A DNA stretch of 64,000 bases from Sphyrna mokarran. Its lineage: Eukaryota. Numbering within the stretch: the first letter of the stretch is position 1; the number at the start of each line of letters is the position of its first letter. The DNA is taken from the NCBI GenBank assembly GCA_024679065.1, contig JAGIQG010000009.1:91512001-91576000 (forward strand), in the 5' to 3' direction. The notes beneath the pieces were generated by a model, which was not told where the DNA came from, ran no database searches, and saw only the letters and a program-made list of their open reading frames with translations. Positions 1 to 64,000 of this stretch are shown here, one piece after another. The position numbers were made by a program, and so were the translations under genes.

Positions 1-1200
1 ATAAAGTGGTCTTGTGCTTGTTTTTGTACCTTCTTTATGAATTCTAACACTTTCATTAATAACATCTCTTCAGTTCTCCTTCCTTTTAACTTTTCTCCTG
101 ATTTTTGATGTAGTTGGAAACTTCTGCCCATTTTTTGCGCTTGCTCTCTCCTTCTCGGACTCTTTACATAGGTTCCCAGCACTCTGGCATTATTAGTTTA
201 AACACTCCCGAGCTGCTCTAGCAAACCCTTAGACATCAGTCCCAGTCCTATCCAGGTGTAATCTGTCCAATTTATACAGGTCCCACTTCTTTCAGAACTA
301 GTCCCAATGCCCCAGGAATCTGAAACCCTTTCCCTGATATCATCTCTTCAGCCATGTATTTATCCAATATTTCCTCTCATTTCTAATCTGACTAACACAT
401 GGCACCGCTAACAATCCTGAAATCACTACCTTTAAGATCCGATTTCTTAACTTTCTTCCCAGGTCGCTGTATTCTGCTTTTAGGACCTCATCCCTTTTTT
501 TAAATCTATGTCACTTGTCCCAACATATATGATGACCACGGCCTATTTGCCCTTCCCGTTCACAATGTCCTGCAGCCGCTCCGAGACATCCTTGACCCTA
601 ACACCAGGGAGGCAACATACCAAGCTGGAGTCTCATTTGCAGCGACAGAAATGCTTGTCTATTGCCCTTACAATTGAATCCCCTATAACTATTGCACTGG
701 CATACTTTTTACCCCTCCCCTCTGTGACACAACCAACCTTGGTGCAACGAGTTTAGCTGCTGCTGCTTTCCCTAGAGAGATCATTCCCCTCAACAGTATC
801 CAAAGTGGTATACCTATTTTACAGGGGAATGGTCACTGGAGATTCCTGCACTACCTGCCTATCTCTCTTGCTCTGTCTGGTGGTCACCCATTCTTTTCCT
901 GCCTGTGGAGTCTGAGCCTGCGGTGTGACCAACTCCCTATACCTGCTATCCACAATACTCTCTGACTCACAGATGCTCCACAGTGTCTCCAGCCGCCACT
1001 CCAGTTCTGAAACTCGAGCTTCCAGGAGCTGTAGCTGGAGACATTTCCCTACACATACTGACTCAGGAGACTGGAACTGTCCCCAGTCTGTCACATGGAG
1101 CAAGAGGAGTAAACCACTGCTTGGAGCTCTCCTGTCATGTCTTACCCCTTTCAACTAAACTTCTGAAAGATCTTTTGTTTCAGACATATACAATTTTCTT
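1..1200 (-). mobile_element. CR1 LINE ORF1 remnant
   Basis: LQLLEARVSELEWRLETL...QESPVTIPL coiled-coil region and decayed esterase region; paralogous to ~29119-30300 and ~57120-58100. Confidence 0.7.
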
Positions 1201-1442
1201 TCTTGCTTGCTCCTTGTTATTACCGAGTACAACCTTTTCAAACTAAAAACCACAGAAATTAACAGAAACACTATAATAGTGTACAACAACTACAATGCCA
1301 AGAGCAAAAAAGAAAAAAATATTTATCAATCAGCACTCTCACTTGCAGCCTCACTTAACTCCTGGGTTCACCTAACTCCCTGCGTTCATCCAACTCCCAA
1401 AGCACTCCTCACAGTCAGACAGCACTCTGTGCAGGAAAAATA

Positions 1443-1675
1443 TGATGTGGAGATGTCGGCGCTCGACTGGGTTAAACACAGTAAGAAGTCTCACAAAACC
1501 AAGTTAAAGTCCAACAGGTTTATTTCATAGTAAACGTCCTTCACCAGGTGATTGCAGAATTCTGAGTGGAGAACTCTCCATTCACCTGACAAAAGAATAA
1601 TGTTCTGAAAGCTAGTGGCATTTACTCTCAAATAAACCTGTTGGATTTTAACCTTGTGTTATGAGACTTCTTACA
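1443..1675. mobile_element. Penelope-like terminal remnant in inverted arrangement
   Basis: Arms ~1480-1527 and ~1630-1674 are reverse complements (AAATAAACCTGTTGGA...); copies at ~30538-30770 and ~58327-58576. Confidence 0.55.
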
Positions 1676-2245
1676 GCAAAAATACAACAGTGAGCTAGGG
1701 CTCTCTTTGGTACTACAAAGTATTTGGTTACTAAATCTCCTGTGTTATCTACAGCTCTGCCTGCCAATGTTTAATGGCTCCATATCTGCCAGAATCACTC
1801 ATTTACTGTTAATATATTTCGATAAACTTTTACCAATCGTCTTTACATTACCTACACATTTTCACAATGTCCTTTATCTCAATTTAATCTTTCTGTTCCT
1901 CCATCATTCCCTCTGTTTCTGGACATTTCCACTTTAGTTGCTTCAAGCTTCTCTGATCTGGGTGTTTTGAACATACAAACATAGAGCAGGAGTTGGCCAT
2001 TTGGCCCCTCCAGTCCGCTCTGTCATTCTGTGGCTGATGTGATGTGATCTGAACTCTACTTTCCTCTCAATCTCTCTGTACACTTTCACTCCCTTGTCAG
2101 TCATGATGTTATCTAACATTTATATCTGACAGATACATAATAATGTCTGAGTGAACATCACCCATTTCAAATTCTCACCAAAAGATTCAAATTCACCCCA
2201 GAGAGAGAGAGAGAGTGAGAATAGGAGAGTGAATTCTGTACTTAC

Positions 2246-2297
2246 CGGGAGAGACCCAGGAAAAACACAGGGAGATGGAGAAAAGGATCAGCAACAT
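2246..2297 (-). CDS. Signal-peptide exon (proximal leader) of a class I gene whose body lies left of the window
   Basis: ATG...MLLILFSISLCFSWVSP then G|GTAAGT phase-1 donor, 52 nt. Confidence 0.8.
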
Positions 2298-2620
2298 TCT
2301 GGGAATCCACTGTCCTAATTCCAATCAGTGACTGGGAATTAAACACCCTGAGGGTGAAATAACTTTATAAACTTGGGGGGAAAACACCAAAAAACAAAAA
2401 CTTTATCCAAACTCCATTTTCCTGGCTAAATCAACAATTTCTATCTTGCAGAATCAGAAGATGACTGACTGCTTAATTTTCTGAGACGATCCAATGAAAG
2501 AGATAAACAGCCAGCCTGTCACTAGTTACCAGGAGGATCAAACTCAGACAGGATCAAGTTCAGGCTGATAAAAATTTAATCTTTCTCCAGCACCTTTCAC
2601 AAAGTGAAACCTCCCCAAGG
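2298..2620 (-). promoter_or_regulatory. MHC class I promoter: TATA, Y box, X1/X2 box, ISRE
   Basis: TTTATAAA 2364-2371; CCAAT 2491-2495; X-like CCTGGTAACTAGTGACAG (minus) 2516-2533, 20 bp from Y; IRF site AAAGTGAAACC 2601-2611. Confidence 0.7.
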
Positions 2621-2933
2621 ACAGCTTTATAAAACAAAGATTGATCCAGAGACACACACAGCTCAGTGCATAAAAACTGTCTCCAAATTCCAGGCTTGAA
2701 GGAATGTTTTAAAGAGAGGCTGCAGAGAGGTGTCGGGAGGGATTACAGAGTGAAGGACCGAGGTTACTGAAGGCACAGTCCCCAGTGTGGGGGAGATTCT
2801 AATCCCTGATACTGGAGATATCAGAATGAGAGGAACACAGAGATCTCACAGAGTTTGTGAAACTGGAGGAGATTACAGAAATAGGAAGGTATGAGGACAT
2901 GGAGAGATTTCAATTTTAAAATCCGGGGCAGAG

Positions 2934-3305
2934 GGAATGGTGCCTTCATTTCAAGGAGAATGGAATATAAAAGTAGGGAAAGATTGCTAAAACTATACAA
3001 GGCACCAGTTAGACCACATCTGGAAAACTGTCCCCTTTAGTCCCCTTATCTAAGAGAAAATATACTGGCATTGGAAGCAGTGCAGAGAAGATTCATTAGG
3101 TTGAGTCCAGGTGTGGAGGGATTTTCTTATGAGGAGATGTTGAGGAGATTGGGCCTGTACTCATTGGAGATGAGAAGAATGAGAGTGACCTTATTGAAAT
3201 GTATAAGATTCCCAGACGGTTTGACAGTGTAGATGCTGAGAGGATGTTTCCCCCTGTGGGAGAGTCTAGGACCAGAGAGTAGAATCTCAGAGTAAGGTGT
3301 CACCC
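2934..3305 (+). mobile_element. CR1 3' fragment
   Basis: Decayed LYKxLVRPHLE...LEAVQRRF...GLYSLE motifs; paralogs ~35633-36240 and ~59880-60250. Confidence 0.7.
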
Positions 3306-3389
3306 ATTTCAAACTCTCACCAAAAGATTCAAATTCACTCCAGAGAGAGAGAGAGAGAGTGAGAATGGAAGAGTGAATTCTGTACTTAC

Positions 3390-3441
3390 CGGGAGAGACC
3401 CAGGAAAAACACAGGGAGATGGAGAAAAGGATCAGCAACAT
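3390..3441 (-). CDS. Second (distal) signal-peptide exon, unit 1
   Basis: Same MLLILFSISLCFSWVSP with intact GTAAGT donor. Confidence 0.6.
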
Positions 3442-3671
3442 TCTGGGAATCCACTGTCCCAATTCCAATCAGTGACTGGGAATTAAATATTCGAAGGAGG
3501 AAACTAATATTGTTTATTGTGATTGGAAAACACAAAAAAATGTTGATAAGGGCTCCAGTTTCCTGTCTTCATTAAACTGTGATCAGTTCCCTGACGTTAG
3601 GCCACACAACCATAGGATGAATGATTCATTGCTGTCAGAAAAAGAGCCAATGAAAGGGAAAGAATTTCTAA

Positions 3672-3790
3672 TGTTTATTTATTTTTCACAACTAGGCTTA
3701 CATTAATACTGTAATGAAGTTACTGTGAAAATCCCCGAGTTGCCACACTCCAGGTACACTGAGGGAGAATTTAGCATGGCTAATTCACCT
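3672..3790 (-). mobile_element. SINE 3' fragment inserted in distal promoter
   Basis: Reverse-complement match to the 3' part of the SINE at ~36715-36840; paralogs ~40130-40252 and ~61650-61780. Confidence 0.6.
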
Positions 3791-4179
3791 ATCCTGTCTC
3801 CAGTTATCAGGAAATTTTCCATTTCCAGTTCTGACACTTCCATGTTGAGTTTCCTCCCCCATCAGGAATAGACACAAAAATAGAGCTTGGAAATGATAAA
3901 GAAGCCACACTGCAAACAACCATCATTTTAGCTGCTGCAGGCTTTTGGGCCCAGTCAGGCCACCTGCCCCCACAAGGGTACAGACTGTTAGACTTATTAA
4001 AAACCTTGTTAAACTGCAATTTTTCCTGTCCGCTTTAGGTTTTCCAATTTGAAATTGAGCAGACGAATGGTCTGGTGTGAGCACCCAGCAGTTGGCCAGG
4101 GAGGACAGTCCTCCCACAATCCCTTTCAGCTTGCCTGGCTGCAAGAGCAGACCCAGTTTGCCCTGTAGATGGACATTCC

Positions 4180-4642
4180 CTTCCCCTCACCACACTCCTC
4201 CTCACCACACTCCCCCCTCACCACACTCCCCCACACCACACTCCCCCACACCACACTCCCCCTTACCACACTCCCCCACACCACACCTCCCCTCACCACA
4301 CTCCCCCTCACCACACACCCCCTCACCACACTCCCCTCACCACACTCCCCACACCACACTCCCCCTCACCACACTCCCCCGCACCACACTGCCCCGCACC
4401 ACCTCCCCCGCACCACACTCCCCTGCACCACATTCCCCCGCACCACACTCCCCCGCACCACACTCCCCCGCACCACACTCCCCCGCACCATACTCCCCCG
4501 CACCACACCTCCCCCGCACCACATCCCCCTCACCACACTCCCCCCTCACCACACTCCCCCGCACCACACTCCCCCTCACCACACTCTCCCTCACCACACT
4601 CCCCCACACTACACTCCCCCGCACCACACTTCCCCTCACCCC
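4180..4642. repeat. 15-bp C-rich minisatellite (CACCACACTCCCCCT/G)
   Basis: Direct tandem repeats. Confidence 0.95.
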
Positions 4643-5571
4643 CATAATGGTGGCTGGCTTCTTTCCTGGTTTATTTTGATGTTTTTCTGAAGTGACTAAC
4701 ATGGACCTTCCTGTTGAAGCAGTTTCTCAGTTACACACCCTGTACTGTAGCTGGGTGCTTGTCGAAAGCTGGAGGAATCTGGATATTGGGGAACCTGCCC
4801 ACTGTTCTGAATTGTGAGGGAAATGGTTTCCATACCAATTGTAAGTGTTTCCCACAGAAAATCCTTAATTGTGACCTCTATCTGTGGGTACACACCTCTC
4901 TTTATTTCTGTGAGTGTCTGTGTATATGAGTATGTGTGTATATTTTTGTGGGTATGTGAGCATGTGTGTACTTATTTGTGCATAGTGCGTGCATGTATCT
5001 GCATGTCCATATGCATCTTTGTGTCTGTGTGTTTGCATGTGTGTTTACTTATCTCTGTTTGTGTGTGTGTGCGTGTGCACATGCATGCTGGTATATATGT
5101 GCGTGCTTACGTGAGGCTGTATGTGCATCCTTATTCCATAACCCATTCAATTATCAATTACAATTTAAAATGAAAAACTTGCAACAATTCTACAAACCCT
5201 GTAAGACTGTTAAATTATTCAATTTCTTTCCAGTTGCCTTTTTTCTAGTTCCAACAGGATGTGAGAATTACTGGTTAGTCCAGCATTTATTGCCCATCAC
5301 TAGTTGCCCTTCACAATGCTATAAGAGTGGGAGTTCCAGGGTGTTGACCCAGTGATGGTGAAGGAACAACAGATATATTTCCAAGTTAGGGTGGTGTGTG
5401 GCTTGGAGTGGAACCTCCAGGTAGTGTGTGTTCCCAGGTATCTGCTGTCCTTGTCCTTCAAGATGCTAGTGGGTTTAAAAGATGCTGCCGAAGGAGCCTT
5501 GGTGAGTTCCTGCAGAGAATCTTGTAGATGGTTCACACAGCTGCCACTGACCATCAGTGGTGGAGGGCTTG

Positions 5572-5878
5572 AATCATAGAATCCTCCAGTGCAGAAGGAG
5601 GCTACTCAGCCCATCAAGTCTGCACCGACTGCAATCCTACACCATCCCCATTAACTCATACATTTAGCTGCACTAATCCGCGTGATATGAAGGGGTTATT
5701 TAGCCTGACCAGTTCAGCTCACCCGCACATCTTTGGACCATGGGAGGAAATGGAAACACGCGCAGACACGTGGAGAATGTGCAAACTTCACATAGACCGT
5801 GACCCAAGAAGGGAATCATACCCGGGTCCCTGGTGTTGTGAGGCAGCAGTGCTAACCGCTGTTCCACCCTGCTGTCCC
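5572..5878 (-). mobile_element. tRNA-derived SINE (HE1/V-SINE-like)
   Basis: Minus-strand GGTTAGCACTGCTGCCTCAC head and CR1-like tail; paralogs ~42450-42770 and ~63200-63520. Confidence 0.65.
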
Positions 5879-6379
5879 TTGTGGAATGGGCAACAATGAA
5901 GTGAGCTGCTTTATCCTGAATAGAGTCTGTTGAGTTTCTTGAGTGTTTTTAGAGCTGTCCTTACCTAGGCAAGTGAAGAGAATTCCATTACATAGAAACA
6001 TAGAAAACAGAAGCAGGAGTAGGTTATTCAACCCTTTGACAGTCTTCACCATTCATTTTGATCATGGTTGATCATCAAATTCAATATCATTTTCCCCTTT
6101 CCCTCATAACCCTTGATCCCAAAAGGTCCAAAAGCTCGAAACTTTATGCTCGAAGTCAGACCATGTTTTGGCCTCACCGACTTTCTGTGGTACTGAATTC
6201 CTCACCACTCACCACTCACTGGGTGAAGAAATTTCTCCTCACCTCAGTTCTTATCCTCAAACTATGACCCCTAGTTCTGGACTCCCCCACCATTTGAAAC
6301 ATTCTTACAGAATCTACCCTGTCTAATCCTGTTAGAATGAAATCTCCTCTCACTCTTCTAAACTCCAATGAATACAATC

Positions 6380-7390
6380 CTCACACTCCTGACTTGTGCC
6401 ATGTAGATGGTGGACAGATTTTGGGGAGTCAGGAGGTGCTTACCCACTGCAGGATTCCTAACCTCTGACCTGCTCTTGTAACCACAGTATTTGGCTAATG
6501 GTGAATCCAGTTTTGTTTCTGGTCAATGGTAGGCACCAGGATGTTGCTAATGGAGGATTCAGACATGATAATACCATTGAATGTCAAAGGATGGTGGTTA
6601 GATTCTCTCTTGTTGGGGATGATTGTTGCCTTGCACTTGTGTGGCCCAAATATTACTTGTCACTTGTTAGTCCAAGCCTGGATATTGTTCAGGTCTTGCT
6701 GCATTGTGGACATGGACTGCTTCAATATCTGAGGAGACATAATGTAGCTGAACATTGTGCAATCATCAGTGAACATCCCCACTTCTGACATTATCATAGA
6801 AGGCAGGTCATTGATGAAGTAGCTGAAGATGGTTGGGATGGGGACACAAATTTCCTGAGGAATTCACTGATGCCCAGAGACTGAGATAATTGACCTCCAA
6901 CCAAACAACCACCATTTTTTGTGCTAGTTATGATTCCAACCAGTGAAGAGTTTTCCCCTGATACCCATTATACTGCTTTTACGAGGGCTCCTTGATGCCA
7001 TAACTCGGTCGAATGCGGCCTTGATGTCAAAGGCTCTCACTCTCATCTCACCTCTAGAACTCAGCTCTTTTTACCATGTTTGAATCAAACCTGTAATGAG
7101 ATCAGGAGCTGAGTGACCCCAGAGGAACCCAAACTGGGTGTCACTGAGCAGGTTATTGCTGAGTAAATGCTGCTTGAAGACACTGTTGATGAACCTTCAT
7201 CACTTTACTGATGATTGACAGTAGACTGATTGGGCTGTAATTGCCTGGGTTAAATTTGTCCTGATCCTAGCGTACAGCACATACCTGGGCAATTTTATAC
7301 ATTCCCATTCTTCTCACTGTACTGGAATAGCTTGGTGAGGGAAGCAGCGAGTTCTGGAGCACAAGTCTTCAACATTATTGCCGGGATATT
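6380..7390 (-). mobile_element. Degenerate non-LTR retrotransposon RT remnant
   Basis: Paralog ~43285-44280 translates to QFGF...DLIT...ALDIKATFDRV. Confidence 0.6.
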
Positions 7391-7742
7391 GTCCTTCCAC
7401 ACCAACACACTCACTTTGAGGTTCCCTACACTTCTCATTACTGAGAAGCTGGTGAGCCTTCACCTCCAGCTCACTGGGAAATGTGCTGAAGTTTGATTCT
7501 CTAAAGTTAGGACATGGCTTCCTCTCCTCTGTCTCTCACACTGACATCTTCAGTTAACAAGTCAATCAATGCTAATGGAAAACAATGAATGATGCTGACA
7601 TTTAGTCTGAACTCAGCCAGTTCACATTGGATTGAACATCAACAACTGTCCATTCCAATCGTCACAAGCTGCTGAGTGAATGAATTAAACCTTTCCTGCG
7701 AAATCAGTGAAGACAAATTCAGACAAATCAAACACAAAGTTA

Positions 7743-7748
7743 TTTATT
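7743..7748 (-). terminator. Polyadenylation signal AATAAA of gene A
   Basis: TTTATT on plus strand ~570 nt past the stop; conserved at 44654-44659 in gene B. Confidence 0.6.
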
Positions 7749-8313
7749 GATTACAAACCACAGTTATCGATGTTTCATTATGATCCTGATTATAGATTTT
7801 CCTCCATGAATGTGTGATATCATTAATCAATCGTAGAACACATCAGAGATGATATTACATAAAGAACAAAATGGGCCAGTGTGTAATAATTTAAATTCTG
7901 ACATTCTGTCATGTCTCAGAGTTACAATTTGGGTTGCCAATATTAATATCTCAGCAATATTCACACTGAGAGGTTTGACATGTTTTTCAGCCACTCCCTG
8001 TAACTATGATGGGACGTCTTCCCCCATTGAGTATCTCCAGTAACTGTCCCAAGTTGTGTCGTGTCCCTCACCAGTATTCCTGGACCTTGCATTGTGACAA
8101 TCTGAAACCCTCAGTCATGGAGAACTCTTTGCCCTGGAAGAGCTGTTAGTTTCAGGCGGATTTTCACTGAGTTGATGGTCCTCCAGTCAGAGACTGTGTT
8201 TATCTCAGTGTGTGTTTCTGGGAACAGCTGGTACAGCGTACAGTCCTGTATAAAGGAGCTGCTGCAATGAACACTCTGCGACTGTGTGGGAATTCATCAG
8301 ATCAAATTTCATT

Positions 8314-8331
8314 TTACTTCATCTCATATAA
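8314..8331 (-). CDS. Gene A terminal coding exon (LYEMK*)
   Basis: Polypyrimidine acceptor ttttcccacttcactttataag, phase 0; paralog reads VYEMK*. Confidence 0.6.
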   Translation of the reverse strand, partial: LYEMK

Positions 8332-11300
8332 CTTATAAAGTGAAGTGGGAAAACTGCCCAGCACCAGAAAAATGTTTCCAACATCCCGATTGTCATTTGC
8401 ATTATCAGATATATCACAAAATCTTTCATATGGATTCCAAAAAGTCTTCATCAAAATCCGCAAACATTTAAAGACATTTAAAAATCTGAGCAATCAGTAA
8501 GTGAGAAAAGTGCACAAACTGTGAGTGTATTTCATTCCCAATAATCTGTCCCTCAGTCACTCACTGGAGCTGTTGTGTACGTCTTACTTGGTGAATCTGC
8601 AGAAGTGAAATAAATGTCAGTTAGAATGGGGAATAATCCATTCTCAGAGAGTGAGAACACAACAAGTGTGAGGGAATGGAGATTGTGTGAGAAATACTCA
8701 TCCTCACACTCCCCTCCATCCTTACACTTTATGGAGATCCTGTAGATCTCTTCCATTCCATCCATATTCAGTAGGTGAGGATGTGAGTGTGTGCGGTGGC
8801 TTTAATGATCAATATTATACCTGGTCTGGGCTGATCACACAAAGGAAAATCAGACAGGGAACAAGAGGTGTTTATATGTGTGTATCTGTGTGTATGGGAA
8901 TTAAATCAGTTCATTCAACACAGTGTCCTGTACTCCCAGTACTGGAGATTCCCCACACTCACTCTGTCCCCTCTGATTCTTACCTCTCCGCTGTCTTTTC
9001 CAGATGATTATTCCGAATATAACAACCAGTGCTGAGATCACTGATCCGATTATAATTCCAAGATGGGACCATTCTCCACTGTTTCCCGAGATTTCTGAAA
9101 CACATTTGAATAACATGAGGATTGTCTCTGTTCCCGGATCCATTCCCAGTTCTGTGTTCATTGGGGACAATTTGAATTAAAGCCGTACCAGTCCAAATGG
9201 GAGTGGTTGAAGCTTTGCTTTTACACTGGCCCCATGGTGGATAAAGGAGTGTCTCCGGACCTGCTCTGGATGAACTTCCAGAAGCCATTGATTATTGTCA
9301 AGAATCTCTTGTGTGGAACGTTATCAGAGTGTTTGGAATTGAAGGGAATCTTTGCCATGGGGTGAAAATTGGTTGGCAGTGGGGGGAGACAGGGAATGGC
9401 GAGAATGGGAATGTGCTCCCATACAAACAGATGCACATATCCAGTACAGTTCCTTACCCAACTGATAGAGCTTGGGCTCTGCCAGGCTGCTGTGTTCAAT
9501 TTGACAGGAGTATTGATCCTCATCCTCAGCATTTATTTCAATCTCTTTCTGGATCTGATGGCTCCCATCATGGTTCGGTCGAATCCCCGAGGATAGTGTC
9601 TCAGACATTACCTCTCCGTCCCTTAACCAGTTCACCTCGATGTCTACAGGATAAAAGCCAGTAACCAGGCAGGAGAGAGTGAGGGGCTTGTACTGACTAT
9701 TGGGCTCACTTCTGGAGATGAAGACTTCAGGCTGAACTGTAATGGGAAAGGGTGAAAACACAAACAATAAACCCACACTGAATGGAATGGGGGAACGGTT
9801 TGATAAATCAGTGAAGTTAGAGCAGAACATGGGCTCAAAACTGAAATCAATACCTTTCCGTTCAAAATATACTTTTCCAGCTTCCAAATATTTCTTTAAA
9901 TGTTCAACAAATTCTTCCTGCAGTTGTTGTTTCCAGTAATTATTCCAGGATTGATCTGAATCCCATTTCTCTTTAGTCTTCACTGCAAAGTGATTGGATG
10001 CGACCCATCTCATTCTGTCTGGCTCTAAACTAATATAGTCCTTTCCATCAAATCCAAACTGCATCGATCTCTTAATGGAGCCGTCTTCAGTGACCTCGAC
10101 AGACCAAATCCATTGGAAAATATGGATTCCTGTCAGAGAGCAAATGATGATCAATATTCAGTGAACTGGAAGATTGGAAATATTGCTTTGTTAATCAATA
10201 AATTGGAGAAATGATCTTTGTGATAGAATTGTCAGCAAAACTGAAATCCCTGGAATAAAATAAGCAGCATCAGAATGTAAACAAACTTGCCGAATGGATC
10301 AGAAACAGAGTGGCCAGGATTCTCCCAAAATAATTCAACTGTCAAATTCGTTTGAAACCCGGAGTAAATCACGTTTGTTTTTACAGCGGGAGTTTCAAAA
10401 TGAATCTCCCATAATCTGTACATTGCAGAGAGCACGAGCAGGTTTCACACTGAAAAGCTGTCGGTGGGGCCTATTCCCGCTGGAGAGACTGACAGCAAAG
10501 TGCTGAGTGGGCCACTGCACATGTGCCAATCAGTCAGATTGGTGCATGCTCTGTAGCCCCTGTCTGCCGGCCTCCCAATTGCCGGCCGGCTCGATCGCTG
10601 GCCAGTTCTGCAATTCCCACAACGTCAGCCCTCCATCGCCCCCTCCCCACCCCACAGCCCGATCTCTGGTCTCCTGAACATTTACGTACCATCTCCAATC
10701 CCAACCCCCCACTTCCAGCCTGCCTTAATCTCCAGTACCCTGTGATCGCACATACGCTTGACAATTACCCCCCGCACCACAGTGCCAACCACCCCACACT
10801 CCGTAGTGCCAGCTCGCCCTCCCCGTGTAAGGCAGCCACACTACCCCCACCTCCAGCGCGTTGACCCCACACCCACCCCGATGGCCAGCCCTGATCGTTG
10901 GCCTTCCTCCCTCCCCCATGATCCCCCATGATGGCACAGTGGATAGTGAAGAAAGTTATCTCCAATTGCAATGGGATTTGATCAATTGGGCCAGAGGGCT
11001 GACGAATGACAGATGGAGTTTAACTTCGGCAAATGCGAGGTGATGCATTTGACCTGAAGAGATCAAATCCACTGAAGAATGTGACTTCCTTCAGAAACTA
11101 AATAGGGATCAATAATCAACAGATACTCTTTTCAGTGGAGAAAGGGAATTTAGTCTGAGATAGAAATGAATGGAATCTTCCTCTGCCTTTAGAAACAAGA
11201 AGCTCAGCGGTGAGTTATTAAATTAGATGGAGTCAGTGCTGGGAGATGGACTGAGTTCAGTGTCCCAGGGGTCAGTGCTGGGGGACTGAGTTCAGTATCC

Positions 11301-14300
11301 CAGGGGTCAGTGCTGGGGGGACTGAGTTCAGTGGCCCAGGGGTCAGTGCTGGGGGACTGAGCTCAGTGTTCCAGGGGTCAGTGCTGGGGGACTGAGTTCA
11401 GTGTCCTAGGGGTCAGTGCTGGGGGACTGAGTTCAGTGGCCCAGGGGTTAGTGCTGCGACACTGAGTTCAGTGTCCAGGAGTCAGTGCTGGAAGACTGAG
11501 AAGTGACCAAGCGGACAGTGCTGGGGGACTCACCTCAGTGTTGCAGGGGTCGCTGGTGGGGGACTGAGCTCAGTGTCCCAAGGGGTCAGTGCTGGAGGAA
11601 TGAGTTCAGTGTCCCAGTGGTCAGTGCTGGGGGACTGAGCTCAGTTTCCCAAGGGGTCAGTGCTGGGGGACTGAGTTCAGTGTCCCAGGAGTCAGTGCTG
11701 GGGGACTGAGCTCAGTGTTCCAGGGGTCAGTGCTGGGGGACTGAGTTCAGTGGCCCAGGGGTTAGTGCTGCGGCACTGAGATCAGTGTCCAGGAGTCAGT
11801 GCTGGAAGACTGAGATGTGACCAAGCGGACAGTGCTGGGGGACTCACCTCAGTGTTGCAGGGGTCGCTGGTGGGGGACTGAGCTCAGTGTCCCAGGGGTC
11901 AGTGCTGGGGAATTGAGCTCAGTATCCCAGGGGTCAGTGCTGGGGGACTGAGTTCAGTCCCCCAGGGGTCAGTGATAGAGGACTGAGTTCAGTATCCCAA
12001 GGGTCAGTGCTGGGAGACTGAGTTCAGTGGCCCAGGGGTTAGTGCTGCAGCACTGAGTTCAGTGTCCAGGAGTCAGTGCTGGAAGACTGAGATGTGACCA
12101 AGCGGACAGTGCTGGGGGACCCACCTCAGTGTTGCAGGGGTCGCTGGTGGGGGACTGAGCTCAGTGTCCCAAGGGGTCAGTGCTGGGGGACTGAGCTCAG
12201 TGTCCTCAGAGGTCAGTGGTGGGGGACTGAACTCAGTGTCCCAAGGGGTCAGTGCAGGGGGACTGAGCTCAGTGTCCCAAGGTGTCAGTGCTGGGGGACT
12301 GAGTTCAGTGTCCCGAGGTGTCAGTGCTGGGGGACTGAGCTCAGTGTCCCAAGGGGTCAGTGCTGGGGACTGAGCTCAGTGTCCAAGGGGTCAGTGCTAG
12401 TTGAATGAGTTCAGTGTACCAGGGGTCAGTGCTGGGGGACTGAGTTCAGTATCCCAGGGGTCAGTGCTGGGGGACTGAGCTCAGTGTACCAGGGGTCAGT
12501 GGTAGGTGACTGAGTTGTCTCCCAGAGGTCAGTGCTGGGGGAGTGAGATCAGACTCCGAGGGGTCAGTGCTGGGGGACTCAGTTTAGTGGCTCAAGGGTC
12601 AGTGCTGGGAGACTGAGTTGTGTCCCAGTGGTCAGTGCTGGGGGACTCAGCTCAGTGTTGCAGGGGTCAGTGCTGGGGGACTGAGCCCAGTGTTCCAGGG
12701 GTCAGTGCTGGGGGACTGAGCCCAGTGTCCCAGGGGTCAGTGCTGGGGGACTGAGTTCAGTATCCGGGGTCAGTGCTGGGGACTGAGTTCAGGTCCCAGG
12801 GGTCAGTGCTGGGGGACTGAGTTCAGTATCCCAGGGGTCAGTGCTGGGGGCTGAGTTCAGTATCCCAAGGGGCAGTGCTGGGAGACTGAGTTGTGTACCA
12901 GCGGTCATTGCTGGGGGACTGAGCTCAATGTCCAGGGGTCAATGCTGGGGGACTGAGTTCAGTGTCACAGGGGTCCGTGCTGTGGGATGAGATCAGTGTC
13001 CCAGGGGTCAGTGGTGTGTGACTGAAATCAGTTTCCCAGGGGTCAGTGCTGGGACACTGAGCTCAGTGTTCCAGGGGTCAGTGCTGGGGACTGAGTTCAG
13101 TGTCCCAGGGGTCAGGGCTGGGGGACTGAGTTCAGTGTCCGGGTCAGTGCTGGGGGACTGAGTTCAGTGTCCCAGGGGTCAGTGCTGGGCGACTGTGTTC
13201 AGTGTCCCAGGGGTCAGTGCTGGGGGACTGAGCGTTCCAGGGGTCAGTGCTGGGGGACTGAGTTCAGTGTCCTAGGGGTCAGTGCTGGGGGACTGAGTTC
13301 AGTGGCCCAGGGGTTAGTGCTGCGGCACTGAGTTCAGTGTCCAGGAGTCAGTGCTGGAAGACTGAGATGTGACCAAGCGGACAGTGCTGGGGGACTCACC
13401 TCAGTGTTGCAGGGGTCGCTGGTGGGGGACTGAGCTCAGTGTCCCAAGGGGTCAGTGCTGGAGGAATGAGTTCAGTGTCCCAGTGGTCAGTGCTGGGGGA
13501 CTGAGCTCAGTTTCCCAAGGGGTCAGTGCTGGGGGACTGAGTTCAGTGTCCCAGGGGTCAGTGCTGGGGGACTGAGCTCAGTGTTCCAGGGGTCAGTGCT
13601 GGGGGACTGAGTTCAGTGTCCTAGGGGTCAGTGCTGGGGGACTGAGTTCAGTGGCCCAGGGGTTAGTGCTGCAGCACTGAGTTCAGTGTCCAGGAGTCAG
13701 TGCTGGAAGACTGAGATGTGACCAAGCGGACAGTGCTGGGGGACCCACCTCAGTGTTGCAGGGGTCGCTGCTGGGGGACTGAGCTCAGTGTCCCAGGGGT
13801 CAGTGCTGGGGAATTGAGCTCAGTATCCCAGGGGTCAGTGCTGGGGGACTGAGCTCAGTGTCCCAGGGGTCAGTGCTGGGGGGACTGAGTTCAGTGGCCC
13901 AGGGGTCAGTGCTGGGGGACTGAGCTCAGTGTTCCAGGGGTCAGTGCTGGGGGACTGAGTTCAGTGTCCTAGGGGTCAGTGCTGGGGGACTGAGTTCAGT
14001 GGCCCAGGGGTTAGTGCTGCAGCACTGAGTTCAGTGTCCAGGAGTCAGTGCTGGAAGACTGAGATGTGACCAAGCGGACAGTGCTGGGGGACTCACCTCA
14101 GTGTTGCAGGGGTCGCTGGTGGGGGACTGAGCTCAGTGTCCCAAGGGGTCAGAGCTGGAGGAATGAGTTCAGTGTCCAAAGGGGTCAGTGCTGGAGGAAT
14201 GAGTTCAGTGTCCAAAGGGGTCAGTGCTGGGGGACTGATCTCAGTGTCCCAAGTGGTCAGTGGTGGGGGACTGAGCTCAGTGTCCAAAGGGGCAGTGCTG

Positions 14301-17300
14301 GGGGACTGAGCTCGGTGTCCCGAGGGGTCAGTGGTGGGGGACTGAACTCAGTGTCCCAAGGGGTCAGTGCAGGGGGACTGAGCTCAGTGTCCCAAGGGGT
14401 CAGTGCTGGGGACTGAGCTCAGTGTCCAAGGGGTCAGTGCTAGTTGAATGAGTTCAGTGTACCAGGGGTCAGTGCTGGGGGACTGAGTTCAGTATCCCAG
14501 GGGTCAGTGCTGGGGGACTGAGCTCAGTGTACCAGGGGTCAGTGGTAGGTGACTGAGTTGTCTCCCAGAGGTCAGTGCTGGGGGAGTGAGATCAGACTCC
14601 GAGGGGTCAGTGCTGGGGGACTCAGTTTAGTGGCTCAAGGGTCAGTGCTGGGAGACTGAGTTGTGTCCCAGTGGTCAGTGCTGGTGGACTCAGCTCAGTG
14701 TTGCAGGGGTCAGTGCTGGGGGACTGAGCCCAGTGTTCCAGGGGTCAGTGCTGGGGGACTGAGCCCAGTGTTCCAGGGGTCAGTGCTGGGGGACTGAGCC
14801 CAGTGTTCCAGGGTCAGTGCTGGGGGACTGAACTCAGTGTCCCAGGGTCAGTGCTGGAGGACTGAGTTCAGTATCCCAGGGGTCAGTGCTGGGGGACTGA
14901 GTTCAGTTACCCAGGGGTCAGTGCTGAGGGACTGAGTTCAGTGTCCCAAGGGGTCAGTGCTGGGGGACTGAGTTCAGTATCCCAGGGGTCAGTGCTGGGG
15001 GACTGAGTTCAGTCCCCCAGGGGTCAGTGATAGAGGACTGAGTTCAGTATCCCAAGGGTCAGTGCTGGGAGACTGAGTTGTGTCCCAGCGGTCATTGCTG
15101 GGGGACTGAGCTCAATGTCCAGGGGTCAATGCTGGGGGACTGAGTTCAGTGTCACAGGGGTCCGTGCTGTGGGATGAGATCAGTGTCCCAGGGGTCAGTG
15201 CTGGGACACTGAGCTCAGTGTTCCAGGGGTCAGTGCTGGGGGACTGAGTTCAGTATCCCAGGGGTCAGTGCTGGGGGACTGAGTTCAGTCCCCCAGGGGT
15301 CAGTGATAGAGGACTGAGTTCAGTATCCCAAGGGTCAGTGCTGGGAGACTGAGTTGTGTCCCAGCGGTCATTGCTGGGGGACTGAGCTCAATGTCCAGGG
15401 GTCAATGCTGCGGGACTGAGTTCAGTGTCACAGGGGTCCGTGCTGTGGGATGAGATCAGTGTCCCAGGGGTCAGTGCTGGGACACTGAGCTCAGTGTTCC
15501 AGGGGTCAGTGCTGAGGGACTGAGTTCAGTGTCCCAGGGGTCAGGGCTGGGGGACTGAGTTCAGTGTCCCAGGGGTCAGTGCTGGGGGACTGAGTTCAGT
15601 GTCCCAGGGGTCAGTGCTGGGCGACTGTGTTCAGTGTCCCAGGGGTCAGTGCTTGGGGACTGAGCTCAGTGTCCCACGGGTCACTGCGGGACTGAGTTCA
15701 GTGTCCCGGGGCAGTGCTGGGGACTGAGTTCAGTGCCCAGAGGTCAGTGCTTGTGGACTGAGTTCAGTATCCCAAGGGTCAGTGCAGGGACTGAGTTCAG
15801 TGTCCCAGGGGTCAGTGCTGGGCGACTGTGTTCAGTGTCCCAGGGGTCAGTGCTGGGGGACTGAGCTCAGTGTCCCAGGGGTCACTGTTGGTGGACTGAG
15901 TTCAGTGTCCCACCGGTCAGTGCTAGGGTCTGAATGCAGTGCCCCAGGGGTCAGTGATGGGTGACTGAGCTCAGTGTCCCAAGGGGGTCATTGCTGGAGA
16001 CTCAGTTCAGTGTCCCAGGGGTCAGTTCTGGGGGACTGAGTTCAGTGTCCCAGGGGTCAGTGCTGGGGGACTGAGTTCAGTGTCCCAGGGGTCAGTGCTC
16101 GGGGACTGAGTTCAGTGTCCAGGGGTCAGTTCTGGGGGACTGAGCTCAGTGTAAGGTTATGAATCAATACGCTGATTCTCTCTGTCTGTTCTTACCGGAT
16201 GTCTGGTTTGTGATCTTCAGCACTGTATTCAGATTCTCCTTTGCCGTGTCTGAGTGTGAGTTCACCATTCCTGTGATATAATCCCAGAATTCAGGGGTGA
16301 TATTTTCAGCCATGAACCTCTGCCTGGGAGTGCAGCGACGGATATTAGTGTCATGATATCCTATTTGGACACCATTCAGCATTCCAATACTTGTGACCTC
16401 AGGAAAATCTTCTCTCCCAGACACAGCAGTGTACAACACTGTGAGTGTGTCAGTGTCTGTAAAAGAAACAGTTAAAAGGACGGGTCAATAAACGCCATCT
16501 GATCATCAGAACAATCTCACGGGACTTCACCATCCCCTCTCCTCCCGTCCCCAATCACTACCCGTACAGAGCCCCCAAACACAATCCCCTATTCCCGAAC
16601 ATCACCCCTCACCAATCACCACAACTCCCAATCACCATCCTCTCCCTGAGCACCATCCTCTCCCCGAGCACCATCCTCTCCGTGAGCACCACCCTCTCTC
16701 CCGATTATCACCCCTTACCCCGATCACTACCCCCTCCCCCAATCACCAACCCCCATGTCCGATCACCACCCTCTCTCCTGATTTCTACCCCCTCACCCCG
16801 ATCATCACCCTCTCTCTTAATTAACACTCACTCCCCAATCATCATCCCCCTCCCTATCACGACCCCTACCTCCCAATAACCATCCTCGTCTCCTCCTCCC
16901 GATCACCACACCCTCTCTTCCCGATCACCCACCCCTCCCCTGGTCACCACCCCCTCCTCCCAATCACCATCAGAGCCACCCCTCCCCCACCCCTTCCGAC
17001 GAACACCACCCCGAATGGGCCAGTAATACAGTCTGGGAGGCTGTGTAATCGGCCATCAGTGTCCGCGTCCTGCTACAGAGGTCCGGGGACCAGTGTCAGA
17101 AAAGGATGAACAACCTTCTTTGGGCAGGAAGAGTCAGTGTCCATCCCATCCCGATATCGTTCCTGTCTGTCGCGCTTGCAATGTCGAGCCACCCGCCTGA
17201 CACTCTGCAGCCTCCCAGCACCCGGCCTCCAAGCATATTCCTCCAACCCCGCAGGCACCCCCACTTACAACCACAGACTGCCGAGGCACAGCCCCGATAA

Positions 17301-20300
17301 ACCCACCCTATCACCCCACCTCCGACACCCTGTGTCCTTATAGCCATCAGGTTTTCAATCCCTCCTTTCTCTCCATGGGATGAAGTTGACCATAAGCACC
17401 AGGATCATGCCCTTGGGTAGGGTCTCCGAGCTGCACCTCCTCACTACCTTTGAGGATGGCTATGGAGTCAACAGGGAAAGGTGAGGAGAATGGAATATAA
17501 AAGTAGGGAAAGCTTGCTAAAATTATACAAGACACCAGTTAGACCACATGTGGAAAACTGTGATCAGATTTATTCTCCTTATCTCAGGGAAAATATACTG
17601 GCATTGGAAGCAGTCCGGAGAAGGTTCACCAGGTTGATACTGAGTATGGAGGGATTTTCTTATGAGGAGAGGTTGAGTAGATTGCGCCTGTACTCATTGG
17701 AGTTGAGCAGAATGAGAGGTGACCTTATTGAGACATATCGGATTCTCAGGGGTTTGACAGGGTAGATGTTGAGAGGTTGTTTCTCCCTGTGGAAGAATTC
17801 CAAGACTGGGGATGGGGTCCCCGAGCTGCATCTCCTCAATGCCTCTGAGGAGCGCGATGGGGCTAGCAGGGAAGGGTGAGGAGGGAATGGTCACTGATGG
17901 TCAGGTCAGGGTTCACCATGATAGTGAGCATTTCCAAAACCCGAGTTCAAATGGCTCAATCCAGGTAATGGCATACTGCCCAGACACTTGTCCCTTTCTA
18001 CTTTCCTTGTATTCTTCTGGAATACGAGGAAAGTGGAAAGAAAGTTAAGCAAGGAGTAAGGACGGCTAAAAAGGATCATATAAAAACACTGGCCAGCAGG
18101 ATTAAGGAAAATCCCAAGGCTTTTTATACATAAGTAAAGAGCAAGAGGGTAGCCATGGAAAGGATTGGCCCACTCAAGGACAAGGGAGGGAATGTATGTG
18201 TGGAGTCAGAGGTAATGGACAAAATATTAAATAAATAGTTTGCATCAGTATTCACCAAAGAGAATGACTTGGTGGATGATGAGTCTGGGAAAAGATGGGT
18301 AGATAGTTTGAGTGATGTTGCGATCAAAAAGGAGATGTATTGCGGTTCTTGAGCGACATTAAAGTAGAGAAGTCCCCAGGGGCTAATGGGATTTACCCCA
18401 GAATACTGAGAGAGACAAGGGAGGAAATTGCTGAGGCCTTGAGAGAAATCTTTGTATCTTCACTGGCTCCAGGGGAGGTCCCAAAGGATTGGAGAATAAC
18501 CAATGTTGTGCCTTTGTTTAAGAAGGGTAGCAAGAAAATCCAGGTTATTGCAGGCTGGATCATCAGTGGTAGGGAAAATTATTGGAGCGGATTCTTCGAG
18601 ACAGGATTTATTCCCACTTGGAAATAAGTAGACATATTAGTGAGAGGCAACATGGTTTTGAGAAGGGGAGATCATGTCTCACAAACATGATCGAGTTTTT
18701 CAAGAAAGTGATGAAGATGATTGATGAGGGTAGGGCAGTGGATGTTGTCTACATGGACTTCAGTAAGGCCCTTGACAGGATCCCTCATGATAGACTGATG
18801 TAAAAGGTAAAGTCACATGGGATCAGAGATGAGCTGACAAAGTGGATATGAAACTAACTCGGTCAAAGAAGACAGAGGGTAGCAGTGGAAGGATGCATTT
18901 CTGAATAGAAGGCTGTGACTAGTGCTGTTCCTCAGGGATCAGTGCTGAGATCGTCGCTGTTTGTAACATATATAAATGATTTGCAGGAAAATGTCACTGA
19001 TTCGATTAGAAAGTTTGCAGATGACACAAATGTTGGTGGTTTTGATGATAGCAATGATGAACATCAAAGGATACAGCAGGATATAGATCAGTTGGAGAAT
19101 TGCACGGAAAAAAGGCAGATGGGGTTTAATCCAGACAAATGTGAGGTAATACATTTTGGAAGGTCTAATACGGATAGAAAATGTACAGTAAATGGCAGAA
19201 TCCTTAAGAGTATTGATAGGCAAAGGGATCTGAATGTACAGGTACACAGGTCACTCACTGAAAGTGACAATAGAGTTAGAGAAGGTGGTCAGGAAAGCAA
19301 ATGGTATGATTGCCTTCATTGGACGGGCGATTGAGTTTAAAAATTTGCAAGTCATGTTGACGCTTTATAGAATCTTAGTTAGGCCGCACTTGGAATATAG
19401 TGTTCAATTCTGGTCACCATATTACCAGCAGGATGTGGAAGCTTTGGAGAGAGTACAGAAAAAATATACCAGGATGTTGCCAGGTATGGAGGGCATTAGC
19501 TATGAGGAGAGATTGGAGAAACTTGGTTTGTTCTCACTGGAACAACAGAGATTGAGGGGTGACTTGATAGAAGTCTACAAGATAATGAGAGGCATGGACA
19601 GAGTGGATAGTCAGAAGCTTTTTCCCAGGGTGGAAGAGTCATTTACTAGGAGGCACAGGTTTAAGATGCAAGAGTTTAAAGGAAATGTATGAGGCAGATT
19701 TTTTTACACAGAGAGCAGTGGGTGCCTGGAACGTGTTGCTGGGGGAGGTAGTGGAAGCAGAGACAGTGCTGAGTTTTAAGGGGCATCTTGACAAGTATAC
19801 GAATAGGATGGGAATAGAGGGATATGGTCCTGGAAAGATCGGGGGTTTTAGACCAGTGAGGCAGCATGGTCAGTGCAGGCTTGGAGGGTCAAAGGGCCTG
19901 TTCCTGTGGTGTAATTTTCTTTGCTCTTTGTTCTCTTGACTGAACCTTGTGTTATCTGTTACAGGAAATGATCCAGATGCATTAAACCCTCCCACTCCGC
20001 TCCTCCTAAGATGCACAATGGCAGCTGGAAGAAAACCTCGGAGGAAGGCCCCGAGGAAATCGTCAAGCTCAGCATTTCTCAATTGACACCAGCTTCCACC
20101 ACACAATCCACCAGCGCAGATACGATCAGCTCAGTGGGACAAGTTAGTGCTGAGGCTTCTGGGTCACTTACTGGTGGGGTCACACAGCCTTTAATCTACA
20201 TCGGGTAAAGGTGGGAATGTCGACGGTTCGGGCACACGGAGTTCTTCCAGAGCTAAGGATGCATCTGGCCCCAAGCCAAGTGCTAGGCCTCTGGGATCGG

Positions 20301-23300
20301 TCATCCCGAAACTGCTGGAGCTCCATCAGCAGCAACGGTGGAGGGACTGTCAGCAACACTGCATCAGCTGTGAGGCTTTTGGAGGAATCTAACAGATTTC
20401 TGTCACAGGAGGTGGTACCGGTACAGTGTGGTACTCAGACTAACACTGCAAGAGTTGCATCCACAGTGGAAAGCCTGGGGTAAGGATTGGTCACCATGGT
20501 TGACAGGGTACAGACCATCCTGGAGACACAGCCATGGCTGCGAGCCTCAAACTTGATCCAGTCTCAGGGGGCATCGCTGAGGGCTTGTACACCATGGGGC
20601 AGATGTAGTTGGCGATTCCAGGACTGACAGAGCCACATGATGCTGAGGCTTTTGACTTCAGCTGGTCCACCGTCCCATGGAGTATACCTGATAGATATGG
20701 GCACACGGAGAAAGGAGGGAGGTTTGGAGCCCATGCTGGGGCCTTCCCCAGACACCAGACATCCCTAAATCTTCTGATTCCATCCCCCACCCTTTCCTAA
20801 CACCAGAGCATCTCATGGGCAGTGGGATGAACAGGGTGGTATGGCTACACCAGTGTCATACGCAAGTCAGCCAGACACCTCCAGGTCTCAGCCCGCCCAG
20901 GGGTCTCTCACCAAGGGGATCACAGGCCATGGGGTGTGGAATGCAGTGGGATGTCTCTTCATCCAATGTGCATCCTGAGGGATCACCCTGGTGCAGTAAA
21001 AGAAATTGTAAAATTCAGAAGTTCCAGTGTCATCAGGATGGCATGAGTCAGAAAAAGGACAATCGATACTGTTTAGAATGACATACCCCTGTTATATTGT
21101 ACAATTAAATATCATCCCTTTATGTTATTTGTACTGTTAGTTGCACCAAGAAATATTATTGCACCCCCAACTGTGACTAATCTTTCTGTGATTCCTACCC
21201 TACAGGGATGACCGTATCCTGACCGCACACAAAGAGGCGCAGAACGTCATGCTGTGTGACAGAGGCCCTTCGGCCAGTAGGCACAGACAGCCTGCCCTGG
21301 TATCTCCAGCACCCAATGCACCCTGTGGCAAACTGTCCCCCTCTGCACCCACAGCGTTTTGTTCCCCCCTTAAACCCACACAGTCCACTGACTGCACGTT
21401 TATATCCGAGCCCCACATTCATACGTGTGCCCAGTGCCAGTGTAAACAGAGAGGGCAGGTAGGATTCAGATCTGTGTGGCACCAGAGCAACATCACAGTG
21501 TGCTGCAGAGTGAGTCATCATCACCCTCCTGCCTGGACCAAGGACTCACTAGCATGCCTTGCCCACTCCCATCACCCTGGTGTGATGCCATTTGGATCCT
21601 TGTCCCCCACCAACCATACCGGCAGCCTGAGCTGCTCCTCAAAGAGCCCCGGGAATGTCCGATCTCCGGAGGATGTAGCTGTTGTGCACACACTCCCTGG
21701 GTGTTGTACACACACGTACATGATATTCAGCCTGTGGTCACGGACAATAGAACATAGAACATAGAACATAGAACAATACAGCACAGAACAGGCCCTTCGG
21801 CCTTCGATGTTGTGCCGACCAAAATAAAAAGCAATGCCCCTCCTACCTAAACCATTCCCTTCTCATCCATATACTTATCCACTAACCTCTTAAACGCCAC
21901 CAAACTTGGCGCTTCTACAACAGCTGCAGGCAGGGCATTCCACTCCCTAATCACTCTTTGAGTAAAGAACCTACCTCTGATATCCGTCCTATAACTCATA
22001 CCCCTTAATTTAAAGTTGTGTCCCCTCGTGCTAGCTTTCTCCATCCTAGGAAAAAGGCTATCACTGTCCACCCTATCCAAACCTCTAATTATCTTATATG
22101 CTTCAATAAGATCCCCCCTTAGCCGCCTCCTTTCTAACGAAAACCAATCTGCATCTGAATCTGCACATCTGAATCTGAATCTGAATCAGAATCTGAATCT
22201 GAATCTGAATCTGAATCTGAATCTGCACATTCAGGAGATGAAGTGCAGTCCCTGATCATGTGGGATCCACTGGATAATGTGAATGCCATCTCGAGTCCTC
22301 TGCACATGGGGCAGTGCAGTGATGGTGGTGAAACCTGCAGTCCGGGCTTCCTGTTGGGCCTGATCCATGTTGAAGTGGATGTAATTGGTTGGATTGCTGG
22401 GACGATCTGGTGGTGTAGAAGTTCAGGGCACCGTGACCTTCACTGCCACTGGGAGTGGGTGTCCTCTTGTGCCTCGAGTTCCCAGGTCTGAGGAGCTGAA
22501 ACAGGTGCCACACTGTCTCCTTACTGAGACGGAGCCGACAGCATCATGTGGCCTCCATCATCCCTGCAAAGCATCTACAAGTGCTGTACACACTGATCCT
22601 CCACCTCCTCCTTCCCCTGCCCCCCTCCTAGGTGGCAGGATGAACTGCCATGTCCGGGCCCTGACAGGCAGCCCCCTGCCCTCCTGCTGTGGCTTCTGCC
22701 TTCTGGCCACGCAGGGAGGGAAGAGGAGTGGGTTTGCCAGGCTATCCATTGCAGACCCTTGAAGCTTGCGTATAGTTGCCATCACCGCAGTACCTTGCAG
22801 GTATATGTGGCATTTCAGACAGTCGGGACAGGGGCAGCCTCGTGACTATCACAGGATGAGTTCCCATCGCAGGCAGCAGTGCAGAGTCCAGGCAGTGTGA
22901 AGAGCCATGTTAACAACTGCACAGCTCCTGTGCTTGGAACAGCAGCTGACAGAGCTGCTGTCTGTTACTGTTACTGGGCCCTGGGATACAAGGTCTGGAG
23001 TCAGCCGCAGTGCCTGTCCAGCAGACAGACAGCAAAACAAATTTTTGTGGGTTGGTGATGAACATTATGTGGCACCTTTCGGGGGTCTCTGTGTAGCCAG
23101 GGGAAATGTGTGCACCATGAACCTGCTGCAAATGGTGACTCCCAGCACTGGTCCCCCCGGGGGAGGTGGTGGTGAAGTGGACTAGTCCTGAGACTGAGGG
23201 AAATAATCTGGCACCTGGGTTCGAATCCCACCATGGCAAATGGTGAAATTTGAATTCAATACAAGTCTGGAATTAAAAATCTAATGGTGACCAGGAACTG

Positions 23301-26300
23301 TTATCTATTGTCACAAATACACATCTGGCTCACTAATGTCCTTTAGGGAAGAAAATCTGCCATCCTTACCTGGTCTGGTCTACACGTGAGTCCAGACCCA
23401 CAGCAATATGGTTGAGACTTAAATGCTCTCAGGAATGGGTAATAAATGCTGGCCCAGCCAGTAACACCCACATTCCAGGAATAAATAAAAAAGCCCCCCA
23501 CCCCACCCCAGCAACATTGCAGCCCCTGAGTATCCGGTGCCCCCTTTCCCCTGAACTCCAGGGGAATCACCAGTGATTCCTAGTTTGGAAAAGTCTAGGA
23601 ATCACCAGGCAGGAATATTCCAATTTAAATTTCACTCCCAGCTGTGGCTGCCTGGAAACACTCTCACCTCTGACTCAGTATGTTCTGGATTGAAGCTCCC
23701 GTTCCAGAGACTGGGCTGCACACACAATGTATTACTGACAGAATGCTGCACTGTCAGAGGATCAGTCCTGAGGGAGAACTTTCCTCACAGATTAATGGAA
23801 TGGATCCCGGGACAGAGCAGGATGATCAGAAACTGGATCAATACTGATCCCTGAGACAACATCATCCATGTAGATTGTCTAATCAGAGTTTCCTGCACCA
23901 TAACAATGAGGACACTAGAAAAGGTATTTCATTGGCTGGAAAGAGCTTTGGTGCATCCTGGTGTTGTGAAGTCTTTCTGTATCTGCTTTCTCTCTCACAC
24001 CTTTTGTCAAAATACATTGGTAACTTTGGAACCTAACATCACTGCTCCCAAATCAAAGTACGGATTTTAATTTATTAAGAATAGAAGAACCAGGAGCAGG
24101 AGTCGGCCATTCAATAAGATCATGGCCGATCTTCTTGTAGACTCAGCTTCACTTACCCGCCCACTCACTGTAACCCTTAATTCCTTTACTGTTCAAAAAT
24201 GTATCTATCCTTGTCTTAAAAACATTCAGTGAGGAAGCCTCAACTACTTCACTGGGTAGGGAATTCCACAGATAAACAACCCTTTGTGTGAAGAAGTTCC
24301 TCCTCAACTCAGTCCTAAACCTGCTTCCCCTTATTTTAAGGCTATGCCCCCAAGTTCTAGTTTCACCCGCCGGTGGAAACAACTTTCCTGCTTCTATCTT
24401 ATCTGTTCCCTTCATAATGTTAGATGTTTCGATAAGATCTCCTGTCATTCTTCTGAACACCAAAGAGTATAGCTCCAGTCTATTCAGTTTTTTCTCATAA
24501 GCCAACCCTCTCAACTGTGAATCTCCTCTGCACCCCTTCCAGTGCCAGTATATCCTTTCTCAAATAAGGAATCCAAAACTGGTGAGGTATATCCTCAGCA
24601 GCACCTTATACAGCTGCAACATAATCTCACTGTTTTTAAACTCCATCCCTCTGGCAATGAAGAACAAAATCCCATTTGCCTTTTTGATGACCTGCTGCAA
24701 CCGTAACCCAACACTTTGAGATTCCTGCACAAGGACATTGCCTCCCTTTGCACAGCAGCATGCTGCAACTTTTTATCATTCAAATAATAGTCCATTTTGC
24801 TGTTATTCTGACCAAAATAATTGACCTCACATTTACCAACATGGTGCTCCATCTGCCAGATCCTTGCCCATCACTTAGTTTATCTATATCCCTTTGCAGA
24901 CTTTCAGCATCCTCTGCACACTTTGCACTTCCACCCATCTTATTGTCATCTGCGAATTTTGACACACTACACTTGGTCTCCAACTCCAAATCATCCATGT
25001 AAATTGTAAACAATTATAAACAATTGTAAACAATAAACAATTGTAAACAATAAACAATTGTAAACAATGTCACAACATTGATCCCTGAGGCCACTAGTCA
25101 CTGATCACCAGAAAAACATCCATTTAGCCCCACTCTGCTTTCTGTTAGTTAACCAATCTGGGGTGTTAAAAGGGCAAAAAGGTGGCATGAAATGATTTTG
25201 GCAGATAGGATTAAGGAAAATCCAAAGGCTTTTTACTCCTGTGTTAGGAATAAAAGGGTGGTTAGTGGAAAAATTGGATCTCTTAGAGACAGAGGAGGGG
25301 AACTGTGCTGAGAGCCCGAGGGAATGGCGGAGATCCTGAATGAATACTTTGCGTCAGTATTCACGAAGGCGAGGGGCTTGTTGACAGCTCCTGTCTTTGA
25401 GGGAGCCGTGAACCAGTTGAGGGAAATATCCATACCGAGTGAGGAAGTGTTCGAGCTTCTAGGTAGCATCAAAACTGATAAATCTCCAGGGCCTGATGGC
25501 ATTTATCCCAGGCTGCTTAGGGAGGTGCGAGGTGAAATTGCTGGGCCTCTGACGCTTGTCTCTTCTTTGGACACAGGTGAGGTCCCAGAGGACTGGAGAA
25601 TAGCTAATGTTGTAAAGTTGTTTCAAAAGGGTAGTAGGGATAACCCTGGAAATTATAGGCCGGTGAGTTTGGCGTCAGTGGTAGGGAAGCTGTTGGAGGA
25701 GATTCTTAGAGATAGGATGTATAGGCACTTAGAGCGTTGCGATCTGATTAGGGATACACAGCATGGATTTGTTAAGGGGAGGTCGTGCCTTACAAATCTG
25801 GTAGAATTTTTTGAGGAGGTGACGAAAACGGTCGACGAAGGGCGAGCCGATGATGTCGTCAATATGGATTTCAGTGAGGCGTTTGACAAAGTCCCTCATG
25901 GGAGGTTAGTTGAGACGGTCAAGACTAATGGGATACAGGGACAGGTAGCTGCATAGATAAGTAACTGGCTTAGTAATAGGAGACAGAGAATAATAGTGGA
26001 AGGGTGTTCTTCTAGCTGGAGGTCGGTCACTAGTAGTGTGCCGCAGACTTCTATTTGTAATGTATATAAATGACTTGGAAGAGGGAGTAAGTGGAGTGAT
26101 CAGCAAGTTTGCAGACGATACAAAGATGGCTGGACTTGCGGACAGTGAGGAGCATTGTCAGGCGATGCAGCAGGACATAGATAGGCTGGTAGCTTGGGCA
26201 GACAGATGGCAGATGGAATTCAATCCTGATAAATGCGAGATGATGCATTTTGGGAGAAAGAATGCAGAGGGGAGGTATATGATAAAGGGTAGACCTATTA

Positions 26301-29300
26301 AGATTATAGAACCGCAGAGGCACCCTGGGGGGCAGGTGCACAATTCTCTGAAGGTGGCAGAGCAAGTTGGGAGAAGGTTGTGAAGAAAGCATATGGTATG
26401 CTAGCCTTTATAGGAAAGGGATATAGAGATAAAGAGCTGGCATTTAATGTTGCAGTTGTATAAAACGTTGGTTAGACCTCATTTGGAATACTGTGTCCAG
26501 TTCTGGTCACCCTACGACAGGAAGGAATCGTGGAGACTCTGGAGAGAGTGCAGAGGAGGTTTACCAGGATGCTGCCTGGTATGGAAGGTCTGAGTTACGA
26601 GGAGAGGTTAGGCAAATTGGGACTGTTTTCCTTAGAAAAACGTAGACTTAGAGGAGATCTAATAGAGGTGTACAAGATTATGAGGGGTATAGATAGAGTA
26701 AACAGGGTTAAGCTTTCTCCTAGGATGGACTCAAATAGCACAAGGGGTCACAAGCGTAGGGTGAGGGGGGTAAGGTATAATTTGGATGCTAGAGGGAGTT
26801 TTTTCACACAGAGGGTGGTGCGGGTATGGAATGCGCTGCCAAGTAAAGTGGTGGAGGCAGGTACTCTGGAGTTATTTAGAAATACTTAGATGGGCACATG
26901 AACAGAATGGGAATGGAGGGGTGTAGAAAACTGATTTAAAATAGGGATCATGAGCTTTGGGAGTGCCTGGGAAGTGTGTAAATAGATGATGATATTGATG
27001 TACTTGTTTTTATCCTACAGGTGCTTTGGTTCACCTTGTTGTCTAACGAGGGGCATACACGCGATGGATCGTGAGAGGGCTGCTCTTGGATCTTTTTCAA
27101 GAGTATCCTAGTGCTTCACGTCGTTAGTGTATGCTTGACCTGGACCATTTGATGAGCAACACGAGAGCTCAATGACTGTCGTTGTGCTGTTCAGATACAT
27201 GGATTTGGGCCTGTGTCTGTGGGAGTTGGTGCATTCTCCCCATGCTTGCATGGGTTTTCTCCGGGTGCTCCGGTTTCCTCCCACATCCCAATTAGTTCTT
27301 CGGGTATTGGCAAAACAAATTCTCCCTAAATTGTCTCAAATTTTGTTTTTAACCCATAGATCTATAAGCATGGACTGGGATCACGGGTAGAGGTGGGAAC
27401 ATCGGGGTGGCGGCGTGGGCTCGTTGGGCTGAAGGGCATGTTTCCCGTGCTGTTTTGTTCTTTGTTCAATCCTCTATCCATGCTAATACCCATAACACTG
27501 TGCATCTTTATCTTATGAAGCAGTCTTTGGTGTGGCACCTTGTGAAATATCTTCTGGAAATACAGATACATCACATCCACAGGTTCCCCATTGTCCACTG
27601 CACATGTAATGTTTTCAAAGAATTCCACCAAATTCATCAAACATGACCTGCCCTTCATGAACCCATGCTGTGTCTTACCAATGGAACAATTTATATCCAG
27701 ATGTGTTGCTATTCCTTCCTTTGTGATAGATTCAAGCATTTTTCATACTACAGAAGTTAAGTTTACCGGCCTATAGTTACCTGCCTTTTATCCACCTCCT
27801 TTTTGAACAATGGTGTCACATTTGCTGTGTTCCAATCTCCAGGAACCACCCCAGAGTCCTGTGAATTTTGGTAAATTACCACTCGTGGAATTGCTATTTC
27901 TCTCGCCATCTCTTCTAGTATCCTGAGATGCATTCCATCAGGACCAGGAAATTTGTCTATTTTTAGCCCCATTAACTTGACCAATTTTACATCTTTCATG
28001 ATAATGATGGTTTCTGGGTTCTCACCTCCAAAGCTTTCTTCCCACAGCCTTTTTGGCATGTTATTTCTGTCTTCCACTGTGAAGACCCACACAAAATACC
28101 ACTCAATGCCTCAGTCTTTTTCTCATTTCCAGTTATTACATATCTCTTCTCATCCTCTAAAGGATTCATGTTTACTTTCACCACTCTTTTTCATTTTTAT
28201 ATTGAGAGAAACGTTTGCTCTCTGTTTTTAATATTCTGAGCTAGTTTACCCTCATTCTCCATATTACCTTTCTTTAGCTTTTCTCATGGCTTTCTGTTGA
28301 CCTTTAAAGATTTCTCCATCCTCCAGTTTCTCACTAATCTTTGCCACTTTGTCTGCATTTTCTTTCAATTTGATTCCCTCTTTTATTTCCTCAGATATCC
28401 ATGGCTGATTATCTCTTTTTCTCCAGTCCTTCCTTATCACTGGTGTATACTTTTGCTGAATACTGTGAAAGATTGCTTTGAAAGTCCTCCTCATGCTCCA
28501 TCTATACTTTAAATTCAACCATACTATGATCGCTTCTTCAAAGAAGATCCCCTACGAGATCATTCATTATTCCCGACTCATTCCCCAGGATAACTTGCTC
28601 CCTCATCGGTTCCATTCCATACTGTTCAAGGAAGCTATCGTGGATACATTCTATGAACTCCTCCTCAAGGCTGCCTTGACCGACCTGGTTTGACCAATTG
28701 ATACTGAGATTAAAATCCCCCATGATAATTGCTGTACCATTTTTACATCCATCAGTTATTTCTTTGTTTATTTCTTGCCCCACAGTGATGTCATTATTTG
28801 TTGATTTATAGACTACGCCAATCAGTGACTTTTTCTCCTTACTATTTCTAATTTCCACCCAAATGGATTCAATCTTTTTTCCATGGAGCCTATTTCATTT
28901 TTCACTATCGCTCTGATATCATCCTTAAATATCACAGTCACACCCCCTCTCTTAACTTCTTGTCAATCCCTCCAAACAGTTTGATACCCCTCGATGTGCA
29001 ACTCCCAGTCGTGACCATCCTGGAACTCTGTCTCTGTAATAGCCACCAAATCATACTTGTTCACAATGATTTGTGCTGTCAATTCATTTACCTTGTTTTG
29101 AATGCTGCTGGCATTCAGATAAAGTGGCCTTATGCTTGTTTTTGTATCTTCTTTTTGAATTCTAACACTTCCATTAATATCATCTCCTCAGTTCTTCTTC
29201 CTTTTAACTTTGTTCCTGATTTTTGATGTAGTTGGATCTTTCTCCCCACGTTTTGTCCTTGCTCCTCCTTCTCGGACTCCTTACATAGGTTCCCATCCCC

Positions 29301-32300
29301 CTGGCATTATTAGTTTAAACCCTCCCCAACTATCTAGCAAACCCTTGGGCATCAATCCCAGTACTCAGGTGTAACCTGTCCAATTTATACAGGTCCCACT
29401 TCCCCCAGAACCAGTCCCAATGCCCCAAGAATCTGAAACCCTTTCCCTGATACCATCTCTTCAACCATGTATTTATACGATATTTCCTCTCATTTCTACT
29501 CTAACACGTAGCACCGCTAATAATCCTGAAATCACTACCTTTAAGATCCAACTTCTTAACTTTCTTCCTAGCTCCCTATATTCTGCTTTTAGGACCTCAT
29601 ACTTTTTTTTAACCTGTGTCACTTGTACCAACATGTGCTACAACCATGGGGTGTTCACCCTCCCCTTCACAATGTCCTGCAGCTGCTCTGAGACACCCTT
29701 GACCCTAACACCACGGAGGCAACATACAATCTTGAAGTCTCGTTTGCAGCCATAGGAATGCCTGTCTATTGCCCTTACAATTGAATCCACTATATCTATT
29801 GCACTGGCACACTTTTTACCACTCCCCTCTGCAACAGAACCAACCTTGGTGCAAGCCGCTGTTGCTTTCCCTGGAGACATCATTCCCCTCAACAGTATCC
29901 AAAGCGGTATATCTGTTTTATAGGGGAATGGTCACTGGAGATTCCTGCACTACCTGCCTATCTCTCTTGCTCTGTCTGATGGTCACCCATTCTTTTCCTG
30001 CCTGTGGGGTCTGAGCCTGCAGTGTGACCAACTCTCTATACCTGCTATCCACAATACTCTCTGACTCACTGATGCTCCACGGTGTCTCCATCCGCCGCTC
30101 CAGTTCTGAAACTAGAGCTTCCAGGAGCTGTAGCTGGAGACACTTCCCCTACACATACTGACCCAGGAGACTGGAACTGTCCCCAGCCTGCCACATGGAG
30201 CAAGAGGAGTAAACCACTGCTTGGAGCTCTCCTGTCATGACTTACCTCTTTCAATTAAACTTTTGAAAGACGTTTTGTTTCAGGTATATACAATTTTCTT
30301 TCTTTCCTGCTCCTTGTTACTACCGAGTATAATCCTTTCAAACTATAAACGACAGAAATTACACAGAAACACAAAACTGGTGTACAGCAACTACAATACC
30401 AAGAGCAAAAAGAAACAATATTTATCAATCAGCACTCTCGCTTGTAGCCTCTGCTGCCTGTTTCACCTAACTCCCTGTGTTCATCCAACTCCCAAAGCAC
30501 TCCTCACAGTCAGACAGCACTCTGTACAGGAAAAATATGATGTGGAAATGCCAGCATTAGATTGGGGTAAACACAGTAATAAGTCTCACAACACAAGGTT
30601 AAAGTCTGAAGGTTTATTTGACAATAAACATCCTTCTTTACATGATTGCAGAGTTCTGAGTGGAGAACTCTCCACTCACCTGATGAAAGAACAGCATTCC
30701 AAGAGCTAGTGGCGTTTATTTTCAAATAAACCTTTTGGACTTTAAAGTGGTGTTGTGAGACTTCTTACAGGAAAAACATAACATTGAGGCGGCCAGGAGC
30801 TGAACCTGGAATCTTCTGATCTTGTTTTCTGCTGTTAGTATTTTATCTATTCCTCATTGGTACTATAAAATATTTGATTACTAAATCTCCTGTGTTATCT
30901 ACAGCTCTGCCTGTCAATTTTTAATGGTTCCATATCTCACAGAATCACTCATTTACTGTTAATATATTTCAATAAACTTTTACCATTAGTCTTTATATTA
31001 CTTACACATTTTCACAACGTCTTTTATCTCAATTTAATCTTTCTGTTCCTCCATCTTTCCCTCTGTTTCTGGACACTTCCACTTTAATTGCTCCAAGCTT
31101 CTCTGATCAGGGTGTTTTAAACATACAAACATGGAGCAGGATTTGGCCATTCGGCCCCTCGAGTCTGCTCTGTCATTCTGTGGCTGATGTGATTGTGATC
31201 AGAACTCTACTTTCCTCTCAATCTCTCTGTACACTTTCACTCCCTTGTCAGTCATGATATTATCTAACATTTATATCTGACAGATACACAATAATGTCTG
31301 AGTGAACATAGAGCATAGAACATTACAGAGCAGAACAGGCCCTTCGGCCTTCGATGTTGCGCCGACCAATTAGGAACTAGCAGTGACCCTCTAACCTAAA
31401 CCATTCCCTTTTCATCCATAAACTTATCTACTAACCTCTTAAACGCCACCATACGTGGCGCATCAAGAACTGACGCAGGCAGGGCATTCCATACTCTTAC
31501 CACCCTCTGGGTAAAGAACCTACCTCTGACATCTGTCCTATAACCACCACCCCTTAATTTAAAGCTATGTCCCCTCGTGCTAGCTATCTCCATCCTAGGA
31601 AAAAGGCTATCACTGTCCACCCTATCTAAACCTCTAATTATCTTATATGTTTCAATAAGGTCTCCTCTTAGCCGCCTTCTTTCTAACGAAAACAACCTGA
31701 AATCCCTCAGCCTCTCTTCATAAGACCTGCCTTCCAAACCAGGCAACATCCTGGTAAACCTCCTCTGTACCCTCTCCAATGCCTCCATATCTTTCTTATA
31801 ATGCGGGGATCGGAACCGCACACAATACTACAAGTGCAGTCGCACTAGAGTTTTGTACAGTTGCAACATGACGTTGCAGCTCCGAAATTCAATCCCTCTA
31901 CCAATAAAACCTAAGACTCCATATGCCTTCTTAACAACCTTATCGACTTGATTGCCAACTTTCAGAGATCTATGCACACATACACCAAGATCCCTCTGTT
32001 CATCAACACTATTAAGAGTCCTACCGTTAGCCCGATACTCTACACATTTGTTATTCCTGCCAAAGTGAATTACCTCACACTTCTCCACATTAAACTCCAT
32101 TTGCCACCTCTCGGCCCAGCTCTGCAACTTGTCCAAGTCTCTCTGCAAACTAGAACACCCCTCTTCACTATCTACCACTCCTCCGACTTTGGTGTCATCT
32201 GCAAATTTACTAATCCATCCTTCAATACCCTCATCCAGATCATTTATAAAAATTACAAACAGCAGGGGCCCCAAAACAGACCCCTGAGGTACACCACTTG

Positions 32301-34989
32301 TCACCGAACTCCACGATGAATATCTCCCATCAACCACCACCCTCTGTCTTCTATCTGCTAGCCAATTCCTAACCCAATTAGCTAAATCACCCTCAATCCC
32401 ATACATCTGCATTTTCTGCAGAAGTCTTCCATGGGCCACCTTATTGAACGCCTTACTAAAGTCCATATATACCACATCAACTGCCTTACCCCCATCCACC
32501 TCTTTGGTCACTTTTTCAAAAAACTCAATAAAGTTAGTAAGGCACGACCTACCCTTCACAAAACCATGCTGACTATCCCCAATCAATTCATTTCTCTCTA
32601 AATAACTATAAATCTATAACTATAACTAAATAACTATAAAAAACTATAAATCCTATCCCTAATAATTCTCTCCAATACTTTGCCCACAACAGAAGTAAGA
32701 CTCACCGGCCTATAATTCCCCGGAAAGTCTCTCTTCCCCTTCTTGAACAATGGGACCACATTCGCTATCCTCCAGTCTTCTGGCACTATACCCGTAACCA
32801 ACGACAACCTGAAGATCAGAGCCAGAGGCTCTGCAATTGCCTCTCTCGCCTCCCAGAGAATCCTAGGGTAAATCCCGTCCGGCCCAGGGGACTTATCTAA
32901 CTTCAAACCCTCAAGAATATCTAGCACATCCTCCTTATCTACTTCAATACTTTCCAGTTTGCAACCCTGTATCCCAGTGTTCTCCACAACTACATTTACA
33001 TCTCCCTGCGTGAATACCGAAGAGAAATATTTGTTCAGTGCCTCTCCAATCTCTTCAGGCTCCACGCACAACTTCCCACTGCTGTCCATAACTGGCCCTA
33101 ACCAATCTTCTATTCTTAACATATCTAAAGAAAGCTTTAGGATTCTCTTGATCCTATCAGCCAAAGTCTTCTCGTGTCCCCTTTAGCCCTCCTCAACTCA
33201 CTCTTTAGCTCACTCCTGGCTAATCTATAGCTATCCATTGCACTAACTGAGCCTTCAAGCCTCATCCTTACATAAGCCTCCTTTTTCCTTTTAACCAGCG
33301 AATTAACTTTTTTAGTACACCATGGTTCCCTTACTCGACCATTTCCTCCTTGCCTGACAGGGACTTACTTATCAAGGACTCTCACTAGCTGCTCCTTGAA
33401 TAAGCTCCACATTTCAGATGTTCCCAGTCCCTATAGTTTCCTAGTCCAACCTATGCACCCTAATTCCCTCCTTATGGGCTCATAATTACCACTCCCCCAG
33501 CTGTAACTACTGCCCCCAGCTTCATGCCTATCCCTATCCATCACTAAGGTGAACGTAACCGAATTGTGGTCACTATCACCAAAATGTTCACCAACTTCCA
33601 AGTCTAACACCTGGTCTGGCTCATTGCCCAGCACCAAGTCCAATGTAGCCTCACCTCTAGTTGGCCTATCTACACACTGAGTCAAAAAACCTTCCTGCAC
33701 ACTTTGTACAAAAACTGACCCCTCTAACGAGCTAGAGCTATAGCTATTCCAATCAATACTAGTAAAGTTAAAGTCCCCCATAACAATTACCCTATTACTT
33801 TCACTCCTGTCCAGGATCGACTTTGCAATCCTTTCCTCTACCTCTCTAGAACTTTTAGGAGGACTATAAAAGACTCCCAACAGGGTGACCTCTCCTCTCC
33901 TGTTTCTAATCTCAGCCCATACTACCTCAACAGACAAGTCCTCATCAAACTTCCTTTCTGTCACTGTGATACAGTCTTTGACTAATAATGCCACTCCTCC
34001 CCCCCTTCTACCTCCTTCTCTACTCCGACTGAAGCATTTGAACCCCGGAACCTGCAACAACCATTCCTGTCCCTGCTCTATCCATGTCTCTGAAATGGCC
34101 ACAACATCGAAGTTCCAGGTACTGGTCCAAGCTGCAAGTTCCTCCACCTTATTGCAAATACTTCTTGCATTAAAATATACACATTTCAAACCATGCCCTA
34201 CTCCACCGGTACGCTGCTGTGCTTTACAGTTCACATCTATGACCCCACTGTTCTCGTCCCTCTTAACATCCAAACTACTCAGGATCCCACCCCACCTCTG
34301 AATCAGTTTAAAGCCCCCTGCATAGCCTTTGCAAATTTTCCCCCCAAGACATTGGTTCCCCTCTGGTTCAGGTGTAGACCATCTCTCTTTTACAGGTCCC
34401 ACCTATCCCAGAATGAGTCCCAATTGTTCAGGAACCTGAACCCCTCCCTCCTGCACCATCCCCGTAGCCACGAGTTCAAACATTCCCTCTCTCTGTTCTT
34501 CTCTAAACTATCCCGTGGCACAGGCAAGAGTCCAGAGATAACCACTTTGTCTGTTTTGGCCCTAATCTTCTACCCCAACTCCATAAATTTCTGTTTAATA
34601 TCCCCTTCCCTTGTCCTACCTACATCATGTGTCCCTACATGAACTATGACTTGGGGCTGACTCCCCTCTCCCTTAAGAATCTTAAAAACCCGCTCTGAGA
34701 CATCCTGGACCCCGGCCCCTGGGAGGCAACACACCAGCCCTGTGTCCCGTTTATGACTAATTACTCTCCTATCTGTCCCCCTAACTATGGAGTCCCCAAT
34801 TACCAGGCCCAATCTCTTATTCCCCCTACCCACCTGAGCATTCCCATTTCATCAGCCATTTCAAACTCTCACCAAAAGATTCAAATTCACCCCAGAGAGA
34901 GAGAGAGTGAGAACGGGAGAGTGAATTCTGTACTTACCGGGAGAGACCCAGGAAAAACACAGGGAGATGGAGAAAAGGATCAGCAACAT
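8314..34989 (-). CDS. Non-classical MHC class I heavy chain, gene A (7 coding exons, 342 aa)
   Basis: Exons 34938-34989, 16196-16456, 9854-10129, 9458-9736, 8984-9094, 8565-8596 and 8314-8331 all have AG/GT boundaries and sum to 1029 nt in one open frame. Class I motifs: EFWD, NQTS, FDGKDYI, LSCLVTGFYP, YSCQIEHSSL. Leader choice (34938 vs 39848) and the last two exons are inferred. Confidence 0.88.
8565..8596 (-). CDS. Gene A cytoplasmic exon (DSPSKTYTTAP)
   Basis: ttcacttctgcag acceptor, GTGAGT donor, YxxA motif; identical in gene B. Confidence 0.7.
8984..9094 (-). CDS. Gene A connecting peptide/transmembrane exon
   Basis: EISGNSGEWSHLGIIIGSVISALVVIFGIIIWKRQRR; hydrophobic helix plus basic stop-transfer; AG/GTAAG. 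Confidence 0.9.
9458..9736 (-). CDS. Gene A alpha3 (Ig C1) exon
   Basis: VQPEVF...LSCLVTGFYPVDIEVNW...PNHDGSHQ...YSCQIEHSSL; 279 nt, phase 1-1. Confidence 0.95.
9854..10129 (-). CDS. Gene A alpha2 exon
   Basis: GIHIFQW...FGFDGKDYISL...TKEKWD...LKKYLEAG; 276 nt, phase 1-1. Confidence 0.95.
10310..11050. mobile_element. GC-rich element fragment plus CR1 RT fragment (10934-11050, +) in gene A intron 2
   Basis: VDSEESYLQLQWDL...QMEFNFGKCEVMH; absent from gene B; identity of the GC-rich part is uncertain. Confidence 0.5.
11051..11088 (-). pseudogene. Truncated alpha2 exon remnant (GSHILQWI*SLQV) in gene A intron 2
   Basis: Aligns with the alpha2 5' end and its upstream intron in gene B (46941-47120); in-frame TGA; cut by a CR1 fragment. 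Confidence 0.75.
11230..16151. repeat. 35-bp palindromic minisatellite, ~140 units
   Basis: Consensus GGGGTCAGTGCTGGGGGACTGAGYTCAGTGTCCCA. Confidence 0.97.
16196..16456 (-). CDS. Gene A alpha1 exon
   Basis: DTDTLTVLYTAVSG...PEFWD...ITNQTSG; 261 nt, ttttacag acceptor, GTAAG donor, N86 sequon. Confidence 0.93.
16530..17010. repeat. Degenerate C-rich repeat (ATCACCACCCCCTCCCCG-like)
   Basis: Low-complexity tandem units; paralog ~47808-48090. Confidence 0.75.
18020..19940 (+). mobile_element. CR1 LINE ORF2 (RT) fragment, degenerate
   Basis: KSPGANGIYPR, QHGF...SCLTN, VPQGSVL, KFADDT, LVRPHLEY. Confidence 0.9.
21745..22145 (-). mobile_element. CR1 3' end with (ATAGAAC)n tail
   Basis: RVDSDSLFPRM...FFTQRVIREWNALP. 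Confidence 0.85.
22146..22226. repeat. (TGAATC)n microsatellite
   Basis: Direct observation. Confidence 0.9.
23175..23490 (+). mobile_element. tRNA-derived SINE
   Basis: B-box-like GGGTTCGAATCCC; paralog ~52490-52805. Confidence 0.6.
24078..30300 (-). mobile_element. Near full-length degenerate CR1 LINE, split by a nested CR1
   Basis: RT (KFADD, QHGFMKGRSC), endonuclease (MGDFN) and ORF1 fragments; interrupted at ~25158-27466. Confidence 0.85.
25159..27466 (+). mobile_element. Nested CR1 LINE with long 3' UTR
   Basis: KSPGPDGIYPR, NYRPVSLASVVGK, KFADDTK; (TGTTCTT)-type tail. Confidence 0.88.
31305..34840 (-). mobile_element. Relatively young CR1 LINE (ORF1 GDSL esterase, APE endonuclease, RT)
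   Basis: LVIGDSIVRG; YFNARSI...ISETW...MGDFN...SDHN; VPQGSVLGP...FADDTK; absent from the other two units. Confidence 0.92.
34938..34989 (-). CDS. Gene A proximal signal-peptide exon
   Basis: MLLILFSISLCFSWVSP + G|GTAAGT; phase matches alpha1. Confidence 0.8.
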
Positions 34990-35320
34990 TCTGGGAATCC
35001 ACTGTCCCAATTCCAATCAGTGACTGGGAATTAAACACTCTGAGGATGAAACAACTTTATAAACTAGAGGGAAAAACATGAAAAAACAAAAACTTTATCC
35101 AGACTCCATTTTCATGTCTAAATCGGACTTTGCTCATTTCCTTATTGCAGAACCAGAGGATGACTGATTGGTTAGTGTCAGAAACTTATCCAATTAAGGA
35201 GAGAAAGAGTCAGTCTGTTCCGAGTTACCAGGAGGATCAAACTCAGACAGGTTCAGATTCAGGCTGATAAAAATCTAATCTTTACCCAGCACCTTTCACA
35301 AAGTGAAACCTCCCCAAGGA
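34990..35320 (-). promoter_or_regulatory. Gene A promoter (TATA, CCAAT, Y, X, ISRE)
   Basis: TTTATAAA 35056-35063; ATTGG 35167-35171; CCAAT 35190-35194; X-like 35215-35232; AAAGTGAAACC 35300-35310. Confidence 0.7.
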
Positions 35321-36549
35321 CAGCTTTATAAAACAAAGATTGACCCAGAGACACACACAGCTCAGTGCATAAAAACTGTCTCCAAATTCCAGGGTTGAAG
35401 GAGGGTTTTAAAGAGAGGCTGCAGAGAGGTGTCGGGAGGGATTACAGAGTGAAGGACCGAGGTTACTGAAGGCACATTCCCCAGTGTGGGGGAGATTCTA
35501 ATCCCTGATACTGGAGATATCAGAATGAGAGGAACACAGAGATCTCACCGAGTTTGTGAAACTGGAGGAGATTACAGAAATAGGAAGGTATGAGGACATG
35601 GAGAGATTTCAATTTTAAAATCTGGGGCAGAGGGAATGGTGCCTTTAATTCAAAGAGAATGGAATATAAAAGTAGGGAAGGCTTGCTAAAACTATAGAAG
35701 GCACCAGTTAGACCACATCTGGAAAACTGTGATCAATTTTAGTCCCCTTATCTAAGGGAAAATATACTGGCGTTGGAAGCAGTCCGGAGAATATTCACCA
35801 GGTTGATCCTGGGCATGGAGGGATTTTCTTATGAGGAGATGTTGAGTAGGTTGGGCCTGTACTCATTGGAGTTTAGAAGAATGAGAGTGACCTTATTGAA
35901 TCATACCGGATTCTCAGGGAGTTTGACAGGGTAGATGCTGAGAGGGTGTTTCTCCCTGTGGGAGAGTATAGGATTGGATGGCAAAACCTCAGAGTAAGAT
36001 GTCACCCATTTAAGACAGAAATGTGGAGGAATTTATTCTCTCAGTGTGTAGCGTCCCTTTGCAATTCTTTACTTCAGATTTCAGTAGGGGCTGAGCCATT
36101 AAGTATGTTCAACCTGAAATAGACAGATTGTTAGTGAGTTAGGGAACAGAGGGTTAATGGGATAAGATGGGAAAATGGAGCTGAGGATTATCATATCAGG
36201 ATCAGTCATGATCTCATTGAATATTGGAGGTGATCCAATAGGATCAATTGGGTCCACCTGTTCCGATATCTTCCGGTTTTATAAGTTACTTCCCTGGGAA
36301 CTTACAGGTCAGTGAGCACAGGGGTAGCCGAGGAACACAGAGCCCAGTGTGAGGGTTCATGGTGTGAGCTGTAAGAGTCTGAGGGATTTTGATCGGATGG
36401 ATGTAGAGAGGATGTAGTGTTTAGAATAAGGGGATCAGTGTTTAAAATAAGGGGTCTTCTGTTTAAGACAGAGATGAGGAGAAATGTTTTCTCTTGAGAG
36501 TCACAAGGCTCTGAAACTCCTCCAAGGCCATGGAAGCTTTGAATATTTG

Positions 36550-36840
36550 GCACAGTTGGTGGCACTGCTGCCTCACAGAGCCAGGGACCTGGGTTTGATT
36601 CCCGGTTTGGGTCACTGTCTGTGTGGAGTTTGCACATTCTCCACGTGTCTGCGTGGGTTTGTTCCAGCTGCTCTGGTTTTTTCCCACAGTCTGAAAGATG
36701 TGCTGGTTGGGTGCGTTGGCCATGCTAAATTCTCCCTCAGTGCACCCGAACAGGCACCGGAGTGTGATGACTAGGGGCTTTTCACAATAACTTCATTGCA
36801 TTGTTAACGTAAGCCTACTTGTGACAATAAGTAAACTTCT
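36550..36840 (+). mobile_element. tRNA-derived V-SINE-like element
   Basis: GCACTGCTGCCTCACAG...GGAGTTTGCACATTCTCC core. Confidence 0.65.
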
Positions 36841-36859
36841 AACTTTTCTTTGGGAGAAG

Positions 36860-37200
36860 AAATTATAACTTAAATCTGTGTTAAATGATCATCCCCTTAT
36901 TCTGTGACTCTGCTCTCTGATTCTACTCTCTCCCACGAATGGAAACATTCTCTCAACATTTACCCTCTCTAACCCCCTCAGACTCTTAAATGTTTCAATC
37001 ATATCACCGCTCATTCCTCGGAACTCCAAGGAGCACAGACACAATCTGTTTAATCTTTCCTCATATGGCAGTCCCTCTGTACCCAGGATCATCCTGGTAA
37101 ACCTCCTCTGTACTGCCTCCAGTGACAATATATTTCCTTAAATAAGGAGACCAAAACTGTGTGCAATATTGTAACTGTGGCCTCACTAATAGCTTGTATT
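36860..37200 (-). mobile_element. CR1 fragment
   Basis: LEAVQRRFTRMI...YEERL. Confidence 0.75.
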
Positions 37201-37637
37201 TTGAAGGGGATGGGAGGTGCTGCTGAGGGAGGGTGGATGGCAGTGAGGGTGTTTAACTGGCAGCCCGGGGCTGGGATTTACAGGTGTGCACCTCCAATTC
37301 CAGCCCCGTCCCCGTGACAGCCACTCAGGCTCGCACTTCCTCACATTCCGACTCCCAAACGTGAGGCACCAACTGCCGCTGCGCTTGGAAGAAATGACAA
37401 TTCAGGCATTGCGGGCTGGCTGTCCCCCTGATTCCATACTGCCATCCTCACTGTGCAGGCCTGAGGGAAATATGGGTAATGTACAAACAACAAAAAATCA
37501 GATGCTGCTGATGCTGATCCATTCCTCATTCATTTTCTGTGTCCATATTAAACAATTACAGTGAACCAAGACGGGTACCTGTCATCGGCCAGCAGCGTAA
37601 AGAGTAGCTGATGGTTAATCTGACTTTATATTCAACG

Positions 37638-38958
37638 AATAGAACATAGAACATAGAACACAGAACACAGAACACAGAACATAGAACACAGAACACAGAA
37701 CATGGAACATGTAACATGGAACATTACAGCACAGTACAGGCCCTTCAGCTCTCGATGTTGCACCGACCAGTGGAACGAATCTAATGACCCTCCAACTTCA
37801 ACTATTCCAATGTTGTCCATATAACTGTCCATTGACCATTTGAACACCCTTAAAGTTGGCGAGTCCACAAACGCTGCAGGCAGGGCATTCCATTACTACC
37901 CTCTGAGTAAAGAACCTGCCTCTGACATCCATCCTATAATTACCGGCTCTCAATTTAAAGCTATGTCCCCTCGTGTTAGCCATCAACATCCAAGGAAAAA
38001 GGCTCTCACTGTCCACCATATCTAAACTCCCTGATCATCTTGTATGCCTCAATTAGGTCATCTCTTAACCTTCTTGTCTCTAGCAAAAATAATCTCAAGT
38101 CCCTCAGCCTTTCCTCATAAGACCTGCCCTCCATACCAGGCAACATCCTGGTAAACCTCCTCTGCACCCTTTCCAATGCTTCCACATCTTTCTTATAATG
38201 CGGCGACCAGAACTGTACGCAATACTTCAAGTGCGTCTGCACAAGAGTTTTGTACAGTTGCAACATGATCTTGCGGCTCCGAAATTCAATCCCTCTCCCA
38301 ATAAAAGCTAACACACCGTACGCCTTCTTAACAATCTTATCAACCTGGGTGCCAACTTTCAGGGACCTATGCACATGTACACCGAGATCTCTCTGCTCGT
38401 CGACACTACCAAGAGTCCTTTCATTAGCCCTATATTCTGTGCTCCTGTTACCTTTACCAAAGTGAATCACCTCACACTTTTCCACATTAAACTCCATTTG
38501 CCACCTCTCAGCCCTGCTCTGCATCTTATCTATGTCCCTCTACAAACTGTAACATCCATCCTCACTGTCTATAACACCTCTGAGTTTGGTGTTGTCAGCA
38601 AATTTACTAACTCATCCTTCTACACTCTCAGCTAGGTCATTTATGAAAATGATAAACAGCAGTGGCCCCAAAACAGATCCTTGAGGAACACCACTTGTAA
38701 CTGAACTCCAGGTTGAATATTTCCCATCAACTACCACTGTCTTCTATCAGCTAACCAATTCCTGATCCAAACTGCTAAATCACCTTCAATCCCATGCATC
38801 TGCATTTTCTGCAGTAGCCTACAATGGGGAAGCTTTTCAAACGCTTTGCTAAAATCCACATACACCACGTCAACTGCCTTATCTCTATCCACCTCTTTGG
38901 TCACCTTTTCAAAGAACTCAATAAGGTTTGTGAGGCACGACCTACCCTTCACAAAACT
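37638..38958 (-). mobile_element. 5'-truncated CR1 with (ACAGAAC)n tail
   Basis: GRSCLTNLIEFF...WQMEFNVEKC...FWSPHYKKD. Confidence 0.88.
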
Positions 38959-39847
38959 GGATAATAGACATTTCCACAAACTATCCCCTGATCACAGTGA
39001 GGTCCATCTACACAGTGATAAACTCCAATAATCCCCCACTTTTCCCAATGTCAGAATGCTGTCTGAAACAGAATCAGATTAAACTGGGTCAGTATTGATG
39101 CTTCAGAGTCTCAGAGCAGGGAATAAACACGAAATCAGTCACTTGGGGCTGGTTTGTTGTTTATCGTCATAACCAGGAAAGATGTGATGTGAATTGTGGA
39201 TGGAAATGGAGAGAAGCAGTAATATTTGACAGGATGAAGTGTGAGATTATGGGAGCAAAGGAGGGGAGCAGTCACTGTATGAAATGTCTGACTGTCAAAC
39301 ATGGGGATGGACAATCCAGAGCAAGATCTCCACTGTCCTTCACTTTTTAATCAGCCCTTTATTTATATTCACTAGGATTTTGATGATCTAAGGGAGCTTT
39401 TCAATCACCCCTTTATACACACTAGGATATCGGTGTCGGAGATAACCTAGCCTATTCAACCATGAGGGCATCACAGCTGATCCTGAGGTGAGTGAAACAC
39501 GGATTAACCTTCTCCTCGCCAGAGCGTTTCAAAGACTTTAGACCAGGAGTGATGAAGCTGTTTTGCTTCTCCCAATCGATGTGAAAATTAGAATAGTCTA
39601 TTTGAAGCATTTTCCATTTGTTCCAAGTTTCTCTGCTCTGGGTGTTTGTACATCCTGCTGTCAGGAGAGCTGAACACCAATCCCATCAGAGTCTTTCACA
39701 CTGTGCTGATTTCAATGGTGTCAAATATCAGGCTGGCTGGAGAACAGTGTCTGAGCAAACATCACCCATTTCAAACTCTCACCAAAAGATTCAAATTCAC
39801 TCCAGAGAGAGAGAGAGTGAGAATGGGAGAGTGAATTCTGTACTTAC

Positions 39848-39899
39848 CGGGAGAGACCCAGGAAAAACACAGGGAGATGGAGAAAAGGATGAGTAACAT
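39848..39899 (-). CDS. Distal/alternative signal-peptide exon, unit 2
   Basis: ATG TTA CTC ATC..., same peptide with synonymous changes, intact GTAAGT. Confidence 0.6.
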
Positions 39900-40639
39900 T
39901 CTGGGAATCCACTGTCCCAATTCCAATCACTGACTGGGAATTAAACATTCGAAGGAGGAAACTTATATTGTTTATTGTGATTGGAAAACATAAAAAAATG
40001 TTGATACGGACTCCAGCTTCCTGTCTTCATTAAATTGTGATCAGTTCCCTGATGTTAAGCCACACAGCCATTGGGTGAATAATTCATTGCTGTCAGAAAA
40101 ACAGCCAATGGAAGGGATAGAAATTTTAACGTGTATTTATTTTTCACAAGTAGGCTTACATTAATATTGCAATGAAGTTAAATCCACAAGTTGCCAAACT
40201 CCAGCACCTGTTCAGATACACTGAGGGAGAATTTAGCATGGCTGATTCACTTATCCTCTCACCAGTTATGAGGAAATTGGCCATTTCCAGTTCTGACACT
40301 TCCATGTTGAGTTTCCTCCCCCATCAGGAATGGATACAAAAAAGGAGCTTGGAAATGATAAAGAAGCCACACTGCAAACAACCATCATTTTAGCTGCTGC
40401 AGGTTTTGGGCCCAGTCAGGCCACCTGCCCCACACAAGGGTACAGACTGTTAGACTTATTAAAAATCTTGTTAAACTGCAATTTTTCCAGTCCGCTTTAG
40501 GTTTTCCAATTTGAAATTGAGCAGACGAATGGTCTGGTGTGAGCACCCAGCAGTTGGCCAGGGAGGACAGTCCTCCCACAATCCCTTTCAGCTTGCCTGG
40601 CTGGAGGAGCAGACCCAGTTTGCCCTGTAGATGGACATT

Positions 40640-41556
40640 CCCCTCCCCTCACCACACTCCCCCTCACCACACTCCCCTCCACACACTCCCCCACACCACA
40701 CTCCCCTCACCACACTCCCCCTCACCACACTCCCCTCACCACACTCCCCCACACCACACTCCCCCCTCACCACACTCCCCCTCACAACCACACTCCCCTC
40801 ACACACTCCCCCACACCACACTCCCCCTCACCACACTCCCTCTCACCACTCCCCGCACCACACTCCCCCACACCAACACTCCCCCTCACCACACACCCCC
40901 TCACCAACTCCCCCTCACCACACTCCCCCGCACCACACTCCCCCTCACCACACTCCCTCTCACCACACTCCCCCACCACACTCCCCCGCACCACACTCCC
41001 CCTCACCACCACCCCCTCACCACACTCCCCCTCACCACACTCCCCCTCACACCACACTCCCCCGCACCACACTCCCCTCACACACACCCCCTCACCACAC
41101 ACCCCCTCACCACACACCCCCCTCACCACACTCCCCCGCACCACACTCCCCCTCAACCACACACCCCCTCACCACACACCCTCACCACACACCCCTCACC
41201 ACACTCCCCGCACCACACTCCCCCACACCACACTCCCCCACACCACACTCCCCCTCACCACACCCGCCTCACCACACTCCCCCTCACCACACTCCCCTAC
41301 ACCACACTCCCCTCACCACACTCCCCCTCACCACACTCCCCCTCACCACACGCCCCCCCCCTCACCACACTCCCCCTCACCACACTCCCCCGCACCACAC
41401 TCCCCCACACCAACCCCCCAACCACACTCCCCTCACCACACTCCCCTCACCACACTCCCCGCACCACACTCCCCTACACCACACTCCCCACACCACACTC
41501 CCCTCACCACACTCCCCCTCACCACACTCCGCCTCACCACACCCCCCCTCACCCTC
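40640..41556. repeat. 15-bp C-rich minisatellite, expanded copy
   Basis: Same unit as 4180-4642. Confidence 0.95.
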
Positions 41557-44500
41557 ATAATGGTGGCCTGGCTTCTTTCCTGGTTTATTTTGATGTTTTT
41601 CTGAAGTGACTAACATGGACCTTCCTGTTGAAGCAGTTTCTCAGTTACACACCCTGTACTGTAGCTGGGTGCTTGTCGAAAGCTGGAGGAATCCGGATTG
41701 GTTATTGGGGAACCTGCCCACTGTTCTTAATTGTGAGAGAAATGGTTTCCATGCCAATTATAAATGTTCCCCCACAGAAAATCCTTAACTGTGACCTGCA
41801 TCTGTGTGTACACACATCTCTTTGTTGCTGTGAGTGTGTGTACATAAGCACGTGTGTATATTTATGTGCGTATGTGAGCATGTATGTGCTTATTTGCATG
41901 CCAGTGCGTGCACGTATCTTCATGTCCATATGTATCTTTGTGTCTATGTGTTTGCATATGTGTGTTTACTTATGTCTGTTTGTGTGTGTGTGCGCGCGCG
42001 GGCTGGTATATATGTGCATGCTTACGTGAGGCTGTATGTGCATCCTCATTCCATAATCCATTCAATTATCAATTACATTTTAAAATGAAAAACTTGTAAC
42101 AATTCTACAACCCCTGTAAGACTGTGATTCAATTTCTTTCCAGTTGCCTCTTTTTTAGTCTCAACAGCATGTGAAAATTACTGGCTAGGCCAGCATTTAT
42201 TGTCCATCCCCAGTTGCCCTTCACAATGCTATTGGTGGGAGTTCCAGGGTTTTGACCCAGTGATGGTGAAGGAACAACAGATATATTTCCAAGTTAGGGT
42301 AATGTGTGTTCCCAGGTATCTGCTGTCCTTGTCCTTCAAGATGCTAGTGGGTTTAAAAGCTGCTGCCCAAGGAGCCTTGGTGAGTTCCTATAGTGACTCT
42401 TGTAGATGGTTCACACAGCTGCCACTGACCATCAGTGGTGGAAGGTTTGAATCATAGAATCCTCCAGTGCAGAAGGAGGCCACTCAGCCCATCACGTCTG
42501 CGACGACTGCAATCCTACACCATCCCCATTAACTCATGCATTTAGCTGCGCTAATCCCCATGATATAAAAGGGTTATTTAGCCTGACCAAATCAGCTCAC
42601 CTGCACATCTTTGGACCATGGGAGGAAATCGGAACACCCGGAGGATACACACGCAAACATGGGGAGAATGTGCAAACTTCACATAGACCGTGACCCAAGA
42701 AGGGAATCATACCCGGGTCCCTGGTGCTGCGAGGTAGCAGTGCTAACCGCTGTTCCACCCTGCTGTCCCTTGTGGAATGGGTAGCAATGAAGTGAGCTGC
42801 TTTATCCTGAATAGTGTCTGTTGAGTTTCTTGAGTGTTTTTAGAGCTGCCCTTACCTCGGCAAGTGGAGAGAATTCCATTACATAGAAATATAAAAAACA
42901 GAAGCAGGAGTAGGTTATTCAACTCTTTGAGAGTTTTCACCATTCATTTTGATCATGGTTGATCATCAAATTCAACATTCTGAATCCCTTTCCCCCATAA
43001 CCCTTGATCCCAAAAGGTCCAAAAGCTCCATCTAATTTATTCTCGAAGTCAGACCATGTTTTGGCCTCACCGACTTTCTCTGATACTGAATTCCTCACAC
43101 TCACCACTCTCTGGGTGAAGAAATTTCTCCTCACCTCAGTTCTTATCCTCAAACTATGACCTCTAGTTCAGGACTTCCCCACCATTTGGAACATTCTTTC
43201 TGAATCTACCCTGTGTAATCTAGTGAGAATTTTATAAGTCTCAATGAGATCCCCTCTCTCTCTTCTAAACTCCAATGAGTACAATCCTCACACTCCTGAC
43301 TTGTGCCATGTGGACAGGTTTTGGGGAGTCAGGAGGTGGTTATCCACTGCAGGATTCCTAACCTCTGATCTGCTCTTGGAACTACAGTATTTATATGATT
43401 AATCCAGTTTTGTTTCTGGTCAATGGTAGGCCCAAGGATGTTGCTAATGGAGGATTCAGACATGATAATACCATTGAATTCAAGGGATGGTGGTTAGATT
43501 CTCTCTTGTTGGGGATGATTGTTGCCTTGCACTTGTGTGGCCCAAATATTACTTGTCACTTGTTAGTCCAAGCCTGGATATTGTTCAGGTCTTGCTGCAT
43601 TGTGGACATGGACTGCTTCAATATCTGAGGAGACATAATGTAGCTGAACATTGTGCAATCATCAGTGAACATCCCCACTTCTGACATTATCATAGAAGGC
43701 AGGTCATTGATGAAGTAGCTGAAGATGGTTGGGATTGGGACACAAATTCCCTGAGGAATTCATTGATGCCCAGAGAGTGAGATAATTGACCTCCAACCAA
43801 ACAACCACCATTTTTTGTGCTAGTTATGAGTCCAACCAGTGGAGAGTTTTCCCCTGATACCCATCAATTCCGGTTCTATGAGGGGGCCTTGATGCCATAA
43901 CTCGGTCGAATGTGGCCTTGATGTCAAGAGCTCTCACTCTCATCTCAACTCGGGAATTCAGCTCTTTTTTCCATGTTTGAATCAAACCTGTAATGAGATC
44001 AGAAGCTGAGTGACCCCAGAGGAACCCAAACTGGGTGTCACTGAGCAGATTATTGCTGAGTAAGTGCTGCTTGATGACACTGTTGATGAACCTCATCACT
44101 TTACTGATAATTGACAGTAGACTGATTGGGCTGTAATTGCCTGGGTTAAATTTGTCCTGATCCTAGTGTACAGCTATTTTATACATTGCCATTCTTCTCA
44201 CTGTACTGGAACAGCTTGGCTAGGGGAGCAGCAAGTTCTGGAGCACAAGTCTTCAACATTTTTGCCAGGATGTTGTCCTTCCACACCAACACACTCACTT
44301 TGAGGTTCCCGACACTTCTCATTACTGAGAAGCTGGTGAGCCTTCACCTCCAGCTCACTGGGAAATGTGTTGAAGTTTGATTCTCTAAAGTTAGGACACG
44401 GCTTCCTTCCTCTGTCTCTCACACTGACATCTTCAGTTAACAAGTCAATCAATGCTAATGGAAAATAGTGAATGATGCTGACATTTAGTCTGAACTCAGT

Positions 44501-44653
44501 CAGTTCACATTGGATTGAACCTCAGCAACTGTCCATTCCAATCGTCACAAGCTGCTGAGTGAATGAATTAAACTTTTCCTGCGAAAATCTGTGTTCTATG
44601 TTCTACGTAAAATCAATGAAGAAGAATTCAGACAAGTCAAACACTGACAATTA

Positions 44654-44659
44654 TTTATT
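44654..44659 (-). terminator. Polyadenylation signal AATAAA of gene B
   Basis: Position homologous to 7743-7748. Confidence 0.6.
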
Positions 44660-45224
44660 GATTACAATCCACAGTTATGGTGTTTCATTATGATCCTGAT
44701 TATAGATTTTCCTCCCTGAACGTGTTATAACATTAAAATAAACAATCGTAGAACACATCAAATATGATGTTACATAAAGAGCAACATGGGCCAGTGTGTA
44801 ATAATTTAAATTATGACATTCTGTAGTGTCTCACTACACTGAGAGTTACAATTTAGATTGGCAATATTAATATCTCAGCAATATTCACACTGAGAGTTTT
44901 GACATGTTTTTCAGCCACTCCCTGTAACGTTGATGGGAGGCCTTCCCCCATTGAGTGTTTTCAGTAACTGTCCCAAGCTGTGTCGTGTCCCTCACCAGTA
45001 TTCCTGGACCTTGCATTGTGGCAATCTGAAACCCTCAGTCATGCCCTGGAAGAGTTGTGACTTTCAGGCTGAATTTCACTGAGTTGATGGTCCTCCAGCA
45101 GGAAATGGTGTTTATTTCAGTGTGTGTTCCTGGGAACAGCCTGTACAGCGTACAGTCCTGTATAAAGGAGCTGTCGGGTGAACATTCTGTGACTGTGTGG
45201 GAATTCATCAGATCAAATTTCATT

Positions 45225-45242
45225 TTACTTCATCTCATACAC
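45225..45242 (-). CDS. Gene B terminal coding exon (VYEMK*)
   Basis: Acceptor ttttccacttcactttataag; homologous to 8314-8331. Confidence 0.6.
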   Translation of the reverse strand: MYEMK

Positions 45243-48200
45243 CTTATAAAGTGAAGTGGAAAACTGCCCAGCACCAGAAAAATGTTTCCAACATCCAAAC
45301 TGTCTTCTCCATTATCAGATATATCACATAATCTTTTATACAGTTCCAAAAAGTCTTGATCAATATCCGCAAATATTTAAAGATTGTTCAGAGTTTTAAC
45401 GATGAGAAAGTGAGAAAAGTATACAAACTGTGAGTGTATTTCATTCCCAACAATCTGTCCCTCAGTCACTCACTGGAGCTGTTGTGTACGTCTTACTTGG
45501 TGAATCTGCAGAAGTGAAATAAATGTCAGTTAGAATGGGGAATAATCCATTCTCAGACAGTGAGAACACAACAAGTGTGAGGGAATGGAGATTGTGTGAG
45601 AAATACTCATTCTCACACTCCCCTCCATCCTTACACTTTATGGAGATCCTGTAGATCTCTTCCATTCCATCCATATTCAGTAGGTGAGGATGTGAGTGTG
45701 TGCGGTGGCTTTAATGATCAATATTATACCTGGTCTGGGCTGATCACACAAAGGAAAATCAGAAGGGAGCAAGATGTATTCATACACTCACTCTGTCCCC
45801 TCAGTTCTACATTCCCCTCTCTCTGATTCTTACCTCTCCGCTGTCTTATCCAGATGATTATTCCGAATATAACAGCCAGCGCTGAGATCACTGATCCGAT
45901 TATAATTCCAAGATGGGAATGTCCCCCACTGTTTCCTGGGATTTCTGAAACACATTTGAACAATATGAGGATTGTTTCTGTTCCCGGATCCATTCCCAAT
46001 TCTATGTTCATTGGGGACAATTTGAACTGAAACCACCCCAGTCCAAATGGGATTGGTTGAAGCTTTGCTTTTACACTGGCCCCATGGTGGATAAGGGAGT
46101 GTCTATGGATCTGCCCTGGATGGACTTCCAGAAGGTCATTGATAAAGTTCCACACAAGAGATTCTTGACAATAATCAGAGTGTTTAGAATTGAAGGAAAT
46201 CCTTGCCATGGGGTGAAAATTGGTTGGCAGGAGAGAGACAGGGAATGGAGGGAATGGGAATGTGCTCCCATACAAACACATGCAAATATCCAGTACAGTT
46301 CCTTACCCCACTGATGGAGCTTGGGCTCTTCCAGGCTGCTGTGTTCTATTTGACAGGAGTATTGATCCTCATCCCCAGCATTTATTTCAATCTCTTTCTG
46401 GATCTGATGGGTTCCATCGTGGTTTGGTCGAATCCCCGAGGATAGTGTCTCAGACATTACCTCTCCGTTCCTTAACCAGTTCACCTCGATGTCTACAGGA
46501 TAAAAGCCAGTAACCAGGCAGGAGAGAGTGAGGGGCTTGTACTGACTATTGGGCTCACTTCTGGAGATGAAGACTTCAGGCTGAACTGTAATGGGAAAGG
46601 GTGAAAACACAAACAATAAACTCACACTGAATGGAATGGGGGAACGGTTTGATAAATCAGTGAAGTTAGAGCAGAACATGGACTTAAAACTGAATTCAAT
46701 ACCTTTCCATGCAAAATAGTCCTTTCCAGCTTCCAAATATTTGTGTAAATGTTGAACAAATTGTCCCAGAATATATTTTTCCCAGTAATTATTCCAGGAT
46801 TGATCTGAATCCCATTTCTCTTTAGTCTTCACTGCAAAGTGATTGGATGCGACCCATCTCATTCTGTCTGGCTCTAAACTAATATAGTCCTTTCCATCGA
46901 ATCCAAACCGCATCGATCTCTTAATGGAGCCGTCTTCAGTGACCTCGATAGAACGAATCCACTGAAGAAGATGAATTCCTGTCAGAAACCAAACAGAGAT
47001 CAATAATCAATAGACAATCTTTTCAGTGGTGAAATGAGATTTAGTCTGAGATAGAAATGGACGGAATCTTCCTGTGCCATCAGTAGCAGGAAGCTGAGCA
47101 GTGAGGTTATTAAATTAGATGGAGTCAGTGCTGAGAGATGGACTGAGCTCAGTGTCCCTGGGGTCAGTGCTGGGGGACTGAGTTCAGTATCCCTGGGGTC
47201 AGTGGTGGGGGTCTGAGTTCAGTATGCCAGGGGTCAGTGGTGGGGGTCTGAGTTCAGTGTCCCAGGGGTCAGTGCTGGGGGACTGAGTTCAGTGTCCTAG
47301 GGGTCAGTGCTGGGGGACTGAGTTCAGTATGCCAGGGGTCAGTGGTGGGGGTCTGAGTTCAGTATGCCAGGGGTCAGTGCTGGGGGACTGAGTTCAGTGT
47401 CCCAGGGGTCAGTGCTGGGGGACTGAGCTCAGTATATGTTGTACATCAATATGCTGATTCTCTCTGCCTCATCTTACCGGATGTCTGGTTTGTGATCTTC
47501 AGCACTGTATTCAGATTCTTGATTACCATGTTGAACTGCAAGTTCTCTATTTCTGTGATATAATCCCAGAATTCAGACTCAAAATTTTCAGCCATGAACC
47601 TCTGCCTGGGAATGCAGCGACGGATATGACTGTCATGATATCCTATTTGGACACCATTGACCATTCCAATGCTTGTGAACTCAGGAAAATCTTCTATCCC
47701 AGAGACAACAGTGTATAACACCATGAATGAGTTAGTGTCTGTAAAACAAATGGTTAAAGGGATTGGTCAATAAACACCAGTCTGATCACCAGAACAATCT
47801 CACTGGACTTCACCATCCCCTCCCTGGTCACCACCCTCTCCGCTGATCACCATCCCCTCCTCAACCACTAATCCCATCCCTCCGATCACCACCCCATCCC
47901 TTCGATCACCACCCCCTCCCTCGATCACCACACTCTCCCCAATCACCACCCCTCCCCTCGATCACCAACCCCTCCCCTCGATCACTCCCCCTCCCCTCAA
48001 TCACCACCCCCTCCTCAATCTCCATCCCCTCTCCCTGATTGCCAATCCGCCCCAGATCATCATCTCGAGAGAGCTATTTCCCAAACACCACCCCGAACGG
48101 AGCAACGGTTCAAGTCTTGGGCCAGTAATACAGTCTGGGAGGCTGAGTAATCGGCCATCAGTATCATGTATCAGTATCAGTATCCTGCTACAGAGGACCA

Positions 48201-51200
48201 GGATCCGGTGTCAGAAGAGGATGAACAACTTTCTTTGGGCAGGAAGGGTCAGTGTCCATCCCATCCTGATATCGGTCCCGTCTGTCGCCCCTGCAATGTC
48301 GAGCCACCCGCCTGACACTCTGCAGCCTCCCAGCACCCGGCCTCCAACGATATTCCTCCAACCCCTCTGGCACCCCCACTCACAACCACAGACTGCCGAG
48401 GCACAGCCCCGATAAACCCACCCTATCACCTCACCCCCTACACCCTGTATCCTTCCAGCCATCAGATTTTCAATCCCTCCTTTATCCCCAAAGGATAAAG
48501 TGACCCATAACCACCAGGATCATGTCAAGACTGCAGGTGGGGTTGCCGAGCTGCATCTCCTCACTATCTTTGAGGAGCGCTATGGGGCTAGCAGGGAAGG
48601 GTGAGAAGGGAACGGTCACTGACAGCCAGGTCAGGGTTCACCATGGGAATGAGCATTTCCAAAACCCTCATTCAAATGTCTCATTCCAGCTAAGTGTCAT
48701 ACTGCCCAGACACTTGTCCCTTATTATTCCACTCGAATACAAGGAAAGTAGAAAGAAACTTAAGCAAGGAGTTAGAAGGGCTAACAGGGGCCACAAAAAG
48801 ACACTGGCCAGTTGGGTTAAGGAAAATCCCAAGGATTTTTATACATAAGTAAAGAGCAAAAGGGAAACCATGGAAAGGTTGGTCCACTCAAGGAGAAGGG
48901 AGGGAATGTATGTGTGGATCCAGAGGAAGTGGGCAAGGTATTAAATGAATACTTTGCATCAGTATTCACCAAAGAGAAGGATTTGGTGGATGTGATGAGT
49001 CTGGGAAAGGATGGGTAGATAGTTTGAGTCACGTTGCGATCAAAAAGGAGAAGATATTGGGGTTCTTGAGAAACATTAAGGTAGACAAGTCCCCAGGGTC
49101 TGATGGGATATACCCCAGAAGACTGAGAGAGGCAAGGGAGGAAATTGCTGGGGCCTTGAGAGAAATCTTTGTATCTTCACTGACTATAGGGGAGGTCCCA
49201 AAGGATTGGAAAATTGCCAATGTTGTTCCTTTGTTTAAGAAGGGTAAACAAATCCAGGTTATTACAGGCTGGATCATCAGTGGCAGGGAAATTATTGGAG
49301 AGGATTCTTTGAGACAGATTTACACCCACTTGGAAATAAATGAACATATTAGTGAGAGGCAACATGGTTTTGTGAAGGGGAAGTCATGTCTTACAAACTT
49401 GCTCAAGTTTTTTGAAGAAGTGACAAAGATGATTAATGAGGGTAGGGCAGTGGATGTTGTCTACATGGACTTCAGTAAGGCCCTTGACAACGTTCCTCAT
49501 GGCAGACTGGTGCAGAAGGTGAAGTGAAGTCGCATGGGATCAGGGATGAGCTGGCAAGGTGGATACAAAACTGGTTTGGTCAAAAAAGAAGATAGTAGCA
49601 GTGGAAGGATGTGTTTCTGAATGGAGAGTTGTAACTAGTGCTGTTCCTCAGGGATCAGTGCTGGGATCTTTGCTGTTTGTAATACTTATAAATGATTTAG
49701 AGGAAAACATAACTGGGTTGATTAGTAAGTTTGGAGATGACACAAAGGTTGGTGGTTTTGCAGATAGCAAGGAGGAACATCAGAGGATACAGCAGGATAT
49801 AGATCAGTTGGAGACTTGTGCGGAGGGGAGGCAGATGGAGTTTAATCCGGACAAATGTGAGATAATACATTTTGGAAGGTCTCACACAGATAGGAAATAT
49901 ACAATAAATGGCAGAACCCTTAGGAGCATTGATAGGCAAGGGGATCTGAGTGTACAGGTACACAGGTCACTGAAAGTGGCAATGCAGGTGGAGAAAGTAG
50001 TCAAGAAGGCATATGGCATGCCTGCCTTCATTGGCCAGGGTATTGAATGTAAAAGTTGGCAAGCCATGTTGACTCTTTATAGAAGCTTAGTCAGGCCACA
50101 CTCAATGTTCAATTCTGCTCACCACACTACCAGTAGTATGTGGAAGCTTTGGAGAGGGTACAAAAAAGATTTACCAGGATGTTGCCAGCTATGGAGGGCA
50201 TTAGCTATGAGGAGAGATCGAGAAACTTGGTTTGTTCTCACTGGAACGACAGAGTTGAGGGGAGACCTGATAGAAATCTGCAACATTGAGAGGTTTTGGA
50301 CAGAGTGGATAGACAGAAGCTTTTTCCCAGGACGGAAGAGTCAATTACCAGGGGGCACGGATTTAATACGCAGGGGACAAGGTTTAAAGGAGATGTAGGA
50401 GGCAGATTTTTTTTTCCCATACAGAGAGTAGTGGGTGCCTGGAACACGTTGCCGGGGGAGGTAGTGGAAGCAGAGACAGTACTGAGTTTAAAGGGGCGTC
50501 TTGACAAATACATGAAAAAGATGGAAATAGAGGGATATGGTCCCCGGAAGGATCGGGGGTTTTAGTTCAGTCGGGCAGAATGATCAGTGCAGGTTTGGAG
50601 AGGCGAAGGGCCTGTTCCTGTGGTGTAATTTTCTTTGTTCTTTGTTCTCTTGCACTGAACCTTGTGTTATCTGTTACAGGAAATGATCCAGATGCATTAA
50701 ACCCTCCCACTCCGCTCCTCCTAAGATGCACAATGGCAGCTGGAAGAAAACCTCGGAGGAAGGCCCCGAGGAAATCGTCAAGCTCAGCATTTGTCAATTG
50801 ACACCAGCTTCCACCACACAATCCACCAGCGCAGATACGATCAGCTCAGTGGGACAAGTTAGTGCTGAGGCTTCTGGGTCAATTACTGGTGGGGTCACAC
50901 AGCCTTTAATCTACATCGGGTGAAGGTGGGAATGTCGACGGTTCGGGCACACGGAGTTCTTCCAGAGCTAAGGATGCATCTGGCCCCAAGCCAAGTGCTA
51001 GGCCTCTGGGATCGGTCATCCCAAAACTGCTGGAGCTCCATCAGCAGCAACGGTGGAGGGACTGTCAGCAACACTGCATCAACTGTGAGGCTTTTGGAGG
51101 AATCTAACAGATTTCTGTCACAGGAGGTGGTACCGGTACAGTGTGGTACTCAGACTAACACTGCAAGGGTCGCATCCACAGTGGAAAGCCTGGGGTAAGG

Positions 51201-54200
51201 ATTGGTCACCATGGTTGACAGGGTGCAGACCATCCTGGAGACACAGCCATGGCTGCGAGCCTCAAACTTGATCCAGTCTCAGGGGGCATCGCTGAGGGCT
51301 TGTACACCATGGGGCAGATGTAGTTGGGAATTCCAGGACTGACAGAGCCAGGTGATGCTGAGGCTTTTGACTCCAGCTGGCCCACCGTCCCATGGAGTAT
51401 TCCCTGACACACTGAGAGAGGAGGGAGGTTTGAAGGACCTGGTGATGTAGAAGTTCAGGATACCTCAAGGGTCCTCCTGTGCCTCGAGGTGCCAGGTCTG
51501 AGGAGCTGAAACAGGTGCCACACTGTCTCCTTACTGAGACGGAGCCTGCAGCATCATGTGGCTTCCACCATCCCTGCAAAGCATCTACAAGTCACGTACA
51601 CCCTGAGCCTCCACCTCCTCCTTCCCCTGCCCCCCTCCCCCGTGGCAGGATGTACTGCCATGTCCTGACCCTGACCGGCAGCCCCCTGCCCACCTGCTGT
51701 GGCTTCTGGCTCTGTTTGGCCTTGAGTGGTCGGACATCTCCCTCCTCCTCCCTCCTCAGTGACCGCTACAATGATGGCCATTTCTATCACTGCCAATCCA
51801 AAATCCATGTCTGCATGGCGCGGGGAGGGGGAAAGAGATGGCGGGGTCAAGCTGTATATTGACAGTGAGGTAGAAATATTTAGTACAGTTACCCATCCCA
51901 GGCCCCCCCACCCCCTCCTAGTAACCGGCATCCCCATGAGTCTGGGCACTGGCAACTCAACACAGTGCCATGCGTCATCTAAATGGGTTGTCTACTGTTG
52001 ATGTCCTGGCCACGGCACGCAGGGAGGGCATAGGAGTGGGTTTGCCAGGCTACCCATTGCGTTCCCTTGAAGCTTGGGTATGGGTGCTATCACCGCAGTA
52101 CCTTCCAGGTACATGTTTCATTTCAGACAGTCGGGACAGGGGCAGCCTCGTGACTATCACAGGATGGGTTCCCATCGCAGGCAGCAGTGCAGAGTCCAGG
52201 CAGTGTGAAGAACCATGTTAACAACTGCACAGCTCCTGTGCTTGGAGCAGCAGCTGACAGAGCTGCTGTCTGTTACTGGGCCCTGGGATACAAGGTCTGG
52301 AGTCAGCCGCAGTGCCTGTCCAGCAGACAGACAGCAAAACAAACAGGTCAGTATTTGTGCGTTGGTGATGAACATCATGTGGCACCTTTCGGGGGTCTCT
52401 GTGTAGCCAGGGGAAATGTGTGCACCATGAACCTGCTGCAAGTGGTGACTCCCAGCACTGGTCCCCCTGGGGGAGGAGGTGGTGAAGTGGCCCTGTCGCT
52501 GGACTAATCCAGATACCCAGGGGAATACTCTGGATATCTGGATTCAAATCCCACCACGGCAATGGTGAAATTTGAATTCAATAGAATTAAAAATCTAATG
52601 GTGACCAGAAACTGTTATCTATTGTCACAAATACCCACCTTGTTCTCTAATGTCCTTTAGGGAAGAAAATCTGCCATCCTTACCTGGTCTGGTCTACACG
52701 TGACTCCAGACCCACAGCAATGTGGTTGAGTCTTAAATGCTCTCAGGAATGGGTAATAAATGCTGGCCCAGCCAGTGACATCCACATCTCAGGAACAAAT
52801 AAAAAATCCCCCACCCCACCCCAACAACATTGCAGCCCCTGAGTATCCGGTGCCCCCTTTCCCCTGAACTCCGGGGGGCTGCCGCTCAATGGGACTTTCC
52901 TCCTCACTCTCCTTCGCTATTGCTGCCCCAGGCCCAGACTTTTATAAACTATCTGTGATTCATGCTGGAGTGACGTCACGCTGGAGAGGAGGGAAAGGTA
53001 CGGGAGGGGGAAAAGGGCCGTGCCAAACTCTAATGATATGTAAACCTAATCAAATGCATGGAAATTGACAAGCCACCGGAAAAAAATGGCCTGGAGAATC
53101 CCGAACCACCTGACACCAGGTACAAATTCAATTGTTCAGCTCACGGCCTATTTCCCTGCCTCGCTACACCAACCAACCAATGCAGCAAGGTGCAAAGATC
53201 ACAGAACTAAGGACCCAGGTTCAATTCCTGGCTTGGGTCGCGGTTTGTTTGGAATTTGCAAGTTCTACCCGTGTGTGCGTGGATTTCCGCCAGGTGCTCC
53301 AGTTTCCTCCCACAGTCCAAATTATGTGGATTTGTGAATGGCCAAGGTAAATTGCCCCTTAGTATCATGAGTACTAGCCAGGGTAAATACATGGGGTTGT
53401 GGGGATAAAGCTTGGATAGGATTATAGTTAGTGCTGACTCGATGGGCCGAAAGGCCTCCTTCTGCACTGTAAGGATTCTATGATCCTATGAGGGAGATGC
53501 ACAAGATGTAGAGATGCCGATGTTGGATTGGGGTAAATTCAGTAAGAGTCTGGCAACACCAATTTTAAATCCAACCAATTTATTTGAGAGTAAATCTGCT
53601 AGCTTTCGGCCTTGGTAGCCTTCGTCAAGTGAATGAGGTGTTCTGGTCTCCAAAAGCACACATATCAGCACAGACTGTTTACAGATTGCTGATGTAAGGA
53701 TTCGCATTCTAATCAGCAATCTGTAAACTGTCTGTGCTGATATGTGTGCTTTTGGAGACCAGAACACCTCATTCACCTGACGAAGGCTACAAAGGCCGAA
53801 AGCTCGCAGATTTACCATCAAATAAATCGGTTGGATTTAAAATTGGTGTTGCCACTCTCTTATGGAGATGGACAATCCAGAGCAGGACCCCCACTGACCT
53901 TCACAGAGCTTTTTAATTCCCCTTTATACATGCTCACAAGTATACACTCAGTTTGGAAAAGTCTAGGAATCACCAGGCAGGAATATTCCGATTTAAATTT
54001 CACTCCCAGCTGTGGCTGCCTGGGAACACTCTCACCTCTGACTCAGTATGTTCTGGATTGAAGCTCCCATTCCAGAGACTGGGCTGCACACACAGTGTAT
54101 TACTGACAGAATGCTGCACTGTCAGAGGATCAGTCCTGAGGGAGAACTTTCCTCACAGATTAATGGAATGGATCCCGGGACAGAGCAGGATGATCAGAAA

Positions 54201-57200
54201 CTGGATCAATACTGATCCCTGAGACAACATCATCCATGTAGATTGTCTAATCAGAGTTTCCTGCACCATAACAGTGAGGACACTAGAAAAGGTATTTCAT
54301 TGGCTGGAAAGAGCTTTGGTGCATCCTGGTGTTGTGAAGTCTTTCTGTATCTGCTTTCTCTCTCACACCTTTTGTCAAAATACATTGGTAACTTTGGAAT
54401 CTAACATCACTGCTCCCAAATCAAAGTATGGATTTTAATTTGTTAAGAACATAAGAACCAGGAGCAGGAGTCGGCCATCTGGACCCTCAACCCTGCTCCT
54501 CCATTCAATAAGATCATGGCCGATCTTCTTATGGACTCAGCTCCATTTACCTGCCCGCTCACTGTAACTCTTAATTCCTTTACTATTCAAAAATGTATCT
54601 ATCCTTGCCTTAAAAACATTCCTTACTTGCCTTAAAAATAAATAAAACAAACTTGCCTTAAAAATAAAATAAAAAGATAGCCTCAATTGCTTCACTGGGC
54701 AGGGAATTCCACAGATATACAATCCTTTGTATGAAGAAGTTTCTACTCAACTCATTTCTAAATCTGCTTCTCCTTATTTTGAGGCTATGCCTCCTAGTTC
54801 TAGTTTCACCTGCCAGTGGAAACAACTTCCCTGCTTCTATCTTATCTATTCCCTTCATAATCTTAGATGTTACTATAAGGTCTCTGTTAGCCAATCCCCT
54901 ATCCACGCTAATACCTGTAACACTGTGCACCTTTATCTATGTGGCAGTCTTTGGTGCGGCACCTTGTCAAATATCTTCTTGAAATACAGATACATCACAT
55001 CCACAGGTTCCCCTTTGTACACTGCACATGTAATGTTCTCAAAGAATTCCACCAAATTAGTCAAACATGACCTTCATGAACAAATGCTACGTCTTATCAA
55101 TGGGACAATTTATATCCAGATGTCTCACTATTTCTTCCTTGATGATAGAGATTCAAGCATTTTTCGTACTACAGAAGTTAAGTTTACCGACCTATAGTTA
55201 CCTGCCTTTTGTCTACCTCCTTTTTGAACAGTGGTGTCACATTTGCTGTTTTCCAATCTCCAGGAACAATCCCAGAATCCAGGGAATTTTGGTTAATTAG
55301 AACGAGTTCACTTGCTATTTCTCCCGCCATCTCTTCTAGTTTCCTGGGATGCATTCCATCAGGACCAGGAAACCTGTCTATCTTTAGCCCCATTAACTTG
55401 CCCAACACTACCTCTTTTGTGATAATGATAGTTTCTGGGTTCTCACCTGCCATAGCCTTCCTGTCATCAATTTTTGGCATGTTATTTGTGTTTTCCACTG
55501 TGAAGACCCACACAAAATACCTGCTCAATGCCTCAGCTATTTTCTCATTTCCAGTTATTACATATCCCTTCTTGTCCTCTAAAGAACTCATGTTACTTTC
55601 GCCACTCATTTTTGTATTTATATTTGTAGGAATGTTTACTCTCTGTTTTTAATATTCTGAGCTAGTTTACTCTCATTATCCATCTTGCCTTTCTTTAGCT
55701 TTTCTCATGGCTTTCTGTTGACTTTTAAAGATTTCTCCATCCTTCAGTTTCTCACTAATCTTTGGCACTTTGTATGCATTTTCTTTCAATTTATTGTCTT
55801 AGATATCCATGGCTGATTATCTCTTTTTCTACAGTCCTTCCTTATCACTGGTGTATACTTTTGATCAGCACTGGGAAAGATCATTTTGAAAGTCCTCCAC
55901 TGTTCCTCAATTGTCCCAGTATAAAGGTTTTGCTCCCAGTCTACCTTAGCCACTCCTCCCTCATCCCTTTATTGTCTCCTTTGTTTAAGCACAAGACATT
56001 GGTGTTGGATTTTACCTTTTCACGCTCCATCTGTATTTTAAATTCAACCGTGCTGTGATCGCTTCTTCCAAGAGGATCCCTAACTGCGAGATCATTAATC
56101 ATTCCTGTCTCATTACCCAGGACCAGATCTAGGATAGCTTGCTCTCTTATCAGTTCCATTACATACTGTTCAAGGAAGCTATCGTGGATTCATTCTATGA
56201 ACTCCTCCTCAAGGCTGCCTTGACTGACCTGGTTTGACCAATTGATACTGAGATTAAAATCCCCCATGATAATTGCTGTACCATTTTTACATCCATCAGT
56301 TATTTCTTTGTTTCTTTCTCAGCCCACAATGATGTCATTATTTGCTGGTTTATAGACTACGCCAATCAGTGACTTTTTCTCCTTACTATTTCTAATTTCC
56401 ACCCAAATGGATTCAATCTTTTTGATGTAGAGATTCCGGTGTTGGACTGGGGTAAACTCAGTAAGAGGTCTGACAACACCAATTTTAAATCCAACCGATT
56501 TATTTGATAGTAAACTTGCGAGCTTTCGGCCTTTGTGATTTCGTCAGGCAAATGAGGTGTTCTGGTCTCCAAAAGCACACGTATCAGCACAGTCAGTTTA
56601 CAGATTTCTGATTACAATGCGAATCCTTACACCTAACCTGCTATACAAGTCTTAAAGTGGCTAACAATGTGAGTGGAAGGAACACTGAGCACAGGTTAGA
56701 GAAATGTGTATTGTCTCCAGACAGCACAGTAAGTGAGGTTTTTTGCTAACCCAGGCAAGTCATGTGGGTTACAGATAGTGTGACATGAAGCCAAGATCCC
56801 TGTTAAGAACGTCCTCATGTGTGCCGAACTTGGCTATCAGTCGCTGCTCAGCGGCTCTGTGCTGTCGTGTGTCATGAAGGCCCCCTTGAAGAACGTTTAC
56901 CCAAAGGTTGGAGGCCAAATGCCCGTGACCGCTGAAGTGTTCGCCCACAGGAAGGGAACGCCACACCTTGGAAAGTAAAATGGGATACATATTCTCAACT
57001 TGCACTCAGGACACAGACCAGCTGCAAAACTTTGCCAAGCAGATAAGACAAAGAAACTACACCATTTACATGCACACCAAGAACAGGAAAGCTGAAAAAC
57101 TCGAGCAAACACACCCTCTTGGACATCAGTCCCAGTCCTGCCCAGATGTAACCTGTCCAATTTATACAGGTCCCACCTCCCCCAGAACCGGTCCCATTGC

Positions 57201-59253
57201 CCTAGGAATCTGAAACCCTTTCCCTGACACCATCTCTTCAACCATGTATTTATCCAATATCTCCTCTCATTTCTAATCTGACTAACACATGGCCCCGCTA
57301 ATAATCCTGAAATCACTACCTTTAAGATCCGATTTCTTAACTTTCTTCCTAGCTCCCTGTATCATGCTTTTAGGACCTCATCCCTTTTTTTAACCTATGT
57401 CGCTTGTACCAACATGTGCTACAATCTCTGGTTGATCATCTTTCCCCTTCACAATGTCCTGCAGCCGCTCCAAGACATCCTCGACCCTAACACCACGGAG
57501 GCAACATATCGTCCTGGAGTGTCATTTGCATCCAAAGAAATGCCTGTCTATTGCCCATACAATTGAATCCCCTATAACTATTGCACTGGCACACTTTTTA
57601 CTCCTCCCCTCTGCAACAGAACCAACCTTGGTGCAACGAGTTTAGCTGCTGCTGCTTTCCCTAGAGAGATCATTCCCCTCAACAGTATCCAAAGTGATAT
57701 ACCGATTTTACAGGAGAATGGTCACTGGAGATTCCTGCACTACCTGCCTATCTCTCTTGCTCTGTCTGGTGGTCACCAATTCTTTTCCTGCCTGTGGAGT
57801 CTGAGCCTGCAGTGTGACCAACTCTCTATACCTGTTATCCACAATGCTCTCTGACTCGTGGGTGCTTCACAGTGTTTCCATCCGCCGCTCCAGTTCTGAA
57901 ACTCGAGCTTCCAGGACCTGTAGCTGGAGACATTTCCCTACATATACTGACTCAGGAGACTGGAACTGTCCCCAGTCTGCCACATGGAGCAAAAGGAACT
58001 AACCACTGCTTGGAGCTCTCCTATCATGTCTTACCCCTTTCAATTAAACTTTTGAAAGATCTTTTGTTTCAGATATATACAATTTTCTTTCTTTCCTGCT
58101 CCTTGTTACTACCGAGTATAATCCTTTCAAACCACAAACCACAGAAATTAACAGAAACACTATAATAGTGTACACCAACTACAATGTCAAGAGCAAAAAG
58201 AAAAAATATTTCCCAATCAGCACTCCCGCTTGTAGCCTCTGCTGCCTGTTTCACCTAACTCCCTGTGTCCATCCAGCTCCCAAAGCACTCCTCACAGTCA
58301 GACAGCACACTGTGCAGGAAAAATATGATGTGAAGATGCCGGCGCTCGACTGGGTTAAACACAGTAAGAAGTCTCACAAAACCAGGTTAAAGTCTAACAG
58401 ATTTATTTGATAGTAAACGTCACTAGCTTTTGGAAAGTTGTTCCTTCAGTGATTGCAGAATTCTGAGTGGAGAATTCTCCATTCATCTGACAAAAGAATA
58501 GTGTTCAGAAAGCTTGTGGCGTTTATTATCAAATAAACCTGTGGGACTTTAACCTTGTGTTGTGAGACTTCTTACAGGAAAAATGTAACAGTGAGCCAGC
58601 CAGAAGCTGGACCTGGAATCTTCTGATCTTGTTTTCTGCTGCTAATATTTTATCTTTTCCTCTTTGGCACTACAAAGTACTTGGTTACTAAATCTCCTGT
58701 GTTATCTACAGCTCTGCCTGTCAATCTTTAATGGTTCCATGTCTCACAGAGCCACTCATTTACTGTTAATATATTTCAGTAAACTTTTACCATTGGTCTT
58801 TATATTACCTACACATTTTCACAATGGCCTTTATCTCAATTTAATCTTTCTGTTCCTCCATCTTTCCCTCTGTTTCTGGACATTGCCACTTTAATTGCTC
58901 CAAGCTTCTCTGATCAGGGTGTTTTGAACATACAAACATGGATCAGGAGTAGGCCATTTGGCCCCTCCAGTCTGCTCTGTCATTCTGTGGCTGATGTGAT
59001 TGTGATCTGAACTCTACTTTCCTCTCAATCTCTCTGTACACTTTCACTCCCTTGTCAGTCATGATGTTATCTAACATTTATATCTGACAGATACATAATA
59101 ATGTCTGAGTGAACATCACCCATTTCAAACTCTCACCAAAAGATTCAAATTCACCCCAGAGACAGAGAGAGTGAGAATGGGAGAGTGAATTCTGTACTTA
59201 CTGGGAGAGATCCAGGAAAAACACAGGGAGATGGAGAAAAGGACCAACAACAT
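45225..59253 (-). CDS. Non-classical MHC class I heavy chain, gene B (7 coding exons, 342 aa)
   Basis: Exons 59202-59253, 47478-47738, 46703-46978, 46307-46585, 45834-45944, 45474-45505 and 45225-45242 have the same sizes and phases as gene A and give an open frame. Confidence 0.88.
45474..45505 (-). CDS. Gene B cytoplasmic exon (DSPSKTYTTAP)
   Basis: Same splice signals as 8565-8596. Confidence 0.7.
45834..45944 (-). CDS. Gene B transmembrane exon
   Basis: EIPGNSGGHSHLGIIIGSVISALAVIFGIIIWIRQRR. Confidence 0.9.
46307..46585 (-). CDS. Gene B alpha3 exon
   Basis: Ig C1 Cys pair, GFYP, HSSL, terminal W. Confidence 0.95.
46703..46978 (-). CDS. Gene B alpha2 exon
   Basis: GIHLLQWIRSIEV...FDGKDYISL...LHKYLEAG; 276 nt. 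Confidence 0.95.
47120..47433. repeat. 35-bp minisatellite, ~9 units (gene B intron 2)
   Basis: Same unit as 11230-16151. Confidence 0.95.
47478..47738 (-). CDS. Gene B alpha1 exon
   Basis: TNSFMVLYTVVSG...SEFWD...ITNQTSG; 261 nt. Confidence 0.93.
48735..50650 (+). mobile_element. CR1 LINE ORF2 fragment (paralog of 18020-19940)
   Basis: [26 protein letters not shown]. Confidence 0.9.
52885..52985 (-). promoter_or_regulatory. TATA/CRE/NF-kB motif cluster (probable transposase promoter)
   Basis: GGGACTTTCC 52891-52900; TTTATAAA 52941-52948; GTGACGTCAC 52970-52979. Confidence 0.45.
53190..53488 (+). mobile_element. V-SINE-like element
   Basis: GGTGCTCCAGTTTCCTCCCACAGTCCAAA core and CR1-like tail. 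Confidence 0.6.
53505..53854. mobile_element. Penelope pseudo-LTR inverted repeat
   Basis: Arms 53551-53693 and 53712-53854 are near-perfect reverse complements and match the ends of the GIY-YIG elements at 56424 and 60560. Confidence 0.8.
53771..53810 (+). ncRNA. Minimal hammerhead ribozyme motif (Penelope-associated)
   Basis: CTGACGA-aGGC-tacaaa-gGCC-GAAA-gCTC core. Confidence 0.6.
54445..58100 (-). mobile_element. Degenerate CR1 LINE (paralog of 24078-30300) with Penelope insertion
   Basis: FPGPDGMHPR, LDLVLGNE...SDH, ORF1 fragments. Confidence 0.82.
56424..57110 (-). mobile_element. Penelope-like retroelement fragment
   Basis: SLPVGEHFSGHGH...EQRLIAKFGTHEDVLNRD; hammerhead core on minus ~56518-56552; plus-strand segment ~56970-57110 may be an inverted 5' part. 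Confidence 0.75.
59202..59253 (-). CDS. Gene B proximal signal-peptide exon
   Basis: MLLVLFSISLCFSWISP + A|GTAAGT. Confidence 0.8.
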
Positions 59254-59570
59254 TCTGGGAATCCACTGTCCCAATTCCAATCAGTGACTGGGAATTAAAC
59301 ACTCTGAGGGTGAAACAACTTTATAAACTGGGGGAAAAACACGAAAAAACAAAAACTTTATCCAAACTCCATTTTCCTGTCTAAATTGCGCATTTCCTTC
59401 TTGTAGAACCAGAGGGTGACTGATTGGTTAATTTTCTGAGATGAACCAATGAAAGAGATAAACAGTCGGCCTGTCACTAGTCACCAGGAGGATCAAACTC
59501 ACTCAGGTTCAGGCTGATAAAAATCTAATCTTTATCCAGCATCTTTCACAAAGTGAAACCTCCCCAAGGA
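59254..59570 (-). promoter_or_regulatory. Gene B promoter (TATA, CCAAT, Y, X, ISRE)
   Basis: TTTATAAA 59320-59327; ATTGG 59423-59427; CCAAT 59446-59450; X-like 59471-59488; AAAGTGAAACC 59550-59560. Confidence 0.7.
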
Positions 59571-60337
59571 CAGCTTTATAAAACAAAGATTGACCCAGAG
59601 ACACACACAGCTCAGTGCATAAAAACTGTCTCCAAATTCCAGGGTTGAAGGAGGGTTTTAAAGAGAGGCTGCAGAGAGGTGTAGGGAGGGATTACAGAGT
59701 GAAGGACCGAGGTTACTGAAGGCACAGTCCCCAGTGTGGGGGAGATTCTAATCCCTGATACTGGAGATATCAGAATGAGAGGAACAGAGAGATCTCACCG
59801 AGTTTGTGAAACTGGAGGAGATTACAGAAATAGGAAGGGGCGAAGACATGGAGAGATTTAATTTTAAAATCGGGGGCAGAGGGAATGGTGCCTTTAATTC
59901 AAAGAGAATGGAATATAAAAGTAGGGAAGGCTTGCTAAAACTATAGAAGGCACCAGTTAGACCACATCTGGAAAACTGTCCCCTTTAGTCCCCTAATCTA
60001 AGAGAAAATATACTAGCATTGGAAGCAGTGCAGAGAAGATTCACTAGATTGAGCCCAGATGTGGAGGGATTTTCTTATGAGGAGAGGTTGAGTAGATTGG
60101 CCCTGTACTCATTGGAGTTTAGAAGAATGAGAGTGACCTCATTGAAATGTATAAGATTCCCAGAGGGTTTGACAGTGTAGATGCTGAGAGGATGTTTCCC
60201 CCTGTGGGAGAGTCTAGGACCAGAGAGTAGAATCTCAGAGTAAGGTGTCACCCATTTCAAACTCTCACCAAAAGATTCAAATTCACCCCAGGCAGACAGA
60301 GAGAGAGTGAGAATGTCAGAGTGAATTCTGTACTTAG

Positions 60338-60389
60338 CGGGAGACACCCAGGAAAAACACAGGGAGATGGAGAAAAGGATCAGCAACAT
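60338..60389 (-). pseudogene. Distal leader exon of unit 3 with destroyed splice donor
   Basis: Leader ORF intact but donor GTAAGT>CTAAGT (position 60337). Confidence 0.7.
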
Positions 60390-60559
60390 TCTGGGAATCC
60401 ACTGTCCCAATTCCAATCAGTGACTGGGAATTAAACATTCGAAGGAGGAAACTAATATTGTTTATTGTGATCGGAAAACATAAAAAAAATGTTGATAAGG
60501 GCTCCAGTTGCCTGTCTTCATTAAAATGTGATCAGTTCCCTGACGTTAAGCCACACAAT

Positions 60560-61520
60560 AAGAATTTAGTAACACCAATTTTAAATCGAACCGATTTATT
60601 TGATAGTAAAATTGCGAGCTTTCAACACTCTGTGTCTTCCTCAGGCAAATGCAGTGTTCTGGTCTGCAATAGCACACATCAGCACAGACAGTCAGAGATT
60701 GCTGATTAGAATGCGAATCCTTACATCTAACCTGCTATTCAAGTGTTAAAGTGGCTAACAATGTGTGTGAAGGGAATCCTGAGCATTGTTAGAGAATTGT
60801 GTATTTTCTCCAGACAGCACAGTAAGTGAGGTTTTTTGCTAACCCAGGCAAGTTACGGGGGTTACAGATAGTGTGTCATGAAGCCAAGATCCCTGTTAAG
60901 ACCGTCCTCATGTGTGCGGAGCTTGGCTATCAGTCTCTGCTCAGCGACTCTGCGCTGTCGTGTATCACGAAAGCCCCCTTGAAGAACATTTACCCGCAGG
61001 TCGGAGGCCGAATGCCCATGACTGCTGAAGTGTTCGCCCGCAGGAAGGGAACTGTTTTGCCTGGTGATTGTTGAGCGATGCTCATTCATCCGCTGTCGTA
61101 GTGTCTGCATGGTCTCCCCAATGTACCATGCTTCGGGACATCCTTTCTTGCAACGTATTAGGTAGACAACGTTGGCCGAGTTGCAAGAGTATGTACCGTG
61201 TACCTGGTGAATGGTATCCTCACGTTTGACGATGTCGTCCATGTCGATGATCTGGCATGTCTTGCAGAGGTTGCTGTGGCAGGGTTGTGTGGTATTGTGG
61301 TCACTGTTCTCCTGAAGGTTGGGTAGTTTGCTGCGAACAATGATCTGTTTGAGGTTGTGCGGTTGTCTGAAAGCAAGAAGTGGGGGGGTGGGGATGGCCC
61401 TAGCGAGATGTTCATCGTCATCAATGATATGTTGAAGACTCCGGAGAAGATGTCGTAGCTTCTCCACTCCGGGGAAGTACTGGACAACAAAGGGTACTCT
61501 GTCCACCGTGTCCCGTGTCT
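60560..61520 (-). mobile_element. Penelope-like retroelement with GIY-YIG endonuclease ORF (60862-61506)
   Basis: CHSNLCKTC...NVVYLIRC...WYIGET...RMNEHR...GLNRD; hammerhead core on minus ~60614-60648. Confidence 0.9.
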
Positions 61521-62161
61521 CCTCAGAAGACTCTAGTTTCCTGTCTTCATTAAGATATGATCAGTTCCCTGACGTTTAGCCACACAGTCATAGAGTCAAT
61601 AATTCATTGCTGTCAGAAAATGAGTCAATGAAACGGAAAGAAATTCTAACGTTTATTTATTTTTCACAACTAGGTTACATTCATACTGTAATGAAGTTAC
61701 TGTGAAAATCCCCTAGTTGCCACACTCCAGCACCTGTTCAGGTACAGTGAGGGAGAATTTAGCATGGGTGATTTACCAATTCTGTCTTCAGTTATGAGGA
61801 AATTTTCCATTTCCAGTTCTGACACTTACATGTTGAGTTTCCTCCCCCATCAGGAATAGACACAAAAATAGAGCTTGGAAATGATGAAGGAACCACACTG
61901 CAAACCACCATCATTTTAGCTGCTATAGGCTTTGGGCCCAGTCAGGCCACCTGCCCCCACAAGGATACAGACTGTTAGAAATATTAAAAACCTTGTTAAA
62001 TTGCAATTTTTCCAGTCCGCTTTAGGTTTTCCAATTTGAAATTGAGCAGACGAATGGTCTGGTGTGAGCACCTAGCAGTTGGCCAGGGAGGACAGTCCTC
62101 CCACAATCTCTTTCAGCTTGCCTGGCTGTAAGAGCAGACCCAGTTTGCCCTGTAGATGGAC

Positions 62162-62272
62162 ATTCCCCTCCCCTCACCACACTCCCCGGCACCACACTCC
62201 CCCTTACCACACGCCCCCACAGCACACTCCCCCTCACCACACTCCCCCTCACCACACTCCCCCGCACCCGCA
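62162..62272. repeat. 15-bp C-rich minisatellite, short copy
   Basis: Same unit as 4180-4642. Confidence 0.9.
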
Positions 62273-64000
62273 TAATGGTGGCCTGGCTTCTTTCCTGGTT
62301 TATTTTGATGTTTTTCTGAAGTGACTAACATGGACCTTCCTGTTGAAGCAGTTTCTCAGTTACACACCCTGTAGTGTAACTGGGTGCTTGTCGAAAGCTG
62401 GAGGAATCCGGATTGGTTATTGGGGAACCTGCCCACTGTTCTTAATTGTGAGGGAAATGGTTTCCATGCCAATTATAAATGTTCCCCCACAGAAAATCCT
62501 TAACTGTGACCTGCATTTGTGTGTATACACCTGTTTGTTGCTGTGGGTGTGTGTGTATATGAGCATGTGTGTATATTTACGTGGGTATGTGAGCATGTGT
62601 GTACTTATTTCTGCGTAGTGCGTGCGCGTATCTGTGTGTGCGTATGTATCTTTGTGTCAGCGTGTTTGCATATGTGTGTTTACTTACCTCTGTTTGTGTG
62701 TGTGTGCGTGTGTGCGCGCACGCTGGTATATATGTGCATCCTTACGTGAGGCTGTATGTGCATCCTCACTCCATAACCCATTCAATTATCAATTACAATT
62801 TAAAATGAAAAACTTCCAACAATTCTACAAACCCTGTAAGACTGTTATTCAATTTCTTTCCAGTTGCCTCTTTTTTAGTCTCAACAGGATATGAAAATTA
62901 CCGGCCAGGCCAGCACTTAATGCCCATCCCCAGTTGCCCTTCACAATGCTGTAAGAGTGGGAGTTCCAGGGTTTTGACCCAGTGATGGTGAAGGAACAAC
63001 AGATATATTTCCAAGTTAGGGTGGTGTGTGGCTTGGAGTGGAACCTCCAGGTAGTGTGTGTTCCCAGGTATCTGCTGTCCTTGTCCTTCAAGATGCTAGC
63101 GGATTTATAAGATGCTGCCCAAGGAGCCTTGGTGAGTTCCTGTAGTGAATCTTGTAGATGGTTCACACAGCTGCCACTGACCATCAGTGGTGGAGGGCTT
63201 GAATCATAGAATCCTCCAGTGCAGGAGGAGGCCATTCAGCCCTTCAAGTCTGCACCGACCGCAATCCTACACCATCCCCATTAACTCATGCATTTAGCCG
63301 CGCTAATCCCCATGATATAAAGGGGTTATTTAGCCTGGCCAGTTCAGCTCACCCGCACATTTTTGGACCATGGGAGGAAATGGAAACACCTGGAGGAAAC
63401 GCATACAGACAGGGAGACAATCTGCAAATTTCACACAGACAGTGACTCAAGAAGTGTATCAAACCCGGGTCCCTGGTGTTGTGAGGCAGCAGTGCTAACC
63501 ACTATTCCACCCTGCTGTCCCTTGTGGAATGGGTAGCAATGAAGTGAGCTGCTTTATCCTGAATAGTGTCTGTTGAATTTCTTGAGTGTTTTTAGAGCTG
63601 TCCTTACCTCGGCAAGTGGAGAGAATTCCATTACATAGAAACATAGAAAACAGAAGCAGGAGAAGGTTATTCAACCCTTTGAGAGTTTTCACCATTCATT
63701 ATGATCATGGTTGATCATCAAATTCAATATCCTGATCCCCTTTCCCCCATAACCCTTGATCCCAAAAGGCCCAAAAACTCCATCTAATTTATTCTCGAAG
63801 TCAGACCTTGTTTTGGCCTCACCGACTTTCTGTGGTACTGAATTCCTCACACTCACCACTCACTGGGTGAAGAAATTTCTCCTCATCTCAGTTCTTATCC
63901 TCAAACTATGACTCCTAGTTCTGGATTCCCCACCATTTGGAACATTCTTTCTGAATTACCCTGTTTAATCTTGTTAGAATTTTATAAGTCTCAATGAGAT

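What the first reader, a model, noticed from the sequence alone, without database searches (positions are those of the whole stretch)
9854..10129. Apparently intact MHC class I genes without the alpha2 disulfide
Seen: neither alpha2 exon encodes any Cys. By manual alignment to HLA numbering, C101 is V (A) or I (B) and C164 is F in both, so a hydrophobic pair replaces the bond. Established: C101-C164 is near-invariant in class I and class I-like folds. Frames, splice sites, promoters, the N86 sequon and b2m contacts (Q96, D119, G120, D122) are intact. Inference: a divergent multigene lineage with a remodelled groove. Shark UEA/UCA are candidate assignments; if it groups with none of the known lineages, it is new.
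Basis: partly seen in the sequence, partly recalled or inferred. Interest (0 to 1): 0.75.

Follow-up and report, generated by a model that had tools for sequence, protein, structure and literature searches.

The report
Shark UEA-lineage MHC genes lacking disulfide
Two intact shark immune genes lack a disulfide bond that almost all MHC class I proteins carry, but so do all their shark relatives found here, most likely the already described UEA family, so these are ordinary new members of a known, still poorly understood family.

Summary
Neither alpha2 exon has a Cys; position 101 is V (gene A) or I (gene B) and 164 is F in both. Frames and the splice sites of the coding exons are intact. It is not a new lineage. 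The genes nest (SH-aLRT 100) in a multi-copy family found here only in sharks, apart from UAA, UBA, UDA and UGA. C101 is absent in 88 of 88 relatives covering the site, and none has both Cys. A nurse-shark sequence in a published 2023 query alignment is 70% identical in alpha2, 84% in alpha3, and already shows V101/L164; dogfish UCA (37%) shows V101/V164. By copy number and shark-only range the family is most likely UEA; that name is inferred, because the UEA paper was not held. Contigs from related organisms are spliced at the predicted junctions. Likely working: a b2m-paired, non-classical display molecule with the N-terminal peptide anchors lost, an aromatic alpha2 wall, and a V/I-F contact in place of the bond. 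One correction: gene B's distal leader has a broken donor. Side lead: each gene has two promoter-leader modules, and shark UDA shares the same leader.

The parts
9854..10129 (-). Gene A alpha2 exon, no Cys; V101 codon at 10100-10098, F164 codon at 9911-9909
16196..16456 (-). Gene A alpha1 exon; V7, F59, I84, N86 sequon, lone Cys near HLA position 45
9458..9736 (-). Gene A alpha3 exon (C1-set) with both Cys
8984..9094 (-). Gene A connecting peptide and transmembrane exon
   Evidence: joint 8596/8984
8553..8596 (-). Gene A cytoplasmic tail with one Tyr and the stop codon; 3' UTR runs on to an AATAAA near 7745
   Evidence: contig cover
39848..39899 (-). Gene A distal-type leader exon, intact donor (assignment to gene A inferred from position)
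34938..34989 (-). Gene A proximal-type leader exon, intact donor, different upstream region
46703..46978 (-). Gene B alpha2 exon, no Cys; I101 and F164
47478..47738 (-). Gene B alpha1 exon
46307..46585 (-). Gene B alpha3 exon with both Cys
45834..45944 (-). Gene B transmembrane exon
45462..45505 (-). Gene B cytoplasmic tail and stop codon
59202..59253 (-). Gene B proximal-type leader exon, intact donor
60338..60389 (-). Gene B distal-type leader exon with donor GT changed to CT
2246..3441 (-). Two further leader exons (ATG 3441 and 2297), likely of a next gene whose body lies beyond the window start
11248..16152 (.). 35-bp minisatellite, 141.5 copies, in the alpha1-alpha2 intron of gene A; gene B has 8.5 copies at 47140-47435

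Best explanation
Genes A and B are intact members of a multi-copy, shark-wide non-classical MHC class I family, most likely the described UEA lineage, which has lost C101 throughout and is predicted to hold the alpha2 helix on the sheet by side-chain packing (V/I101 against F164 here) while likely displaying a non-canonical, probably hydrophobic ligand. Shown: the gene anatomy, the family clade, and loss of the bond across the family. Inferred: the heavy chain pairs with b2m (Q96, D119, G120, D122 kept) and reaches the surface; the A-pocket end, where the bond normally sits, no longer anchors a peptide N-terminus (V7, F59, Q/Y159, H167) and differs between paralogues; the F-pocket side (T143, K146, W147) and an aromatic wall (W97, M114, W152, W156) are held nearly constant. 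The most likely job is to show a small hydrophobic or C-terminally anchored ligand to innate-like T cells or NK-type receptors, with paralogues differing mainly in alpha1. Odds: about 0.9 for the UEA name, about 0.5 for the ligand step.
For:: 106 relatives; every named one is from a shark (10 genera and the same set, plus Pristiophorus), none from a ray or chimaera; 2 are unnamed; of 97 that align in alpha2, 0 of 88 covering position 101 have Cys (V 82), 9 of 95 have a lone C164, 0 have both. (quick IQ-TREE, 93 rows): A and B sit inside a 71-row clade, SH-aLRT 100, stem 0.73, apart from 22 outgroup rows (UDA 10, UAA 6, UBA 1, UGA 1, bony vertebrates 4). (supplement of PMC10751288): a nurse-shark query has V101/L164 and, counted by hand, 64 of 92 alpha2 and 78 of 93 alpha3 residues identical to gene A; dogfish UCA has V101/V164 and 34 of 92. 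UEA is described as multicopy, beside UDA and b2m, and as one of two expanded shark families, the other being UBA. N86, Q96, G120, D122, M114, W133, W147 and W156 are invariant in 69 of 69 family rows; alpha1 identity to A has median 0.51 against 0.73 (alpha2) and 0.86 (alpha3); A versus B dN/dS is about 1.0 in alpha1, 0.68 in alpha2, 0.38 in alpha3. AlphaFold2 of a relative with V101/F164 gives the usual strand-and-helix order with block pLDDT 78-94 over residues 21-190; contigs join 9736/9854 in 3 of 4 runs and 8596/8984 in 2 of 4, both at GT-AG ends; the bond lies in the A pocket.
Against: The published nurse-shark match is labelled 'UCA' in that file, and the supplement has no 'UEA' label, so the name UEA rests on copy number, range and my recall of the UEA abstract. 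The UEA and UDA papers were not held. UCA and UFA sequences were not among the fetched proteins, so neither is in the tree. The tree is the quick one; the careful search did not finish. Position 164 is polar or small in some relatives (S 7, D 5, G 5 of 95), so hydrophobic replacement is not general. T143, K146, W147, Y123 and Y171 are kept in A and B, which leaves peptide binding possible. dN/dS rests on one pair and few sites (alpha3: 4 synonymous and 6 non-synonymous changes). The spliced contigs are from other organisms or paralogues and only guessed to be RNA; they do not show that gene A or B is transcribed. AlphaFold confidence does not show stability without the bond.
Confidence: 0.8

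Rival explanations
1. The family is the non-dogfish arm of UCA, or an unnamed sister lineage, rather than UEA.
For: The published nurse-shark match is labelled UCA. Dogfish UCA shares V101, the loss of C164 and Trp at 97, 152 and 156 with the family (read by eye).
Against: Gene A is only 37% identical to dogfish UCA in alpha2, no closer than to UAA (up to 41%), against 70% to the nurse-shark sequence. The main text of the same paper never uses UCA and names UEA as the multicopy family. Either way the lineage is already on record.
Confidence: 0.1
2. The genes still present peptides, but anchored only at the C-terminal end, with the N-terminal part overhanging a remodelled A pocket (HLA-F-like behaviour, recalled).
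For: T143, K146, W147, Y123 and Y171 are kept in A and B, and T143 51, K146 62, W147 69 of 69 family rows.
Against: R84 is lost in A and B and varies widely in the family; W97, W152 and W156 would crowd the middle of the groove (crowding inferred, not measured).
Confidence: 0.25
3. The groove is empty or closed, and the proteins work as stress or self ligands for receptors, or as binding partners, like MIC or HFE (recalled).
For: An invariant aromatic wall on the alpha2 side and loss of the N-terminal anchors.
Against: Strong divergence of alpha1 and of the 157-167 helix segment between paralogues fits ligand or receptor diversity equally; nothing here separates this from ligand display.
Confidence: 0.2
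4. The genes are decaying duplicates and the Cys loss is part of that decay.
For: Gene B has one broken leader donor and an insertion upstream of it.
Against: Both 340-aa frames are open; the loss is shared by all covered relatives across shark orders; related contigs are spliced at the same junctions; alpha3 is under apparent constraint.
Confidence: 0.04

Closest known systems
Shark UEA lineage (Almeida et al. 2021, J Immunol 207:824; paper not held; described in passages of PMC10751288 and PMC12562908)
   Same: Multicopy, tandem, non-classical; relatives found here only in sharks; loss of most N-terminal peptide anchors; several subgroups in the tree.
   Different: Nothing shown. No sequence labelled UEA was available to compare directly; MHC linkage is not visible inside this window.
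Nurse-shark query labelled Gcirratum_UCA_NODE_26056 (supplement of PMC10751288)
   Same: V101, no C164; 70% alpha2 and 84% alpha3 identity to gene A by hand count.
   Different: Its alpha1 matches a separate 5-row subgroup (SH-aLRT 99); A and B group with Mustelus and Scyliorhinus paralogues that share the lone alpha1 Cys.
Spiny dogfish UCA (AF515705)
   Same: Lacks both alpha2 Cys (V101, V164); Trp at 97, 152, 156.
   Different: Only 37% alpha2 identity; lacks T143, K146 and W147, which A and B keep (read by eye).
Shark UDA
   Same: Same leader peptide in sharks, with species-specific variants shared.
   Different: Keeps C101 and C164 in 10 of 10 rows, Y7, R84, Y159, W167 and Y171; at most 37% alpha2 identity; separate clade.
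Shark classical UAA, and UBA and UGA (PDB 9CH4 matches UGA)
   Same: Class I domain order, alpha3 disulfide, b2m contacts.
   Different: All rows keep both alpha2 Cys (UAA 6 of 6, UBA 1, UGA 1); separate branches.

Membership tests
MHC class I heavy chain | Leader, alpha1, alpha2, C1-set alpha3, TM and tail on separate phase-1 exons | tested here: met
MHC class I heavy chain | C101-C164 disulfide (near-universal, not strictly defining) | tested here: not met
   control 120 of 124
MHC class I heavy chain | b2m-contact residues Q96, D119, G120, D122 and N86 sequon | tested here: met
   binding itself not tested
Classical class I (UAA) | Eight peptide-anchor residues Y7, Y59, R84, T143, K146, W147, Y159, Y171 (list) | tested here: not met
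   A keeps 4 of 8, B keeps 5 of 8; outside the UAA branch
UEA | Multicopy family in sharks | tested here: met
   Two full genes and leaders of a third in 64 kb; many paralogues per species; definition
UEA | Present in sharks, not detected in rays or chimaeras (recalled from the abstract, not seen here) | tested here: met
   No ray or chimaera among 106 relatives, while one search shows the database holds ray and chimaera class I proteins; word-based search, so distant members could be missed
UEA | Clusters with sequences named UEA | tested here: inconclusive
   No UEA-labelled sequence found; the matching published sequence is labelled UCA
UEA | Maps to the MHC class Ib cluster beside UDA and b2m | tested here: inconclusive
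   No genome held and no marker gene seen in the window. Relatives share longest-contig lengths with UDA and UAA-type proteins in Mustelus and Chiloscyllium punctatum, which suggests the same chromosome
UEA | Hydrophobic groove and three sublineages (recalled) | tested here: inconclusive
   Aromatic residues at 97, 152, 155, 156 and several subgroups; no hydropathy figure was computed and the subgroups could not be matched to published names
UCA | Close to dogfish AF515705 | tested here: not met
   34 of 92 alpha2 residues identical, hand count; UCA not in the tree
UBA / UDA / UGA | Clusters with these lineages and keeps both alpha2 Cys | tested here: not met
   labels assigned by matching fetched proteins to the published alignment
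UFA | Clusters with UFA | tested here: not met
   Both published UFA rows keep both Cys and differ plainly in alpha2 (by eye); no UFA protein was in the tree

The most novel reading that the evidence does not exclude
The loss of C101-C164 has not been studied as a feature: a whole shark-wide family (with dogfish UCA, from one ancestral loss) folds a class I platform without the bond, frees and diversifies the A-pocket end, keeps an invariant aromatic alpha2 wall for a hydrophobic ligand, and would mature outside the usual redox and chaperone control of alpha2. In addition each gene is driven by two alternative promoter-leader modules whose leader is homogenised with that of UDA within each shark species. 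No structure of the family is in the PDB.
Probability: 0.25. Interest if true: 0.5.

Novelty: new member of a known kind. Interest (0 to 1): 0.24.

Why it matters
As a discovery it matters little: the family is annotated in many shark genomes and the missing cysteines can be read from a published alignment. As a test object it has some value. In human class I, mutating C101-C164 abolishes TAPBPR binding (passages of bioRxiv 10.1101/779777), so a natural family that does without the bond is a ready system for asking how the alpha2 helix is held and whether such molecules bypass the usual chaperones. Its ligand is unknown and no solved structure is closer than about 35% identity in the fold search.

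Tried and rejected
No genome is held for the window, so linkage could not be read. The UEA and UDA papers are not held; their text and supplements may state the cysteine loss and the shared leader outright. Searches that found no statement on the shark cysteine loss: (listings only, open-licence library); this is weak evidence of absence. One search found no useful listing on low-expression HLA alleles; no RNA holder listed on record; 4 of 22 runs were laid. Names in the protein collection are generic and gave no lineage label. The careful tree did not finish; the quick tree is reported. The whole-chain model matches solved class I only at TM about 0.5 and rmsd 8-11 A, probably because alpha3 is misplaced without b2m (inferred); model coordinates were not on hand, so the 101-164 distance and groove width were not measured. 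A pocket-by-pocket entropy and hydropathy table was not computed, so groove character is judged from the position table alone. No complex with b2m was predicted: no shark b2m sequence was fetched. A candidate 10-nt micro-exon near 8830 was rejected because contigs join 8984 directly to 8596. Earlier findings of this scan: none returned.

Full report
Observation. The interval 10129-9854 on the minus strand is an MHC class I alpha2 exon with AG and GT ends and no Cys codon; Pfam places it on MHC_I positions 91-176. A second copy lies at 46978-46703. Position 101 is V in A and I in B, and 164 is F in both. The numbering was anchored on the HMMER alignment of a close relative to chicken BF2 and on a published alignment with HLA-A2. 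As a control, 140 cluster representatives were aligned, 126 covered both sites, 2 of these belong to this family, and 120 of the other 124 have a Cys within two columns of both sites. The loss is real and unusual.

Anatomy. Each gene gives an open 340-aa frame: leader, alpha1, alpha2, alpha3 with both Cys, TM and a short tail. The window is a tandem array of units some 37-43 kb long: 4183-10160 matches 41088-47009 at 88.6%. There are six leader exons in three pairs, a distal type (ATG 60389, 39899, 3441) and a proximal type (59253, 34989, 2297) with different upstream sequence. The leader at 60389 has CT in place of GT at its donor, and a roughly 1-kb insertion with a weak GIY-YIG hit interrupts its upstream region. 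Gene B therefore likely relies on the proximal leader. Both genes carry a lone Cys in alpha1 near HLA position 45, as do 27 of 69 family rows.

Relatives. Searches with alpha2 and alpha3 returned 73 and then 33 further proteins. All named ones are from sharks (Mustelus, Scyliorhinus, Carcharodon, Cetorhinus, Chiloscyllium, Hemiscyllium, Rhincodon, Stegostoma, Heterodontus, Heptranchias, Pristiophorus), often many per species; two are unnamed. The best is 88% identical in alpha2. Nine of the 106 have no alpha2 match. Among the other 97, none of the 88 that cover position 101 has Cys, 9 of 95 have a lone C164, and none has both. A quick IQ-TREE run on alpha1-alpha3 of 93 rows (69 of the relatives chosen as near full length, 22 outgroups, A and B) puts A and B inside a 71-row clade with SH-aLRT 100, next to Mustelus paralogues and apart from UAA, UBA, UDA and UGA. 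Outgroup labels came from matching fetched proteins to the published alignment. The careful search did not finish, and UCA and UFA were not available as rows.

What is in print. In PMC10751288 I read passages, section 9 and supplement parts 4, 97 and 98. The text describes UEA as multicopy in a class Ib cluster with UDA, beside b2m. The supplement's alpha2 file has 26 rows; 23 show both Cys. The three without are a nurse-shark sequence labelled UCA, dogfish UCA, and a ray sequence labelled UHA that aligns poorly. By hand count the nurse-shark sequence shares 64 of 92 alpha2 and 78 of 93 alpha3 residues with gene A and has V101/L164; dogfish UCA shares 34 of 92 and has V101/V164. The word UEA does not occur in that supplement. 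Passages of PMC12562908 say sharks have two expanded class Ib families, UBA and UEA. Since this family is expanded and is not UBA, UEA is the name left. From recall of the UEA abstract (not seen here), UEA is shark-only, has a hydrophobic groove and three sublineages, and UCA is confined to dogfish; that would make the nurse-shark label a working name. The UEA and UDA papers were not held. Searches found no sentence on the shark cysteine loss, but the key papers are outside the library, so I cannot say it is unreported. I also saw passages of PMC4364491 (anchor list; teleost S and P lineages keep the alpha2 Cys), PMC8713811 (nothing on this point), bioRxiv 10.1101/779777 and PMC9359109.

Expression. 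Four of 22 listed runs, from four studies and four coded organisms, were laid on 7700-10300. Contigs skip exactly 9737-9853 in three runs and 8597-8983 in two, both GT-AG on the gene's strand, and loose ends behind 10130 in two runs match the end of the alpha1 exon (compared by eye). Most contigs are 90-99% alike, so they come from relatives or paralogues, and RNA is only guessed. They show that the family is spliced as modelled, not that A or B is transcribed.

How it likely works. Shown: the b2m contacts and N86 are kept; Y7, Y59, R84 and W167 are replaced in both genes and Y159 in A; T143, K146, W147 and Y171 are kept; M114, W133, W147 and W156 are invariant in 69 of 69 rows and W152 in 68. 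Alpha1 is the most variable domain, and the alpha2 differences between A and B fall mostly in the first strand and the 157-167 helix segment, around the lost bond. An AlphaFold2 model of a relative with V101/F164 keeps the usual platform elements at high confidence. The bond normally ties the alpha2 helix to the sheet at the A pocket. Inferred: side-chain packing stands in for it, the A-pocket end no longer anchors a peptide N-terminus, and the constant aromatic wall suits a hydrophobic or C-terminally anchored ligand shown to innate-like receptors. Against a strict hydrophobic pair, position 164 is S, D, G, T or C in 28 of 95 relatives. One-ended peptide binding and an empty groove remain open.

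Side lead. Shark UDA proteins, including a nurse-shark record and one from a 1195-nt contig, carry the same leader as this family, and species-specific variants are shared: Pristiophorus P0262 with P0043 and Heptranchias P0272 with P0016. Ray UDA leaders are related but diverged. This points to a homogenised promoter-leader module or a shared exon; gene-model borrowing is not excluded for the genome-derived records.

Verdict. A correct and sharp observation, but on a family already on record: new members of a known kind, most likely UEA. Interest 0.24.

Noticed in passing
window 60389, 59253, 39899, 34989, 3441, 2297 (ATG positions, minus strand): Each gene unit has two tandem promoter-leader modules with near-identical leader exons but different upstream sequence: a distal type with CRE-, CCAAT- and ISRE-like motifs (not all in every copy) and a proximal type with a TATA-like motif. 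Possible alternative first exons.
   Followed up: partly
P0264, P0143, P0140, P0262, P0263, P0272 against window leaders: Shark UDA carries the same leader peptide as this family, with species-specific variants shared between the two lineages; ray UDA leaders differ. Suggests concerted evolution or a shared exon.
   Followed up: partly
window 16196-16456 and 47478-47738: Lone Cys in alpha1 near HLA position 45 in both genes and 27 of 69 family rows. Unpaired alpha1 Cys drive dimers in HLA-G and HLA-B27; dimer formation here is untested.
   Followed up: partly
window 60559-61530: Insertion of about 1 kb in the upstream region of gene B's distal leader; it overlaps an open frame with a weak GIY-YIG hit (E 6e-5), perhaps a Penelope-like fragment (recalled).
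   Followed up: partly
window 9737-9853 and 46586-46702: The alpha2-alpha3 intron is 117 nt, in frame and free of stops in both genes, so retention would give an open frame; low contig depth covers it.
   Followed up: no
window about 9935-10050 against gene B: A run of about 115 nt in the middle of alpha2 is identical between A and B while the flanks differ; gene conversion or strong constraint.
   Followed up: no
window 11248-16152: A 35-bp minisatellite of 141.5 copies fills the alpha1-alpha2 intron of gene A; gene B has 8.5 copies.
   Followed up: no
window 17800-20700, 25200-26900, 48500-51400 and others: Several broken reverse-transcriptase-like (LINE-type, recalled) fragments in the long leader-alpha1 introns, shared between units.
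   Followed up: no
P0076, P0091, P0148: Database records named 'beta-2-microglobulin-like' are fragments of this class I family.
   Followed up: no
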